Shown here one piece after another: positions 1 to 64,000 of a DNA stretch of 64,000 nucleotides. The translations under genes and the position numbers were made by a program. Numbering within the stretch: position 1 is the first letter of the stretch; each line of letters begins with the position of its first letter. A model generated the notes under the pieces. The model saw only the letters and a list, made by a program, of their open reading frames with translations, had not been told where the DNA came from and searched no databases. The DNA lies in the IMG/VR virus record IMGVR_UViG_3300009514_000001, positions 62,001 to 126,000 of that record. One strand, given 5' to 3'.

Positions 1-462
1 CCAGTAATGGGCGATGCCGATACTGAACTCGTCCACAGAAACCCAGCTCTTGGGGTCTCGGCTGAACTTGCCCCCCGGCCTCCATCCGCTGACCAAACGG
101 AACATGGCGTCGTGCCACCTACCGTGTGAGGTGAAGGACTCCCAAGCTGGGGCCCTGATGGGATACCTGAGGTCTCCGGGTTCTTGGGCATGGTCGTACC
201 CCCAGCGAGGGACGAAGATGGGCATGGGATGGAGGGTGAGCATCTCCTCGGAGAACGGTCCGTACCGGTGAACCAGCTCCTCTTGAGTGCCCGGTCCAAG
301 CATCCCGTCAACGGTCAGCCTGAGGGCCTTCTGTTGCATCTCCACCCAGGCGACGCCGGCGAGAGTCGTCGGGTCAACCATGACACCGGTGGACTGGCAG
401 AGGAAAGGACCGGGAGCGCGCTTGCGGTTGTAGGCAATGGCCTTGTCGACATTGACAGCCAT
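1..462 (-). CDS. Partial ORF running off the window edge; peptidoglycan-binding-domain protein, possible endolysin
   Basis: Not in the ORF track because it has no stop in the window. Hand translation from ATG 462 (preceded by AGGAGG) stays open to base 1: MAVNVDKAIAYNRK...QQKALRLTVDGMLGPGTQEEL...SIGIAHYW. The Q...L.VDG..GP.T motif resembles PG_binding_1. Confidence 0.65.
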   Translation of the reverse strand, partial: MAVNVDKAIAYNRKRAPGPFLCQSTGVMVDPTTLAGVAWVEMQQKALRLTVDGMLGPGTQEELVHRYGPFSEEMLTLHPMPIFVPRWGYDHAQEPGDLRYPIRAPAWESFTSHGRWHDAMFRLVSGWRPGGKFSRDPKSWVSVDEFSIGIAHYW

Positions 463-526
463 GGAGACCTCCTGTGGTGAAGTGTCTTCACCACAGGCGA
501 TTTCATAGGCTGGCTAGTGTCTCAGT

Positions 527-909
527 TCAGTCTCCAAAGAGGTCGAGTATGCCGCCCTCGGAGGGCGCTGTAGTCCGTTCATTCAACACGAAGAGCCGGT
601 CCAGCACTCCGTCCTCGAAATTCTGGTCGTGTTCGGTGTAGGGCGGGACGTCTAGGTCACCCCACCCGTAGGCTTTGAGGACCTCTCGGTCCATCTCTTC
701 GTGAAGCTGTTGGAGTTCGGGCAGCTCACCGGCCTTGATGGTGTTGTACAACTTCGTCAGGCCTTTCTGGTTCGAGGCCATCCACTTGGCCCGGGCCGCA
801 TAGAGACGCTGAGAACGGTGGAGCCCTGATGAATTGACCCTTCGTTGGCCTCTAGGGGCAAGGGGTCCGGACGCTCAGGACCTCGACGTAGACGGGAGTT
901 CAACGTCAT
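527..909 (-). pseudogene. Internally deleted, frameshifted paralogue of the MmeI-type TRD gene at 34551-35525
   Basis: ATG 909 reads MTLNSRLRRGPERPDPLPLEANEGSIHQGSTVL, matching the paralogue N-terminus. It then joins out of frame to QRLYAARAKWMASNQKGLTKLYN...GGILDLFGD, matching the paralogue C-terminus. Confidence 0.85.
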
Positions 910-1199
910 GCTGCGTTCCTCTCCGTGTGATGTCCGCCTCGTGGCCAGACCTTGGTCACAGGCTTCCTGCGCTGTCGAGTGTACCTCACCGTCGACCAGG
1001 TGTCAGGCGGGTGGACGACGATGAAGAACCCCAGTTCTCTGGCGATGCTGTGGGCCTGCTCGTCGGCCCCGACACAATCTCCATGGTGGAAGACGGGCTG
1101 TGTGTTGCAGCGCTCTACGATGCGTCTGAGGAGCTTGTAGAGGGTCTGTCGCTGGAGGTCCGTCAGACCATCCCGTGTGCCAGTGAACCCTACGTGCAT
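906..1199 (-). CDS. SLOG/YspA-like protein, probably internally shortened
   Basis: VGFTGTR, HHGDCVGADEQAH and TWSTVRY motifs; HPP runs straight into DTWSTVRY. Confidence 0.6.
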   Translation of the reverse strand: MHVGFTGTRDGLTDLQRQTLYKLLRRIVERCNTQPVFHHGDCVGADEQAHSIARELGFFIVVHPPDTWSTVRYTRQRRKPVTKVWPRGGHHTERNAA

Positions 1200-1876
1200 C
1201 GCCTCGGCGGGACCAAAACCTCGAAGGAGTAGTCCTCCACCCCGAGGTGTTCGAGATAGAGGTCACAGACCCGAGTGAACCCCTTGTGGACAAGAACCCG
1301 CAGACGCTTCACGACCTGCCAGGTGGCTGGGTACTTGGACGCCAGTTGGCGGTCGCTCGAAAAGGGAGCCTTGGGCTTGAAGAAGTCCGGGTGGAGCTTG
1401 AGGGCCTTGACGATCTCTGCGCCCAGGAACTTGAGGGCGTCCTGAGTCTGCTTTGTCGCGGCCACCAGCAAGGAACCGTCCGTCAGAAGGGCTCGTTGCT
1501 CGCAGAGTTGAATGGCCTGGAAGAGGAATGGCTCTTCACTAAACTTGAAGTTTAGAATCTTGCCACCGGGGAGAAGGTTCTCCGTCGGCTTCACAACCTG
1601 GAGCCCGTCCGACGGAGATGTAGAGACCCTCAGCTTGACCGTGCCGTAGAGCAACATCTGTTTGACCAGATGCCCCGAGAGCGTGGTGAACTCCTCGTTG
1701 AACCTGGCCAGGCCCCCTGCCACGGACTTGTCCGGGGACTCCGTCCACTGGTAGCGAGGGCGAGTGGCCAGGTTGAGCTGCAAGGTCAGGGCTCGAAGGC
1801 GGTCAACAGCCTGTCCGAGGATTGGATAGGTCTGGAGGGCCTGGTTGATGTGTTCGACTTGGTCCACAGCTCTCAC
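1190..1876 (-). CDS. Hypothetical protein, 228 aa
   Basis: Protein-like ORF co-oriented with and abutting its neighbours. Confidence 0.7.
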   Translation of the reverse strand: MRAVDQVEHINQALQTYPILGQAVDRLRALTLQLNLATRPRYQWTESPDKSVAGGLARFNEEFTTLSGHLVKQMLLYGTVKLRVSTSPSDGLQVVKPTENLLPGGKILNFKFSEEPFLFQAIQLCEQRALLTDGSLLVAATKQTQDALKFLGAEIVKALKLHPDFFKPKAPFSSDRQLASKYPATWQVVKRLRVLVHKGFTRVCDLYLEHLGVEDYSFEVLVPPRRCT

Positions 1877-2036
1877 CGGATTTCTTGGGACACCACGACG
1901 GCTTCTCCCCTCCTACCTTAGGGTATTTTCCACCAAAGCGTGCACGTTGCGCTGCGTCCTTGTGTCGGCATTGCCCGAAAGCTCTCTTGTGCTGGCCATT
2001 GAACGATACAAAGAAAGAACACTTTGTGCAGGTCAT
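1803..2036 (-). CDS. Small Cys-rich hypothetical protein
   Basis: CTKC...C...PSWCP pattern and ATGA coupling to the upstream stop, but a 74-nt overlap with the next ORF. Confidence 0.45.
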   Translation of the reverse strand: MTCTKCSFFVSFNGQHKRAFGQCRHKDAAQRARFGGKYPKVGGEKPSWCPKKSGESCGPSRTHQPGPPDLSNPRTGC

Positions 2037-3049
2037 TCCTCTCCTCGCATTCGGTAGGTTCGCCCCTCCACCTTACCCAGGGACTCGTCGCCGCGCTTGT
2101 ACGGCTTGATATATCGGAATTGGTAGCGGGGGTCGTCCCGAGGACCGCACGGAACCCACCGGCCGTGACCTCGGACCCAGTGCTCCCGAAACCCCTTTCC
2201 GGCCTCATGGCGGACGTCGGACAGCTCGCTCTCGATGCCGGGACCCACGTAGGTGATGGTCGTGGGTGGAGGCATCTTGTCCTGGAGACGACTCCTGGCA
2301 GACCGTCCGGGACGCATGCTGGCCATGCGCTTCTGGAGCTTCTGCCGCCGCTTCTGATTCGGTTGGGTGATTTTGAGATCGGGATTGTCGGTCCCGATGT
2401 AAAGCATCATGTTGAACACCGTCCGGATGACCTTGCGACAAGTCCCATCGAGGATCTTGTCAATCTCGGGGTTGGTCTTTTCGAAGGAGACGTAGCCCTT
2501 GTGGACAGGACGATGTCCCGGAGCCCCCAAAATGAGGTCGACAACGGCCTCCAGATTGCCAAGCTCAGAGGCGTTATCCATGTCCATAGTCATCCACAAG
2601 GTGGCGTCGTCCCCCAGGTCTTTGGACCTCTCATTCGGCTCCCCCCAGAACAGGAGATGGAGGACCCGTCGGTCTTCCTCATCGAACCTCTCAGCCATGT
2701 AGACACCACGGACCTTGTGCCACTGACTCCGAGAGCCTCCCCAGAGCAACCACTCGCAATCGGGTAAGGCCACGTAGAAGCCCTGATATGGGATGCTCAG
2801 GGTGTCGACGGGAACCCTGGCAATAGACGTCTGGGAGAACATCTCCTGAAGCTCGGACCCCACACAGAACACCTGGTGGCCGTTTCGACGGTACATCCAG
2901 ATGGCGAAGAGAAGCTCGAATGCCGAACGGTCCTGGCTGTTCGCCTCGATGATTTGCAAGGCATGGTCTGCGGGTAGTGTCTTCAGTGCGTCCAGAGTCG
3001 AGCTGGCCTGGGGCTGAACCCTACGGAACATGTCGTCGTGTGGCTTCAT
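2033..3049 (-). CDS. Phage hypothetical protein, 338 aa
   Basis: Long ORF whose C-terminal HWVRGH.R....G....YIKPYKRGD motif I recognise from uncharacterised phage proteins. Confidence 0.8.
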   Translation of the reverse strand: MKPHDDMFRRVQPQASSTLDALKTLPADHALQIIEANSQDRSAFELLFAIWMYRRNGHQVFCVGSELQEMFSQTSIARVPVDTLSIPYQGFYVALPDCEWLLWGGSRSQWHKVRGVYMAERFDEEDRRVLHLLFWGEPNERSKDLGDDATLWMTMDMDNASELGNLEAVVDLILGAPGHRPVHKGYVSFEKTNPEIDKILDGTCRKVIRTVFNMMLYIGTDNPDLKITQPNQKRRQKLQKRMASMRPGRSARSRLQDKMPPPTTITYVGPGIESELSDVRHEAGKGFREHWVRGHGRWVPCGPRDDPRYQFRYIKPYKRGDESLGKVEGRTYRMRGEE

Positions 3050-3610
3050 GGTTGCCTCTGTGTGCTCTCTGCCGTTACATACGACCCCTGACCAACAATA
3101 GGACCTACCTCACTTGCAAAGACCACCCTCGGAAAGTGAAACGACTGCTGAGAGAGCGATACCGTTCTAAACGGGACAGTTCCTTGGGAGTCGTCCAGCG
3201 GCGCAAGCCGCCTAACGCGCCCCACCGTTGGGCCGGAAGCTTACTACCAGGGTACGACCGCCAGGTCGGACTGGCACAGCTTCAAATTCGATACCTAGCT
3301 TTGCCTAGGTTTTGAAGAACGGTTGGAAGGGGTTGCCCTCAGCCTCACGAAGTCACGTCTGACGGTACTTTTCGAGGCCGAGGACTTGTAAGGGGGGTCG
3401 GCAAACCCTCCGCCAACTAAAAGTCACCCCCTCTGACCCCATGCAGAATTAGTAGGCAAACCCCCTCTAGACCCCCACGGCCTAGTTCGCCTTTGTTTCT
3501 AGAGACTTACAACACAGGAAGATCCGAAAAGTCGTCTCACTAAGTCGAGGTGGCTTCTCCGGGTCGTTTCGGGCATATTGCCTCAAAACCGCCAGGGGCA
3601 AGGGCACACC

Positions 3611-3644
3611 GTTGTGTCAGTCTTCTGACACAAGCTGACACAAC
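3611..3644. repeat. Hairpin plus 10-bp tandem repeat just after the stop at 3644
   Basis: GTTGTGTCAG tctt CTGACACAAG CTGACACAAC: the left arm can pair with either right copy; no U-tract. Confidence 0.55.
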
Positions 3645-3907
3645 TACAGGTCGTCCTTCAGCTCCTTCAGCCCCCTCAGTAACTCCGTCATGTCGTTCTG
3701 GAGGGCTCTCACCCTTGACTGACCCTTCCTCGCTTCATACTCCGAGGCCACCATCACCAGGGCCTTTGCCAGGTCTGGGGGCACGCGCTCCAGGACTACA
3801 CCGGGACGCATGGCGGGGAGAATGTCACACCACCTCTGGTCGTCCTCCTCATAGAAGAACATAATCCAGGGCGGCTCGTGATACTGGGGCTTCGGCCGGT
3901 CGTCCAT
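3644..3907 (-). CDS. Hypothetical protein, 87 aa
   Basis: Protein-like ORF with a coiled-coil-like C-terminus. Confidence 0.7.
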   Translation of the reverse strand: MDDRPKPQYHEPPWIMFFYEEDDQRWCDILPAMRPGVVLERVPPDLAKALVMVASEYEARKGQSRVRALQNDMTELLRGLKELKDDL

Positions 3908-3910
3908 GGG

Positions 3911-4027
3911 TTACCTGAAAGAGAAGCAGTTTCGGCAGAGGGCCTCGTATGCCTCAGAGCCTCCGATGCGAACCTCTGAGCCGGCCTTCTGACCCTTGTA
4001 GTGTGTGGTGTGCTGGAAGTGTACACC
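3911..4027 (-). pseudogene. tdk: Thymidine kinase C-terminal remnant
   Basis: HTTHYKG..GSEVRIGGSEAYEALCRNCF* matches the TK1-type IGG.E.Y...CR.C motif; no in-frame start between it and the upstream stop at 4051. Confidence 0.7.
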
Positions 4028-4050
4028 AGGGAGGGGAGGGGGGGAACCGA

Positions 4051-4773
4051 TCAGTCGCTGAAAGCCTGAGACACCGACTTGAGGATATAGCGGCGGTTCT
4101 TCTCTGTCAGGTGAGGACTGACTCGGAGCCACGCCTGGCTCGTCCTCATGAACAGCTTGAACCCCTTGGTCGGACCGAGCAACCGCAGGAACTTGTCCCA
4201 CTTGTCGCGGTGCCTCTCCAGCTCGTGGATGATTTCCTGGAGGTACGCCCGCACCTCGGTCGGCTGGTTGTAATAGTCCTCCAGGCTCGTCTCGGCCTCA
4301 GAGGGAACGTCGGAGCCTCCACTGGCATAGCCCTCCGCCGGGTCCGCGATGTGGGTCAGCTCGTGCATCAAGACCTTCTCGACCTCTTTCTTGACGAAGT
4401 CGCCAGTGGAGCGGGCGAACCCGCTCCACTGCGAGGGCGACCACGACCCATTCAGAATGACGACCACTACCGGCTGTCCCGTCCTCTTCACGGTGCCGGC
4501 TCCGCCCGACAACACCGGCTCTTTGGACCGAGGTGCGGGAGAGGTCTCCAGACGCACCAGGATGTCGAGAGTGCGACCGTCCGCCGTGTCGATGGTGAAC
4601 GGCATGCCTCGATGCAAGACCTTACGCCCCCAGGGCCTGTCGGAAGCGGGGAGGCGGACCAGGAACTTGTTGATGTCGTCAGACAGGACAGAGATACGCC
4701 TCTTTGGGATTCGGATGGCTCGGGCGCACACCGAGTAAGCAATGGCCACCCGTCTGGCGATGTGGTGTCTCAT
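4051..4773 (-). CDS. Putative zincin-like metallopeptidase
   Basis: LMHELTH (HExxH) and YYNQPTEVRAY; the ATG at 4773 overlaps the upstream TGA (ATGA). Confidence 0.75.
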   Translation of the reverse strand: MRHHIARRVAIAYSVCARAIRIPKRRISVLSDDINKFLVRLPASDRPWGRKVLHRGMPFTIDTADGRTLDILVRLETSPAPRSKEPVLSGGAGTVKRTGQPVVVVILNGSWSPSQWSGFARSTGDFVKKEVEKVLMHELTHIADPAEGYASGGSDVPSEAETSLEDYYNQPTEVRAYLQEIIHELERHRDKWDKFLRLLGPTKGFKLFMRTSQAWLRVSPHLTEKNRRYILKSVSQAFSD

Positions 4774-7019
4774 AGTCCGTAGTCGTCCATCTTGCGATGG
4801 AGGAGGTCGATCTGTCGGTCGGTAGGCCAGTCGCGGCCACCTTCCGTGAGCTGTTTGCCCACACTGGCGACGAACTCCATCGTCCACTGGGCGTCCTTCT
4901 CTCGGCGGGGGTCCTTGGTCGACTCGGACCGCTTCTTGGCAGCCACCCACAGCTTGCGCATGTCCCCCAGGAGAGCCTTTCGGCGCTCCTCCTGGGCCGA
5001 GTCCTTCGCGGGAGCCTGGGGTTCGGGGGCGGGTGCTGCGGGTGCTGCCGGCCCCGCCTCTACCGCGGTATCAACGGTCGCATACAGCTCTTCGAGTTCG
5101 CGGTCGCCACCGCCACTGTCCCGGAACCTCTTGTGAGCCTCTGTGACGGCGGGGACTCGTTCTACCCAATCCGGAAACTCCCCGTCGCGAAGCCAGGTGT
5201 CCCAGACCCGTTTGAACTCCGCACGCTCTCCTTTCCTCCCCCTCTCCTCTGCCTCCTGCTCTTCATTGCGGCGGGGAACACCCCGAAGGGCATCCTGGAC
5301 ACGCCCCTCCATGTCGGTCTTCTCCCGGAGGGTCAGGACGCCGCCCCTCTGGACCTTGTAGTAGTACCTACGGAGGTCGTCGTCGCCATCCCATCCGGGG
5401 ACCTGGTCGATGGCCGTGAGAATGGTCGAGGTGTACTTCTCTTTGTCGGCCCGGGAAGGTCCGATCTCAGCGAGAGCCTCATAGAAGGGCTGGCTGTCGA
5501 GGTAGGTCGACTTGAATGCCTTGGCTGCCTTGAGGAGGGTCGTCCGCCAGTTCTTCGTGCGCTTGAAGTGACTCTTGCCCTGGGCCTTCTTGTTCAGGGT
5601 CCGCCCCGTCAGAAGACTCACCAGACGCATCTGCATCGAGCCCTTGGCGTAGCCCACGGACTTGCCCGACTGGGCCTGACTGGAGCCCACCTCGATGCAG
5701 ACGCCCTTACTCAGGTGGATGCGGTAGACGCCTCGGGTGCCCGGCTTGACGTCCCACTTCTTGCCGACGGCGCGTGTGGCGTCGGCTACCCAGTCTTCGA
5801 ACTCCTCGCGGCTGATGTCAACGTAGGTCGTTGCCGCGTCTCGCCACTGGGAACCTTCGTCCCAGAGTTGCTCCAGGGTCTTGGCGGACTTTTTAACCGT
5901 TCGCCACCCCTTGAGTAGGGCATTTTGGACTTCCTTGAGATCGAGACCAGGATTCAAGTTGGACTGCCTGACCCAGACACCGCTATAGGCACTTTGGAGC
6001 CATCTCTTGAGGTCCTGCTCTGTCCACCCTTTCCGCTTGGCCTGTCCACCGACGGCGTAGGCCACGTCTTCCGAAGTCCTGGCCGGGTCGGAGGAACGAA
6101 ACATTGAGAAGGCTTGGACCGCCACTTGGGTCAACCACTTCTCGTCCGGAGCACTCTTGGGCAGGCTGCCCTTCTTCCCCAACACAATTTCTTGAAGAAG
6201 ACCAAACCAGGGCGCATACCTGGACTTCAACTCAGATGGATTCAGGAACAGGGCGGCAAAAGCGTCGGCGAAAGCCTCCTCCGCATTGAACTGGCCGTAT
6301 GGAAGGGACGGTGTGTCCCAAACGTCGATGCCATACTCCGGGGCCTTCGCGGTGTATTTGCGATATCCGTACTCGGAGAGAAAGTAATGGCCGATCTCAT
6401 GAGCCATAACCCAGGTCTGCGCCTCAAAGTCGAGGTCCCAGAACTTAGGGTAAATCTTGATGGAGCGTCCTTGTTGACGCGCCTCGGGATGACTTCCACC
6501 ACCGCCACTCACTTCTCGGATGTCCTTGGGAGCAAATTTGCGAAGGCGGCTGTTCCGGCGAAAGAACTCCTTCAGAAAGGAGTCCAGACGATTGCTAGAG
6601 GCTTCGACCTTCCTGTCGACCACAACAGAACCTTCCACAACAACCTCCTCTGAGAAAGGGAGCGAGCCCCTCGACCAGTAATCCCTCGCGAGGGACTCAA
6701 TCGACTCCCAGTCACCTTTTCGAGCACGCTCCACGGCCATCGTATAGTACTCTGGGTTGGCTACATGTGTCTTCCCCCTCACAGACACCTCGAACACACC
6801 CCCCGGAGCAAACAGACTATCATCAGGACGACAAAAACCCTCTGATTTGCGACACACGAACCGAGCGCCGAGACGAGAGGGTTTTGAAGGATATTGCTCT
6901 CGTCGAACAGCCTCGAACACCTCGTCAACTTTGGCTTGAATACCCGTCGGAGACCAACCCGGCACCCGGAACCCTGGTCTTACGGGGTCTGTCTTTGAGG
7001 CTCTCCAGAAATACCTCAT
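4770..7019 (-). CDS. Multidomain protein, 749 aa: N-terminal DUF2441/ADP-ribosyltransferase-like domain, HExxH metallopeptidase and unknown domains
   Basis: EVFEAVRREQYPSKPSRL..F and YW.....SEEVVVEG; MAHEIGH...NAEEAFADAFA. Confidence 0.7.
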   Translation of the reverse strand: MRYFWRASKTDPVRPGFRVPGWSPTGIQAKVDEVFEAVRREQYPSKPSRLGARFVCRKSEGFCRPDDSLFAPGGVFEVSVRGKTHVANPEYYTMAVERARKGDWESIESLARDYWSRGSLPFSEEVVVEGSVVVDRKVEASSNRLDSFLKEFFRRNSRLRKFAPKDIREVSGGGGSHPEARQQGRSIKIYPKFWDLDFEAQTWVMAHEIGHYFLSEYGYRKYTAKAPEYGIDVWDTPSLPYGQFNAEEAFADAFAALFLNPSELKSRYAPWFGLLQEIVLGKKGSLPKSAPDEKWLTQVAVQAFSMFRSSDPARTSEDVAYAVGGQAKRKGWTEQDLKRWLQSAYSGVWVRQSNLNPGLDLKEVQNALLKGWRTVKKSAKTLEQLWDEGSQWRDAATTYVDISREEFEDWVADATRAVGKKWDVKPGTRGVYRIHLSKGVCIEVGSSQAQSGKSVGYAKGSMQMRLVSLLTGRTLNKKAQGKSHFKRTKNWRTTLLKAAKAFKSTYLDSQPFYEALAEIGPSRADKEKYTSTILTAIDQVPGWDGDDDLRRYYYKVQRGGVLTLREKTDMEGRVQDALRGVPRRNEEQEAEERGRKGERAEFKRVWDTWLRDGEFPDWVERVPAVTEAHKRFRDSGGGDRELEELYATVDTAVEAGPAAPAAPAPEPQAPAKDSAQEERRKALLGDMRKLWVAAKKRSESTKDPRREKDAQWTMEFVASVGKQLTEGGRDWPTDRQIDLLHRKMDDYGL

Positions 7020-7126
7020 GACCCACTCCAGGTCGACGTGACAGCCATCTCCTGGCCGTCAAACGTCGTTGTTGTCGGAGGGGCCGCCCCCAGCCTCCAT
7101 GCCTCATTGCAGTGTTCGCAGGTCAC
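7016..7126 (-). CDS. 36-aa CxxC micro-protein
   Basis: GTG at 7126 overlaps the helicase TGA, and its own TGA overlaps the ATG at 7019; reads MTCEHCNEAWRLG... Confidence 0.6.
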   Translation of the reverse strand: MTCEHCNEAWRLGAAPPTTTTFDGQEMAVTSTWSGS

Positions 7127-10100
7127 ATGTCCTCCGGGAGGAACTCGCCCCACTTGGCCCTCAGTTCCTCGGGACCATTTTGGCGTGAGGAGAAGCGACT
7201 CAGGATGTCCTCTGAGGGCCACTCGACGTCTGGTAGGTCTTGGGCCAGGAGCTGGTCCGCCTCGACGTCAGAAAGCCACGAGGACGTCCTCTCGGTGAAG
7301 TCTTCGCTGGGGATGCAACCCTCGGTGACGAACCGACTGGGCTTGCTCCTAATCGTAACCCCCTTCTTGGTGGTACCCAAAACGTCGGGCCGGACAATGG
7401 TCACCGAATCCTCGCCGCGGGTTACGGCCACGTAGGCCAGGCGGCGCTCGGACGCGATGTCTTCCTCAGACTCCGAATTCGGGTGTGGGAAGCCGCCGTG
7501 CCCAGGACCACCCCCCTCCCACATGGGGACGAACAGATGGGGAGCCTCCAGGCCCTTCCATCCGTGGACGGTGTCGAGCTGAACGGCATTGACCGCAGCG
7601 TCGAAATCGGGGTCATTCGGGTTGTCAGACTTCTGGAGCTTGGCGTTGGCTCGCTCCAGTTCCGACATGTAGGACGCGAACTCGTCGATACTGGGGTATG
7701 ACGAAGCGGCTGTCTTCAGGATGGTCAGAGGGCCTAGAGCATAGTCCTCAATGGCCTGCTCCAGGGTGACATCCTCAGTCCCCTTGAGTGCGCTGGCCGA
7801 GACATCCTCCATCGCCTTAGCGTCGTTCTTGACCCGCTCGACGAGGTTGTCGGTGATGCTCTTGTCGTCCTGACCACCCTTGCGGTCAAGGATGTAGTTG
7901 AGCAGCCCCTGGGTGTCGAGAGGAGTGTCTCGATCTTTGCTGCTGAGGAGAGTAATCTCCTGGAGATAGTCGGCGAAGGGCTTGACGTACTCCCGGTTGC
8001 GTCGCCGTGCACGGCCGACGTAGACCTCATCCCAACCGCCACCGAGGAGCCAGGCCAGGAGGTTCTTACCTCTCGCCTTGGAAGCCGCCTTCTTGAAGGT
8101 GTTGATTGAGATGCCCCAGTTCAAAGACCTGAGGGCATCCAGGACCAGGGGGTCGACCCTCTTGGCCGGCTCCGTGAGAGCCGAAGCCCCCATATTGGAG
8201 AGTTGCATCAGACTCAGGACGGACTTGGCCGGGCCCTTGAAGAAGTTGTACTTGGACCGGAACGGGATGCCGAGCTGAATCATGGCAACCCCGTACTCGT
8301 AGGCCTCGCGGTTGGTCCTCACGGCAATGCCGAAGTCCCGGGCCTTGAGAGAAGCATCGTCACCCTGAACCTGGTCGGCGATGGCCTGAGCAACGTAGGG
8401 ACCGAGGGCCTCCCGGGACGGAACCGTGACCTCTCGGATGCTGCCCTCACCCTTGCGTTCGACGTTCGCCTGGCAGACCATCTTGATCTGCTTCTCGTTG
8501 TGGGCAATCATCTGGTTCGCCGCGTCGACGATGGCCGAGCCGGACCGATAGTTCATCCGCAGAATCTTCGTCTCGAACCCTTCGCCGCCGGGAGTCAGGT
8601 CCGACTTCTCGATGAAGAGGTCGGGGTCAGCTCCGCGGAAGCTGTAAATAGAGTTGTGTGAGAGGATGCCGTTGGCGAAGAAGTTGGAGGCGTCTTCAAC
8701 ATCCAGGTCGACGAACTTGGTGTCCTCCGTCCGATTTACGGCGACCACCTTCTCTTGGACGATGGTGTACTGGGCACCTTCCGGAAGGTTGGGTCCGCTG
8801 ATGGCCCTCCCCTTGAACATGGGGACCAACACCGGAACTGTCATACCGGGCTTGACCGCGGACGCCGTCACCAACCTCATCGGTCCCTCAGGGGTGCTCA
8901 AGCGCCGGGACAGCATTGCCCCGGTCCGTTGCACGACGTCCTGGGCAAATGCGAGCGCGTCGCGATAGTTGGCGAACCACCGGCGAAGACGGTTGCGTCC
9001 TTGGGCGGTCCTCACAAACCGCACCCCCTCCAGGCAGTCGTCCAGGTCGTAGCCGGTCCACTCCATCGCTACCTGAGTGTTCGCTCCAGAGTGGGCAATC
9101 ATGTTGAGGGTACGACGCTTTCGTCCGTGTTTTGTGTAGCTCCGTGACATCCAGTTGGGCAGGTCGAAGCTCAGGTTGCGTGCTTCTAGTAGCCTCCCGC
9201 CGTTCCTTCCGAACTCCCGGAACAAGGTCTCGATACGGTCCTGGTTGAGACCCCTATGCACTCCGTTGAACACTGCGGTGGGGATTCCGTAACGGAGACT
9301 GTACTGAGTCTCTTTCAGGAGGGCCTTTTCGCGGTCCTCACAGACATCGATGACCCAGAGCTTCTCGGCCTTCTCCAGAAAAGCTCTCCCACCGAAATGG
9401 TTGAGGTACTGGGTGTCCTTACCTTTGTTGGTGACACCTACCCGGAACCCCATATCCCGGCGCCACATCAGATAGACGATGTGCTGGCCGCCCTCAGTGA
9501 TGATGTCTCCGACCCACAGCTTATGGTTGGGTGACATCAGGAGGTGCTGTCCACCCTCGGTGATGACATCCAACCCCCAGGTCCACGACGATTTCACAGC
9601 ATGACGTACCTTCTGGGGGACGACTTTGCCGTTGCGGTAGGAAAGGACCACGTCCCCCGGCTGAATAGCCGAGGCGTGCTTGCTGTTTCCTCCTGGTGTT
9701 GCAATGACCGAGTTGGCGGCCACGCACTGCTTGTCGTCTCCAATCAACGCCAGGGTGTCGGCTGTCATGTCTCCGTCTTCCCGTGGCTCCTGTGTTTCAG
9801 GGTCGTAATACCCAGCAACCAGGCCGACAAATAGGTGTTGGCTGTTGTGCGAGAGGATGTCTCCTCCGAAGAAATTGGACGCTCTCTCGACCTCAATATC
9901 GAAGAACTCACCTCCATCGACGAGGGCAACCTCCTCAATTATCTCCAGCTCCACAGAGGATTCGCGCAGAGGAGGCAACGGGTCCTCGGCCCTTCTAAGC
10001 TGCTCTTTCCGCATTAGAGTGTGAAATTTTTCTCTCGCCCCCTTACCCATCCCCGAGCAGTCAATGCCGAGACGAGAGGCCAGTCTTCGGTACTCGGACA

Positions 10101-13100
10101 AGGGGAGGAGTTCGGAATACCTAACATCTACCAACCCGCCAGTCTTCACTACCGGAACGGCCATGCCAGGGAACAGAGAGGAGGCTGTGGTAAGGGGGAG
10201 TTTTTCTCCTCCAATCCTTAGGTTGTCCAGAAGAAAGGAACCGTTTGTCTCAGCGACTTTCTCTGCCAGCTTACGAGCTTCGACATAGGAAGGAACCAAC
10301 TTGTTAAAGGTACGACGACCCCCTTTGACCACATAGGTTGCTAGCCCGCAGCTATCTACGTCGTCTCCAGACCATGACATCGAGACCCTAGAACCGACTT
10401 GATACCGGACAGACCGATGAGCATTGAGAGAAACGACCCTTCGAACCTCCTTGCCCCTAGTACTCGTCTGATTGACCCAATGAGGGTAGTCAAAGTAGAG
10501 ATCATGGGCCTCCAGTATCCGTCGTCCGTTATGTCCGAACTCCAAGAACACCCCGTTGATACGCTCCTGGTTACACCCCCGAACAGAGCCCCGAACAGAG
10601 CCCTCGTAGAGGTAGGTCGGAACCTGGTAGCGAAGGGAGTAGAGCTGTTCCTTGAGGAGAATGTCCTCCTCTTCACCCACTTCCAAGAGCCAAGCGCGAT
10701 CTGCCCTTTCTGAACCAGCCCTACTTGAGGAGCCTCCCGCACTTCGAGAAAAAGGACGAGTCGAGGCACCGATACGAAAACCGAGGTCCTCCCGGTACAT
10801 GAGGTAAAGACCCATTTGACCCTCGGGAAGGAGGCCTCGGAAAGGGGTCGCATAGATGCGGTGGTTGGGGGACATCACCAGCTCACGTCCAGAGGAGGTG
10901 GTGATACGATATCCCCTCGACCAGTTGCTCTTTTTCTTGGCCAACACCCTGTTGTAGACCACCTTTCCATTCTCGAACGAGAGGACTGAGCCGCCCACCT
11001 GGACATCACGGATGGCCTTCTCCCCTTCCGGAGTGTAGACGAGGGTCGACCCTAGGACGCAAGCATTCAAATCCTGAGCTTCGTCGACGACGACCATTTT
11101 GAACCGACGTTGGATGCGAGTCCGCACGTTGCGGTTCTCAATCATCATCTTCGAGGCGCCGATGAGCATGTCATCGAAGTCGCCCTGGCCCTCGTACTCG
11201 CTGGCGTTTCCCTTGAGCCACTCGTAGGCCCCGTAGACTGCCGCATAGATGGAGGCGTTAGACTGGCTGAGTGCCCCGTCTCTGGCCCCATCCTGAACAG
11301 CCTTGCCGTGTTCCTCGTGAGCCGCCTTGCCAGGGGCCAGAAGCTGGCCCTTGGTCTTTGAGACGTAGAGGGCGAAACGACCAATGGGGATGGCCGACTT
11401 GGAGTCGCCGGACCCTTCATGGAAGTCATCGTCCCAGGAGGCCCCCAAGTTGAACCACTGGTTCGCCGGCTGCTCTCCCCAGATGGGATTCTTGCTCTTG
11501 ACCCGACCTGACCACGGGGGCTCGTCGGTTTCATCACGGGCGGTCCTTAGGACCGAACTTGTAGTCGCCACAGAAGCGAGCTTGTAGTGGCCCCACCCCC
11601 GACGTTGGAGGGCTCGACGGGTACCTCCGCGCTCATTCTGGTCGGAGGTGACGGCATAGCCCAAGGCACGGTTGATGAAGTCCTTCTGCTTCTGAGTCAT
11701 CTTGGTGGGGTCGACAGGACTCGACTTCCACTTCTGAATGATGGATTGGGACTGGCGGTTCCACCTACTTGGACCGTACTTGCCTTCGTTCCATTTCAGG
11801 AAGTCCATGACGGCAAGAAACACTGAAGAAAGCTCGTCGATTCGCTCTTGGGACTCGTCGACATCGCCCTGCACCTTGGGGAAGAAGGTGGCTTCCGCGT
11901 CGGGCTGGGGCCAGGAGTCCTGCGAGGGCATCATGAGAACCTGGAGGATGGACAGACGAACCAGCTCGGCCTGGTCATATCCTGAGATGATCTTGCCACC
12001 TCTCCTCTTGCCGTAGGTCATACCCATCTTCAGAGCGACGCTGTGGGTCGTCCCGAAGCCTGACTTGCCCTGGCGGTCGGCGTCGATATCGCCGCCGTAG
12101 TTCTTGACGCGCTCAATAAGCTCGGCGCTCGACTTCTTCGTGAAGGAGCAGGCCAGAATCTGGTTGGCCGTCAGACCCACCTCGTTCATATGGTAGACGA
12201 TCTTGCCCGCCAGAACTCTCGTGTTGTGAGAGACAACACCGTTCGCAAGGAAGCTGTGCGTTGTCGGGACCGTGAAGTCATAGACCCGGTGGGTACCCTC
12301 CACACGACGCACCGACACCACCTCGTCAAGGCACATGTCGGAGAGCTTATGGAGAATAGCCGCCTCTGGTCCTTCTGCACCTTTCACGAGACGTTTGAGT
12401 TGCGCCCTTGACGGAGTTCGGTTGCCGAGCAAGTAGTGCTTGACCTGGACCCATCGGTCATCCATCAACAGCGACTGAGACTTCCCGTGCCATCTACCGG
12501 CTTGCTTCCACCACTCTCGGACACCTTTGAGAAGGTCTCCTACATGGGGTACTCCGATGTTGGGGTTGCAGTCCTTTGCGCACAGACTATTCAGGTCATC
12601 GGCCTTCTTGAAGTCGTATCGGAACCCAACGACCTCCCGGAACCCCCGGAGCTGGTCACCGCTGATGAGGATGCGCCAGTACGTGTGGTCGTACCCCTCA
12701 ACATGCTTGGGCTTGAGCATTCCTACAACGCCGAGGCCCAGGAGCATCTGGTGTACCTGACGGGCAAGCGTCTCTGAGGCTGACAACCACTCGAAAGAAC
12801 GGTCTCCAGTAGCCGTGCCGTCTGTATCAAACAGACCCTGCAAAAACCTGATCCTCTCCGCGTCGGAAGAGGACAGGAGCCACGCTGGGACTATCTTGTC
12901 TCGCGCGGAGGAGAAGAACATTCCCTGCTGACGGAGACGCTCCTGAAGTGAGGCACTCCAAAACGTGTGAGTAACGCTCTTCATGTCCTCTTTGGTTGTC
13001 TCTTTGGTTGTCTCTTTGGGTTGCTCGCCCCAGAATTTCTGGGCTAGGCGATAGAAGTGAGAAGGAAGGAAGTCGCCCCCACGAGACCAACAAACTCTGG

Positions 13101-14358
13101 TCTTCTTCGAATCACACCAACCATCACCCATGAACATGCCCAGGAGGTATGCCTCTTCCGGGTCGACGTTCTCCTTTCCCGTGTCAAGAGCATACCCAGG
13201 CTTGAGGACTACGAACTGCCCCTCTTTCATGACATCGAGACGCGTCCACACGGATTGCCCGTCCCAAGTCAGGAGAGGGTGCTCTGGAGTCCCTCGTAGG
13301 CGGATGCCTGAACGAGTTTGGACTTCGATGACCTTGCTCTCCCCCATGTCGAGCCAGGTGGCCTTCTCCAGAGTTGTGTCCAGGGTTTCCGGATTGACCG
13401 ACTTGACCCAGTCCTTTCCACTACACTGATCTAGGCGGAAGGTACCACCCTCAAGTGCCACAAGGGCATCTCCCGTCAGGCATTTGCCCGATCCCGCCCC
13501 GGCTGCAATGACAGCCCGGCCCCGAACCAGCATCGCATCCTCCTGCTCCGGAGAGAGGTTGATGTGTTTGCCAGTCTGTGTCCTGAATTCCTGGGCGGGG
13601 GGGATGGACTTCGAGGCCGCCACAGCCGCTACTGAGGTAGGAGCTTGGCTCGTCTCGACGACCTCTTCGATGCGAGCGTTCAGGGCCGCTTTTCGCTCCT
13701 TGAGAGCTACGGAGCGAGCTTCTGTGGGGTCTGTGGAGGAGATGGCCTGCTTGACGTCTGCGACCTTCTCAGCCAGTATCGCAACCGTCTCGGCGTCCGA
13801 CTGGGCCTCTTCGGTCTCGCTCAGTCCGGCGCCGAGGTTCTGTGCCGCGACCTTGACCCAGTTGCGTGGCTTGACGATGCCACTGACGGCCGGGATGGCT
13901 GCCAAGGCCCTCAGGACGGCCGCCGGGTCTTCCAGCTTCGAGGCATGGAGAACGCCCTTGACGGCGGCTCGGGAGCGACCCGTGAACACACTGCGTAGGA
14001 CGTCTGCCTTGTTGACCAAACGACTGAGAGCTGTGGTCAGGAAGTCTACCTGAGCGAAGACGACGACGTCGGCGCGACCTTTGGCCCGCTTCGCCTTGTT
14101 CATCTTGCCCTTGACGCCACCAATGCGTCCCTCCTCGACCAAGGGATACATGTGCTTCTTTAGGTTGGCCTCCATCTCCTTGCGATAGAGACGGGCGATC
14201 TCAAAGCCCCGCTTGAGATGGTCGTCGCGACCGCGGGCTTCCATACCTCGGGCGTAAGCCCCGAACCCAACCCAGAAGACACTGAGGTCCACCAGGCGGT
14301 CTGGTGTAGTCACATGGTCGCTGCCTTTCTTCTTCGCCGCTGCTTCGCGAGTAGTCAT
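7123..14358 (-). CDS. uvrD: UvrD/PcrA-family SF1 helicase with three inteins and a long N-terminal extension
   Basis: After removing the inteins: AGAGSGK|T, FTKKSS, VDEAQD, GDDKQ|SIYSFRGA, NYRS, TVHGWKGLE, ERRLAYVAVTR. Confidence 0.95.
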   Translation of the reverse strand: MTTREAAAKKKGSDHVTTPDRLVDLSVFWVGFGAYARGMEARGRDDHLKRGFEIARLYRKEMEANLKKHMYPLVEEGRIGGVKGKMNKAKRAKGRADVVVFAQVDFLTTALSRLVNKADVLRSVFTGRSRAAVKGVLHASKLEDPAAVLRALAAIPAVSGIVKPRNWVKVAAQNLGAGLSETEEAQSDAETVAILAEKVADVKQAISSTDPTEARSVALKERKAALNARIEEVVETSQAPTSVAAVAASKSIPPAQEFRTQTGKHINLSPEQEDAMLVRGRAVIAAGAGSGKCLTGDALVALEGGTFRLDQCSGKDWVKSVNPETLDTTLEKATWLDMGESKVIEVQTRSGIRLRGTPEHPLLTWDGQSVWTRLDVMKEGQFVVLKPGYALDTGKENVDPEEAYLLGMFMGDGWCDSKKTRVCWSRGGDFLPSHFYRLAQKFWGEQPKETTKETTKEDMKSVTHTFWSASLQERLRQQGMFFSSARDKIVPAWLLSSSDAERIRFLQGLFDTDGTATGDRSFEWLSASETLARQVHQMLLGLGVVGMLKPKHVEGYDHTYWRILISGDQLRGFREVVGFRYDFKKADDLNSLCAKDCNPNIGVPHVGDLLKGVREWWKQAGRWHGKSQSLLMDDRWVQVKHYLLGNRTPSRAQLKRLVKGAEGPEAAILHKLSDMCLDEVVSVRRVEGTHRVYDFTVPTTHSFLANGVVSHNTRVLAGKIVYHMNEVGLTANQILACSFTKKSSAELIERVKNYGGDIDADRQGKSGFGTTHSVALKMGMTYGKRRGGKIISGYDQAELVRLSILQVLMMPSQDSWPQPDAEATFFPKVQGDVDESQERIDELSSVFLAVMDFLKWNEGKYGPSRWNRQSQSIIQKWKSSPVDPTKMTQKQKDFINRALGYAVTSDQNERGGTRRALQRRGWGHYKLASVATTSSVLRTARDETDEPPWSGRVKSKNPIWGEQPANQWFNLGASWDDDFHEGSGDSKSAIPIGRFALYVSKTKGQLLAPGKAAHEEHGKAVQDGARDGALSQSNASIYAAVYGAYEWLKGNASEYEGQGDFDDMLIGASKMMIENRNVRTRIQRRFKMVVVDEAQDLNACVLGSTLVYTPEGEKAIRDVQVGGSVLSFENGKVVYNRVLAKKKSNWSRGYRITTSSGRELVMSPNHRIYATPFRGLLPEGQMGLYLMYREDLGFRIGASTRPFSRSAGGSSSRAGSERADRAWLLEVGEEEDILLKEQLYSLRYQVPTYLYEGSVRGSVRGCNQERINGVFLEFGHNGRRILEAHDLYFDYPHWVNQTSTRGKEVRRVVSLNAHRSVRYQVGSRVSMSWSGDDVDSCGLATYVVKGGRRTFNKLVPSYVEARKLAEKVAETNGSFLLDNLRIGGEKLPLTTASSLFPGMAVPVVKTGGLVDVRYSELLPLSEYRRLASRLGIDCSGMGKGAREKFHTLMRKEQLRRAEDPLPPLRESSVELEIIEEVALVDGGEFFDIEVERASNFFGGDILSHNSQHLFVGLVAGYYDPETQEPREDGDMTADTLALIGDDKQCVAANSVIATPGGNSKHASAIQPGDVVLSYRNGKVVPQKVRHAVKSSWTWGLDVITEGGQHLLMSPNHKLWVGDIITEGGQHIVYLMWRRDMGFRVGVTNKGKDTQYLNHFGGRAFLEKAEKLWVIDVCEDREKALLKETQYSLRYGIPTAVFNGVHRGLNQDRIETLFREFGRNGGRLLEARNLSFDLPNWMSRSYTKHGRKRRTLNMIAHSGANTQVAMEWTGYDLDDCLEGVRFVRTAQGRNRLRRWFANYRDALAFAQDVVQRTGAMLSRRLSTPEGPMRLVTASAVKPGMTVPVLVPMFKGRAISGPNLPEGAQYTIVQEKVVAVNRTEDTKFVDLDVEDASNFFANGILSHNSIYSFRGADPDLFIEKSDLTPGGEGFETKILRMNYRSGSAIVDAANQMIAHNEKQIKMVCQANVERKGEGSIREVTVPSREALGPYVAQAIADQVQGDDASLKARDFGIAVRTNREAYEYGVAMIQLGIPFRSKYNFFKGPAKSVLSLMQLSNMGASALTEPAKRVDPLVLDALRSLNWGISINTFKKAASKARGKNLLAWLLGGGWDEVYVGRARRRNREYVKPFADYLQEITLLSSKDRDTPLDTQGLLNYILDRKGGQDDKSITDNLVERVKNDAKAMEDVSASALKGTEDVTLEQAIEDYALGPLTILKTAASSYPSIDEFASYMSELERANAKLQKSDNPNDPDFDAAVNAVQLDTVHGWKGLEAPHLFVPMWEGGGPGHGGFPHPNSESEEDIASERRLAYVAVTRGEDSVTIVRPDVLGTTKKGVTIRSKPSRFVTEGCIPSEDFTERTSSWLSDVEADQLLAQDLPDVEWPSEDILSRFSSRQNGPEELRAKWGEFLPEDM
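8653..9726 (-). mobile_element. Intein UvrD-3, 358 aa, sister of UvrD-2
   Basis: Starts CVAAN after GDDKQ and ends SHN|S; internal IVYLMWRRDMGFRVG. Confidence 0.92.
9844..11061 (-). mobile_element. Intein UvrD-2, 406 aa, non-LAGLIDADG (GIY-YIG-like) insert
   Basis: Starts CVLGS after DEAQDLNA and ends SHN|S; internal GLYLMYREDLGFRIG. Confidence 0.92.
12223..13482 (-). mobile_element. Intein UvrD-1, 420 aa, LAGLIDADG type
   Basis: Starts CLTGD after the Walker A lysine and ends SHN|T; LLGMFMGDG and FLQGLFDTDG motifs. Confidence 0.95.
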
Positions 14359-14461
14359 CCGCTGGCCTCAATCAAGGTCAAACCGTACGAGGAGGTCTCT
14401 CTCTCTTACAAGATATCGACTTTCTATCGACCCACTAGATCACACAAAGGCGCAGGGGTCT

Positions 14462-15055
14462 TTAGTCGGGCATCTCCAGGACGCTCTCAGCCTTGGCCTG
14501 GACAACTTGTCTCTGGCTGTCTTTCCGGGCCAGCTTCTCAGAGCGTCGCATATGCTCGAAAACACGTTGGGTGCTCCCTTTGAGATGCCGGTTCCCCTCT
14601 CGGGTCGTGAGCCCCACCGCGCCGGTCTTGATGTCCTTAACCAGGGAGGGCTCCATGTTCTGGATAGTGATGGTCCACTCGAAGGGCATCACGTCGCCGG
14701 CCCCAATCCAGAGAGCCCCTCCGTCCCCGCCGCGGACGACCTCAGTCTTCTTGAAAAGGAGACGTCCCGGCTTCTTGATAGGGTCATCGGTGCGTAGTCG
14801 CAGCTCCAGGTCGAAGAAGGTGACCGGGATGCGAATCGCAGGAGAGGAGAAGGTCAGGGTGAATCGGAGCTTGAGGTTGGCGTCGCCCTTGATGATCTCG
14901 TCGAAGGAGTTGACCACGCCCCACCCAACGACATGGATGACCATGGCATCCTTGTCGACCAGGCGATCGAGGACCTCCTGTTCATCCTCCGACATCGGGG
15001 CGTAGAGGAAGTTAGGGTTCCCACCACCAAACATGTTGCCGTCAGCCATCGCCAC
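14462..15055 (-). CDS. Hypothetical protein, about 197 aa
   Basis: Protein-like co-oriented ORF. Confidence 0.75.
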   Translation of the reverse strand: MAMADGNMFGGGNPNFLYAPMSEDEQEVLDRLVDKDAMVIHVVGWGVVNSFDEIIKGDANLKLRFTLTFSSPAIRIPVTFFDLELRLRTDDPIKKPGRLLFKKTEVVRGGDGGALWIGAGDVMPFEWTITIQNMEPSLVKDIKTGAVGLTTREGNRHLKGSTQRVFEHMRRSEKLARKDSQRQVVQAKAESVLEMPD

Positions 15056-15494
15056 CTCGATTGAGAATCCGTACGTGACAAGCCCGGGGATTGCCGTCTC
15101 TCAGACCAGGGTAGAACTCTACCTCGTCGCCGGGCTTCGGAACATGATTCTCTCGGACTTCACTTCGATGGAGGAAGAGCGATTGGTCCCCACTCTGGAT
15201 GAACCCGTACCCTCTGACAGTGTCAAACTTCTCGACACGACCCCGCACGGGGGTTGTGTCAGATAGTCTGATGACACGGTCCGCCCGGGGGGCCTTGCGG
15301 CCTGACCCGAGGTCGAAGTCTACATGAACCTCGACATGCTCACCAGCGATAGGCGGTGGTGGGTCATCTCCCCCACCTGGACCGTGTTCGAAACACGCCA
15401 GGTGGAAGAAGGCCTCCCTGCCTTCCTCGTCGCGGAGGAATCCGTACATTTTCGCGACGAGATATCTGTGGATGTGCATGCGTACCGTGGCCAC
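15042..15494 (-). CDS. Tandem cold-shock-domain protein
   Basis: Two RNP1/RNP2-like pairs: MYGFL...AFFH and GYGFI...LFLHRSEV, the second followed by GDEVEF. Confidence 0.85.
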   Translation of the reverse strand: MATVRMHIHRYLVAKMYGFLRDEEGREAFFHLACFEHGPGGGDDPPPPIAGEHVEVHVDFDLGSGRKAPRADRVIRLSDTTPVRGRVEKFDTVRGYGFIQSGDQSLFLHRSEVRENHVPKPGDEVEFYPGLRDGNPRACHVRILNRGGDG

Positions 15495-15501
15495 ACGAGC
15501 C

Positions 15502-15717
15502 TCACTCCGGAGCTTGGTTCAACGCGTCCAGAATCTCGGCTTTGGTGTTCCGACTGGTTACGTCCAGGCCGCGCTCCTGTGCAGCCTGTAGAAGCTCGGC
15601 CTTGGTGTTGCTCATGGAGAGCACCTCGGGTTCCGAGACGGGTTCTGGCACCGGGGCCGGGGACTCGGGGAACTTCCGAGCCCTTCTCTTCATAAATGGG
15701 GGTGTCCACTGACTCAT
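15502..15717 (-). CDS. Small protein with a Rho-N/HeH-like domain
   Basis: TKAELLQAAQERGLDVTSRNTKAEILDAL; ATG 15717 follows GAGGAG. Confidence 0.65.
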   Translation of the reverse strand: MSQWTPPFMKRRARKFPESPAPVPEPVSEPEVLSMSNTKAELLQAAQERGLDVTSRNTKAEILDALNQAPE

Positions 15718-15832
15718 GGATGTCATCTCCTCAAGGACGAGTATCTGGCTGGGGGGCACTTTGCCAAGCGCGCCCTCTTCTTAGAGTACCTGGGTTTGGT
15801 CAAGTTCGCGAACAGCACCCGAGACCAGGGCC

Positions 15833-16228
15833 CTACTGGCTTTCCTCAGGACCATCCTTCCCCCTCAAGCTCGTGGCGACCCCGAGACTGGCATTGATTT
15901 TGGCAATTCGGACAAATTTGTCGAGGGAGGCCTGACCCAGAATTGTGCCCGTTTGGACAAACCCGCTGACGATGATGATCCCCATCATCAGGCCCCATGC
16001 AAGGACAGAAAGATCCCGCCCATACACGAACAGCATGGCAGCCAGAATGGCCTTCCACCCCGCCTCTGCGATAAGGTAGGCAATGAACTTTTTGCTACTC
16101 AGAGGGGACTTCTCAAAGTTGTGGCCCTGTTCGTCCTCGGACTCTGGCCCGGGCTCCACCTCGTCGACGACGATATCGATGTCGTCGGGGTCCACCATCT
16201 CTGGGTCCATCGGTTCGTGGTCTGACAT
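15833..16228 (-). CDS. Two-transmembrane membrane protein, holin-like
   Basis: Acidic N-terminus, KKF, then two hydrophobic segments; TGATG coupling to the upstream gene. Confidence 0.6.
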   Translation of the reverse strand: MSDHEPMDPEMVDPDDIDIVVDEVEPGPESEDEQGHNFEKSPLSSKKFIAYLIAEAGWKAILAAMLFVYGRDLSVLAWGLMMGIIIVSGFVQTGTILGQASLDKFVRIAKINASLGVATSLRGKDGPEESQ

Positions 16229-16680
16229 CAGGGTCCTCCGAAGTATCCACCGCGAGGACCAGTGGTGCGGATGCCAACCGTGTTGAACTTGCGCATGAGG
16301 TCGTCCGCTTCGTCGCGGGTGTCCTTGGCAGGTGTGAACACGAACGGACAGCGGGTGCGCAGATTGTTGAGTCTGTCCTGCTCTTGAGGCAGGAGACTGG
16401 GGAGAACCTTCTCGAAGTCCTCCCGGGCCTTTGCAATGGTCCGGAGTGCATGGAGGATGAACCCATCCTCCAGGTGCATGGGGTTGGCAGGGTCGCCGGG
16501 GTTGCCGGAATTGTCGACCCAGGGGGTCGCTTCCTGACCCCACGTCAGGGCGTAACGCTGAGCCTCGAACTCGGCCCGGAACACAGTCCCGTCAGTTACT
16601 GTCCACTGCGGTGCCCCTCTGAGCGTGTTCTGCCCAGAGTCGTTCACCCACCAAATTCTCGCCAAATCGTCCGCCAGCAT
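16228..16680 (-). CDS. Hypothetical protein, 150 aa
   Basis: GAGGAGG ribosome-binding site before the ATG. Confidence 0.75.
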   Translation of the reverse strand: MLADDLARIWWVNDSGQNTLRGAPQWTVTDGTVFRAEFEAQRYALTWGQEATPWVDNSGNPGDPANPMHLEDGFILHALRTIAKAREDFEKVLPSLLPQEQDRLNNLRTRCPFVFTPAKDTRDEADDLMRKFNTVGIRTTGPRGGYFGGP

Positions 16681-16711
16681 ACCCCCTCCTCGGGCTCATA
16701 CACTGACGGAC

Positions 16712-16741
16712 AATATAGAAAGAACCGCAGACCGAGGTCAG
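16712..16741 (-). promoter_or_regulatory. Candidate sigma70-like promoter
   Basis: CTGACC-N18-TATATT on the minus strand, upstream of the gene starting at 16680. Confidence 0.3.
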
Positions 16742-17784
16742 TCCTCAATAAGAGCGTCGAACTCCGCCTCAGACAACCCAGCGTCTTCCAGGGCCTGGTT
16801 GGGGTCGATCTTGTCGGCGGTGTCGAGCATCTTGCCCATAAACCCCCCCGTCGTCCTCGGGATGACCTGCTTGACCTGCTTCGGCGGAGGAGATTCTTCC
16901 ACGTCCTCTTCCAAACCCTCGAAAAACTCCTCTCCAAGATCATCGTCTTGGCTGTCCGTGTCCAGCCCGTCCAGGAGACCTTTGGGGGCCCTCTTGATGC
17001 CGTTGGTCCCGGACGTCTTGGGTTTGGGCTTGGATGTCTTCACAATGGCCTTCCCGTTGGGTTTGGGCTCCTCGGCCTCGGCCTTCTTGGGTTCCTCGGC
17101 CTCGGCCTTCTTGGGCTCCTCGGCCTTCTTGGGTTCCTCGGCCTTCTTGGGTTCCTCGGCCTTCTTGGGTTCCTCGGCCTTCTTGGGTTCCTCGGCCTCG
17201 GCCTTCTTGGGCTCCTCGGCCTTCTTGGGCTCCTCGGCCTTCTTGGGCTCCTCGGCCTTCTTGGGCTCCTCGGCCTTCTTGGGCTCCTTGGTCGCTTCCT
17301 GACGAGCCGCCTCCGCGACGAGGAACGCCTGAATCTCTGTTCGTACCCGGCCCATGTGACTGATGTCCACTCCCAATTGCCGGGCCCACTGACGAAGAGG
17401 CTCCATAAACATCGTCTTGTGGGTATAGGCCCTCTTGGCCGGGGGGTCGACCAGTGGAGACCTACCATCTTCCTGTGCGGGAACGGAAACGGCGACACCC
17501 TCAAGGATAACCCACAACAAACCATCCGCGTCAACTCGGATGTTTGTGCCTCCTTCGCTCTCCGCCGCCATCTTGGTGAAGGGATTGTTGGGAAGACCGC
17601 GAGTCGCTTCCTTGACCGCCTCTTCGAGTTGTCTCCGACACCGAACCAGGTTGGACCATATAGTGTGGGAGGTCGCCGGGTCGGGGTGGTAGGCCTTGCT
17701 CGGCGCACTCAAGAGATGTTGGGCCAACTTTTGAGGCAAGGGGCGGCGGTTGCCACCATCGCGGTCATCGTCATCATCGCTCAT
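16738..17784 (-). CDS. Hypothetical protein with EEPKKA repeat linker
   Basis: ATG 17784 follows GAGGGGG; acidic and low-complexity tracts. Confidence 0.8.
   Translation of the reverse strand: MSDDDDDRDGGNRRPLPQKLAQHLLSAPSKAYHPDPATSHTIWSNLVRCRRQLEEAVKEATRGLPNNPFTKMAAESEGGTNIRVDADGLLWVILEGVAVSVPAQEDGRSPLVDPPAKRAYTHKTMFMEPLRQWARQLGVDISHMGRVRTEIQAFLVAEAARQEATKEPKKAEEPKKAEEPKKAEEPKKAEEPKKAEAEEPKKAEEPKKAEEPKKAEEPKKAEEPKKAEAEEPKKAEAEEPKPNGKAIVKTSKPKPKTSGTNGIKRAPKGLLDGLDTDSQDDDLGEEFFEGLEEDVEESPPPKQVKQVIPRTTGGFMGKMLDTADKIDPNQALEDAGLSEAEFDALIED
17065..17290 (-). repeat. Coding tandem repeat with 18/24-bp units, (E)EPKKA(EA) x11
   Basis: Direct repeats of GG(C/T)TCCTCGGCCTTCTTG on the plus strand. 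Confidence 0.95.
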
Positions 17785-17788
17785 GACA

Positions 17789-18274
17789 TCAACCCCCCTC
17801 AAGCTCGAAAGACACCCTCTCCAACTCGACGAACTCCCCTTCGACGAAGGACACGCGCCCACTGACGTTCATCCGGAAGGGACGGGACTTCTTGAACTGC
17901 TCGATGAGGCGGGTGTCCGTCAGCCGGAACCCTCCGCGCCAACCGAGAAGACTGGCATACAGGAAATCCAAGGCGGTAGGCTCGGAAATCTCGGCCACAT
18001 GACAGACTAGAAGGGGAACGTCCTTGACGTCGGCCCCTCGCTCAGGAACCTCGATCTTGCCCTCCGAGGCCTTCAGGCGTGACCTAGCTTCCAGGTAGTC
18101 GGCCTGGAAGCGGAGACTCTCCTGTTCCCCCTTCGAGAGTCCAGTCCCCTGCGCAATCTTGTCGACGTACAGGGTCTCAATCCGCATGTCCGGGTAGGAC
18201 TCCAGCGCCCACGCCAGGCGGGGGTTGTCCGAAGCCCAGGATTCGTACGCCTCAGTTTTCTTCATGTCACTCAA
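17789..18274 (-). CDS. Hypothetical protein, 161 aa
   Basis: TTG start 5 nt after AAGGAGG. Confidence 0.75.
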   Translation of the reverse strand: MSDMKKTEAYESWASDNPRLAWALESYPDMRIETLYVDKIAQGTGLSKGEQESLRFQADYLEARSRLKASEGKIEVPERGADVKDVPLLVCHVAEISEPTALDFLYASLLGWRGGFRLTDTRLIEQFKKSRPFRMNVSGRVSFVEGEFVELERVSFELEGG

Positions 18275-18337
18275 GGTCGCCTCCTTTCGACGGTTCTCTA
18301 GCCTTTCATACGACCGGCGAGACCAGAGTGGACCCCC

Positions 18338-19144
18338 CTAGTCTCCGAACAGGTCCAGAATTCCGAAGGAGTCCTCCGGACGAGTCCGCGTCGACGGCAC
18401 ATGGGGAGCACGTCTCCCATAGGCGGTTAGGGCGTCTTTTTCGACGTCGAATCCGATGAATCTGCGCCCCAGACCCTCCGCAGCGACCAGGGTGGTCCCG
18501 CTGCCGGCAAAGGGGTCGACGACGATATCACCGGGATGACTCGCCTGTCGAATCATGACCTCCATCAGCTCAACCGGCTTCTGGGTCGGATAGAGATCGT
18601 CGCCTCGGGGGGCCTTGAAAGGGAGGACATCCCGCACACCTCTGTCCTCCGCCATAGGACGCTTGCCTTTCTCGGCGAAGAGAATCATCTCGTAGGACCC
18701 CCGGTACGGGTACCCCATGCCCATTGAGCCTTCGGAAAGGACGGCCCCTCCCATTGAACCACAGACAGAGCACTCGGTACCGCTCATCCTCCCAACCTTC
18801 TGCCAGATGAGAGGCTTGCGCAGCTCGAATCCCACCTCCAGAACCATCGGGACCATGGCCAAGAAGGCCTGGTACTCGCACATGATGTACAGGTGCGTCT
18901 TGTTCTTGAGGACCCGATAACACTCCCGAAGCACCTCTTCCAGGTACTCGGCCGGGACCACCGGGAACCACTTGTTCGAGCTTCCCTTCGACTCCTTCAG
19001 TCGGGTCGTCGTGCCCAGGGCCCGCCACTTCTCCATCGAGTCGTAGGCCGGGTCCATGAGGATGAGATCGACCACCCCGTCGTCCAGGGAGCGGAGACCC
19101 TCCAGGGCTCCTATGAGGTGCATTCGGTCCAGTTTGAGACTCAT
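18338..19144 (-). CDS. Beta-class N4-C/N6-A DNA methyltransferase
   Basis: Motif IV DPAY near the N-terminus; YPTQKPVEL; motif I DPFAGSGTT near the C-terminus; ends GILDLFGD. Confidence 0.9.
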   Translation of the reverse strand: MSLKLDRMHLIGALEGLRSLDDGVVDLILMDPAYDSMEKWRALGTTTRLKESKGSSNKWFPVVPAEYLEEVLRECYRVLKNKTHLYIMCEYQAFLAMVPMVLEVGFELRKPLIWQKVGRMSGTECSVCGSMGGAVLSEGSMGMGYPYRGSYEMILFAEKGKRPMAEDRGVRDVLPFKAPRGDDLYPTQKPVELMEVMIRQASHPGDIVVDPFAGSGTTLVAAEGLGRRFIGFDVEKDALTAYGRRAPHVPSTRTRPEDSFGILDLFGD

Positions 19145-19647
19145 GAGGACCTCTCGGGACAGGTGGACTTGTCAGCGGCGGCCTTCCGGATTCTCATCGC
19201 GGCTTCGAGCTGGTGTACGTTCCAGTCGTCGAGGCCACAGGTATTCTCCGTGCCGGGATTGTAGAAGAAGCACTGAGGACACTGCGCCGTCCTCCAGGCC
19301 GTCGCTCCCATCGCTCCCATAATACGCATCCTCTCCTCCTTGAGTTGGTCCGTCTCCGGCTGTCCATACACTTGGACCAAACACCCACGATTCGTCAAGA
19401 GGCCCTCAAGACGAGCCGTCTGAGCGGCCGTGAGAACTACCTTCCAAAGGGTGAACCCGCCGTCATGGACCAGGGGAGGCCCGTTGGATACCTCCAAGGC
19501 CGTGGGCTCGCCTCCCGCGACCTGAAAGGTCCATAGACGCTGGCGCTGCTCCCCGTCGGCCATCACCGGCAAACCAGTGAAGGGGTCGGTCACGAACTTG
19601 TTGTCGTTAGACGTCACTAACCACACCGGTGGAGGGATGCCGACCAC
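19141..19647 (-). CDS. Hypothetical protein with Cys cluster
   Basis: CPQC...C...C; ATGA coupling to the methyltransferase. Confidence 0.7.
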   Translation of the reverse strand: MVGIPPPVWLVTSNDNKFVTDPFTGLPVMADGEQRQRLWTFQVAGGEPTALEVSNGPPLVHDGGFTLWKVVLTAAQTARLEGLLTNRGCLVQVYGQPETDQLKEERMRIMGAMGATAWRTAQCPQCFFYNPGTENTCGLDDWNVHQLEAAMRIRKAAADKSTCPERSS

Positions 19648-20720
19648 CCGACCTGGCGGTCCGAGTATCTATCCACCGTTCCTAGGCGAAGGACCACCGA
19701 CCCTGTGGCCTCCGGAAGACCCTGAACCAGGTTGGTGTGGAGGGCCGAGATGGCGGTACCCAGGGGGGAGAACTTGGACTGAATCTTCCGGGAAACGATG
19801 GTCATCGTCCACTCGGCTGACGAGACCACCGCATCACCCTGAGCGGCCCCGGAGACCACCTTGACACCACTCGCCAGGAGACGGTCCGTCAGGTGTTTGC
19901 GTAGAGCTGGGAGGCTGCTGCGGCGACCTTGGGTCGTCCCTACTGCCGCGAAGGCAAACTTCTCGCTCTCCCCCTCCGACAAGCTCGCCAGAGCACTCCC
20001 CGTCGAAGACTCGACTCGGCGAAGGGCCGGCAAACGACCTCTCTCATACCCCTGGGGGTCCGTCGCCGGATTCTCCCTGACAGTCATCTTCCCTGGAGGA
20101 GACTTCACCAGGTTGCCGAACCTGTCGACCTCTGGAGCCTCCTCGATTTGGGCCGCCTGGGACACTTCCTGCTCTAGGGCGTGCTGGATCTCGTCGGAGG
20201 CTGTGCTGAGCATCGAGCCGATGGCTACTGGGTTCAGAGCATCCGTCTCCACAGGGACGGCTGGTGTCGCCTGTCGAGGCATGGGGCCGTGACGAAGCTC
20301 CGGGGCGTCCCCGTCGAACTGGAGCCTCTCCATCATCCTGGCCATGTACATGGGATGGCCTTGAGGGAGACGCTCCGGGTTAGGCTGGAACAGGACAGAG
20401 CTAGGGTCTTGCAGGTCCGGCGGGGCCGAGGGCGCGGCAAGGTTGTGTCCCGTCGGTCTCGGACCGACGAAGTCCGCCTCGGACAACATATCCGTCACCT
20501 CCGGGCAGAGGGCGAGCTGGGCCAGCTCCATCATCGCGTCGCGCATGTTCAGCTCACCGGACTGGATGCGCTCCGCAATGGGCTTGGTCTTGTCTGCCAG
20601 GACCTTGAGATTCGGGTTGGCCTCGACGGCCTTCTCAAGGGCCTCGACATAGGTTCCGAGGTCGGCGTCCTCCATAAGAAGCTGCTGAAGGGCGAGTTCT
20701 GGTCGTTCGATGTCAGTCAT
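19617..20720 (-). CDS. Hypothetical protein, 367 aa
   Basis: Long protein-like ORF. Confidence 0.8.
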   Translation of the reverse strand: MTDIERPELALQQLLMEDADLGTYVEALEKAVEANPNLKVLADKTKPIAERIQSGELNMRDAMMELAQLALCPEVTDMLSEADFVGPRPTGHNLAAPSAPPDLQDPSSVLFQPNPERLPQGHPMYMARMMERLQFDGDAPELRHGPMPRQATPAVPVETDALNPVAIGSMLSTASDEIQHALEQEVSQAAQIEEAPEVDRFGNLVKSPPGKMTVRENPATDPQGYERGRLPALRRVESSTGSALASLSEGESEKFAFAAVGTTQGRRSSLPALRKHLTDRLLASGVKVVSGAAQGDAVVSSAEWTMTIVSRKIQSKFSPLGTAISALHTNLVQGLPEATGSVVLRLGTVDRYSDRQVGWSASLHRCG

Positions 20721-21678
20721 CTTTCTTCCCCACTGTGATACGGACCCCAGACTCTACCTTGCGGACCGCGTTCTTCGGACTCCAAGGGTCTCCGCTCGGG
20801 AGAAGGCTCCGGGCAGGACCTCCGTCGACCATCTGGCCACCAGGATGAACCGGAACGTTCTGGAGACGTGGTGGCTGGCGTGGTTCCGAAGGACTGGGAG
20901 GTGTCTGTGGTGACGGGGACCTCTCGGGCTCCGATTCCTGGGATGGCTTCGGAGGTGCCGGAGCGTAGAACGGGTCGCCCAGGTCCTTCACCTGGTCCTG
21001 GAACTGCGCCTGACGGGTAAGGATACGCTCAGCCCACGAAAGGTGCTTGCACTTGCGGTCGTACTTCCCGGCATTGCAGGTACAGGCGACGGCCTTGCCG
21101 TCGTCGTCGAGGCTGACCTCGTAGATGGTCCCAGGATTGGACTCGGACTCGACCTCGATGACCCGATACTCCGGACCCTCGTCGTCCTCGACGGGGACGG
21201 GAACAGGAGCCTCGCCTTCGGTCTCCTCGTCGTGGCTGGGACCCGAGCCGTCCCCCCACTCCTTCCGGAGGGCTTTGACGGCGTCCTCGACAATACTCCG
21301 GTCCTCGACGGACTCCTCGTCCATGGGGAGGTGGTCGACGAGCATATCGAGGCCCTCGTCCTCGCCTGGAACCATCCAGTCGCCACGACGGTCGGCAACC
21401 TCCAGACGGATGGCCTCCCGAATCAGGGAGGGGAAGTCGATAGCACGCATGTGTTTCCAGCGGGGATCGTCCAGGGAGGCAGTCTGTCTCAGGGGACCGA
21501 ACATGCGGTCGACCTGGGTCCGCATGCGCTGTTCCCATTCGAGGTTCGCCAGCTTCGCGTAGTCACAGGTGTGGTTGCGGCAGGCCTGGCAGAAGGTCTG
21601 CCGAAGCTCCATCTCTGAGACCTTCTTCCCAGCCTGTTTGCTGAGGTCCTCAAGACACCCTGATGTCAGGTCCGGCAT
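20713..21678 (-). CDS. SWIM zinc-finger protein
   Basis: YEVSL...ACTCNAGKYDRKCKHL; N-terminal CQAC...C. Confidence 0.75.
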   Translation of the reverse strand: MPDLTSGCLEDLSKQAGKKVSEMELRQTFCQACRNHTCDYAKLANLEWEQRMRTQVDRMFGPLRQTASLDDPRWKHMRAIDFPSLIREAIRLEVADRRGDWMVPGEDEGLDMLVDHLPMDEESVEDRSIVEDAVKALRKEWGDGSGPSHDEETEGEAPVPVPVEDDEGPEYRVIEVESESNPGTIYEVSLDDDGKAVACTCNAGKYDRKCKHLSWAERILTRQAQFQDQVKDLGDPFYAPAPPKPSQESEPERSPSPQTPPSPSEPRQPPRLQNVPVHPGGQMVDGGPARSLLPSGDPWSPKNAVRKVESGVRITVGKKDD

Positions 21679-21927
21679 CGTCTTCTCTCGTCTTGTCTAT
21701 CTTCTCATCGAGAACGCGCAGGTGTCTCTCTTGCCTGGCAAGGGACTTCTCCTGGGCCCTGAGGGCACCATTGTGCACCTTACCGAGGGTGGCGCGGATT
21801 CGTTCCACGCGCCTCTCGACGAGACGAGCCCCTCCCTGCACTCAGCGAGGTCACCTGGACACTCGGACGAAGGTCCAATACCCAGAGCGGCCTCCAAGAC
21901 AGCTAGGCGTCTTTGGGTGTCATCCAT
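21650..21927 (-). pseudogene. Small coiled-coil gene frameshifted by a 5-bp duplication
   Basis: ACGAG is doubled at 21819-21828; removing one copy fuses the two overlapping ORFs into a 90-aa ORF, MDDTQRRL...CREGLVERRVERIR... Confidence 0.6.
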
Positions 21928-24900
21928 CCATCAACTCGACGAAACGACCGCGGTCGACCAGGACCGGCTCGGGGAACCATCCGTCAAGGGGTACCCCATC
22001 GGGGGCGAACAGCTCCAACCGGAACCCTTCGGGGTCGTGGGACCCTACGATGGCCTGGGCGATTCTCTCCCCCTCCTCCTCGTCTACCTTCGAGAGTCGG
22101 TACGGGATGACTCGGCTTTCCAGAGAATCCTCCGCGGGTCCCTTTGGGACTCCCTGGGAACCCGAATGGAACATGTCCCAGGCCCTCGCCAGAGCCGCTT
22201 TCTCCTCCTCTGTCAGAGGGTTCTCGCGGTCGTGTCTGCCGCTCTCGAAGTAAGGTTCGAGGGTCGGTGGCCACCTGATGTCCTCGAAGGACCCAAACTT
22301 CCCTTTGACGTCCTCAGAGTTTCCGTAGAACCCACGGACACGACGTAGGAGGGCCCAAATCTGGTCGTCGTCGAGCCCTGGCTGCTGAAGCTCTCTGCGC
22401 AGGCCGACAGCATACCGGAAGGCCGTCATGTTGTGTTTGACCGTCCAGTTCGGACCAAGCTCGACGTCCACAGTAAGGGGGACCGCCCAATTTCTGCCTA
22501 GGATGATCGGGTTGGATACCATCAACCCGGAGAACAAGTCGCAGGCTTCCTCAAGGATGTCATTGCGGATCTCAAACACCAGCTCATCGTGCATGGTGAT
22601 GATCATCCGAACCTTGTCCTGCCACTTTCTCCTGCGGACCTCCTTGTAAATGAGACCCATCGCCAGTTTGGTGATGTCAGCGCTCGACCCCTGAATCGGG
22701 CTGTTCACTGCGTTGCGTTCCGCCTTGGCCCGGATGAACCTCTCTTCGTGCTTGATATCGGGGAGCGGGAACTTGCGCTGGAACGCCGTGATGACGTAGC
22801 CGTGGTCCTTGGCGAACTTACGGGTTCTCTTCCACCACTCTTGGAGGGAGGTATATGCCTTCTTGAACTGGTTGGCGATGCGGTAGGCCTCGTTCTCACC
22901 ACACCCGGTGTTGCGGTGGATGGCCTTCGGCCCACCCCCATACGAGAGGGCGAAGTTGGCGCTGTTGTGGACCACCAGGCCATTGGTCCAGTAGACGTTG
23001 GGTTCCGCAACATGAAGGTCGACGACGTTCGACGTGCCAGCAGGCAGGATGACCCTGACCTTATTTGCCCCTGTCGCGGACTTGTATTCCTTGGCCTCGC
23101 GGAGACGACTCCGCTTCATCGGGTGGCGAAGATAGGCGTAGAGCCCCCAGGCCTGTGAGGCCCGAATGTGTGTCCGCACATACCACCTCTGATAGGTCTT
23201 GTTGAACGTCGGTTCCACACACGGAGTCATACCAAGGGCGTGACACACTGCGACCAACTGACCCGAGAACACGAAGTCCTTGGAGGTCCATGACATGCGG
23301 CCGTCCTCTCCGACCGTCCCATCCGTGTCGACCAGACCGCCGAGGAAAGACCACAAGGCTGTGGGTCCGCGACCCAGAACCCAGTCCGGAATCCGAAGGC
23401 ATCTCTTACCCTCGACTCCTTCGACGAGCCCAAGAGCAGACAGGAAGCGCATCGTGTGACGACTGCCCAAGTAGACCAGCTGGTCCTTTCGAGTCGGCAG
23501 GAATCCCACCTTCTCGCAGGACTCGACGATAATGTCCTGCCAGGTCTTGTAGGGCAGTCCGAGCTGGTCGACCTTGTCGACGTGGCCATGAGTGATTGAC
23601 ACGGAAGTCGACCCCTGCTTCGCCCCGTCGCCAGAGAACATGCCGGCGAAATAGGCCATGTCGGGGGACAATGACACCCCCATCTCAGGCAGGTTCTTGT
23701 AGGGTCGATACCCGACTCTACGCCAGGGTTTCGTCTCCACATAGGGAGTTCCAACGGGTTCTGCGAGGACATCGCCTGTGTCGAGGCCCTGTTCGATAGA
23801 CTTGAACGTCCCATCGGCCAGGAGAAAACGATGCTGAGCGGTACAGGTCAAGAGGCCTCGACGGGAGACCACATGGTAGACCTCTTGCTCCCCTCCCTGG
23901 TAGGTCTCCAAAAGACGCAGCTCATCCTCTTCGCCGTCCTGGCCGGTAAACACCGTCCCAGGATACTTGAGGAACGTGTCGGGCTCCTCCGCGAACTTCA
24001 AGGAGCCGATGCGCCGGAGAGCCCCGCTCATACCGAGGATGCTGTCAGGGTGGACGCACTTGCCCTGTTTCCTCTTTTCTTTCCAGTCCTTACGCCTCTG
24101 AGCGGACTCCCCGAAAATCTGAATGGCGGTCAGAGTGTGGATGTCCCCGATCTTGTCCTCGCCGCATTGGGGGCAGAAGAGGGGAGGGGCTGGGGGTGTG
24201 GTCTTGCCGTCTCCCCGGTCGAACTCCAGGTCACATGCACTGCACCGGAAAAACGCGTCAATCCACTTCTTCTCGCCGGAGAGATTGGCGGCCAAACGCA
24301 ACTCGACGCCACCGAAATCGATAGCGACCATGGTCCACCCAGTGGGAGCCACGATACACTCACGAATCCTCAGCAGTGCCGGAGGCCTATTGGTGTCGTA
24401 GGTCGCAGGCATTGACTGGAGGTTGAACCGGGTCCCCCCTGTCTTCGCCGGCTCCCTCTCTCCCTTCGAGCTGAAACGTCCTGTCGCTGTAGCGAACTGG
24501 CGGAACCCGATCTTGAGAGTGTTGTCGTGGCGGTAGGTGTCCTCGAAGATGGCGTAGAGCTTACCGAGGGCGTTCTGGTTGCCGCGCATCCACTTGATGC
24601 GATTGACGAATGGGTAGTCGTGGATTGAGTTCTCGATGACCTCTTCCAGGACTTCCTTGCCGGTAGCCACCTGGCCACTGGGGGTCTTCTTCAGACCTGG
24701 AACAGCCAGGTCCCACATGAGCGTCCCGAGCTGGGCCGGCGCAAGGACGTCGTAGCTGTCCTTCAGTTCGACGCCCTTGCGCGGGGGTGGTGCTTCCCGA
24801 GCAATCAGCTCGCCGAACTTCGGTGCGTCCAGGACGATGCGGAGACCTCCCTTTCCTGAGTGGTTGGCGACGGACACTTGGCCCGTCTGACACATCTTCA

Positions 24901-26017
24901 GGACGCCGAGGTCCTGTCGCTGGAACCGCTTTTGGAACTTCTTGGCCTCCCCCCGAAACCGGTCGACCATAGCCTGGAAGGTCTCTCCAGTGTCGTCCGT
25001 GACTGCCATCTCTGGGTTGGTCACCTCGATGTACAGGGACATGAGGTAGAACGACAGAGGCGTGATGTCGCGCTCCAGGATGTCGGAGGCCCCTCGATAC
25101 ACCTCCTTAACGGCCTTGTAGAGGTCCCCCTGGCCGAGCTGAATCAACTCAGCCACCTTGGCCAGGTCGATGTGGAGGCGATTGCGCTCCATCCAGCGGA
25201 CACTAGGGAGGCAGAGCTTCTCGACCTTGTGGATGAACCCCTGGCTATGGGGTCGATTTGTGCTCTCGTTCTTGCTTGTCAGAGCAAGGGCCTTCTTCTT
25301 GAGCTTCTCATAGAGCTGGAGAGTGCAGATGGCGTCGGCCGCAGCGTACTCCAAGATGCCTGGGTCGGTGGGGTCCAACTCAGCGAAGTTCAGGTCCTTC
25401 GTCTTGGGCGGGAACAGCTCCTTCAGCTCGATTTGCTTCTTCCCCAGGAGGGCGTCTGACATCACCTTGAGGGTCTTCGCTCGACGGGTGCTGTCATCGA
25501 GGTAGGCCAGGATGAGGACGTCTTCCCAGGAGTCTGGGTTGTCCCACGTGCCGTACGGGAGACCCCCGTTGTAGGTCATCAACTCGCCCTCGAACTTGCA
25601 GTTGAAGACGAGGGGGACTGACCTGTCCTTGCCCTTGCGCTTCATGCCCTCCATCAGTCGACGGACCTCGGCATCGAACTCGTGGAAAGGGACGTTGTGC
25701 TCTGACGGCTCGTCGTTGGGGCAGTGACGGACTGGGATGTAGTAGCCGGTCTTGGTGTTCGGGGACAGACAAAGACCGACGATGTCGCAGTTGGTCTTGT
25801 ACTGCGTCCCTTCTGGAGTCTCCCGAGGGAACACGCGGGTGTCGAGGCCTGTGGTCTCCAGGTCGAGGGCGTAGTAGGGCTTCGACAGACACTCGTCGAT
25901 GACCTCGCGCAGCCTGGCGCCGGTCGTAACCAGCTCCATGCGGACCTTCTTCATCCACGGATGGAGGGCGACCTCAATCTTGGGCTTGTCCAGGAACCCG
26001 GCATCAAACAACGACAT
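21920..26017 (-). CDS. polA: Family A DNA polymerase with 3'-5' exonuclease domain and one intein
   Basis: DLETTG, YAAAD, TATGRFSS, motif A DFGGVELR, motif B K|SANFALSYG, motif C MHDEL. ATG 26017 follows AAGGGG (the ORF track starts at GTG 26023). Confidence 0.95.
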   Translation of the reverse strand: MSLFDAGFLDKPKIEVALHPWMKKVRMELVTTGARLREVIDECLSKPYYALDLETTGLDTRVFPRETPEGTQYKTNCDIVGLCLSPNTKTGYYIPVRHCPNDEPSEHNVPFHEFDAEVRRLMEGMKRKGKDRSVPLVFNCKFEGELMTYNGGLPYGTWDNPDSWEDVLILAYLDDSTRRAKTLKVMSDALLGKKQIELKELFPPKTKDLNFAELDPTDPGILEYAAADAICTLQLYEKLKKKALALTSKNESTNRPHSQGFIHKVEKLCLPSVRWMERNRLHIDLAKVAELIQLGQGDLYKAVKEVYRGASDILERDITPLSFYLMSLYIEVTNPEMAVTDDTGETFQAMVDRFRGEAKKFQKRFQRQDLGVLKMCQTGQVSVANHSGKGGLRIVLDAPKFGELIAREAPPPRKGVELKDSYDVLAPAQLGTLMWDLAVPGLKKTPSGQVATGKEVLEEVIENSIHDYPFVNRIKWMRGNQNALGKLYAIFEDTYRHDNTLKIGFRQFATATGRFSSKGEREPAKTGGTRFNLQSMPATYDTNRPPALLRIRECIVAPTGWTMVAIDFGGVELRLAANLSGEKKWIDAFFRCSACDLEFDRGDGKTTPPAPPLFCPQCGEDKIGDIHTLTAIQIFGESAQRRKDWKEKRKQGKCVHPDSILGMSGALRRIGSLKFAEEPDTFLKYPGTVFTGQDGEEDELRLLETYQGGEQEVYHVVSRRGLLTCTAQHRFLLADGTFKSIEQGLDTGDVLAEPVGTPYVETKPWRRVGYRPYKNLPEMGVSLSPDMAYFAGMFSGDGAKQGSTSVSITHGHVDKVDQLGLPYKTWQDIIVESCEKVGFLPTRKDQLVYLGSRHTMRFLSALGLVEGVEGKRCLRIPDWVLGRGPTALWSFLGGLVDTDGTVGEDGRMSWTSKDFVFSGQLVAVCHALGMTPCVEPTFNKTYQRWYVRTHIRASQAWGLYAYLRHPMKRSRLREAKEYKSATGANKVRVILPAGTSNVVDLHVAEPNVYWTNGLVVHNSANFALSYGGGPKAIHRNTGCGENEAYRIANQFKKAYTSLQEWWKRTRKFAKDHGYVITAFQRKFPLPDIKHEERFIRAKAERNAVNSPIQGSSADITKLAMGLIYKEVRRRKWQDKVRMIITMHDELVFEIRNDILEEACDLFSGLMVSNPIILGRNWAVPLTVDVELGPNWTVKHNMTAFRYAVGLRRELQQPGLDDDQIWALLRRVRGFYGNSEDVKGKFGSFEDIRWPPTLEPYFESGRHDRENPLTEEEKAALARAWDMFHSGSQGVPKGPAEDSLESRVIPYRLSKVDEEEGERIAQAIVGSHDPEGFRLELFAPDGVPLDGWFPEPVLVDRGRFVELMDG
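22964..24058 (-). mobile_element. Intein in polymerase motif B, 365 aa, LAGLIDADG type
   Basis: CVHPD...VVHN|S; FAGMFSGDG and FLGGLVDTDG. Confidence 0.95.
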
Positions 26018-26026
26018 ACACACCCC

Positions 26027-26461
26027 TTACTCTTCCGTATCTTCCTCGAACACGATGACGTAACACCCATCCCGCCAAGCGAGTACGACCAACGTCGCTG
26101 CCCAGGACACCTTCCGGGAACCCGGAGCCTCGTAGCAGTCGAGGAGATTCCTCCCAGGCCGACACGAGGGCTTTCGCATCGCACAGGACTTGTCCTGGAG
26201 GAGGCGACACGCACCCTCCGAGTGCGGAACTCGTCGAGCCAACTCCTCCGGAGGGAGGCCCAACTCGCGCTCCAGAGGCATAGTATGCCCCCGCAGAGCA
26301 TGCTGGAGCAACTCCTCAGACACATCAGGGATGAGATCACCCCAGGGAGTGCCCCTCAGAGGAGCCAGAACGCCCCAGGAGTCCCCGTCGCGAGGGAGGG
26401 GGCGGGCGATGGTCTGGAACCCCCAGGGAAGGTCCAGAGAGAGTCTACTAAGACCCTTCAT
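26027..26461 (-). CDS. Hypothetical protein, 144 aa
   Basis: ATGA overlap at 26458-26461; Cys cluster. Confidence 0.7.
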   Translation of the reverse strand: MKGLSRLSLDLPWGFQTIARPLPRDGDSWGVLAPLRGTPWGDLIPDVSEELLQHALRGHTMPLERELGLPPEELARRVPHSEGACRLLQDKSCAMRKPSCRPGRNLLDCYEAPGSRKVSWAATLVVLAWRDGCYVIVFEEDTEE

Positions 26462-27054
26462 GCAGCCGAAGCCGCTAGGCTGATGACCTGTTCCCTCATC
26501 TCCGCGAGGCGTTGTCGCCCTTCCTTCTCCGACCAAGTCTCTTGACGGACTTCCCAGTTGATGTGGTCGAACCTCTCCCACAAGGAGAGCATTTTCGACA
26601 GGGAGAGATCCTTGCCCTTGGTCTGACTCAGGAGAAGTTTCTCGGTCCGCTTACGGTCCTCCTTGAAAGACCCCTCCTCGGGCACGGCGATGACTGATCT
26701 AGGGTCCTTGGGCTCAGGACGAGGACGGTAGGTTGTCTTCCACCGCGGAAGGTCGTAGCGCTCTTCCAGAATGCCACAGGCCTTCCAGAACTCGACTCCC
26801 TCCTTAGCCTTGACCGTTTCGATGGCGTCACGCTGCTCTCCGCAACCGAAGCAGTAGAAGTGGTTGCTGTCGGGATAGACACGAGCCGAAGGCTTGTTGT
26901 CCATGCCGCTACCATGAAGGTCGCAGCGGAACTGCTGAGGGACGTCGTAGTCCTGCACCTCGTACCCATAGTCGATGAGTACCTGGAGGATGGACACCTT
27001 CTCGTTGATGCGGTCGGCCCTCTCTCGGGCAGCGTTATGGTCGTCGTCACTCAT
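26458..27054 (-). CDS. Stand-alone CHC2 zinc-finger protein (primase zinc-binding domain)
   Basis: CDLH...DNKPS...YCFGCG...DAI; no TOPRIM domain. Confidence 0.85.
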   Translation of the reverse strand: MSDDDHNAARERADRINEKVSILQVLIDYGYEVQDYDVPQQFRCDLHGSGMDNKPSARVYPDSNHFYCFGCGEQRDAIETVKAKEGVEFWKACGILEERYDLPRWKTTYRPRPEPKDPRSVIAVPEEGSFKEDRKRTEKLLLSQTKGKDLSLSKMLSLWERFDHINWEVRQETWSEKEGRQRLAEMREQVISLAASAA

Positions 27055-27679
27055 GGAATAGCTCGTTGTAGCGTTTCAGGAGACGCCCCTTGGCCTCCTT
27101 CCAGGGAAGCGGGACAATGTAGTCCGAGAACCACCCTGTGTGAATGTTGGTGGCGAACAAGCGCCCGTTGACGGGCCGAGGAAGAGGTTGTCCCCCCACT
27201 TCCTCGGGGAGGTCCCACGACTTCACCGGGTCCCTATCCCCGAAGAAGCTGTGAATCTCCAGAACCAAAGCCGCCAGGTCTGCCCACCGTACACTGGGAG
27301 GCATCTCCGGGACATCCGGGTCGAAGGGAATGCCCAGGGCGCTCCATATGGTCTGGGTGGTCTCCCACTCCACGTCGTCGAACCAAGTGATTCCGTCCTG
27401 TCTCATCCTGTGCTTGATGGGCTCTCCGAGGTCCCCCAGGTAGGCCTCGGCGAAGTCATGGGTGAGTCCTTTCCTGGCGTCCTCGGGGGCGCATAGCTGA
27501 CTCACCATGATACTGTGCTGGGCCACGGAGAAAGGCTCCGGGGTATGGCCGTTGTAGCGAGGCTGGGCGGACAGCGAGTGCACGATATCGAGGATGTGAA
27601 CGTCCTCTCGGGCGAGACGGTGGGGGTAGAGGAATCGGCGCTGGTAAGCGGTCTTGAGGCGTGGTTCTTTCTTTCTCAT
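27047..27679 (-). CDS. HD-domain nucleotidase, YfbR/YfdR-like
   Basis: RYNGH...FSVAQHS...LTHDFAEAYLGD; TGATG coupling to the DnaB gene. Confidence 0.85.
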   Translation of the reverse strand: MRKKEPRLKTAYQRRFLYPHRLAREDVHILDIVHSLSAQPRYNGHTPEPFSVAQHSIMVSQLCAPEDARKGLTHDFAEAYLGDLGEPIKHRMRQDGITWFDDVEWETTQTIWSALGIPFDPDVPEMPPSVRWADLAALVLEIHSFFGDRDPVKSWDLPEEVGGQPLPRPVNGRLFATNIHTGWFSDYIVPLPWKEAKGRLLKRYNELFHE

Positions 27680-30552
27680 CAGTCGTCGCTGCTCATGAAA
27701 TCGGTGGATAGTTCCTCGGCCTTGCGCACGGTCTCTTCGGCCTTCTCTGCGTTGGCCAGGGCCTCGAAGTCTACCGGGTCCGTGCAGGTCATGACGCGCC
27801 GACAACGCCAGTCAACGGCTGTGTAGAGAGGTTCGAACTTCTCGTCGTCTCTGGTCTTGATGCACTGGACTAGGAGACGATTGGTCTTCCGAAGGACATC
27901 ATTGATGAACCCGGCCGTGATGACGTCGCTGGAGCGTTCGATCTCGTTGGAGTAACTGAGGTCGTAGGCCTCATAGATGCCCACGCGGCCTCCGTTCTTG
28001 CCCATGTTGGCGCGCTTGAACCCCTCGCGGCTGATCTGGAACAGGGCCACGACGGCGATGCCTTCCCCTCGGTTGAAGTTGTTGGACAGAATCTTGAGAT
28101 CACGGACGACCTCATTGGCCCTGGCTGTCGTACTCGGGTTGTACTGCTTGGGGTCAACCAGGAGGACGTGGTCGACCACAATCATGTTGAACGGGCTCTG
28201 GCGATAGAGCAGCTCTGACTTGGACCGAATGTCGCTGACCCGGAAGCTGTCCTCATCCGGGTTGTACCCCACGAAGTGCATCTTGCCGTAGCCGTTGGCC
28301 GGGTCTTTCAGGTCTGGGAGGACGAACTGGGTGAGGAACTCCTCCTCGTTCGGCGGCAGACACCCATCCCGGAGGAAACGGTAACGAAGCCCCAGGTCAA
28401 CCTCTCCCTGTCTCTGGATGGCCAGACGGAGGCGAGCCTCCCGGAACTTCGGGTGCATCGAGTGCATCGCGATAATGATGCGACGACATTGGTCGTAGGA
28501 CATCTCCAGGGTGAAGTAGCAGGAGCTGTACTTGAACCAGATGGCCTGGTTGTAGACCCAGTTGAAGGCGACGCTGCTGTTGTGGACGATGAACCCATCC
28601 GCGACGAAGTTCTCGGGTCCCGGGACGGACAAATCGTAGGTCATCTCCTCCCCGTCGTAGGTGACCTCATCCACCTGGGTCCACCAGACGTCACCGTCGG
28701 CCTGCCGGAGCAGACCATCGTCCTGGGCCGCCTCTGCGAGACGACGAACCGTGTCCCGGTGAACTGACCGGCGCTCTTTCGCCCAACGCGCATATTGCCA
28801 ACCCCCCTTGCGAGTCTGGGTGCGGACGTCATCACCAAGGTGGGCCAGAAGGGCCGTGGGCATCTTGTCGTCTTCGGTGCGGTCAGGGAGGTGTCCGAGA
28901 GCTTCCTCCACAGCATCCTCCACAGCATCCTCCACAGCATCCTCCTTGCCGAAGATAGTAGACCGCGTAAGGAACCGGCGCTTCGACTCCGTGGTCCGAA
29001 CAGAGACGTTCCAAAAGACTCTCCTCTCCCCCTTGTACATAATCTGTACGGGGGAGAGAGTGGTCACTACCCCGACTCGTTGGAGGAGGAGTTGGATATC
29101 CGAGGCCAACTGACGGCTCTTACTCGTGTAGTAGATGTTGACCTGGTGGCGATCTTGCCGACCCTCACGTCGCCGGAACACGGACCCCACGGACCCGTCC
29201 GTCGACCACAAGGCCGAGAGAAACAGCCACGTCTGGTCGTCGGTCATCGACCACAACTCACCCGGGACGAACTTGTCCTCGGAACCCTTATCCCAGAGAC
29301 CAAGATCCTCAGCCAGGACACGAAGGGGGGAAGTCCATGGATGGTACTTACTTCGGCCAGTGGAAGTACTCAAATCAACCCTGTCCGAACGCTCTCGGAA
29401 ATAAGCATATCGAGCCTTCCCTCCCTCCGGGGCACGCCTATACCCCATCCTGCGAAGACGGGCGATGAAGTCGGAGCGGATGCCTGGATTCGATACGGAT
29501 AGTTGCAGACACTCCCTCAGGCAGCCGTCCCCCAGGAGATATCCGAGACACACCACTTGGTCGTCACTCCACTCAGAGTCCTCGGGGGAAGTGGTCATGT
29601 GCTTGGCCAAACCCACCCAAGAGCCCTTCTGAAGACCATCCGCACGCACCCAACCTCCGGGGGTGAGGAACGGATGGTTCTCCGACACACGGATGGTGTG
29701 GCCTGTCTTGGTTCGCACCTTGAGGATGGGCTTGACTCCGTTCTTCGCCACCCTACTCGTGCGGGTCTCCGCCAGCTTGACAGAGCCCTCGTCGAGGGCA
29801 TGGAGCCGCGCGCAACGACGGCTCTTGTAAAGATCACCTATCGTTTTCAATTCTCCTGTGTAAGTGTCGAATATCTTTACGGAATTCGCGACGCATTTTA
29901 AGTGACCTGTAAAGCCAGCATGGGTCCAGAGCTGCTTCTTGCGGGCACCGCCGAGGGCGACGTCAATCTGCTTGATGCCCATGTACTGGCCGATACCGAA
30001 GTTGGGGTCATCGCGCCGTCGTTTGTAATCCTCCCAGTAGTCTTCGGTGTCCTCAGTGACCTCGCCGTCTGTGCGCATCCCACCTGGTGGGCGACCGATG
30101 AGGGAGGCCTCCCGCTGGAAGTAGGAAATGGCGTCACGAGGGCCCTTGAAGATGCGGTCCTTCCCGTCCTTCCCTGGGAGCTTGAGGCCCTGCATATTGA
30201 TGTGGTTGGCGTTTTGGAGACGCTCCTGGAGCTTGGCCTGGAGTCTCTCCTCTGAGCGTTCGTAGAGGCGGGCTCGGAAGTCGCCCCGGAACAGGGGTCG
30301 GAGCTGTTTGAGAATCTCAAGCTGGTCTACGATGTCGCTCTGCTTCTCCCGACGGAAGTGAGAGGTCAGGGTCGTGACGTCGGGGGCATGGTTGTGGGCA
30401 CGGAAGAACTCTCTAACGTACTCCCAGATGGTCTGGTGCTCTGGGATGAGGAACTCAAGGCCCTCGGCCTGGGTGTCCAGGATGTTGGCCAGGAGGAGAT
30501 CAGGGTCATCGGTATGGTCGACCCTGAACATGGACCGCAACAAAATCTTCAT
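27679..30552 (-). CDS. dnaB: DnaB-like replicative helicase with intein
   Basis: GFTGHLK|SS, YFTLEMS, IVVDH, LFQISR, IERSSDVI. Confidence 0.88.
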   Translation of the reverse strand: MKILLRSMFRVDHTDDPDLLLANILDTQAEGLEFLIPEHQTIWEYVREFFRAHNHAPDVTTLTSHFRREKQSDIVDQLEILKQLRPLFRGDFRARLYERSEERLQAKLQERLQNANHINMQGLKLPGKDGKDRIFKGPRDAISYFQREASLIGRPPGGMRTDGEVTEDTEDYWEDYKRRRDDPNFGIGQYMGIKQIDVALGGARKKQLWTHAGFTGHLKCVANSVKIFDTYTGELKTIGDLYKSRRCARLHALDEGSVKLAETRTSRVAKNGVKPILKVRTKTGHTIRVSENHPFLTPGGWVRADGLQKGSWVGLAKHMTTSPEDSEWSDDQVVCLGYLLGDGCLRECLQLSVSNPGIRSDFIARLRRMGYRRAPEGGKARYAYFRERSDRVDLSTSTGRSKYHPWTSPLRVLAEDLGLWDKGSEDKFVPGELWSMTDDQTWLFLSALWSTDGSVGSVFRRREGRQDRHQVNIYYTSKSRQLASDIQLLLQRVGVVTTLSPVQIMYKGERRVFWNVSVRTTESKRRFLTRSTIFGKEDAVEDAVEDAVEEALGHLPDRTEDDKMPTALLAHLGDDVRTQTRKGGWQYARWAKERRSVHRDTVRRLAEAAQDDGLLRQADGDVWWTQVDEVTYDGEEMTYDLSVPGPENFVADGFIVHNSSVAFNWVYNQAIWFKYSSCYFTLEMSYDQCRRIIIAMHSMHPKFREARLRLAIQRQGEVDLGLRYRFLRDGCLPPNEEEFLTQFVLPDLKDPANGYGKMHFVGYNPDEDSFRVSDIRSKSELLYRQSPFNMIVVDHVLLVDPKQYNPSTTARANEVVRDLKILSNNFNRGEGIAVVALFQISREGFKRANMGKNGGRVGIYEAYDLSYSNEIERSSDVITAGFINDVLRKTNRLLVQCIKTRDDEKFEPLYTAVDWRCRRVMTCTDPVDFEALANAEKAEETVRKAEELSTDFMSSDD
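28579..29895 (-). mobile_element. Intein after the DnaB Walker A lysine, 439 aa, LAGLIDADG type
   Basis: CVANS...IVHN|S; LGYLLGDG and FLSALWSTDG. Confidence 0.95.
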
Positions 30553-30567
30553 GAATGAGGCGCTCCG

Positions 30568-31506
30568 TTAGCTTCCTTGCTTCTTGCTCTTCTTCTTGGC
30601 CTTCTTTTTCTTCCACTCCTTCTCTGGGTCCCGATGAACCCGAAGTGAAGACTTCCGACTCTCTTTCACGAGGCCAGTCTTCGAGGGCAACTCCTGGTCG
30701 AACCCGACGGTCCCTGAGGTGACCGGAGACGGCATGTCGGGGTAGTCGGTCTCGCGGTCGTCACCCAGATCGATTCCGACGTACTCCCACATCTCGATGT
30801 GGTCCATCAGGTGGTCGGAGTAGCACAGATGGCCGGGAGCTAGGGGGGTGTGGGGCTGGTCGAAGAGCCAGGTGGGCTTGCCCTCGTGGAACCGGCTGCT
30901 CAGAGCCTCCCCCAACACCCCGGGCATCTCCTTGTTGTTCGCCGCCTTCATCCCCAGATGGATGATGAGCAGCTCTGGAGGAATCACCAGGTCCTGGAGG
31001 GTGTAGAAGGACATGGAGACCGGAGCGGCGTCCGAATCAAAAATCTCGCCACCCCCCAGAGGAACGGTCGCCAACCAGGCGGTTATCAGGTCAGTGTCGC
31101 TAGCGACCTTGAAAAACCACCGGCTCCCTTTGCGAATGGCGACATGACGGAGGTGCTCTCGGAACACCCTCGTCGGCGCCGTCACCCACACGTTCTTGTC
31201 GGTCAGGTCCCGCAAAGGCGAGGACTCGATGTTGGCGGCCCGACTCAGACCACGCCACCCGGCCTCGACGTTGTCGAGGATGTCCCGTGCGGCCATGCAC
31301 TCACAGCGCATCCGTCCTGGGGGAATGGTGGAGTCGTCTTGAACGAACCCGTGACCGAAACATTGGGGGCAGTTGGGGTCCCCGGGACCCGTGTCGTCGA
31401 CCTTCTCCCGATAGTCAGGGTGGTTGAGTCCTGACGTCTCTGCATCGAAAGCCACTCGACGTCTTTTGTAGTTGGAGCCGTAGCCGTCGTGGTCGTCGTC
31501 CTTCAC
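30568..31506 (-). CDS. DnaC/IstB-like helicase-loader homologue with degenerate ATPase motifs
   Basis: N-terminal CPQC...CEC; ELLIIHLG, SRFHEGKPTWL; lies directly upstream of dnaB. Confidence 0.65.
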   Translation of the reverse strand: MKDDDHDGYGSNYKRRRVAFDAETSGLNHPDYREKVDDTGPGDPNCPQCFGHGFVQDDSTIPPGRMRCECMAARDILDNVEAGWRGLSRAANIESSPLRDLTDKNVWVTAPTRVFREHLRHVAIRKGSRWFFKVASDTDLITAWLATVPLGGGEIFDSDAAPVSMSFYTLQDLVIPPELLIIHLGMKAANNKEMPGVLGEALSSRFHEGKPTWLFDQPHTPLAPGHLCYSDHLMDHIEMWEYVGIDLGDDRETDYPDMPSPVTSGTVGFDQELPSKTGLVKESRKSSLRVHRDPEKEWKKKKAKKKSKKQGS

Positions 31507-34500
31507 TTCTTCCTCCTTGATTTCCGCGCGTCCTCCAGAACGCCCTCGTAGATGGCCTTGAGGTCTCCGTCTGCGCTAATAGTGACTGGCTTGGACTCGC
31601 CCTTGATGCGCCGGCCGAGGACAGCTTCCACCAAATCCATCTTCTTGCGCAAGACCTGATTGACACGCATGTCGATGGAGCCGATGCCGCACAGGTGGAT
31701 GGCATAGACCCGGTCGTGCTGACTGCCGATGCGGACCATCCGCCCCAGGAGCTGGAGGTAGTCACCGGCGCTCCAGGGGGTGTCGTAGCAGATGAGGCCC
31801 TTGGCGGCTTGGAGGTTGATGGCGTCCGATCCCGCCGTCGTAATGACGATGACCTTGGTGTCTGAGTTGGGGTCCTGGAAGAGACGCTGCGCCTCTGCGC
31901 GCCTCTTCGGATTGCTGTCGTGCCCCGTGATACTCACCGCGTAGCGGTTCTTCCGCCGCTCGTCAGTGTTGTTGAGCGCGGGCATGATGAGCTTAACCAT
32001 CTCGGCGAACCGGGTGAACACGATGACCTTCTCATCGGCCAGGTCGCCCTCTGACAAGAGGTCCTTGAGGAGGCTGAACTTCTTGGACTTGCCATCCCTC
32101 CCCAACAGCTCTGGGTGGTTGACAATCTGCTGGAGGCGCGTACACGCCGTGAGGTGGTCGACCTCCTTCTGCTCCATCTCCCCCGTCTCTTTGTCCTGGA
32201 CCCAGAGGAGGCCGGAGAGGGCTTCGCTGTACAGACGAGTCTGGTCGCCGTGCATCGAGAACTTGAGCATCCGGAAGGTCACGTTCGGAAGCTCTGTCGC
32301 GACCTCGTGCTTGGGCCGCCCCAGGAAGAACGGGTCTATCACCCGCCGGAACCTCTCGATGTCCTCGTCCCGGTATCCGATGATGACCGGAATCTGTCGG
32401 CCGCTCTTGGGGAGCTTCTGCAAGCGGGTGATGCAGTAGTCCTTCATGAAAGAGGTCTTCGTCCCAAACAGCGGAGGCATGACGACCTTGTAGATGCCAT
32501 AGCCCTCGATGAGGTTGTTCTTGATGAGAGTCGCTGTCAGACCCCAAACCCAGGCAACCCCTTCCTTTTGGGCCAGGGCCTTGCAGACCTGGTGGATACG
32601 GGCTCTCGGATTCTTGAACGCAGTTGCCTCGTCGTAGACGACGACCCTGAAGTCGAGTTCACCGTGGATTTTAGTAAAGTCTGCCCTCGCCAGGGCATAG
32701 TTCATGACGATGACTGCCGGTCCTTTCTCGGCGAGAAACTCAGCGTATTGCTTCTCCCTCTTCTTCGGATTTCCTCCGGTCATCGCTGTGACGTGCACCC
32801 CTGTGGTGAACTTCTGAAACTCGCCGGCCCACTGGGGGACGGCTGACTTCGTCGTCAGGATGAGCGCCTTCTGGTCTGGGTTGGTCCTCCAGAGGACACA
32901 GAGGGAGGCGATGGTACTGAGCGTGTTGTGGTTGACAACCCCATTTCCGACATAGCAATGAGACGGGTCGTCGACTGTGATGTCGTACACCTCGGCCTCT
33001 CCCCTCTCGATATTCCTCACAGGATCGTAGAACCACTCTCTCTGACGAACCCGACTCAACTCTAGGAGGGAGGGGGAGTCTTGTGGCACTCCCACCTCTA
33101 ACGCAACCCCCAACATGGTATCGAGGAACGAATAGGAGACATTACGGCGCCCTGCCCGGACATGTCCAAGGGTGGTATAGAAAGCATTCCCGAATCTCTT
33201 CGAAGTGCCTCCCCCCTTGTACCCCTGACGTCCACAACGAGCGTAAATCTCCTCCCGCAAGGCCTCCACCTCTGGCTTGAGATGGGGGACTACATCGTGG
33301 TTGGTGTTCTCCTTGTGCTGTGTCAGGGGAAGGATGGCGTCCCGCTTGCGTTGAGAGATGAGACCCACGTGCTCCATGAACACTCGGGCGTCCTCCCCCA
33401 GGATTGTCAGCCTCCAGTAGGTGTGGTCTCGCCCCTTAACCGCCTTCGGAGACCTACGGGACACAACCCCAAACCCCAGAAGGACAATCTGGAGCTGTTT
33501 GGCCAATTTCTCCGAGGCAGAACTGAACTCGATACCGTTCTTGGTAACGTGGCTCTCCGCATCCACTAAAGCCCGTACAAACTGACGCACGCACTCCCGG
33601 TCTGCCCGAAGGACCGACCACGGGATACACTTGTCTTTGGCGACTCCTTTGGGGACACCTATCGCCTCCAGCCACCGAATCAGATAGGTGCTGGCTATGG
33701 GATAATCGTTCCCATGTTTTCGTACGGGATATTTGAACAGAGTGTCAATGAGGTATTCGATGTCCGCACTGGTCTCAGGATTACTAAGGGAGCACTGGCT
33801 GATAGTAAAAAACCTTCCATCCTTGTGGTTAAACCACCCCTCTCCATCCTTGTGGTTAAACCACCCCTCTGCGATCAGATACCCCAGGAACCTGGCCAGC
33901 TCTGGAACCATCTTGAACTGGGTGGGGTACGTTTTCTCCCCATTCCGAGCGACCTCAGAGGGGAGGGACACGGGGACCCTTCCAAACTTGTAAGGGCTCC
34001 GATCAATGCAAAGGTAGTCCCCCTCACGAACCTCTGCGAGCTTAACCCAGACCTCACCTCCGCCACGACGAACCCGGACCGGGTGGACGAGAGACCCTTC
34101 GATCTCAAAGCCGTGATGCGTCTGGACTTTCCGGGTAGGCTTCACACCTCCATGGTAGAACTGTGAGACCTGGAGTTCCTTCCCCCCGACCTGAACGCTC
34201 CAATGATCCACGGGAGCAAAGGTGTCTGGTTTCGTGATCCCTGGGTTGATATCCTCGATAGGGACCAACCCATTCGACCCCGTTCGAATCAGGGTGTCTC
34301 CTCTGGTGCACTTACCTAATCCGGTGTCGTCGCCCAGGATGAACCGCCCCATGGAAGCCATGTGCAGGATGCCGATGACCTGGTAGTCCCGAATCTTGAG
34401 GGGGCGCTCCACCCCATCGAACCCGACGAAGGTCTCCCGGAGGTTCGGCGGCTTCCTCTTGATGGCCAGGCCCTTCTTCTTCCGAATGGCCGAGAGGCGC

Positions 34501-34544
34501 TTGTACCTCTTCTCGGTCGTCGGGTTCATCTTGTACTTGCTCAT
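31503..34544 (-). CDS. SNF2-family helicase with intein
   Basis: DDTGLGK|T, YDEAT, LTATLIKNN, AGSDAINLQAA, WS...Y.Q..GR..RIG. Confidence 0.93.
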   Translation of the reverse strand: MSKYKMNPTTEKRYKRLSAIRKKKGLAIKRKPPNLRETFVGFDGVERPLKIRDYQVIGILHMASMGRFILGDDTGLGKCTRGDTLIRTGSNGLVPIEDINPGITKPDTFAPVDHWSVQVGGKELQVSQFYHGGVKPTRKVQTHHGFEIEGSLVHPVRVRRGGGEVWVKLAEVREGDYLCIDRSPYKFGRVPVSLPSEVARNGEKTYPTQFKMVPELARFLGYLIAEGWFNHKDGEGWFNHKDGRFFTISQCSLSNPETSADIEYLIDTLFKYPVRKHGNDYPIASTYLIRWLEAIGVPKGVAKDKCIPWSVLRADRECVRQFVRALVDAESHVTKNGIEFSSASEKLAKQLQIVLLGFGVVSRRSPKAVKGRDHTYWRLTILGEDARVFMEHVGLISQRKRDAILPLTQHKENTNHDVVPHLKPEVEALREEIYARCGRQGYKGGGTSKRFGNAFYTTLGHVRAGRRNVSYSFLDTMLGVALEVGVPQDSPSLLELSRVRQREWFYDPVRNIERGEAEVYDITVDDPSHCYVGNGVVNHNTLSTIASLCVLWRTNPDQKALILTTKSAVPQWAGEFQKFTTGVHVTAMTGGNPKKREKQYAEFLAEKGPAVIVMNYALARADFTKIHGELDFRVVVYDEATAFKNPRARIHQVCKALAQKEGVAWVWGLTATLIKNNLIEGYGIYKVVMPPLFGTKTSFMKDYCITRLQKLPKSGRQIPVIIGYRDEDIERFRRVIDPFFLGRPKHEVATELPNVTFRMLKFSMHGDQTRLYSEALSGLLWVQDKETGEMEQKEVDHLTACTRLQQIVNHPELLGRDGKSKKFSLLKDLLSEGDLADEKVIVFTRFAEMVKLIMPALNNTDERRKNRYAVSITGHDSNPKRRAEAQRLFQDPNSDTKVIVITTAGSDAINLQAAKGLICYDTPWSAGDYLQLLGRMVRIGSQHDRVYAIHLCGIGSIDMRVNQVLRKKMDLVEAVLGRRIKGESKPVTISADGDLKAIYEGVLEDARKSRRKK
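32925..34310 (-). mobile_element. Intein after the SNF2 motif I lysine, 462 aa, LAGLIDADG type
   Basis: CTRGD...VNHN|T; FLGYLIAEG and FVRALVDAES. Confidence 0.95.
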
Positions 34545-34550
34545 CGTCTT

Positions 34551-35525
34551 CTAGTCTCCAAAGAGGTCGAGGATACCGCCCTCAGAGGGCGCTGTGGAGC
34601 GCTCTTCGTTCAAGACGAACAACCGGTCGAGGAGTTCGTCCTCGAAGTCCTGGTCGTGTCCAGCATAGTTCGGGACGTCAAGGTCGCTCCATCCGTAGCT
34701 TCTGAGGACCTCTCGGTCCATCTCTTCGTGGAGCTGTTGAAGTTCGGGTAGCTCACCGGCCTTGATAGCGTTGTAGAGCTTCGTCAGGCCTTTCTGGTTC
34801 TCGGTCATCCACTCGGCTCGGGCGGCATAGAGCCGCTGTCCGATGCCTTCCAGAGAGAGGACGACCTCTTTGGGGTCCTTTTGGGGAAAGGGGAACGTCT
34901 CAAAACACGTCTCCGCCGTATAGCGGGAAGTTCCTTGAAGAGAAGAGCCCATGATGCGAGCCCAGTACTCGTGAACTCTAGACTGGAGAACTGAAAACGC
35001 AGTCCAGGACTCCAGAGGGAACACGTAGAGTGCTTCAGAGAACACTCGTCCCGTCGGCTGGAAGGAGAACATCACATGCTTCGACACCCGACCCGTCACC
35101 AAACAACGATGGAAGGGGGCGAGGGAACGATAGAGCCCGGGACGTGGGTCTGAGTACTGCCACCAACGCTTGCAGCGAGCGTTTGTCCTCTCCCTTTCTG
35201 GTTTGACCAGCCTGCGAACCCTCTCAAGCAGGTCGGGCCACTGTTCGGCATCCTCCAATGACATCTGGTCGAAATTGATGACGTATCGGTAGAAATCTTG
35301 GGTAGGAGAGGAGTTGACCTCCTTCCCGCCGATGTAGGGGAAAATCCTTTCTCCGTTCTTCGGGTCCTTGTCGATGAGGGCATTTCGCTCCCTTGGGGTC
35401 AATGTGAACCCGTCCACATTCAGGACGAAGGAGCCGTTGAAACTCAGACCCTCATTGGCCTTGAGAGGCAACGGGTCTGGACGCTCCGGACGCTGACGTA
35501 GACGAGAGTTCAGGCCCGGGCTCAT
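34551..35525 (-). CDS. Stand-alone MmeI/Type IIL-like target-recognition and C-terminal domain protein
   Basis: PYIGGKEVNSSP...RYVINF...WWQY...VSKH..F...LQSRVHE.WA...SS....RYT...CFETFPFP...GLTKLYN; no methyltransferase or nuclease motifs. Confidence 0.85.
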   Translation of the reverse strand: MSPGLNSRLRQRPERPDPLPLKANEGLSFNGSFVLNVDGFTLTPRERNALIDKDPKNGERIFPYIGGKEVNSSPTQDFYRYVINFDQMSLEDAEQWPDLLERVRRLVKPERERTNARCKRWWQYSDPRPGLYRSLAPFHRCLVTGRVSKHVMFSFQPTGRVFSEALYVFPLESWTAFSVLQSRVHEYWARIMGSSLQGTSRYTAETCFETFPFPQKDPKEVVLSLEGIGQRLYAARAEWMTENQKGLTKLYNAIKAGELPELQQLHEEMDREVLRSYGWSDLDVPNYAGHDQDFEDELLDRLFVLNEERSTAPSEGGILDLFGD

Positions 35526-36070
35526 TCAGGCGGCTCCTCGTAGAACGGACACTCTTCCCCGCCGGCACAGTCTCCCGTCGTGTCCCCACAGTAGAGACAG
35601 ACCCCCGGGTCCGGGTCTTCCGCCCTGGGCTTTGGAGTCCGGTCCCCCGAGGAAGCGACGAACACCCCCTCCGAGAGCATCCTCTTGAGTTTGGCGAGAG
35701 TGAGGTCCTGCATCGCGGCCAAGCTGTCCGCCTGTTCCTGGGTGATGTACTTGTCCTTGACGTACAGCTCCAGGCGCTGATGGACCGTCGCCGCCTCCTC
35801 GGGAGACACGACGACCTCCCCACCATCCTCGACACTTTCCTCGGCCTCCTCGGGCGAGAGGGTGTACTGGACCACAATCATCACCTCTGGTTGACCCTCG
35901 AAAGAGAAGTGAACCACGTCGCGGACCATCCAGAAGCGTTCCCTCAAAGAGACCTTCTCCCCAATGCGGGGCACTGGTGGCTGCTCTCCAAAGAGGAACG
36001 CTTTGGACTCGAACCAGTCGCCAGCGTCGGCTCCGTGGTAGAAGTTGTAGTGGATTCGTCGCTTAGCCAT
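35522..36070 (-). CDS. Hypothetical protein, 182 aa
   Basis: Coupled ORF with C-terminal CLYC...C....C. Confidence 0.7.
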   Translation of the reverse strand: MAKRRIHYNFYHGADAGDWFESKAFLFGEQPPVPRIGEKVSLRERFWMVRDVVHFSFEGQPEVMIVVQYTLSPEEAEESVEDGGEVVVSPEEAATVHQRLELYVKDKYITQEQADSLAAMQDLTLAKLKRMLSEGVFVASSGDRTPKPRAEDPDPGVCLYCGDTTGDCAGGEECPFYEEPPE

Positions 36071-36890
36071 CGATATCTCCCCCGACATCGACTACGACGC
36101 GTCCCGGGCCATCGATGACCAGTCCGACCCCGTGAGGGGTGCCCAAGGTCTTGACACCTCCGTGGGCTTCGATGGAGACCTGGCGACCTGGTATAACCAC
36201 GTGACCATGGACCCTGCTCAGACGGCGAGGAACCCCCGTAGAGTACTCTGAGAGTGCCTCTGCAATCTGCTCCAGCGTCATCCCCTTGAGACCTGCCTCC
36301 TGGACAGCAGCGGCCGTCCTGGGGCCGATGTAGCCGTCAACGGGACCAGGGTTGCGGCCGATCCTGTGGAGCTGGGCCTGGACGAACCTCTCCAGAGATC
36401 GGGTCCCCTCCCACTTGCCGACGTCAGCCTGGGCCGCAGCGACCACTGAGAGTTTGGCGACCTCTCCCCTCCCCTCTGCGATGAGACGCTCGTAGAGGAC
36501 CTGCCAGGGGCCGTAGTAATAGAACACGGTCTGGAAGGGAGATGGAAGCGGGTCCCGGTCGTGGGGAACGAAGTTCAGGGGAACGACCACTGACCAGAGG
36601 AGGCCGAGCTTGCGGACGTCAACCACCTCCTCCTCGAACACTGACTCGAACCGGACCTGTCGACCGGCCCGCAACATCGAGAGGTGGGTGGGAAAGGGGT
36701 CCTCGTCCGGGGCTGAGATGTCGATCTTGAATCCCAGGTCCTTCGTCGCTTCGATGACCCGGTCCAGGGCTTGGGCAGTGTCCCTGGTCACGACCAAGCG
36801 GCCGTACCTAATGAGTGTCTCGCGTTGCACAGAGTCCTCCAGGGTCGTCAGATAGAGATACGACACGGGACCAGAAACTGGACCCCCCAA
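36063..36890 (-). CDS. Peptidoglycan-binding protein with a possible degenerate M15 peptidase domain
   Basis: FVQAQLHRIGRNPGPVDGYIGPRTAAAV resembles PG_binding_1; exact start uncertain. Confidence 0.7.
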   Translation of the reverse strand: MGGPVSGPVSYLYLTTLEDSVQRETLIRYGRLVVTRDTAQALDRVIEATKDLGFKIDISAPDEDPFPTHLSMLRAGRQVRFESVFEEEVVDVRKLGLLWSVVVPLNFVPHDRDPLPSPFQTVFYYYGPWQVLYERLIAEGRGEVAKLSVVAAAQADVGKWEGTRSLERFVQAQLHRIGRNPGPVDGYIGPRTAAAVQEAGLKGMTLEQIAEALSEYSTGVPRRLSRVHGHVVIPGRQVSIEAHGGVKTLGTPHGVGLVIDGPGRVVVDVGGDIDG

Positions 36891-36895
36891 ACGCG

Positions 36896-36920
36896 AAGAA
36901 CCCGCCGGAGCGGGTTCTTT
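36896..36920 (-). terminator. Intrinsic terminator, possibly bidirectional
   Basis: Perfect 10-bp stem AAGAACCCGC-CGGA-GCGGGTTCTT just after the stop at 36939. Confidence 0.75.
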
Positions 36921-36938
36921 GAGTGCGTCGGAGTTCGG

Positions 36939-37118
36939 CTAACTTCTGGCCTCTCGTATCTGCTCATCGATGCGCTCGATACGCTCCAAGACAGCTTCTC
37001 TCTGCTCGGCGGAGAGCGCTGGGTCGAAGAGTTGTTGGCGCAGTTGCCGACGCCTCTTTGTGAGGTGAGGAAGCCGAGTGGATCCCGGAATCTCACTCCG
37101 ATGGATGAAGTACGCCAT
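36939..37118 (-). CDS. Small hypothetical protein
   Basis: Fills the gap between the structural gene and the terminator; helical, charged sequence. Confidence 0.6.
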   Translation of the reverse strand: MAYFIHRSEIPGSTRLPHLTKRRRQLRQQLFDPALSAEQREAVLERIERIDEQIREARS

Positions 37119-37138
37119 CACAGGTCCAAGGTCAAACC

Positions 37139-40100
37139 TTACGGGTCGTTGCCGGGGAATACGGCCAGGGTCACCGAAGACGGGTCAGGAGTAGCTCGAC
37201 TGAAGCCCGTGAACATCGGCTTGCCTTCACAGCGGTACCGGTCCGCCGCCGCGTACCCTTCACCATACCCCGTCGGTCCGATGACGCCATCGAGCTGGAT
37301 GCCGTTGGTCTGACCCAGGCCATCTCCGAGGATGCCGTAGGTCAGGACAACCATCTGAATCTCGTCCCCGTGGCTCGTCGTGTTGACGGTCGCGAAGGCC
37401 TCCTCCTTGTAGTTGCGTACAAGCATGGCCTTGCAAGCCAGGATGCCTCCCTTGAGGACAGGGAGAACTGACGCCGGGAAGGACTCGCTGACCCAGTCGA
37501 TGGGGCCACCAGGGTTCTGTCCAGAGAGGACGAAAGACGAGCCGCCGCCTCGGTACAAGCGGAACCGCTTGGTTCCCGTCGGGGCCGTGGATGCGTTGAA
37601 CGCCTCATAGCGAAGGATGGCACCGTCGCTCATCGCGACGAGCTGCCCCGGGTCGCCCATGAACCGGTCGAAGCTGTCGCCGCCAGTAGTCAGAGGGAGG
37701 ACCGTCTGCACCGGCCTGAGGCGAGGAGTCGCTGTCGCGAACGCGCTGGCCTGGTCGTTGAGGGGGTTCTCCCCGATGAAGTCCGAGTCCTGGAGCAGGA
37801 TGCCCAGGGGCAGACGCTCCGTCATACCCGTGAGCTGGAGCTGGCTGGTGCCGTCTCCGGCATTGTTGACCAGGTCCCTGCCCCCCGCGAAATTGGCTCG
37901 GGTGACCCGTGAGTTCTTCGGCTCGTTGAAGGGACCGACGTTGTCGAACGGAACCGCCAACGTGAGGGAGCGGTCGCTTCCTGTCCCCGGCGTCCACGAG
38001 ACCTCAATGCCGTTGCCCCGGCTGCCATCCACCAGGGAAGTGAGGATGACGTTGTTGCCCTCCGCGTTGGCGTTCAGGGTGAAGCGAAGGTCAGGGTGGG
38101 CGCTAAGGACGGCAGCCAGATCTGCTGTCGTCGCCTCTCGATCTGCCGGAATCTCTCGGAACTCGGTGATGGTCGCAGGAGTCGTAGACACCCCCGTGAA
38201 TGTAACGACGGTGCCGTCCAACTTGTGGATGGTGATTGTCGCTCCGATGAGGGAGAGATCCTCGCCGCCTTGGAGGGTGGCCCCCGAGACCACGAGCTGG
38301 GCTGTCGAACTCACCAGGGTCACCGCATTGCCGACAGCTCCAGGGGCAAAGGCCGTTAGGATGACGACATCCCCGTTTCTCGTTGCGGTCACGGTTCCCG
38401 TGAATGAATTGGCTCCGTCGTTGAGGGCGGCCACGATGTCGGCCGCCGCGGTTGCCCCGCCGCCCGTCACATCGAAATCATCAGAACCCGGAGTCCTGGA
38501 GCCGGCAACGCCGGTCAGGGGGACACCACCAATCGTGAGGATGTCGCCGGGAAGAGGCGCCAGAACCTGGACGGTACCGGTCGCCTTGATGTCACCAGGC
38601 GAGGCCACTGCGAGGGCCAGACCACCCCGGTCTACGCCCTCCTTCTGCCCCTCAGTGAAAGTCCTGGTCAGGACCCTGTTACTGGGGGTCGTCTGGCTCG
38701 GCGGGAGGCGGGAGGACGCGCTGACAGTGTCCTCCGTGTAGCCGGCGTCGAGAGGCGTTCCGGGGAACAGCTCGCCACCGACCTTGCCAGTGCCCAAGGT
38801 CGTGAAGAAGTCGATACTCGCCAGAACTTCGAAGGCCCTGGGGTTCGGGGTCTCGACCTGGAGGTCGCCGTTGGAGTCGAACTGCTCGATGGGCTCGTTC
38901 AGGAAGAACGCATCAGAGGTGGCGACCTGTCCGTAACGGGCCTCATAGTCCGAGGTCGTCCTCGTTGAACCCTCGCGGGACATGAAGGGGTCACCCTGGT
39001 ACGGCGTCCGGTTGAACCCGGCGTACCAGCGGTCGTTGAGCTGTGCCGCCGAGGGGACGGTCATCTGAATCAGCTCCAGCTCGGGGTTGGAACCGTCCAG
39101 GACCAGAGCACCCGTGCCCGTGTGGCGTCGAGCGATGACGTAGTTGTTCTCGTTGATGAACCCCTGGGCGAACCCGAACACGGCCGCCTCGACCACGTAC
39201 TCGAAGTCCGTGAACTGGTCCTTCGAGCCCGAGACGAAGTTGGGGCTCAGGGAGACATCAAGGGCCTCCTGAGGGATGATGTAGGTGTGGTCACCGTCCG
39301 TCAGGGTGAGGTCCTTGGCGCCGTCCTGGAGCACGAACAGCGTCTGCTGCTCCGCGTCCGTCTTGAGGAGGTTTGTCGGCGGGTCCGCCACTGCCGTCAC
39401 ACGGTCAGCCCCGAAGGTCAGACCGCCCTTGGCGATGAAGTCGTCGCGGTCGTAAACCCCGTAGAGACGGGCAATGCCAAGGTATGGCGGAAGCTGGATA
39501 CCAACGAGACCCGCACCAAGGTCCGAAGACTGAACTGAGGCCAGACGGGCCGTGATATCCGCCGCCTCCGAGGTCAGGGTGCCGACAGTGGTAGTCAGAC
39601 GAGCCTGGTAGGCCGCCGTGCCCGGACCGACGATGGTCCCGTAGACGGAGTAGGCGTGTCCACTGGTCGTTCCCGTCTGGAGGTAGAGAGGAAGGACCAG
39701 GTTGCCGGCACTGGTGTTGTCCTGACCACCGATGGCGCTGAACACCGGCAACGTCGGGTCGACGGCGTCAGTGAACAGGTGGTTGATGCCGTTGAGGAAC
39801 GTGCCCGAGCCGACGCCGGTGATGTCGACATGGAAGGGGATGTCCTGGCGGCCGAACCGGGGCATATACTCCGAAGGCACCGGGAAGCCCATCTTGAGGC
39901 CGGTGGTGAGGATGCCCGCACCGTCCTTAGGGATGGCGCCCGGATAGGTCGTGCTGCCCAAGAGACTCGGGTCGGCCTCCGTGGTGATGGCTTTGAGGGT
40001 CATCGACTGGTCCTGGAACGGACGAATGACCAGGGTCTTCGACCCCTTGTCGACGAAGACCTCGTGCTCGCGGTCCTGCTCGCTGAAGGCTACGACGTTG

Positions 40101-42967
40101 CCGCCAAAGTCCGTCGCCTTGGGGGAGCTGTTCTCCCCCAGGCCGAGAGACGGGAGGCGGTTCCAGAGACCGACAGGAGCCGTGTCGAAGAACGTCTCCT
40201 GATCCGGGATGCCCGACTCCGAGGGGAACGAGGTGTCGACCGTGCCGATGGCCTGGCGCAGGTAGGTGTTGCCGCCCTGGACCAGGCTGACCCTCCAGAG
40301 GTCATCTGGGATGCGGGCCATGCCTCCGCGGCCGGGATGGTAGAGCAAAGCGCAGGATATTTGCAGCTTGCTCGCAATCTGGCTCGGGATGCTGTGGTCG
40401 AACCCAGTTCCGGCACCGAGGTTGGTGGAGTTCCATGGGTTCGCCGTATCCAGCACCGAACCCTGGATGTCCGTGAGGACAACGGCCAGGGCTGGGTCGG
40501 AGGCAGCGAAGCCGGAACCGTCTTCGGCGTTCGTGATCTGGCTTCGGAATTCAGCCGTGAGCGTCTCGCCCGCAGCGATGGTGAAGTCCGTCACACCCGC
40601 ACTCAGGGGCTCTACAACGACGCTGGTGGCGTTCGAGGCATCCTGAGTCGTGTATCCCGCTGTACCCGCTCCGACGACCTTGAAGCAGCCGTTGTTCTCC
40701 CTGAAGGCCGTGTCTCCATAGAGGACGATGTAGACCTCGGAGCTGCGCCCCGTGTTGTCCCGCCCGCCGTTGGTGAGCATGTCGAACAGGGTTCTCTGAT
40801 TTCGCAGGAGAGCCGTGGTGACGGCCGTGGGGTCGTTGGCGAAGTTGCCAGAGCCGTCCAGAGTGTAGAACCCTCCCAGGACATCGAAATCGATGCCCAG
40901 GTCAATCTCCGGACCGGCGACAAGGCCAGGGGACGCACTGCCGACAGAGTCGGAGTCCAGACCCGCAATCTTGAGTGAGGAGTCCAACAGGCCGCCAAGC
41001 ACGATGAATGGCCGTTCGAAGTTGGTCTCTCGTAGGGGGTAGAACGGCCCCGGGTGCTTCGCATCCGCCGCCGGGTCTGCGGTCAGCTCGCCAGGCGCCA
41101 GGGGGTGTTGGGCGTACTGGTCGAGGGCCCTGATGGACACCGGGTGCTGGAGGCCGGTACCGTCATCGGGGAAGCTCGTCTTCCAGTACTCTGCCGGGGC
41201 CACGAAACGGACAGCGCGCTCACTGCCATCTCGGAACGTCGCTCGGGCACCCTGGGTGCCGTTGTCGCCTCCGATATGAAGGAAGAACACCGAGCCGTCG
41301 CCGAAGCTGCCGGTAGCGCCGAGGTTGTTTACGAAGCCTGAAGGCTTGAAGTCGGCTCCGACGTCCCAAGAGACTGTGCTGTCGAACTGGTCCGTCGTAA
41401 ACCCGCCAGTGAGGGCAGCGTCGTTGTCGCAGAGGACGGTGACGTCCGTCTGCAAAGAGGCGCTGTCAGAGAACACCGTGCGAATGCCGTCAGGGCCATC
41501 CACGGGTTCGGTCTGGTTGAGGGCTGCCGTAGTTCCATCAGCATGGAGAAGGTCGACCTCGACCACACTCGGTCCCTGGGTGTCGCCCACTGCACTCTTC
41601 TTCCAAGAGGAGCGGAGGCGGTTCTCAGCGAGAGCAGCGATGTTGTGGAGGAGAATGCGCTGGTAGTCCCACTCGCCCGGAGTTACCGAGCGACGCAGGT
41701 CATGGATGTCCCGCCCCCCAACCTCGTCGGCGAACAGGCCGTCGGGACGGGCGCTGAAGAACTCAATGATGGCACCCGCCTCGTGGCGGGTTGCCCGAGT
41801 AGCCCCTCGACCGCGGCCACCTGACGGGATGGTGATGGTTCCTGGAGTAGGGGCGGAGTCGACCGACGAGACGCCGATGATTTCGCCGTCGATGACCATG
41901 AAGACGTTGGACAGGATATGCTTCGGGTCGTCGAAGCCGCTGTCGACCAGGTTGTCCACCTGGATGACGCCCGTAGCCGTCGGACTCAGGGCATTCGTCA
42001 GAGTTGCCGTCGCCAGGGTCTTGGCGCCCTCTCTCGGGTCCGTCAGGAAGCTCGCCGAGGGGTTGCGGTTGAACGCGCCGTTCTGGTTCGGGTTGCCAGC
42101 GAGGTTGGCCGCCGTGAACGTGCTGGTGTTGCGTCGGAACACAACGCACAGAGGGATGGCGTAGACGTAGCCGTCAGCCGTACCCAGGGCACTGTTCGAG
42201 TTGCCGTCGCCGGCACGCCAGAGGCTGGGGTCTCCCAACTCGTCTCGCATGTTGGAGAAGGCGAACCCAGTGACTGGAGAGGTCGACGTCCCCTGTCCGA
42301 GCACGTTGGGATCTCCGAGGCCATCCGGGTAGACATCCAGAGCCACACTGGAGCCCAGACCTTCTCCCGAGCCGAAGACACGAAGGCGGTACTGAAGCTG
42401 AACTCGACGGGTCGTCTCGAACCCGATGGCCGGATCTTGGAGATCGTCATCGAGATTCGCTTGACCAAATTCGACGTTGCCAAACTTCCAAATCTTGTCC
42501 GCAGCGGGCTTGTTGGTCGTCGCGGGGTTGGGTTGGATCAGAGCGAGCCAGGCCTCCAAGAACACGAAGTCAGTGCGGCTGTCGGACGACGGAGGGGGGC
42601 TGAGGCGGATGCGATTACTGACGTCACCAGTGGTAGAAAGCTGGGTGCCTCCGACTGGAATGAGCCATCCATTGATGTTGGCCCACAGCACTGGAGTGGT
42701 CTCCTCCGCAGCCGGGTTACCGACCTTGAAGAAGTTCGACCAGCTCTTGTCGGTCAGGAAGTCCTGACTGGCCAGGGTCGGGTCGATAAGCCATCCAGAG
42801 GGCATCACCCGACGAACGTAGTTCGAGAGGGACTCGAACTGGACCTGTTGGGCCAGGTTGAATTCGTGGTCGAGGGGTGGCTTACCCCTCTGGGCGACCA
42901 CAGTGATGAACTGTCGCTGCTCTGGGGTCAGCGTCCGTGCAACGCCGTTGCCAAGATTGATGCTCAT
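37139..42967 (-). CDS. Putative tail/baseplate structural protein, 1942 aa, paralogue of 58376-62062
   Basis: N-terminal VVAQRGKPPLDHEFN; G/T/A/D-rich; shares RTDFVFLE.WLAL, RVQLQYR and DGYVYAIP..VFRRN blocks with the paralogue. Confidence 0.75.
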   Translation of the reverse strand: MSINLGNGVARTLTPEQRQFITVVAQRGKPPLDHEFNLAQQVQFESLSNYVRRVMPSGWLIDPTLASQDFLTDKSWSNFFKVGNPAAEETTPVLWANINGWLIPVGGTQLSTTGDVSNRIRLSPPPSSDSRTDFVFLEAWLALIQPNPATTNKPAADKIWKFGNVEFGQANLDDDLQDPAIGFETTRRVQLQYRLRVFGSGEGLGSSVALDVYPDGLGDPNVLGQGTSTSPVTGFAFSNMRDELGDPSLWRAGDGNSNSALGTADGYVYAIPLCVVFRRNTSTFTAANLAGNPNQNGAFNRNPSASFLTDPREGAKTLATATLTNALSPTATGVIQVDNLVDSGFDDPKHILSNVFMVIDGEIIGVSSVDSAPTPGTITIPSGGRGRGATRATRHEAGAIIEFFSARPDGLFADEVGGRDIHDLRRSVTPGEWDYQRILLHNIAALAENRLRSSWKKSAVGDTQGPSVVEVDLLHADGTTAALNQTEPVDGPDGIRTVFSDSASLQTDVTVLCDNDAALTGGFTTDQFDSTVSWDVGADFKPSGFVNNLGATGSFGDGSVFFLHIGGDNGTQGARATFRDGSERAVRFVAPAEYWKTSFPDDGTGLQHPVSIRALDQYAQHPLAPGELTADPAADAKHPGPFYPLRETNFERPFIVLGGLLDSSLKIAGLDSDSVGSASPGLVAGPEIDLGIDFDVLGGFYTLDGSGNFANDPTAVTTALLRNQRTLFDMLTNGGRDNTGRSSEVYIVLYGDTAFRENNGCFKVVGAGTAGYTTQDASNATSVVVEPLSAGVTDFTIAAGETLTAEFRSQITNAEDGSGFAASDPALAVVLTDIQGSVLDTANPWNSTNLGAGTGFDHSIPSQIASKLQISCALLYHPGRGGMARIPDDLWRVSLVQGGNTYLRQAIGTVDTSFPSESGIPDQETFFDTAPVGLWNRLPSLGLGENSSPKATDFGGNVVAFSEQDREHEVFVDKGSKTLVIRPFQDQSMTLKAITTEADPSLLGSTTYPGAIPKDGAGILTTGLKMGFPVPSEYMPRFGRQDIPFHVDITGVGSGTFLNGINHLFTDAVDPTLPVFSAIGGQDNTSAGNLVLPLYLQTGTTSGHAYSVYGTIVGPGTAAYQARLTTTVGTLTSEAADITARLASVQSSDLGAGLVGIQLPPYLGIARLYGVYDRDDFIAKGGLTFGADRVTAVADPPTNLLKTDAEQQTLFVLQDGAKDLTLTDGDHTYIIPQEALDVSLSPNFVSGSKDQFTDFEYVVEAAVFGFAQGFINENNYVIARRHTGTGALVLDGSNPELELIQMTVPSAAQLNDRWYAGFNRTPYQGDPFMSREGSTRTTSDYEARYGQVATSDAFFLNEPIEQFDSNGDLQVETPNPRAFEVLASIDFFTTLGTGKVGGELFPGTPLDAGYTEDTVSASSRLPPSQTTPSNRVLTRTFTEGQKEGVDRGGLALAVASPGDIKATGTVQVLAPLPGDILTIGGVPLTGVAGSRTPGSDDFDVTGGGATAAADIVAALNDGANSFTGTVTATRNGDVVILTAFAPGAVGNAVTLVSSTAQLVVSGATLQGGEDLSLIGATITIHKLDGTVVTFTGVSTTPATITEFREIPADREATTADLAAVLSAHPDLRFTLNANAEGNNVILTSLVDGSRGNGIEVSWTPGTGSDRSLTLAVPFDNVGPFNEPKNSRVTRANFAGGRDLVNNAGDGTSQLQLTGMTERLPLGILLQDSDFIGENPLNDQASAFATATPRLRPVQTVLPLTTGGDSFDRFMGDPGQLVAMSDGAILRYEAFNASTAPTGTKRFRLYRGGGSSFVLSGQNPGGPIDWVSESFPASVLPVLKGGILACKAMLVRNYKEEAFATVNTTSHGDEIQMVVLTYGILGDGLGQTNGIQLDGVIGPTGYGEGYAAADRYRCEGKPMFTGFSRATPDPSSVTLAVFPGNDP

Positions 42968-43025
42968 CGATACGTCCTCAGCGCTCTGTCAGCAGATGTC
43001 CGTCGGTCAGGTTCGGAGCACTCTC

Positions 43026-43065
43026 CTAGCCTCAACCATAGACAGGCTAGCGACAACCATACAGC
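43026..43065 (-). promoter_or_regulatory. Intergenic direct repeat with 21-bp period
   Basis: CTAGCnnCAACCATA occurs at 43026 and 43047, upstream of the 1942-aa gene. Confidence 0.35.
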
Positions 43066-43067
43066 GC

Positions 43068-43850
43068 TCAGAACAGGACAGCATAGGCCCCCAGGTAGAC
43101 CTTGTCCGAACCTGTGTTGGTGAAGGCCAGACGCAACTCTGTACTGGGGGCACAGTTGGTGAGAGGTTCCAGGAAGCCTACAGGCATGAAGGAGGCTCCG
43201 TCATCGAGACTCAGAGCCACCACAATCTCCGGGGCCTCCTGGTCGATCTCTTCGATAGACCTTACCGCGGGCTGGTTGATTCCGTTGAACACTCCGAACG
43301 ACGACATGATGTCCTGGCTGGTCGAGTACCTGTAGACCTTCCAGTAGACCATGAACTCGGTAGCCCCCGAAGGAGCTATGGCCGAGATATCGATGGTGTC
43401 CGTGATGATAAGCCCAGGCCTCGGAGGGGTCGTCTGGTTGTTCGGTGCCAGGACGGCAGTCGAACCAGGGGTCAACCCTGTCTGGGGACCCGAACCCCTC
43501 CCGGTCTGGAATCGAGGAGAGAAGGACCCCGTGAACGGTGCCGCAATGACCTGGTTGGTCGTGTTGTCGAGCACCGCCGACGGGTCGAGGTCTGCCGCGT
43601 CGCCCGCCTCCAAGAGGGGATTGAACACGATGTTCTCGAACATCGGGAACCGGGCCAGAAGCTCCTGCATCGCCAAGCTGGTGAAGTCGCCTCCATCTAC
43701 AGGGAGGACGTAAGAGGAGCTGTCCACGGTGATAGACCCCGCCGGTGCCTCGATGGGGTACTTCCCATTGATCTGGGTGAAGTCTCCCACAGCCGGAGAG
43801 CGCTCCACCTGGAGGATTTCATTCGTTGGTAGGTCTACCAGGACTCTCAT
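43068..43850 (-). CDS. Putative structural protein, 260 aa
   Basis: Lies inside the structural operon; composition similar to its neighbours. Confidence 0.7.
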   Translation of the reverse strand: MRVLVDLPTNEILQVERSPAVGDFTQINGKYPIEAPAGSITVDSSSYVLPVDGGDFTSLAMQELLARFPMFENIVFNPLLEAGDAADLDPSAVLDNTTNQVIAAPFTGSFSPRFQTGRGSGPQTGLTPGSTAVLAPNNQTTPPRPGLIITDTIDISAIAPSGATEFMVYWKVYRYSTSQDIMSSFGVFNGINQPAVRSIEEIDQEAPEIVVALSLDDGASFMPVGFLEPLTNCAPSTELRLAFTNTGSDKVYLGAYAVLF

Positions 43851-43853
43851 CTA

Positions 43854-46800
43854 TCAGCTCCCGTCGTCACCCAGGACATTCACGTTGTTGCTGTAGGCTG
43901 TGCCATCAGCAGTTTCGACATCGAACCCGACCTTTACAGCACCCACCCAACACCCGCTGGCGCTCGGGTCATCTTCCGCCGTACCCGCTGTCGGTTCCGG
44001 CTTCGCAGCGGGACCCGGCCCCACCGTCACCTCCAACCATACCCGGGCACCAGGCGGAAGCATCGAGCCCGAAGGCGTTGCGATACCGTATTTGTCCAGG
44101 ATGTTGTCAAGCCAGTTACCGACCTTGAACGGACGGGCCTCAGGCTGCTTGTTGTAGGGACGAGTCGTCTCCAGCGTCCTTCCGTGGGTCGCCAGGGTCA
44201 GGCTTCCAGACGTCGGGGGTGTGGCCGGGTCTACTGCCACCCGGTTGCCACCGCCGTCCTTGGGCGTGTCGAAGAAGTCGCCGACCGGGGTCAGCGCCAT
44301 CGTGAACGCGTGACTGCAAGTGCGTCCGCCGTAGGCCTCGGGGTTGCCGGCCACCGCACGGAACGAACCCGCGGTGCCCGACTGAGGCGCAGGGTACTGG
44401 GCCGAGTGAGTGACCGTGATGCCGGTCATCGTGGCCGCAGACAGAGAATCCGGAGCTGCTCGTCGGAACACCTCACCGTCCGCCACGAGACCGGAAGTGA
44501 ACGCCGAGCGAACACCGCCGGAGACTCTTGAGTCACGGGGGTGGGGGGACGCAAGGACTCGACTGAATCCAGGAGCCGTGAACGGACCTCCATTACCCGC
44601 GGTTGCGGTGTCGATACCACCCCACAAGACGGGCGTAGGCGGGTTGGCAAACAAACCAACGTCCTGATGGGAGTCTTGCGGGTTGCCGGCATCGCTACCT
44701 ACACCGAAGCCGTACTCTGGGTCACCGAGGACCCAGTCTGCGGCAGGGTTGCTGCCTGCACCAGAGTCAGAGTTGTAGCGAGGCTCCGGGCCACCGGTGA
44801 TGAACCGCTCCATGACGTTCGGCATCAGGTCGCCGGCTTCTCGGTTAACGTACAGAGGTACGACCACCGTGCCTCCCGGCCAGATGTCATCCCCGGAGTT
44901 GTCCGGGTGGGTGTAACTCGCCGTGGGAGCGCGGTCTCCGAAAGGAAGACCGGAAGTGCCAGAGGCCTGGGAGCGGACGAGGGAGAACAGACCCGTTCGT
45001 CGGACCTGAGACCCCGGTATCTCCACGACCAGGTTGAAGCACATGTAGAATTCGTCCAGGATATCGTTGACTGTCCCGCCCGTATTGTAGCCGGGGAGGT
45101 CGTCCTGGTTGCGGCTCGGGACGTCGTTGCCCCAGACGCCGAAGTTGACCCAGAGACGGGTCAGGCGAGCCCCCTTCGGAGCCTTGCCCGGGAACGGACT
45201 GTTGATACCACCACCAGGCTGCATGGCCTGGGTGAAAGCCTCCGACAGGTCGATGCGCAGCGTAGGCGGCGGCACCGAGGCATCGTAAATCCAGGAGTCG
45301 CGGACGGCCTTGGGCCAGTAGAGCTGCCACCACTCACCAGCTGGCGTCCAGCTGTAGGTGCTGTCCGCCAAAGTGGCCGGGAACGTGGAGGGTGCCAGGC
45401 TGTTGGCGTTGTGCAGCTCGGTGTGAGAACCGTAGTCGTTGCCGGCGCCGAACTGGTCCGCAAACCAGCCGTTCGCTATGAGACGAAGGTCTCCGACACG
45501 GCTCCTCGTTGCCCGGTGTCGGTCCATAAGGACCCAAGGCTCTGCGATGCCCAGAGGAGTCGACTCACGGGAGTCGACGACACCGACGGAGTCGACCATG
45601 GACACGGCCTTACCCATGCCGTCAGGACCGATGCCACTCGGGTTGTCGCTTGAGTGGCCGAGGATGACCGAGGACTTGGCGTGGCGGGGAGACACCGTGA
45701 CGATGCGCTCGCGCCCAATCGGCTGCAAGGCATACTGAGGAGGACGATTGTTCGCCCCCGTACTTGGAAGGTCCCCAGTGACGGTGTCTTGCCAGCTTCC
45801 CAGGACTCCCAGCGGGGAGTAGAGAATGACCTTCTCGGACAGGAGGGTCGCCCCTCCATCGACAGGACTCTGGTTGGGGAAGAAAATCTCGCAGTCGCCG
45901 CCGAGCACAATGTGGCCCGTGTTGGGACAGCGATTGATGCGGTAGAGATCGGTTTTGAGGGTCTCCACATCACCGCTTCTCGGCCAGCCCGAGGTCCACG
46001 CCTGGGTGTTTGGCAGAGTGCCTCCAAACCCGGAGTCGTCCTGGCTGCTGAGCTGGACACCGAACCGATGTAGGGCGGGCTTGATCAGGTGCAGGTACGA
46101 CCCGACGTTCTCCTCCAGCAGGGGGGCGCTGAAGACCCAACGAATACCCCGAGCTGCGGAGTACGCCTCGTAGTCGCCACCACTGTTCGGGTTGTTGGGG
46201 GCCGGAGAGCTGATGAACGCGGCGTTGTTTCGGTCGCCCGCACCGCGGTCAATCTGGGAGTTGTGTCCCTTGTAGCTGTAGAACCCAATGGAGAGAGCCG
46301 TGTCCTGGGTGCTGTGGTCGCGTCCGGCCCCGAGGTTGGCATCCATCGTCAGGAACTGAATGCGTAGTGTAGCGTCCTCTCCGGTGACCTCGGCCTGCTG
46401 AGTAGCGTCCAAGAGGGAGAGGTCATAGGTGACCTCCAGAGAGACACCCAGGGGGTGCATGGGGTTCGTGATTGCCGTCCAGACAATCCACCCCGCAACC
46501 GGACCACCCGTCAGACTGACGTTGTTACCGTTGAGGCGCACGTCACCGTTTGCGAACGTCGCGAGGGCGTCGCAGTCCGTGATGGTGGCCCCGTCAATCT
46601 CAGCGGCTGTGACAACCACGCTGAGAATGTTGGTTCCATCACTCTTCGTGACTTCCATGGTCAGGTCAGAGACCGAACCCGTCACGTTATCCCAGAGGGG
46701 AGCGGCACCATTGCTTGCTTCCGAGGCGTCGTTCCACTGGGTGTCTGCTACCGCGCGAATCAGAGGTGATCTCTCTACCAGAGGGAGGGCTCCGTCGAAC

Positions 46801-49800
46801 GTCGCAGAGTCGCGGAGGGCACCACTGGAATCACGGCGCCACTTGCGGAGGACAGCGACATCGCGTTGGACCGTGCTGTTGCCCTCGGACAGGACCTTGT
46901 TGGCCAGGACATCGATGATGTACCACCACCCCGTGTAACGGTAGTTGTGCGTACCACAGATGTAGATGAACCGGCCGATGTCGGTGACGTTGAAGTTGTA
47001 GCTCGTGGCCCCGATAGAGTAGAAGATGGCGTCGGCGTCGGGGATAAGGTTGTCCGAGTTGTCCCGCGGCGGAAGAAGACCACCGTCGACACCGCGAGGA
47101 CCGAGCACCGGAACGAACTCAACGTTCGGGGTGATACGGATTCGGTGTCCCGAGAGCGGCCGACGAACATCCCCATTGTCCACGCGGTCCCCAAACCCGT
47201 TGGAGATAGTCGTCGTCGGGTCAACCAGGGGGTCCGTGTGTTGGTTGAGGTCGTAAAAGATTTCCTGCTCCCTGGGGGAGCCTGCGTTGTTGAGGTTGCT
47301 GGCCGGGGAGAGGCTGAACGCAGCACCGTTCGAGGTCGACCAGGAGATAGTATCCGCGGACCCACGCCACCCGATCTTGCGAGCGATGACGTTTACGACA
47401 GCACCCGGAGCCGGGAGGTTGGCCGCAATGACGCGAGGGACGTTGGCGTTGATGACCGGGGCCAGGTTGGCCGCCGTGGTGGCGACCGCGCCACCGATGC
47501 CGAACTCCGTCCCCAGAGTAGGCACGGCCCGGGCCGTAAGAACCACGCCGTCGATGGTGACCGTGTCTCCGTCGCCTGGGAGGAGGGAGACCGTGATGGT
47601 TCCGTCCTGGTGCCGACCGCCACTGACTGAAATCGTCCCGTTTGTGGAACTACGGAACCCGTCGCCGGGCTGTCCAAGTCCAGTGGCTGTATTGGCGTCA
47701 GTAGAGCCGGAGTCCTGGAACGTTTTCCAGCGACCGACATCGCCGACTGTGTAGAAGGTGCCGTTGTCGACATCCTCGATGACCATGCCAGGGAGCAGCC
47801 TCATCTGTTCTTCGACATCGAAAAAGATGTCGGAGAAGTTCCCGTCATATCCGTAAGTCAGGCCGTTCTCCTGACTCAAGGCATGGCGGTAGGAGACTGA
47901 GACATTGCCCGGGACGCCCAGATGGCGACCATCTCCCGCCGCCGGAGAAGCCCCTACAGGGTCTGTGTTGAATACTGGCGTCGGGTCAATAGGGAAGAAG
48001 GGGGAGAGGTGAGTACGTCCTCTCGGCCCATTCGAGAACTCATACATCGGGACGTCCAGGGGCGTCCTTCCCGTACTCGAAGATCCGAAGTCGGCCGTCC
48101 CACTACCCTTGAGGGTGGGCGGGCCCTTCGGGAGGAGCATGACCTCTCCGAAAGCCGGAACCTCCATGCCCTTGATGCCGCCTTTGGCCGGCCGCCCTCG
48201 GAACGAGGAGAGAGCCGCATTGCCGCCCGTCGCATCCAGGGGGCGGAAGGGGCGCTCGTACACCAACGAACCCGGGGTACCCATCCTGAGACCAGAGGTC
48301 CCGAAGGGGAACAAGGCGTCGTTCGGGTTCAGGGTGAGGGCCGAAGACTGGGGTGCGTCGAGGTCCTGGCGGTGATCCGCCAGGATGGCCGGGGAAGCCC
48401 AGCTCTGAGCCGCTGCCACATTCTCACGGAGCCTGAACAGAGGTCCGTGGGAGGCCCTAGAGTCCTCGAAAGTGAGTGTCGCGTTGGGGGACACCACCGT
48501 GATGTCGTCGTGGAACTCGGAGCGGTTGAACGTCGAGACGACATCGACCCCGGGCTTGTCTACCAGGTCCTTCTGGAAGTTCGGAAGAGGGTCTGCGGCG
48601 CCATGGCCCCAGACCGTCAGAGAACCGAGGGTGTCTGTGACGATACTCCTCGGATTCGCACGAAAAGCAGTTGCCTGAACAGTGCCCAGACCCCCGTCAA
48701 TCAGGACACCCTGACTCAACCGAGCAGGGTGGCCGACGAAGGTCACACGACCCGCATCGTCCCGCTGGAACTCTCCCCTTGTGTGGGCCAAGGAGACTTC
48801 GTCGAGGCGGTCCGCACGTTCAGCCGAGTAGATGACCAGGCGGGCATAGGCTTTCGGGAGGAGGTCCGTGGTCGGCGTCCCCGCCGCGTCCATGGCGAAA
48901 TACGCCACGGAAGTGTACCTGCCCTTGGAGTCGGCATTCTCGTGGATGCCCAGGAGGCGTCCGCGGCCCGTGAACTTGAACTGGGCTGTCGGGTCAGAGT
49001 TGGTGAACACCGACACGAGGTCCATGGGCAAGGATCCTCGACCGGAACCGATGGCCGCCGGATTGATGCTCAGACCTCGCAGAGAAGTCGGAGAACCCGT
49101 CGGAGAGCCCCCAGGATCCACTACGTCGGCGACGTAGATGGGGCGTGTTGCGCTCTCGTCGTAGTAGATAGTCCACGGGTGGCCGTCATCGTCTTCCGTA
49201 ATCTGCTGCTCGAAGAACAGATTCGGGAGACGGGCGAACTTCTCAACCCGGAGCTGGAGGTAGCCGACGATGGTTGCCGCAGGGGCATGTCCAGCCACGT
49301 CCGTGCCCGAGGCTACGAAGTCAACATTGAGACCGTCACCAACTGTCGGGTTGAGTGGCGTGTGGGGGAAGAATTCGCTGGGGGTGACGCTCGACGGGTT
49401 GACGAAGCTGTCCACCACCGACTGGGTCAGCAGAGGAGCGCCGACGATGCGCCAGACACCTTCGTTCGCAGCGTCGTTCGGGCCTGGGCTGGCAAAGTTG
49501 GCCGTACCCAGCTCGATGTAGCACCCCTTGAGGAACGGGACGAACATCGGAAGCGAACCGGCGCGAGCCGACTGGGCCATCCGGAAGGATGCGGTACCCG
49601 GGTCTGTCGTGCTGAACACGTCGTCGCCGACGCCATCTCCGGGCCACTCGATGTTTCCGACCGCCGACTGGAACGCCACCCAGTCCGACTGGGTGAGGGC
49701 AACAGAGACGACGGCCTCCATCTGAACGTCATCGGCAAGGACACGAGCTGGGTGGAACGCACCAGCCTGGGGAGAGTGCCCAGAACCAGGGCCTTCATCC

Positions 49801-52800
49801 AGACGATTCGTCGGGTCAGTCCTGCGGATGACGGCCGTCGTGAGATCTGTTCCCAGGAGGCGGAGGTTGGAAATCCAAACCTGTGTGTCGCCCGAAACGC
49901 GGAGGCCGGCGACACCGCCAGCCTGATGGCCGCCGTACTGCCCCTGTTTGTCGGTGTCGCTGAAACGGAAAGCGTCGAAGATTCCCGCGTCCTGCAAACC
50001 AGTCCCGAACCCCTGGCTGCCCAGGGAGGCGGAGGTGGTGAATACACCGGATTCGACGAAAGTGGTGTGGAACCTGATGTCCGGGGAACCGCCGGGATCA
50101 ACGGAACCCATGACGGGGGAGCTGAAGGAGATGCCTGCCGCCGAATGTGGCCCCAAAGGTGAGAACAGCCCCATCCGACCGCCGGAAGAGACCATGGTGC
50201 TGCCTTGCAGCTCCAAGGCAGTGGAGGCACCTCCATCGAGACCGGAGCTGTCGTCCGGACCAAAGGCAGCGAACGTCGAGGGACCCCTCAGGTTGGTCGC
50301 CAGGTGTTCCAGGGCCGAGGCCATCGTCACCACATTAGGATTGGCGATAATGGACACGGGATACGTTGTGTTCGACGAGACACCGGTGACAGGACTAGGG
50401 GCACCGCCAATGAGCGAGGGCTGGAAAAACTTGGACTGAATGTGGTCGGTAGCGACGGTGAAGCTCCTGGAAGGCAGGAGCATCGCCGTCATATTGACGT
50501 CTGAGAGAGTTGACCCGCCTCCGACGCCAATCGCCAGCGGACTCTCATTGAGAATCACACCCTCGAAGGTCAGTTCCAATCCCGTCCTAGAACCAAAGTC
50601 CAGATTACCGAGGATAAGATCACCCTTGGCAATGCTTCCGGGAGCCACGACTGGCGCATCCGCCGAGTTGTTCTGGGCCGCTCCGTAAATGAGGAAAGAG
50701 TCGTAGCCCCTGTTGGGGACCTCCGTCAGGAACGACGTGAACCTGGTCTCGTCGTATGGCTGGATGCCATAGCCCACCCAGATATGAGCCAGCCCCGCGG
50801 CGCCCGCAGAGAAAATGAGCACGGCCTGTGTGTCGGACTGGACGTAGGTTCGCCTTCCCAGGAATGGGAAACTGCGCTGCTGTACGGACGACCGGTACGG
50901 CTCCTGCTGGGCGAGAGTCTCGGCACTGACCTCGTAAGTGGTCGCAATGGTCTGGTCGCCAGAGAAATAGGGAGTCCGTCCTCTGGGGATGTCGACACGG
51001 AGGATTGTCGTGTCCGCGTTGTCCGTAGCGCTGACGATGGGATAGGAGCCGATGGGGACAACCGGACGGAGGCCGTCGCGGAAGAACCCCAGCTCTTCAT
51101 TGGCGTTCGCCTCGGAGACGTCCCCAGGGAAGTCCGTCGTCGCCGGGTTGGTGAACCCGCCTTCGTTCTTCTCTGTCGCGTAGTCTCCAAAGAAGAGACC
51201 GCACCTGGACTGAGAGGTGAACTCCCCGCCCAAGAGGTCACGCACATCGTTGGCGGTGTTGAGGTCATGGACCTCGATCAGCACATTGAAGAAGTCCCGG
51301 ACATTGGGAATGGCGTCCGTTGTACTTGACCCCCAACCACCACAGAGGAGAGCGACCGTAGTGCTTCCCGTCGGGTGGCGTGGGTCGTTCGGGCCCACGA
51401 AAAGGAACTGGCGTTCGCCAGAGCCGTTACCCGCCAGGTCAGGGTTTGGGGATACTTCGACACCCGTGCTCACCTTATAGAAGCCGGCGTCGTCGAGAAG
51501 GCCGTCGACCGGGTCCGGGTGGGCATTGGTTCCATAAAGGGCGTCGTTCAGGAACTCGGCAATGACGTTGGCGTCCGAAGACGGACCGAAGGGCCCACCT
51601 TTGGTGACCTCGACGTTAAGAGTAATCCAGCGATTGCGTGTCGCCGTGGTCGGGTCGGCCGAATAGACCGTAATGGTGATGAACGAGGCGTCCGGGAACG
51701 TGATGCCACCGCTGACATCCGCCGACTCCAAGTAGGGCTTGGAGGGTAGGATGTCGATTTGGCGCTCAGTCAGGAAGACACGACCAGTCGTGCCGTTGTC
51801 CGTCTCGGCCGGGACGGCCGACTGAACAAGGTCGGCACTGAGACGAGAGTTGATGCCCGCAACGATGGTCGCCGGGGTGTCAGCCCCTCCGCCGGTGGCC
51901 GTGTAGGTGACCCAGTTGACCGGGTTGGTCGGGCCTTCGTCGGACAGAAGGAGGTCCTTGCCTCTCGCATTACGGTTCGAACGGTCGGCAAACTCCTTGA
52001 TGTTGACCACGAACCGAACGTCGGCAGCCGATAGATCACCACCCCCAGAGTTCCACTGGGAACGCTCCGCGGTCATGACCGTATGGCCCTCGACAGTGGC
52101 ACAGAGGCCGCCGTCCTGGGCTTCTGTCACGGGAGCGATGGGCATCACGCCCGAAGGCAAGAGACCAGTCACCTGGCCCTTGTCGATGGTGATGTCCCAC
52201 TGGTTGGGAGGAGTTCCCGCTCCCGTCGGTCCGGAGACTACCGGTGCGAGGCGGTAAGCCCTGTTCCAGTAGACCTGGAACTCGAAATCATTCTCGTCCA
52301 GTTCGAGGGACGTCGCTGTCGAGACCTTGCCTCGGACCACCTCCAGACCAACCTCGTGAGCACCCGAAGCGAGATACGGGGGAGATGAGGCCGTCCACTT
52401 CTGGGTGGTCGGGTCGAGATAGAACCGACCCACGTCGCCGGCCGTGCCGTCCGGCTGGATGCCCAAGGGGAACGGAGAACGAAGCTCTTCGGCCGGTCCT
52501 CCAGCTCCCTGAGGAGTAACCGTGACGCTGCCGTCAGCGTTCTGTCGGAAGCTCGCGAAGGAGAACCTCAGAGCACCCGTCCTAGAGGCCGAGCCGTATG
52601 TCGTATCCAGGTCGAAGTCCGTCTCGGGCTCGCGCCTCAGGACGATTTGTGCGTCAGTCGTTGCGACTGGGAATGCCGTCGAACTGTAGATACCCGTCAG
52701 CCGGGTCGCCGAGGTGAGGGTAACACCGCCGGAGAGAGTTGCTCCCGAAAGGGTCCAACCGGCTCCAATGGCTGTCAGCGTGACCGCATCGCCGTCAGTA

Positions 52801-55223
52801 CCTACAGGAACTGCCGTCAGAAGGACCGTCGCCAGGTTGATTCCGGACTTGGCGGCCGTGATGATACCAGTGAAGCTGTTGAGGGGATCACTGAGAGCGG
52901 CAGCTAGCTCTGTGGCAGCAGGGTCTCCTGCGAGAGCCTGGAAGTCGTCGGCACCCGGAGTCCTCGCACCGGCGACGGCGGTCAGGGGAACACCACCGAT
53001 GGTGATGCTGTCACCAACACCGATGATACCCGAGGTTACCGTAGCCGTGGCCGCGGTACCTGTCCTGGGATAGAGGGCCTTGCCGGTGTACCCAAAGGTA
53101 CCGAGGGCAGGCGCCGCAAAGATGTCCGTGGGGTCGTCGACGATCTCGACAAAACCGGTCGGAGGAAGGACACCCTCTGTATCCTCGGCATCGAGGTCGA
53201 TGACCGGATTGATCGCCGTGATGCTGTGACCGTCGAAGATGGCCAGGGAGACGCGCCGACTGTAGGCATCGACTTGACCGGCAGCATCCGGGTTGCCCGA
53301 GTCTGCGCCACGGAGGTCGCCACCGGTAACTCTCAGACCACCAAGCTGCCCCTTTTCCTGGGAGAAGGGGACACATGCCGCGAAGAGAACCACCTCTCCA
53401 CGAGGGTTGGTCGTCCCGCCCGTGATGACACCTGCCGGGGCGATGTCGCCGCCGGACGCCGGTTCGTGGGACAGACACACAACACCGGACGAGTAGTCGA
53501 TGTCGATGAACTGCTCCCCGGTGACTGAGGGGTCGATGACCGCGCTCTGGGAGGCAATCGGCCGGTCGAAGTCGGGGATAGGGTCACCGCCGCCGTCGTC
53601 CTTGGCTGGGAACAGGACCATCCTGAACCCGAGGTCAAGGAGGCTGCCCGGGTCGGCATTCGTGCCGGAAGCACCAGCCCCGCTGCTGGAAGTGTCGAAG
53701 ATGGCGCGGTCAGCTCGGGCCGAGGTGGCGCCGGAGACGAACCCACGAGTCTTCGTAGTGCGCTCGACCCACGAAGGGTCGATGAGGTTCGTCAGCCTGG
53801 TCGCCTCAACCTTGTCGAAGTCGAGGGAGTCGCTCAGGTAGAGATCGGAGACGGAGTCGTGAACTGTGAACTCGACGTCGATGGGACCACCAGCCGTGGC
53901 CAGCTGAAACGGTCCCGGACCGAAGAAGACAGCGCCCGTAGCCGGGTCGACTTCTGGTATGCGCATCAAAAGAAGGGCTTCGCCGAACGAAGCCGTTCTT
54001 GACAGAACCTGGAACCAACCTGTAACGCGCCTCAACTCCGCATTGGACTCCAAGTTCTCGGAGACCGACCCAGAGCGAGATACCCTGGTCACGTGAATGA
54101 CCTTACCGTCCAGACCGATAACCAAGTCTCCGATATTGTGGAGACGCCAGACACCAGCGTCAGAGTTCGGAGGTGAATCCGCGTCCGGCTCAAGCTCTCC
54201 TGTCAAAAGGTCGTCGCCGTTGATGGTCCGGACGGGGATGGGAATAGGAAGGTTGAACTCGCCTCCGTAAGCGACCGTCTCACCTGGTGTCCCGGTAGGC
54301 TCGAAACCCCCATTGAGCCACGACCCAACCCCGTCAAAGGGAGGGTAGAGATCACTATTCGCAGACTGCTCCGGAGGAACCGTCACAAACAGGGTCTCTT
54401 TCCCGGCCCCCGAGGAGGACGGAAGGGCGACGAGACGAGCCACATGAGGCTTGATGAGGGTCAGACCCCTCAGAACAGGGGTGCCCGGGATGCTGAAGTA
54501 GGTGGCAAGCCGCTTACCTGGGTCCAGCGTAAGGGTCTGTCCGGCAATGCCCACAACACGAAAGACCTCGAACTTCGCAAGGTCCACGTACGGAGCAGTC
54601 TCCGAGATGGCGGCCCGACCACCTGTCGTGTTGACTTCCCCATCTCCGGCCGTGCCCGTCTGAGACACAAAGAGGTATAGCCCCCCGTCCGGGACGGAGC
54701 CGAGGTTGTAGAGATCAACAATGTTGAGGGCGATGGCAGACCCGTCGACATTGATGTCAACGGTCAGGGTATCGCCCACTCCAGGCGACCCGCTATTGTC
54801 GGCAACTGCCCACTGCCAGGTGACAAAGGGACTCTTGAGGGTGGGGCCAACGACGGAGAATGAAATCGGGTGGCCGATGAGGCTTGCGCCTCGGTTCCCG
54901 CCCCGATTGGTTCGGAAGTCGTACGGAGGAAAGTTGATTTCTGGAAGACCGGGCTGACCGAGACGGTAGTTGCCCTGCTTCTTGGGCGTCGGGAGGGACG
55001 CGTCTCCGGGACCCTCACCAGATTTGATGATGGGGTCGTAATTGAACGTGGATGCCCAGGAGCCCGAAAACCCCTGAATGACCTCCGCGGCCTGGACCGC
55101 CTTAGCCGAAGCAACACTCTGGTTACGCTCCAGGAATTCCTGCCAAGGCTGGCGGGAGTCGCTGGTGGCGACCTTCTTCTGCTGGGCTTTGCGGAGCTTC
55201 TTGGTGTCGTCTTGGTTGGCCAT
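43854..55223 (-). CDS. Giant putative virion structural protein (tail/fibre), 3789 aa
   Basis: Uninterrupted 11.4-kb ORF, G/D/T/P-rich, containing the repeated roughly 110-aa module. Confidence 0.75.
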   Translation of the reverse strand: MANQDDTKKLRKAQQKKVATSDSRQPWQEFLERNQSVASAKAVQAAEVIQGFSGSWASTFNYDPIIKSGEGPGDASLPTPKKQGNYRLGQPGLPEINFPPYDFRTNRGGNRGASLIGHPISFSVVGPTLKSPFVTWQWAVADNSGSPGVGDTLTVDINVDGSAIALNIVDLYNLGSVPDGGLYLFVSQTGTAGDGEVNTTGGRAAISETAPYVDLAKFEVFRVVGIAGQTLTLDPGKRLATYFSIPGTPVLRGLTLIKPHVARLVALPSSSGAGKETLFVTVPPEQSANSDLYPPFDGVGSWLNGGFEPTGTPGETVAYGGEFNLPIPIPVRTINGDDLLTGELEPDADSPPNSDAGVWRLHNIGDLVIGLDGKVIHVTRVSRSGSVSENLESNAELRRVTGWFQVLSRTASFGEALLLMRIPEVDPATGAVFFGPGPFQLATAGGPIDVEFTVHDSVSDLYLSDSLDFDKVEATRLTNLIDPSWVERTTKTRGFVSGATSARADRAIFDTSSSGAGASGTNADPGSLLDLGFRMVLFPAKDDGGGDPIPDFDRPIASQSAVIDPSVTGEQFIDIDYSSGVVCLSHEPASGGDIAPAGVITGGTTNPRGEVVLFAACVPFSQEKGQLGGLRVTGGDLRGADSGNPDAAGQVDAYSRRVSLAIFDGHSITAINPVIDLDAEDTEGVLPPTGFVEIVDDPTDIFAAPALGTFGYTGKALYPRTGTAATATVTSGIIGVGDSITIGGVPLTAVAGARTPGADDFQALAGDPAATELAAALSDPLNSFTGIITAAKSGINLATVLLTAVPVGTDGDAVTLTAIGAGWTLSGATLSGGVTLTSATRLTGIYSSTAFPVATTDAQIVLRREPETDFDLDTTYGSASRTGALRFSFASFRQNADGSVTVTPQGAGGPAEELRSPFPLGIQPDGTAGDVGRFYLDPTTQKWTASSPPYLASGAHEVGLEVVRGKVSTATSLELDENDFEFQVYWNRAYRLAPVVSGPTGAGTPPNQWDITIDKGQVTGLLPSGVMPIAPVTEAQDGGLCATVEGHTVMTAERSQWNSGGGDLSAADVRFVVNIKEFADRSNRNARGKDLLLSDEGPTNPVNWVTYTATGGGADTPATIVAGINSRLSADLVQSAVPAETDNGTTGRVFLTERQIDILPSKPYLESADVSGGITFPDASFITITVYSADPTTATRNRWITLNVEVTKGGPFGPSSDANVIAEFLNDALYGTNAHPDPVDGLLDDAGFYKVSTGVEVSPNPDLAGNGSGERQFLFVGPNDPRHPTGSTTVALLCGGWGSSTTDAIPNVRDFFNVLIEVHDLNTANDVRDLLGGEFTSQSRCGLFFGDYATEKNEGGFTNPATTDFPGDVSEANANEELGFFRDGLRPVVPIGSYPIVSATDNADTTILRVDIPRGRTPYFSGDQTIATTYEVSAETLAQQEPYRSSVQQRSFPFLGRRTYVQSDTQAVLIFSAGAAGLAHIWVGYGIQPYDETRFTSFLTEVPNRGYDSFLIYGAAQNNSADAPVVAPGSIAKGDLILGNLDFGSRTGLELTFEGVILNESPLAIGVGGGSTLSDVNMTAMLLPSRSFTVATDHIQSKFFQPSLIGGAPSPVTGVSSNTTYPVSIIANPNVVTMASALEHLATNLRGPSTFAAFGPDDSSGLDGGASTALELQGSTMVSSGGRMGLFSPLGPHSAAGISFSSPVMGSVDPGGSPDIRFHTTFVESGVFTTSASLGSQGFGTGLQDAGIFDAFRFSDTDKQGQYGGHQAGGVAGLRVSGDTQVWISNLRLLGTDLTTAVIRRTDPTNRLDEGPGSGHSPQAGAFHPARVLADDVQMEAVVSVALTQSDWVAFQSAVGNIEWPGDGVGDDVFSTTDPGTASFRMAQSARAGSLPMFVPFLKGCYIELGTANFASPGPNDAANEGVWRIVGAPLLTQSVVDSFVNPSSVTPSEFFPHTPLNPTVGDGLNVDFVASGTDVAGHAPAATIVGYLQLRVEKFARLPNLFFEQQITEDDDGHPWTIYYDESATRPIYVADVVDPGGSPTGSPTSLRGLSINPAAIGSGRGSLPMDLVSVFTNSDPTAQFKFTGRGRLLGIHENADSKGRYTSVAYFAMDAAGTPTTDLLPKAYARLVIYSAERADRLDEVSLAHTRGEFQRDDAGRVTFVGHPARLSQGVLIDGGLGTVQATAFRANPRSIVTDTLGSLTVWGHGAADPLPNFQKDLVDKPGVDVVSTFNRSEFHDDITVVSPNATLTFEDSRASHGPLFRLRENVAAAQSWASPAILADHRQDLDAPQSSALTLNPNDALFPFGTSGLRMGTPGSLVYERPFRPLDATGGNAALSSFRGRPAKGGIKGMEVPAFGEVMLLPKGPPTLKGSGTADFGSSSTGRTPLDVPMYEFSNGPRGRTHLSPFFPIDPTPVFNTDPVGASPAAGDGRHLGVPGNVSVSYRHALSQENGLTYGYDGNFSDIFFDVEEQMRLLPGMVIEDVDNGTFYTVGDVGRWKTFQDSGSTDANTATGLGQPGDGFRSSTNGTISVSGGRHQDGTITVSLLPGDGDTVTIDGVVLTARAVPTLGTEFGIGGAVATTAANLAPVINANVPRVIAANLPAPGAVVNVIARKIGWRGSADTISWSTSNGAAFSLSPASNLNNAGSPREQEIFYDLNQHTDPLVDPTTTISNGFGDRVDNGDVRRPLSGHRIRITPNVEFVPVLGPRGVDGGLLPPRDNSDNLIPDADAIFYSIGATSYNFNVTDIGRFIYICGTHNYRYTGWWYIIDVLANKVLSEGNSTVQRDVAVLRKWRRDSSGALRDSATFDGALPLVERSPLIRAVADTQWNDASEASNGAAPLWDNVTGSVSDLTMEVTKSDGTNILSVVVTAAEIDGATITDCDALATFANGDVRLNGNNVSLTGGPVAGWIVWTAITNPMHPLGVSLEVTYDLSLLDATQQAEVTGEDATLRIQFLTMDANLGAGRDHSTQDTALSIGFYSYKGHNSQIDRGAGDRNNAAFISSPAPNNPNSGGDYEAYSAARGIRWVFSAPLLEENVGSYLHLIKPALHRFGVQLSSQDDSGFGGTLPNTQAWTSGWPRSGDVETLKTDLYRINRCPNTGHIVLGGDCEIFFPNQSPVDGGATLLSEKVILYSPLGVLGSWQDTVTGDLPSTGANNRPPQYALQPIGRERIVTVSPRHAKSSVILGHSSDNPSGIGPDGMGKAVSMVDSVGVVDSRESTPLGIAEPWVLMDRHRATRSRVGDLRLIANGWFADQFGAGNDYGSHTELHNANSLAPSTFPATLADSTYSWTPAGEWWQLYWPKAVRDSWIYDASVPPPTLRIDLSEAFTQAMQPGGGINSPFPGKAPKGARLTRLWVNFGVWGNDVPSRNQDDLPGYNTGGTVNDILDEFYMCFNLVVEIPGSQVRRTGLFSLVRSQASGTSGLPFGDRAPTASYTHPDNSGDDIWPGGTVVVPLYVNREAGDLMPNVMERFITGGPEPRYNSDSGAGSNPAADWVLGDPEYGFGVGSDAGNPQDSHQDVGLFANPPTPVLWGGIDTATAGNGGPFTAPGFSRVLASPHPRDSRVSGGVRSAFTSGLVADGEVFRRAAPDSLSAATMTGITVTHSAQYPAPQSGTAGSFRAVAGNPEAYGGRTCSHAFTMALTPVGDFFDTPKDGGGNRVAVDPATPPTSGSLTLATHGRTLETTRPYNKQPEARPFKVGNWLDNILDKYGIATPSGSMLPPGARVWLEVTVGPGPAAKPEPTAGTAEDDPSASGCWVGAVKVGFDVETADGTAYSNNVNVLGDDGS

Positions 55224-55286
55224 TGAACACAGTCCCTCAGTCGCTGCCTACAACGTCCGAGCTATAAGGTCGTCACCGCGGCGGAC

Positions 55287-58200
55287 TTACGGCCGGATGA
55301 TTTCGAGACCAAGGAGGCCTCGAAGGCTGCCGGGGTCACCTGTGGCTGACACCTGAGTGAAATCCAAAGCCTTCGCGCCAGCCGTGTCTTTCAGGATCAC
55401 CTTGATCAGGACGGGAACCTCACTGTTGGCGCTCTTGAACAAGTTCACCGTCGGGCCCACATTGACGCGGACTTGACTATAGACGATACCCCCGTCAGTG
55501 ACCGTACCGTCCAGAGTCAACGGGTCACCAACCAGCTTGCATCCAGCACCGTCGAGGAAGTTGTCTTGCTTGCTCGGCCCGTCGCCGTCCGCCCGGCCGG
55601 CGTCCATCCAGGTCGTCATGCCTGGGACCTTGACCATGATGGCGATGTCCGCTGTTCCTGGTCCGGGGGCCGCATAGGCAAAGTCGGCCAACTGGAGCCC
55701 GTAGACGCGCAGGGTGAAGAACGGTTGGCCTTCGGCAACAACCACCGTGGCAGAGCGGCTGAAGGCCACGTCGAATGTCCGGACGTAGTTCACGATGCCC
55801 GTGACCGCGGAGTAGTCCTTCTGGGCATTCGACAGGTCACCCGGGAATGCAGGACGGAACCCCGTAGAGTAGTCCGTCTTGGGGTACAGCAGGATGCCCC
55901 GGGAGGGGAACGGGGACGTCGCCGGGAAGTTGAAATCGGTCGCCCTCTCGGGGAGACCGGCTACCTGAGAGTTGGCCCCAATGATGCCGGTGACCGAGAT
56001 GTCCTTGATGAAGTCCCTCTCCTGGAACCAGCTGACGGAGTCGTAGGGAGCCACCGCCAGGGCAGCCTGGACAGGAACCTCGATGGGAGACACCGGATGG
56101 CCCTGGAAGCCAGGACCGAGGAGCCTGAGGGCGTCGCTGGCCGGGACAAATCCATTCCAGTTCTCGCGGTAGCGGTAGGACTCGTCGAGAAACCGCTCCT
56201 CAACGTCCTTGGCCGCACTCTGGAGACCGGCCACGGGGACGGCGGAGCCGATTGCCGTCTCGATGTTCCCGTACTTGGCGGCCGCTGTACCCCGCGTGCT
56301 GTGGAGCAGGATGTTGTCGCCACTGATTTCGGCAAGAGCCGTCGAGGGGAACGGTAGGAAAGTCGTACCGACCACATCGTGCCCCAGGGGACGACGGAGG
56401 AACATCCGCATCCGGGCGTCCGTGGAGAACGCCGGACTGTCGATGTCGCCGTCCAGGAAAATCTGGTCCGGGGACAAAGCGATAGCGATGGTGTCCGCAG
56501 GAAGGGGGCCATCCGCCGCTGTGTAAGAACCCATCTCCTGGTAAGTGAACTCGATGCGTTGTCGGCGTACCTTGCCGGCGTCTTGGACGAACGCCAAGGG
56601 CACGGTCATCGTAGGCGAGCCTGCATCCAGGTCATAGGAGAACGGGGCCAGGTTGAGCACCGCCGGGTTCATGTTGCCCAGGTAGGTGTCTCCTGTGATG
56701 CCCTCTTCGGATGTCCGATAGGTGTTGTCGAAGTAGTCAGTGGCATCGAACTGGATTTCGTCGATGGACAGCGTGAGGCCAAGGGTGTCGATAGGCAGGA
56801 AATAGGCGATACCGGAGACGAACATCGACCGGTTAGCGAGGGCCGCGAGAGTGTAGTCCGCCGTCGTTGGGGTCGGGCCCGTCGTGCCGTCCGGGTCTTC
56901 GAAGATAGCCGCCCGAATGACGTGATAGCCGCTGGCGATGGGGAAGTCGTTGGCCGAGTCGTCCGCCGCGATGTTGGTTGGGTTCTCCGGGTCCGTCCAA
57001 TCCACCAGGTTGGCACTGTACAAATCACTGTCTGCCGGCGCCGTACCGTCCCTCACCAGAGCCTCGAACGCAGCCTCCGTCTTGAAATGGAGGAGCATGT
57101 AGGCGCCGTCCTCGCGAGGAGTCCCCGGAGGCAGACCCGTGTTGTCCATCGTGAACCGATGGCGGTAGCGAGCGAGCTGGTAGGTCCAGTAGTCCTTGGT
57201 GAACCCCGTGCCGTAATCTCCGGCCTCCGTCAGGTCCGTTCCCGCATCAAGAGCGAGGGTCGGCTTCAGGAAGTACCTCGGTGCCTCCGCTGTCGGCGTG
57301 AACTGGAGGGAGGTGTAGTCCGAGAGGTACGGCAGGCGGTAGCGGAAGAAGTTGTCGTCGTCGCCACCACCCGTGGCAACACTTCCAGCTCCCAGGATAG
57401 GAATGCCGCCCACGACGGGGGTCTCCCCCGCATTGGGGTCGGTGCCCAGGCGGACCTGGCCAGCCGTCGTGTCGGCGACGATTGGAAGGGCCGAAGCGTC
57501 GATGGTCGACAGAGCCGTGTGCAGCTCTCGCAGGTCATACTGGCCCGTGGCCTGGCCTGGGAACGCAAACGGGTCGAATTCGCTGCCGCTCAGGCCAGAC
57601 TCGAAGACGCCGCCGGGGAGACCGTCGCACTGACTTCCAACACCCCCACCCATGAGGATGGCGGCAGGACAGCGAGTAGTCAGGGCTTGGGCGAGGAATG
57701 CCGTGGTGTCACCACCTGCGGGCCAGCAGACGAGAGCAAGGACTCCCCGGTCAGCCGGATAGGTCGCACCAGAGGCCACAACACCCTGGCCACCGCCAGA
57801 GTCCGGAATGATGCGGTGAGACTGCGTGATGGGGTTGGGGCCACCGACGTCCCTGGTAAAGGCTCCTGCATAAGCGGAACCCTCACCGCCTCCTGTGTAG
57901 GTGCCGTCGACAACGTTGAACGTGAGGTCCGTTGCCGGGTCCGCTCCCAGAGGGCTGAAGGGTGGGTTGTCGTCTGCGGGCTCCGGGGCTCGGTAGTAGT
58001 AGCCGTAAGCCTCGGTCATGTCGATGGGCTCGGCTGTCGCTCCCGGACGCAGGTCGATCTGGCTGTCGTTGAGCTTCAGGACACCCCAGTCCGTGATACC
58101 ACTGACCTGAGTGACCACCGTCGAGAACTTCCCCAAGCCTGGGGGCTTGGGAGGAACCAGGGCCGCCAGGGCATCCAGGGCGTCCTCTACGTTCGTCGCG

Positions 58201-58376
58201 CCGATGACATCGGGGGTGAGGTCCACGCTGATGGAAGCGGCCGTGTGAGCCCCCTGGGTGGAGCCTACATGGCTCGTCAGACCAGGACTTGTCCCGCCGA
58301 TGTCCGTCGACTCCTTCTCCGCCGAGTCGAAGCCTGGGCCAGTGTTGAGTGTACCTGGGTCAAGTGGACGAGGCAT
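55287..58376 (-). CDS. Putative structural protein, 1029 aa
   Basis: N-terminal AHTAASIS...TNVEDALDAL motif of the kind seen in tail proteins. Confidence 0.7.
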   Translation of the reverse strand: MPRPLDPGTLNTGPGFDSAEKESTDIGGTSPGLTSHVGSTQGAHTAASISVDLTPDVIGATNVEDALDALAALVPPKPPGLGKFSTVVTQVSGITDWGVLKLNDSQIDLRPGATAEPIDMTEAYGYYYRAPEPADDNPPFSPLGADPATDLTFNVVDGTYTGGGEGSAYAGAFTRDVGGPNPITQSHRIIPDSGGGQGVVASGATYPADRGVLALVCWPAGGDTTAFLAQALTTRCPAAILMGGGVGSQCDGLPGGVFESGLSGSEFDPFAFPGQATGQYDLRELHTALSTIDASALPIVADTTAGQVRLGTDPNAGETPVVGGIPILGAGSVATGGGDDDNFFRYRLPYLSDYTSLQFTPTAEAPRYFLKPTLALDAGTDLTEAGDYGTGFTKDYWTYQLARYRHRFTMDNTGLPPGTPREDGAYMLLHFKTEAAFEALVRDGTAPADSDLYSANLVDWTDPENPTNIAADDSANDFPIASGYHVIRAAIFEDPDGTTGPTPTTADYTLAALANRSMFVSGIAYFLPIDTLGLTLSIDEIQFDATDYFDNTYRTSEEGITGDTYLGNMNPAVLNLAPFSYDLDAGSPTMTVPLAFVQDAGKVRRQRIEFTYQEMGSYTAADGPLPADTIAIALSPDQIFLDGDIDSPAFSTDARMRMFLRRPLGHDVVGTTFLPFPSTALAEISGDNILLHSTRGTAAAKYGNIETAIGSAVPVAGLQSAAKDVEERFLDESYRYRENWNGFVPASDALRLLGPGFQGHPVSPIEVPVQAALAVAPYDSVSWFQERDFIKDISVTGIIGANSQVAGLPERATDFNFPATSPFPSRGILLYPKTDYSTGFRPAFPGDLSNAQKDYSAVTGIVNYVRTFDVAFSRSATVVVAEGQPFFTLRVYGLQLADFAYAAPGPGTADIAIMVKVPGMTTWMDAGRADGDGPSKQDNFLDGAGCKLVGDPLTLDGTVTDGGIVYSQVRVNVGPTVNLFKSANSEVPVLIKVILKDTAGAKALDFTQVSATGDPGSLRGLLGLEIIRP

Positions 58377-61300
58377 CAGACCCCCCCAATAGTCAACAGC
58401 ATGTTCCGGGTCCTGTAAAGGGCCACACAGGTCCGGTTGTCTGTGTCGGTGAACCGCACTGTGTTGTCCGCGTCCAGTTCCGCGAACCGAGTCAGAACCA
58501 GGAGAAGCATCTCGTTCTCTCGGAACAAACGAGTCTCCTGAGTGGCTCGGGCGAGGAACGGCACAAACACCTTGTGGCGAACGGCTCCACTCAGCTCTTG
58601 CGACATGAGCGTTGGACGGTAGGCCGCGGTGTCGGCGAAGTCATAGAAGGCTCGGAACTCCAGGTCCACCTGAGGCGGGTTGGAGCCGTCACCGAAGCTG
58701 AAGGTCTCGGTCTCGTCCGCCGGCACCAGAGTATGCAGGTTGAGCATGCCCGTCTCGGCGTTGAAGTCGGCGATTGACACCTGGGCCGAAGCGCAAAAGA
58801 ACCACTCACCGGGGAACGCCGAGGTCCCTCCATCGTTGACCGGAATTTGATCCATCGGCACCGAGTAGGGGAATGGCAGGTCGATGGAGCCCACACCCGT
58901 CTGGGCCGTCCACATGTTGTCGCCCATGAGGAGGGGCTCCACGAGGAGGTTCGTCGGCAAGCCTCCGGGAACGCCGTGAATGGCTCCGGCCTGAACACCC
59001 GCCGTCTGCGGCGAGTTGGTTCGGTAGTAGACAGTGACCTGGTAGCCGCCGCCGACCGCCCCGTAGTTGGGGATGGAGTCCTGGGCGAAGTAGGTCACCG
59101 TCGAGAGGGTCTGACCACCTCCGGAGAGGGCTCCCGCTAGCTTGAGAAGGCGAGAGCTGCTGCCATACTCCGTCGTCGTCGTGTCGACAGCCACCGGGGT
59201 CGAGATGACCGCGTCGGTCACGCCCGCCACCAGAGTGCCGGAGCCGAAGAGGCGGCGCAGAAATACGATGTCCGTCGCATTGCGGCTGACGAACTGCTCC
59301 GTCGTAATACCCCCGATGGGGGACCCCCCGCCATTCTCACTGGCAACATACTCGACGGTCGCCTCACGGAACCCATTGCGGAACCGAGGAGCCAAGGGGT
59401 CCTCCATATCCGCTGGGCGCTGGCTTGGGTCGTTCTGGAGCATCGGTCCGAAGCTGTAGTTCGTCGAGTCCGGAACCACCTCCAGGTCAGGAGTGTCCGT
59501 GAGGCCCGCACCCTTCGGGTAGGTGACCTCGATCTCAACGAACACGCGACGAGGAGAGCCGACGTCGCCGGCCCCCGTGTCACCCGCCATCGGATAGGTC
59601 GGGTTGCCGTCGACACCACCAACCAGGGCGCCGCCGGAGAGGGTGAAGCTCACCACATCTGAGGTCGCCAGGGTCACCGCGTTGCCAAGGACTCCAACAG
59701 GAACGGCCGTCAGGATAATCGTACTGCTCACAGGCGAGGCCGTCACAATGCCGGTGAAGCTATTGGCGCCGTCGTTGAGAGCCGCCGCGATGTCCGTTGC
59801 GATGGCACTGGTGGGGCCGGTGACGTCGAAGTCATCGGCGCCCGGAGTTCTTGCTCCGGCAACACCAGTCAGAGGAACCCCTCCGATGGTGATGGTCACA
59901 CCAGGGGCGGGAACACCCGCCACGATGATGGAGCCGGTGGCCTGGATGGCACTGAGGTTGAGACCACCGGAGACCACCGTTGGGTTGTTGTCCAGGGTGA
60001 TCTCGACGTGGCCCGTTCCCAGACCAATGATGGACGTCGCCTGGAGGTCCTGGGTCACTGCGGAATCGTAGTGGCCGTCGTCGTGAAACACGCTCAGGAC
60101 ATCCGTGATGACCGTCCCCGGAGGGGCGAAGTCGAGCACGTTCTCCAGGATAGTTGCCAGGCTGGCGGTGGCCGGGTCGAAGGTACCATCCGTCGAGGCG
60201 TTCAGAGCCGTCAGGTCGACGTGGATGACATCGCCGTCGTGCCACCCGACATCCGTACCAACACCCCCCGCCCGGACGACATAGAGGCCCGGGTTGACGA
60301 TGCCTGGCGCCGGGGCTGGCCCCGTCTGTCGGTCCTGGGGCTGGAGACCGAACACTGCCCGCTCGACCACCGGTTGGGCGCCGAAGCGGCGAGCGACATG
60401 GTCGAAGTTGCGGACGGTGACACCACGTCCGGTGTCGCCCGAGGTGGCGTTGTTGCCTCCCGAGGAGCTGTCACGGCCGATCTCGTTGGCCACCAAAGGT
60501 CGGGTCGACACATCCCCGGAGCCGGAGCCCAGGGTCTGTTTGTCGGCCATGTCGATGGCCCACGTCTGGAAGTTGCCATCGAGCAGGCTCTTCATCTGGA
60601 AGGCCAGTTCACTCTGGAGGTCGTGGCCGATGGCGGACGTGTGGCGTCGAAGGTCCAAAACGTCCGTGTCGGCGATGGCGTCGAAGAACAGGTCATCCGG
60701 CCTGTCGCTGGTGTCAACCGCAATGGTTCCTACAGCTGGATTCACGAAGAGAGCGTGAGTCGCAGGAAGAGCACCATTGGTGTTGTTGACCGGGTCGAAC
60801 CCGGCACCGGCACCGGCCAGATAGGCGTCATTGCGCCGGAACACGAAGCAGATGGGGATGGCGTAGACGAACCCGTCGAGGGTGTCGAGGGCCCCTGCGG
60901 CCGTCGAGGAGCCGTCTCCGGCAATCCAGAGGCCTGGGTCGGACAGTCCGTATGCGGTCGAGTCGCTCGAAGACATCGAACTGGCGTTGTCCGCTGGGAC
61001 GAAGGGGTAGCCAGCGACCGGAGACGACTGAGCGCCCTGGGCCAAAAGGACCGAGTTACTGAACCCGTCCGGCGAGGTCTTGAAGTTCACCGCCTCTGTC
61101 TGACCCGTGACTCGAATGCGGTACTGGAGCTGCACCCGCTGGGCTGTCTCGGAAATGATGACCGGGTCCGCGAGGTCGTCGGCGAGATTCACCGAGGAGT
61201 CCGCCAAGACGTTGCCGTGGCGGTAGAGGGTGTCTTGAGTCGGCTTGTTCGGACGGTCTGCACCACCAGAGAGGGTAGCTCCACTTATGACAAGGACGCC

Positions 61301-62062
61301 AGGCACTGAGCTGACCAAAGTGACGGCATTGCCGGCAGTTCCTGCCGCTTGAGCGGTCAGGGTGACCAGGTCGACGCCATCGTCGCTCGCAGCGACGTCG
61401 GTATCGAACGAGTTGGTGCCCAGGTTGATAGCCGCACGGAGGTTGGCCGCCGTGGCGGCGATAGAGCCGCCAATCTGAAACTCGTCAACGGCGGGGGCTC
61501 CGGCCACTGCCGTGAGCACGTTACCGTTGATGGTGACCGTGTCCAGAGCGGAGGGCTGGGAGGCTACCTGAATAGTGCCTTGGGCGCGGGGGCTCGGAGC
61601 AACCAGCGCCAGCCATGTCTCCAGGAACACGAAGTCCGTCCTCTTGACGTCCGGGGCCGGCCCGCCGAGGACCGGAGCGGAGTCGAGCTGGACGATGTTG
61701 TCACCAACCGTCGAGGAGTTGGTGTACTCGATGACGAGGGGGTACCCGGCGACACAAGCAATCTGCTTGGCCAGGTGGAGCTGGTCGACAGCGAAGCTCG
61801 GGTCTCCGGGGGCGTCGAAGCTATAGTCGGCGTAGCCGTCCTTGCGGGACTGCCCCTTGATGAACCCGGAAGGCATCGTGCGCTGGCGAACCAACTCCCG
61901 CAGACGCTGCTGGATGTCCTGCTCCAGGTTGAACTCGCAATCCAAGGCGGGCTTGCCGCTCTGGGCGACGACCCCAACGAAGGAGCGCTCATCAGGCGTC
62001 TTGTCCGCAGACACCGTGTTCGGTGTCGCCTGGCTGCTGTAATGCTTGTCGTGGATTGGCAT
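58376..62062 (-). CDS. Putative tail/baseplate structural protein, 1228 aa
   Basis: VVAQSGKPALDCEFN; two copies of the repeated module. Confidence 0.75.
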   Translation of the reverse strand: MPIHDKHYSSQATPNTVSADKTPDERSFVGVVAQSGKPALDCEFNLEQDIQQRLRELVRQRTMPSGFIKGQSRKDGYADYSFDAPGDPSFAVDQLHLAKQIACVAGYPLVIEYTNSSTVGDNIVQLDSAPVLGGPAPDVKRTDFVFLETWLALVAPSPRAQGTIQVASQPSALDTVTINGNVLTAVAGAPAVDEFQIGGSIAATAANLRAAINLGTNSFDTDVAASDDGVDLVTLTAQAAGTAGNAVTLVSSVPGVLVISGATLSGGADRPNKPTQDTLYRHGNVLADSSVNLADDLADPVIISETAQRVQLQYRIRVTGQTEAVNFKTSPDGFSNSVLLAQGAQSSPVAGYPFVPADNASSMSSSDSTAYGLSDPGLWIAGDGSSTAAGALDTLDGFVYAIPICFVFRRNDAYLAGAGAGFDPVNNTNGALPATHALFVNPAVGTIAVDTSDRPDDLFFDAIADTDVLDLRRHTSAIGHDLQSELAFQMKSLLDGNFQTWAIDMADKQTLGSGSGDVSTRPLVANEIGRDSSSGGNNATSGDTGRGVTVRNFDHVARRFGAQPVVERAVFGLQPQDRQTGPAPAPGIVNPGLYVVRAGGVGTDVGWHDGDVIHVDLTALNASTDGTFDPATASLATILENVLDFAPPGTVITDVLSVFHDDGHYDSAVTQDLQATSIIGLGTGHVEITLDNNPTVVSGGLNLSAIQATGSIIVAGVPAPGVTITIGGVPLTGVAGARTPGADDFDVTGPTSAIATDIAAALNDGANSFTGIVTASPVSSTIILTAVPVGVLGNAVTLATSDVVSFTLSGGALVGGVDGNPTYPMAGDTGAGDVGSPRRVFVEIEVTYPKGAGLTDTPDLEVVPDSTNYSFGPMLQNDPSQRPADMEDPLAPRFRNGFREATVEYVASENGGGSPIGGITTEQFVSRNATDIVFLRRLFGSGTLVAGVTDAVISTPVAVDTTTTEYGSSSRLLKLAGALSGGGQTLSTVTYFAQDSIPNYGAVGGGYQVTVYYRTNSPQTAGVQAGAIHGVPGGLPTNLLVEPLLMGDNMWTAQTGVGSIDLPFPYSVPMDQIPVNDGGTSAFPGEWFFCASAQVSIADFNAETGMLNLHTLVPADETETFSFGDGSNPPQVDLEFRAFYDFADTAAYRPTLMSQELSGAVRHKVFVPFLARATQETRLFRENEMLLLVLTRFAELDADNTVRFTDTDNRTCVALYRTRNMLLTIGGV

Positions 62063-63153
62063 CAGCTATCCCTACCAAACAGGCCTGGGTGGGTCTTGAG
62101 GTTCCTACGCGGAAGTTCCCAGAGGTCGATGATTTCCGAGTATACCCTCTCTATCACCTTCCACAGGGAGTCGTGCTGCGTGAGGACAAACACCTTGTCG
62201 CCTGTCAGCTCCTCGAACTCTTTGATCTTGTCGTCCGCGTCACCAGGCAGAGACCCGTCCGCGTGTTTCCACCCCTTCAACTCTACCCACCCGGAAGGAA
62301 TATGGTGGAGGAAAGGGTCGTACAGTTTGAATTCGGGGGTGTAGTGTCTACCTGAAGGGAGCCTGAATAGAGTCGGCTCATGCTCGTAGGGGATGCCCTC
62401 GTGAGTCAGGATGCGAGCGAAGTTCGCCTCAAGAGTCGACCGACAGTAGTGGTCAAGACCCTTGCGGAACCCGCAGATACCTCGACCCGAGCCTTGGGGT
62501 GGGAAATTTCCGTTACTGATTCTGGTATCGAATCCTTTCTGCCACGTCTCGGGGTTCTGGAACCCAATTAGCTCACCCGACTTAGCAGCCTCTCGATAGC
62601 GCCTCTTTGTGCCTTGAGAGAGAGCTTCGCGGAACTCCGGAGTGTTTCGAACCCTCTCCAACGCCAGGCGACCGGCTCGTCCTCGCCGTTTCCGCTCCTC
62701 TTCGGATAGGTTGTGAGACACCCCCTTACCGCCCTCAGAAATGGCCTTACGGTGCTCTGGGGAAAAGGTCTTGCCCTTCCAGGGCGCCGCCTCTTTCAGT
62801 CTCTCAGACTGTTTCCGACGCTCCTCTTTCGAAGACCACCGACGTCGGGCGGCCTCTGCCTGCTTGCGGCGAGCCTCCGGAGAGCGGGTCCGAGTACCTG
62901 GGACTTCAACCTCCGCCCCGGAATGCGCCTTTCGATAGGCCTCAACATCCATGTCGTGAGCTGTCTTCAGATGTCTCTGAAGACGTTTGCGAACAATCCC
63001 ACACACCTCACAGCGTACCTTCCCCTCTACGGGCTTTTGGTGGCGCTTGTGTTTGGTGGGAGTCGTACGACAGGAGTCGCACTTCACGTTCCCTGCCTTC
63101 GGCGAATACCCCTCGACCTTTATGCTACACGACACGCAAGTCTTCACAGCCAT
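62062..63153 (-). mobile_element. Free-standing putative homing endonuclease: Ros/MucR-like Zn finger, NUMOD3 and PD-(D/E)xK domain
   Basis: CEVCG...RHLKTAH; WKGKTFSPEHRKAIS; RSTLEANFA...YEHE...YTPEF...VELKG. ATG 63153 follows GGGAGG; lower GC than the flanks. Confidence 0.8.
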
Positions 63154-63195
63154 GACACTTGCCTCCCTGAAGTGAGGTTCAACTACGTCATGTTC

Positions 63196-63224
63196 ACTGT
63201 AGTGAGTTGCTGTGAGACCTGCAA
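63196..63224 (-). promoter_or_regulatory. Sigma70-type promoter of the endonuclease gene
   Basis: TTGCAG-N17-TACAGT on the minus strand, 42 nt upstream of the ATG. Confidence 0.55.
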
Positions 63225-63230
63225 GGACCA

Positions 63231-63872
63231 TCAAAAAGTCAGCCTCCACGTGATGGTTAGCCGACTTGCGCTCGGTTTCGCAACGACCGCAAATGGCAAA
63301 TAGTTCAGAAGGATGTCGTACTGCGAGACGTCGACCGTGACGTCCCGAGTAGGGAACGTATCCGGGTTTGGATTGGTCGTCGACGGGTTCGCACTGATGG
63401 GGCTGATGATGCCCATCTCGTTGAGCGGACCAGCGGCCTCCCCCTCGATAAACTGAGTCGTGAAGTCGACGATGTTCGTCGGGATGGCGGAGGCCACGCC
63501 CAGGGTGTCCCGGAAGGTCGTGCTGGCGAAGGTCTTGCGCTCAATTTCGGCGTTGAGCTTGCGCTGCCGAGGGTCAGGTGAGTTGGGCGACAGAAGCGCA
63601 CCCGAGGCGCCCGTCCCCACCGCCAGCATGTAGGCGCCGAAATTGGGCTCGGCGTTGTCCTTGAACAACCTCGCCGCGTGGATGCCAGCATCCAACACGA
63701 TGAGGTTCGTCTTCTTGAAGTAGTGAAGCTGGTTGCCGTCGAGATCGCGCAGGTCGAAGATGAACTCGCCCTTGGCCTTCAACATGCCAAAATCGTCGGC
63801 GTACCTCATCCCCATACTGATTGCCACGGCCTCTCCAGGCTGAGTCATTTTATCGTCGAAGCGCATACCCAT
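63231..63872 (-). CDS. Putative baseplate/tail-fibre attachment protein
   Basis: NLIV...MLAVGTG...Q.KL..E..RK...F.T.F..GEA.G.LNEMG pattern resembling tail-collar/fibre N-terminal proteins. Confidence 0.65.
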   Translation of the reverse strand: MGMRFDDKMTQPGEAVAISMGMRYADDFGMLKAKGEFIFDLRDLDGNQLHYFKKTNLIVLDAGIHAARLFKDNAEPNFGAYMLAVGTGASGALLSPNSPDPRQRKLNAEIERKTFASTTFRDTLGVASAIPTNIVDFTTQFIEGEAAGPLNEMGIISPISANPSTTNPNPDTFPTRDVTVDVSQYDILLNYLPFAVVAKPSASRLTITWRLTF

Positions 63873-63928
63873 CTCTCGCCGACTGAACTCCTATTCTCTG
63901 GTCACCATAGGACGCCTAACGGCTCCCA

Positions 63929-64000
63929 TCAGTTGGCGGCCTCGACAGGAATGACAGTAACTGTTGGGCCTGGAAGGGCGGTTCCACCCGACCATGTGAA
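63929..64000 (-). CDS. C-terminal fragment of an upstream gene, partial
   Basis: FTWSGGTALPGPTVTVIPVEAAN* runs off the window edge. Confidence 0.45.
   Translation of the reverse strand, partial: FTWSGGTALPGPTVTVIPVEAAN

What the first reader, a model, noticed from the sequence alone, without database searches (positions are those of the whole stretch)
34551..35525. MmeI/Type IIL target-recognition domain encoded alone, directly upstream of a SNF2 helicase in the replication operon
Seen: the 324-aa ORF matches only the C-terminal part of Type IIL/IIG enzymes, has no FxGxG, NPPF or nuclease motif, and stops 6 nt before the SNF2 start. Known: in these enzymes the TRD is normally fused to the MTase. 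Inference: it may be a sequence-specific DNA binder that masks host restriction sites, supplies specificity in trans, or recruits the SNF2 translocase.
Basis: partly seen in the sequence, partly recalled or inferred. Interest (0 to 1): 0.6.

Follow-up and report, generated by a model that had tools for sequence, protein, structure and literature searches.

The report
Orphan DISARM-methylase recognition module, jumbo phage
A 222-kb phage carries, wedged into its replication operon, an intact gene for only the DNA-reading end of a bacterial defence methylase (DISARM DrmMI / MmeI type) although no matching methylase exists anywhere in its genome; it may be a decoy against that defence, or the last survivor of a split phage methylase.

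Summary
Window 34551..35525 (-) is an intact 324-aa ORF consisting only of an MmeI-type target-recognition domain plus the C-terminal helical bundle. It ends 6 nt before an intein-bearing SNF2 gene.

More precisely, it is the C-terminal ~320 aa of DrmMI, the class 1 DISARM adenine methylase (PADLOC E 8e-90, profile 997-1315 of 1347). Its closest cellular relatives are full-length DrmMI proteins in Myxococcota DrmD-DrmMI-DrmA-DrmB operons.

Stand-alone copies are common in other phages. There they follow a separate 200-300-aa catalytic methylase, sometimes as three tandem TRDs. A methylase domain lies just upstream in 88 of 89 comparator loci. This phage has none in 222 kb.

The SNF2 link is not conserved. 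Four related phages keep the flanking genes but lack the TRD, so it is an insertion into a variable slot.

The genome also holds two wrecked paralogues. The intact copy keeps 57 of 59 family-invariant residues, and dN/dS against the paralogues is 0.16.

All three copies keep an identical ...ILDLF tail that resembles the Q-x-x-L-F ends of bacterial DrmMI, a possible clamp-binding motif.

Best reading (about 0.35): a catalytically inert competitor of DrmMI-type recognition. Main rival (about 0.3): a functionless relic.

The parts
34551..35525 (-). Intact 324-aa gene (P0001): an orphan DrmMI/MmeI-family specificity module with no catalytic domain.
   Evidence: ORF. Pfam MmeI_TRD E 7e-16. PADLOC DrmMI PDLC02643 E 8e-90, profile 997-1315 of 1347. 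phrog_25988 E 1e-79, profile 991-1310 of 1429.
35436..35525 (-). Residues 1-30: the conserved N-terminal linker (..NSRL..PER.DP..). Stand-alone TRD genes of other phages and of split bacterial loci start with the same segment.
   Evidence: Alignment A1. All three copies in this genome keep it.
34881..35435 (-). Residues 31-215: the TRD proper. Positions aligned to the MmeI base-reading residues are G145/E164, A165/R201 and Q197/T199, and these columns vary across the family.
   Evidence: Pfam envelope. Alignment to MmeI. MmeI contact residues from PMC4833311. Variable columns in A1.
34596..34880 (-). Residues 216-310: the C-terminal helical bundle, equivalent to MmeI 826-919 and to the end of DrmMI.
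   Evidence: AF2 helices 223-310 with pLDDT 80-98. The phmmer alignment reaches MmeI residue 883. The DrmMI profile is matched to position 1315 of 1347.
34554..34595 (-). Residues 311-324: a disordered tail ending ..GGILDLFGD. It is a candidate short linear motif that resembles the beta-clamp-binding consensus Q-phi-x-L-F.
   Evidence: Low pLDDT at 317-324. The last 11 residues are identical in all three phage copies despite dS of 0.6-0.85. Q-x-x-L-F ends occur in bacterial DrmMI. Consensus. Binding itself is untested.
31503..34544 (-). SNF2-family helicase of 1013 aa. It is a conserved replication-module gene, not a DrmD orthologue.
   Evidence: Pfam. PADLOC best hits are DpdE/ZorD, with DrmD only weak. 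Orthologues at 51-84% identity sit in related phages that have no TRD beside them.
32925..34310 (-). LAGLIDADG intein (residues 79-540) inserted in the SNF2 P-loop (GLGK|C...HN|T).
   Evidence: Intein_splicing, LAGLIDADG_3 and intein_Cterm hits. Sequence. L116 has the same SNF2 without the intein.
35522..36088 (-). Upstream 188-aa gene (P0123). It is acidic with a C-terminal Cys cluster. It is a resident gene of this phage group, not a methylase and not co-inserted with the TRD.
   Evidence: No family hits. Homologues at 74% and 46% identity lie directly upstream of the SNF2 slot in L116 and L117. hhalign against the small-methylase profile gives probability 0.2%.
36063..36890 (-). Conserved 275-aa gene with a PG_binding_1-like segment. 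It is the left anchor of the syntenic block.
   Evidence: 40% identity to the L114 258-aa gene, E 6e-62. Pfam.
30568..31506 (-). Conserved 312-aa gene downstream of the SNF2. It is the right anchor of the syntenic block.
   Evidence: 40% identity to the L114 309-aa gene, E 6e-53.
527..909 (-). Copy 3 of the TRD gene, a pseudogene. The N-terminal linker is joined to the C-terminal bundle and tail, the central TRD is deleted, and there is a frameshift.
   Evidence: blastn 84% identity to 34553-34838. Translations. Coordinates. Copy 2 lies just outside the window at genome 59633-60722.

Best explanation
Identity (near certain). The gene encodes only the specificity end of a DrmMI/MmeI-family N6-adenine methylase. 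It has the linker, the TRD, the C-terminal helical bundle and a short tail.

It sits as a lineage-specific insertion in a variable slot between a conserved 188-aa gene and the SNF2 helicase of a 222-kb phage. Its nearest cellular relatives are Myxococcota DISARM class 1 methylases. The phage has no catalytic partner for it.

Mechanism (inferred; about one in three). The protein is made together with the replication genes. It folds as an autonomous module, as the naturally split versions show it can.

It then acts without catalysis as a competitor of the host's DrmMI-type recognition. Either it occupies the asymmetric motif that DrmMI reads on unmethylated phage DNA, or it takes the place of the host TRD (and possibly its tail-docking site) in the defence complex. 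In either case DISARM or Type IIG-like sensing of the replicating phage genome is blunted.

What is shown: the domain content, the absence of a methylase, the insertion, purifying selection and the conserved tail. What is inferred: DNA binding, competition with the host and any clamp contact.
For: Domain identity.

Closest relatives are full-length DrmMI in verified DrmD-DrmMI-DrmA-DrmB operons of Myxococcus xanthus and Sorangium.

The module is a natural autonomous unit. It is a separate ORF with the same N-terminal boundary in a split bacterial DISARM locus (L004) and in phages.

No methylase partner exists. Pfam MmeI_Mtase, Eco57I and N6_Mtase give nothing. A custom HMM, phmmer and a motif scan of all frames give nothing. 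tblastn for remnants gives nothing. By contrast, a methylase domain lies upstream in 88 of 89 comparator loci.

Constraint is maintained. The copy departs from only 2 of 59 otherwise invariant columns, and family members range 0-5. dN/dS is 0.16 against copy 2 (213 codons, dS 0.85) and 0.165 against copy 3 (93 codons).

None of the three dispersed copies has a methylase neighbour. This suggests the TRD-only unit was duplicated as such.

The tail ..SEGGILDLFGD is identical in all three copies. It resembles the Q-x-x-L-F ends of bacterial DrmMI and is absent from phage TRDs that sit behind a methylase.

The gene is tightly embedded in the operon, with an ATGA overlap upstream, a 6-nt spacer downstream, and no promoter or terminator signal above chance.

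In class 1 DISARM, unmethylated DrmMI sites enhance restriction (bioRxiv 10.1101/2021.12.28.474362). That gives a site- or partner-competitor something to block.
Against: No experiment or read data bears on DNA binding or on defence.

In MmeI the DNA is clamped between the TRD and the methylase domain. A lone TRD may therefore bind DNA weakly.

Keeping all family-invariant residues is what one expects of a module that still docks a methylase, or of one that was orphaned only recently. A protein with a new job might show some relaxed positions.

The low dN/dS may date from a time when a methylase was still present, or from donor lineages.

This genome visibly tolerates dead TRD copies.

The host is only inferred from the nearest homologues.

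The tail lacks the glutamine at position 1, which is important for clamp binding.

I found no anti-DISARM protein of this kind in the literature searches.
Confidence: 0.35

Rival explanations
1. Relic. The gene is the last intact member of a former phage 'small methylase + TRD array' module, or of a captured DrmMI fragment, whose catalytic part has been lost. It has no present function and will decay as copies 2 and 3 have.
For: Every other phage context examined pairs the TRD with an adjacent small methylase. This genome has none.

The same genome has two wrecked paralogues. One has its central segment inverted in place and a frameshifted 3' end. The other has the TRD deleted.

The inverted, clearly dead central segment of copy 2 is still an open frame of 216 codons. 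Intactness alone is therefore weak evidence of function.

A 222-kb phage can carry ballast.
Against: The ORF is fully intact, with only 2 of 59 invariant positions changed. dN/dS is 0.16.

Start and stop are precisely embedded in a replication operon.

The three copies sit in three separate intergenic slots, each without a methylase. This suggests the methylase-less unit itself was propagated.

The tail is perfectly conserved in all copies.
Confidence: 0.3
2. Trans-acting specificity subunit. The protein docks onto a catalytic subunit supplied from outside the phage genome. That could be the N-terminal part of a host split DrmMI, or the small methylase of a resident prophage. It would direct or redirect m6A methylation so that phage DNA is marked as self, or host specificity is scrambled.
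For: Split architectures with the same domain boundary exist in bacteria. L004 has a 1020-aa DrmMI N-part plus a 328-aa TRD inside a DISARM operon. About 12 of 79 GTDB loci have short frames.

Split architectures also exist in phages, with 1-3 TRDs behind a 200-300-aa methylase that carries motif I and NPPY/F/W.

P0001 keeps essentially all residues invariant in methylase-coupled TRDs, including the N-terminal linker.
Against: The nearest Myxococcota DrmMI are mostly single polypeptides with their own TRD in cis.

No partner can be named. No docking was tested.
Confidence: 0.15
3. SNF2 targeting factor (one of the first reader's ideas). The TRD binds specific sites and recruits or regulates the adjacent SNF2 translocase during replication.
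For: The two genes are adjacent with a 6-nt spacer.

DISARM class 1 pairs an SNF2 (DrmD) with DrmMI, and natural SNF2-DrmMI fusions are reported (PMC9881135).

One PADLOC 'DrmD' model (PDLC02626) matches residues 168-285 of the TRD.
Against: Orthologous SNF2 genes in L116 (82-84% identity), L117 (68%), and L114 and L115 (51-53%) have no TRD beside them. The two records that could be searched whole have none anywhere.

The slot holds an unrelated 124-aa ORF in L116 and nothing in L117.

The SNF2 scores as DpdE/ZorD/phage helicase, not DrmD.

TRD homologues in other phages are not SNF2-adjacent.
Confidence: 0.07

Closest known systems
DrmMI, the N6-adenine methylase of class 1 DISARM (Ofir et al. 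2018; Aparicio-Maldonado et al., bioRxiv 10.1101/2021.12.28.474362)
   Same: It is the best profile match: PDLC02643, E 8e-90, over the last ~320 positions. Identity is 45-55% to the C-termini of Myxococcota DrmMI that sit in DrmD-DrmMI-DrmA-DrmB operons. The C-terminal hydrophobic tail is of a similar type.
   Different: It lacks the ~1000 N-terminal residues, including the methylase domain. There are no DrmA, DrmB or DrmC genes. The neighbouring SNF2 is not DrmD-like. It is encoded by a phage.
MmeI (Type IIL) TRD and C-terminal helical bundle, PDB 5HR4 (PMC4833311)
   Same: Pfam MmeI_TRD hit. phmmer E 7e-12 to residues 650-883. Foldseek E 5e-10 with TMq 0.60. The family is variable at the positions that read bases 3, 4 and 6 in MmeI.
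   Different: About 20% identity. There is no endonuclease, spacer or methylase domain. In MmeI the DNA is held between the TRD and the methylase, and the methylase is missing here.
Split phage modules: a small gamma-class methylase (200-300 aa) followed by one to three separate ~325-aa TRD genes (L112/L113, L003, L110, L111, L108). I found no published description.
   Same: The TRD family is the same at 50-57% identity. The ORF size is the same, as is the N-terminal boundary and the overlapping start and stop codons.
   Different: Those TRDs always follow a methylase ORF with motif I and NPP(Y/F/W). This one follows an unrelated 188-aa gene, and the genome has no such methylase. Those TRDs lack the ..LDLF tail.
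Type I HsdS specificity subunits (separate S subunit serving HsdM)
   Same: It works like one at the family level. A separately encoded DNA-recognition subunit is translationally coupled to the methylase gene, and specificities can be exchanged.
   Different: It has a single TRD rather than two TRDs with coiled-coil spacers. It is a different Pfam family. Here there is no M subunit at all. Membership was not tested beyond Pfam, which gave no HsdS hit.
Extra or silent TRD cassettes next to DrmMI, PglX and Type IIG genes that are swapped by programmed inversion (Milman et al. 2023, PMC9881135)
   Same: There are several partial TRD copies in one genome. Copy 2 has exactly its central TRD segment (residues 31-245) inverted between the conserved ends.
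   Different: The copies are dispersed over 37 kb rather than clustered with an active methylase gene. The junctions show only about 5 nt of microhomology and no inverted repeats. No invertase was seen nearby. The other copies are frameshifted wrecks.

Membership tests
MmeI_TRD domain family (PF20466) | Match to the family HMM above the curated cut-off | tested here: met
   58.6 bits against a cut-off of 27, E 7e-16, residues 31-215 matching profile 23-206 of 207.
MmeI_TRD domain family (PF20466) | TRD fold followed by a C-terminal helical bundle, as in MmeI | tested here: met
   The AF2 model (pLDDT 71, pTM 0.72) gives a Foldseek top hit to 5hr4, E 4.8e-10, TMq 0.60. Caveat: residues 60-130 are of low confidence.
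Type IIL / IIG restriction-modification enzyme (MmeI family) | N-terminal PD-(D/E)XK endonuclease domain | tested here: not met
   There is no such domain. The ORF begins at the linker that precedes the TRD.
Type IIL / IIG restriction-modification enzyme (MmeI family) | Gamma-class N6-adenine methylase domain with motif I and NPP(Y/F/W) | tested here: not met
   It is absent from the ORF and from the whole 222-kb genome.
Class 1 DISARM DrmMI | Full-length match to DrmMI models | tested here: not met
   Only profile positions 997-1315 of 1347 are covered.
Class 1 DISARM DrmMI | Operon with DrmD (SNF2), DrmA, DrmB (DUF1998) and DrmC (PLD) | tested here: not met
   Neighbours are phage replication genes. 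The SNF2 scores best as DpdE/ZorD, and no DrmA, DrmB or DrmC hits were found among the neighbours scanned. True operons for comparison: L047, L037 and L004.
Split phage methylase + TRD module (defined here) | TRD as its own ORF starting at the conserved ..NSRL..PER.DP.. linker | tested here: met
   Alignment A1.
Split phage methylase + TRD module (defined here) | Small gamma-class methylase ORF immediately upstream | tested here: not met
   The upstream ORF P0123 is unrelated to the methylase profile (hhalign probability 0.2%). It is a resident gene of related phages. Census: 88 of 89 other loci have the methylase.
Beta-clamp-binding proteins (pentapeptide Q-phi-x-L-F in a disordered terminus) | Consensus motif at a disordered C-terminus | tested here: inconclusive
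   The tail is ..ILDLFGD. Positions 2-5 fit QL[S/D]LF, but position 1 is Ile rather than Gln. The tail has low pLDDT. Bacterial DrmMI ends show Q-x-x-L-F in 10 of 77 rows by the strict pattern and 24 of 77 by the loose pattern.
Beta-clamp-binding proteins (pentapeptide Q-phi-x-L-F in a disordered terminus) | Physical binding to DnaN | not testable with these tools
   The one complex job gave 'no answer' and must not be counted either way. The phage encodes no DnaN-type clamp.

The most novel reading that the evidence does not exclude
The phage has turned the sensor end of its host's own defence methylase against the defence. A truncated DrmMI (TRD, helical bundle and clamp-type tail) is expressed with the replication genes. 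It acts as a dominant-negative or decoy that occupies DrmMI motifs, or the docking sites of DrmMI (possibly the host sliding clamp). That would make it the first anti-DISARM protein, and an example of anti-defence by a stolen specificity module. As a corollary, bacterial DrmMI would be a clamp-tethered methylase.
Probability: 0.2. Interest if true: 0.8.

Novelty: new variant of a known kind. Interest (0 to 1): 0.55.

Why it matters
Three points would interest people who work on phage-defence conflicts.

1. I found no phage inhibitor of DISARM described in the literature searched. A methylase-less copy of the DISARM specificity module, kept under purifying selection in a phage replication operon, is a concrete and cheap candidate to test.

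2. The comparison set shows that phages commonly carry this family as a two-part enzyme. A minimal catalytic subunit is followed by one to three exchangeable TRD subunits. This is a Type-I-like 'M + S' design for an MmeI/DrmMI-type methylase. It would let one catalytic core protect phage DNA against several motif-specific defences. I found no description of it.

3. Many bacterial DrmMI proteins end in a Lys-rich linker followed by Q-x-x-L-F. If that is a sliding-clamp motif, it would link DISARM self-marking to the replication fork.

If the gene is instead a relic, the locus is still a clear snapshot of how such modules are broken up and lost.

Tried and rejected
**Complex prediction**
- I first tried four times to submit P0001 with the two SNF2 exteins. 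The machine was busy and nothing ran.
- The one job that ran was the Myxococcus xanthus DnaN dimer with P0001 residues 281-324. It returned 'no answer'. It is no evidence for or against clamp binding.

**Reads**
I therefore have no expression data, no methylation data and no test of whether copy 2 flips.

**Searches for near relatives**
- Megablast of the locus against GenBank phages gave no match.
- The single-sequence scan of IMG/VR found nothing. The alignment-based scan was needed.

**Is the SNF2 a DrmD?** Rejected. Its best PADLOC and NCBIfam hits are DpdE, ZorD and a pilus-regulating Snf2. DrmD hits are only weak and partial.

**Is the upstream 188-aa ORF, or the 228-aa ORF upstream of copy 3, a cryptic methylase?** Rejected. 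P0123 also has homologues in TRD-less relatives.

**Is the L108 phage a second methylase-less case?** No. Its '120-aa ORF' is the front of a small methylase that is interrupted by an in-frame TGA.

**Programmed inversion at copy 2?** Only microhomology is present at the junctions, and the other parts are frameshifted. No recombinase was seen among the neighbours.

**Origin: host capture or phage lineage?** Unresolved.
- The quick tree puts P0001 weakly beside a Myxococcota DrmMI.
- A tree that holds it together with six phage split-type TRDs is not rejected and had the higher likelihood (p-AU 0.99).

**Uninformative checks**
- GC and GC3 of the gene against the genome and against possible donors.
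- The promoter and terminator scan, which found nothing above chance.

**Other methylases.** The phage does encode an N6_N4 (beta-class) methylase and a weak D12-class hit. These are self-contained families with no known use for an MmeI-type TRD.

**Not used.** I did not use the large representative-protein search, because the family was not left open.
Full report
**1. What is there**

The window is bases 62001-126000 of a 222,005-bp virus record with direct terminal repeats and 60% G+C.

On the minus strand, 34551..35525 is an ATG-started ORF of 324 codons. Its start overlaps the stop of a 188-aa ORF (ATGA). Its TAG lies 6 nt before the ATG of a 1013-aa SNF2 helicase.

That helicase is interrupted in its P-loop by a LAGLIDADG intein. 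Further downstream on the same strand lie:
- a conserved 312-aa gene;
- an intein-bearing DnaB;
- a dNMP phosphatase;
- a primase Zn-ribbon protein;
- an intein-bearing family A polymerase.

No promoter-like or terminator-like signal exceeds chance across 30-43.5 kb.

**2. What the protein is**

Sequence and fold evidence:
- Pfam sees only MmeI_TRD (E 7e-16, residues 31-215).
- phmmer against PDB sequences aligns residues 38-280 to MmeI 650-883.
- By the published domain map, MmeI has its methylase at 301-620, its TRD at 621-825 and its helical bundle at 826-919 (PMC4833311). The aligned region is therefore the TRD plus the start of the C-terminal bundle.
- An AF2 model built on 20 homologues (pLDDT 71, pTM 0.72) finds MmeI first (Foldseek E 5e-10). 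The DNA-recognition ends of CamA, M.BseCI and BREX PglX follow.

The sharpest assignment comes from PADLOC. The DISARM class 1 methylase model DrmMI PDLC02643 matches at E 8e-90 over profile positions 997-1315 of 1347. In PHROGs, phrog_25988 matches at positions 991-1310 of 1429. The ORF is therefore the C-terminal fifth to quarter of a DrmMI-type protein, and nothing else.

**3. Relatives in cells**

A pattern scan of one genome per GTDB species returned 79 loci.
- The best matches (45-55% identity) are Myxococcota: Polyangiaceae, Sorangium, Myxococcus and Archangium.
- In 59 of the 79 loci the match is the end of an open frame extending 640-1550 residues further upstream.
- In 12 loci the frame opens less than 240 residues upstream (split or frameshifted).
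- 6 loci are cut by contig ends and 2 are intermediate.

For M. xanthus AM003 and Sorangium So ce375, I confirmed with PADLOC that the surrounding genes are DrmD, DrmMI, DrmA and DrmB.

One bacterial contig (L004) carries a DISARM operon in which DrmMI is naturally split. It has a 1020-aa methylase part and a 328-aa TRD gene.

**4. Relatives in phages**

The word-index search gave 743 hits. Many are ~300-345 aa proteins. I looked up six phage or phage-like contexts.

| Locus | Catalytic gene upstream | TRD genes |
|---|---|---|
| L112/L113 | 202-aa methylase | three tandem TRDs of 325, 329 and 323 aa |
| L003 (327-kb contig) | 300-aa methylase | three TRDs |
| L110 | 225-aa methylase | one TRD |
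| L111 (P2-like) | 223-aa methylase | one TRD |
| L108/L109 | small methylase interrupted by an in-frame TGA | one TRD |

The small proteins carry motif I (D-x-x-x-G-x-G-x-L) and NPP(Y/W/F). The TRD genes start at a shared linker (..NSRL..PER.DP..) and overlap the preceding gene.

An HMM of the small methylases finds a methylase domain just upstream of the TRD in 88 of 89 comparator loci. At family level, then, the TRD is an autonomous subunit that serves a separately encoded catalytic subunit, much as HsdS serves HsdM. That is an inference from gene order, and no assay was done. I found no paper describing the arrangement.

**5. What is odd here**

This phage has no partner.
- Pfam MmeI_Mtase, Eco57I and N6_Mtase give no match in the whole genome.
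- The custom HMM, phmmer and a motif scan of all 3132 stop-to-stop frames give none.
- tblastn with small methylases and three DrmMI N-parts finds no remnant.
- The upstream 188-aa protein is not a methylase.

The only DNA methylases present are an unrelated beta-class N6_N4 enzyme (window 18338..19144) and a weak D12-class hit.

**6. The SNF2 link is accidental**

Related phages keep the block '275-aa gene, 188-aa gene, SNF2, 312-aa gene, DnaB', but without the TRD.
- In L117 (SNF2 68% identical, same intein site), the 188-aa homologue abuts the SNF2.
- In L116 (SNF2 82-84% identical, no intein), an unrelated 124-aa ORF fills the slot.
- In L114 and L115 (51-53%), a different 177-179-aa ORF precedes the SNF2. 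No TRD exists anywhere in those two records.

The TRD is thus an insertion into a variable slot. The SNF2 itself resembles DpdE, ZorD and phage helicases rather than DrmD.

**7. Paralogues and selection**

blastn of the gene against its own genome finds two more copies.

Copy 2 (genome 59633-60722, just left of the window):
- It has the N-terminal linker repeated three times.
- Its central segment (nt 91-735, residues 31-245) is inverted in place.
- Its 3' end is frameshifted.

Copy 3 (window 527-909):
- It joins the linker to the C-terminal bundle.
- The TRD is deleted and there is a frameshift.

Both are dead. Each sits in its own intergenic slot with no methylase beside it.

Divergence is old and was constrained.
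- Copy 1 against the copy 2 centre: 80% amino-acid identity, dS 0.85, dN 0.13, dN/dS 0.16.
- Copy 1 against the copy 3 end: dN/dS 0.165.

The intact copy departs from only 2 of 59 columns that are invariant in the other 19 aligned proteins. That is within the family range of 0-5. By the alignment to MmeI, the residues at its base-reading positions fall in variable columns of the family. Copies 1 and 2 differ at two of them.

These data argue against relaxed selection. They cannot say whether the constraint acted after the methylase was lost.

**8. The tail**

All three copies end in the identical 11 residues ..SEGGILDLFGD. In the model this part is disordered.

- Phage TRDs that sit behind a methylase stop right after the last helix and lack such a tail.
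- Many bacterial DrmMI continue into a Lys/Arg-rich linker and end in Q-x-x-L-F. This holds for 10 of 77 rows by the strict pattern and 24 of 77 by the loose pattern. A different short motif occurs in cyanobacteria.

This resembles the bacterial sliding-clamp-binding consensus Q-phi-x-L-F / QL[S/D]LF. The phage tail fits positions 2-5 but has Ile in place of the important Gln. The phage has no DnaN-type clamp. This remains a sequence-level lead only.

**9. Origin**

The protein lies in a well-supported clade (SH-aLRT 99) of Myxococcota DrmMI together with phage and metagenome stand-alone TRDs. Its place inside that clade is unresolved. A tree that forces it together with six phage split-type TRDs is not rejected. 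The tail favours a bacterial DrmMI source, while the clean ORF boundary fits either source. Composition is uninformative. A Myxococcota host is suggested only by these nearest homologues.

**10. Mechanism**

Class 1 DISARM methylates an asymmetric motif with DrmMI, and unmethylated sites enhance restriction.

I rank the readings as follows.
- **(a) Catalytically inert competitor (about 0.35).** It competes with DrmMI-type recognition, either for the DNA motif or for the docking sites of the host module.
- **(b) Functionless relic (about 0.3).** It is left over from a lost methylase module.
- **(c) Specificity subunit for an outside catalytic core (about 0.15).** The core would come from outside the phage genome.
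- **(d) SNF2 targeting factor (about 0.07).**

The evidence does not separate (a) from (b) well. Constraint, operon embedding, propagation of the methylase-less unit and the conserved tail favour (a). The universal methylase pairing elsewhere, the two dead paralogues and the need for a methylase domain to clamp DNA in MmeI favour (b).

**11. Limits**

There are no reads and no usable complex prediction. The host is not known. The middle of the structural model is weak. The census of phage contexts rests on six look-ups plus 24 IMG/VR loci.

Noticed in passing
own genome 59633-60722 (about 1.3-2.4 kb left of the window start; L002:1252-2341, L118:5633-6722): Copy 2 of the TRD gene. The N-terminal linker is triplicated in tandem. 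The central 645 nt (residues 31-245) are inverted in place and are still an open frame. The 3' end has several frameshifts and a small duplication. The junctions show only about 5 nt of microhomology.
   Followed up: yes
window 527-909 (-): Copy 3 of the TRD gene. The linker is joined to the C-terminal bundle, the whole TRD is deleted and there is a frameshift. Its tail ..SEGGILDLFGD is identical to that of copy 1.
   Followed up: yes
L030, L034, L039, L083, L088, L094, L004 and others (C-termini of bacterial DrmMI): Many full-length DISARM DrmMI proteins end in a Lys/Arg-rich, probably disordered linker followed by Q-x-x-L-F. Examples are QGSLF, QGELF and QMSLF. This looks like a sliding-clamp-binding motif. 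Cyanobacterial ones end in a different (T/S)(I/L)P(G/D)(F/L) motif. I found no paper linking DrmMI to the clamp.
   Followed up: partly
L112:2927-6451, L113, L003:7139-10993, L110:7381-9026, L111:6922-8545: Phages encode this methylase family as a split enzyme. A 200-300-aa catalytic ORF is followed by one or three tandem ~325-aa TRD ORFs with overlapping stops and starts. This suggests one catalytic core with several exchangeable specificities.
   Followed up: partly
L108:4493-5110 (same in L109): The small methylase upstream of a phage TRD carries an in-frame TGA exactly where homologues have a conserved Trp. It is either a nonsense mutation or a hint of TGA read as Trp in that phage. I did not pursue it.
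   Followed up: no
window 32925-34310 (SNF2), within 27679-30552 (DnaB) and within 21920-26023 (PolA): Three replication genes each carry a LAGLIDADG-type intein. The SNF2 intein sits in the P-loop. A relative (L117) has it at the same site, and a closer relative (L116) lacks it.
   Followed up: partly
window 43854-55223, 37139-42967 and 7123-14358 (-): Giant ORFs of 3789, 1942 and 2411 aa. The 1942-aa ORF had no Pfam, PHROG or PADLOC hit when scanned. The other two were not scanned. L116 has ORFs of matching size (3801 and 1951 aa) in the same order.
   Followed up: no
window 18338-19144 (-); own genome about 30.4 kb: The phage does encode other DNA methylases. One is a beta-class N6_N4_Mtase (E 8e-35). 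The other is a weak D12-class match. Both are unrelated to the TRD family.
   Followed up: partly
L116:10540-10914; L114:5188-5721; L115:2701-3240: The slot just upstream of the SNF2 gene is a hot spot for accessory genes in this phage group. It holds an unrelated 124-aa ORF in L116. In L114 and L115 it holds 177-179-aa ORFs that show no similarity to this phage's 188-aa protein. In this phage it holds the TRD.
   Followed up: partly
PADLOC model PDLC02626 ('DrmD', 276 positions): This 'DrmD' model matches the TRD and bundle region of P0001 (residues 168-285) and of true DrmMI proteins. It probably derives from fused or mis-split genes and could mislabel TRD fragments as DrmD.
   Followed up: no
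whole record G000: CheckV rates the 222-kb record 42% complete although it has direct terminal repeats. The relatives L114 and L115 are rated 17% and 10% at 89 and 55 kb. The reference genomes of this group may therefore be much larger, or the estimate may be off.
   Followed up: no
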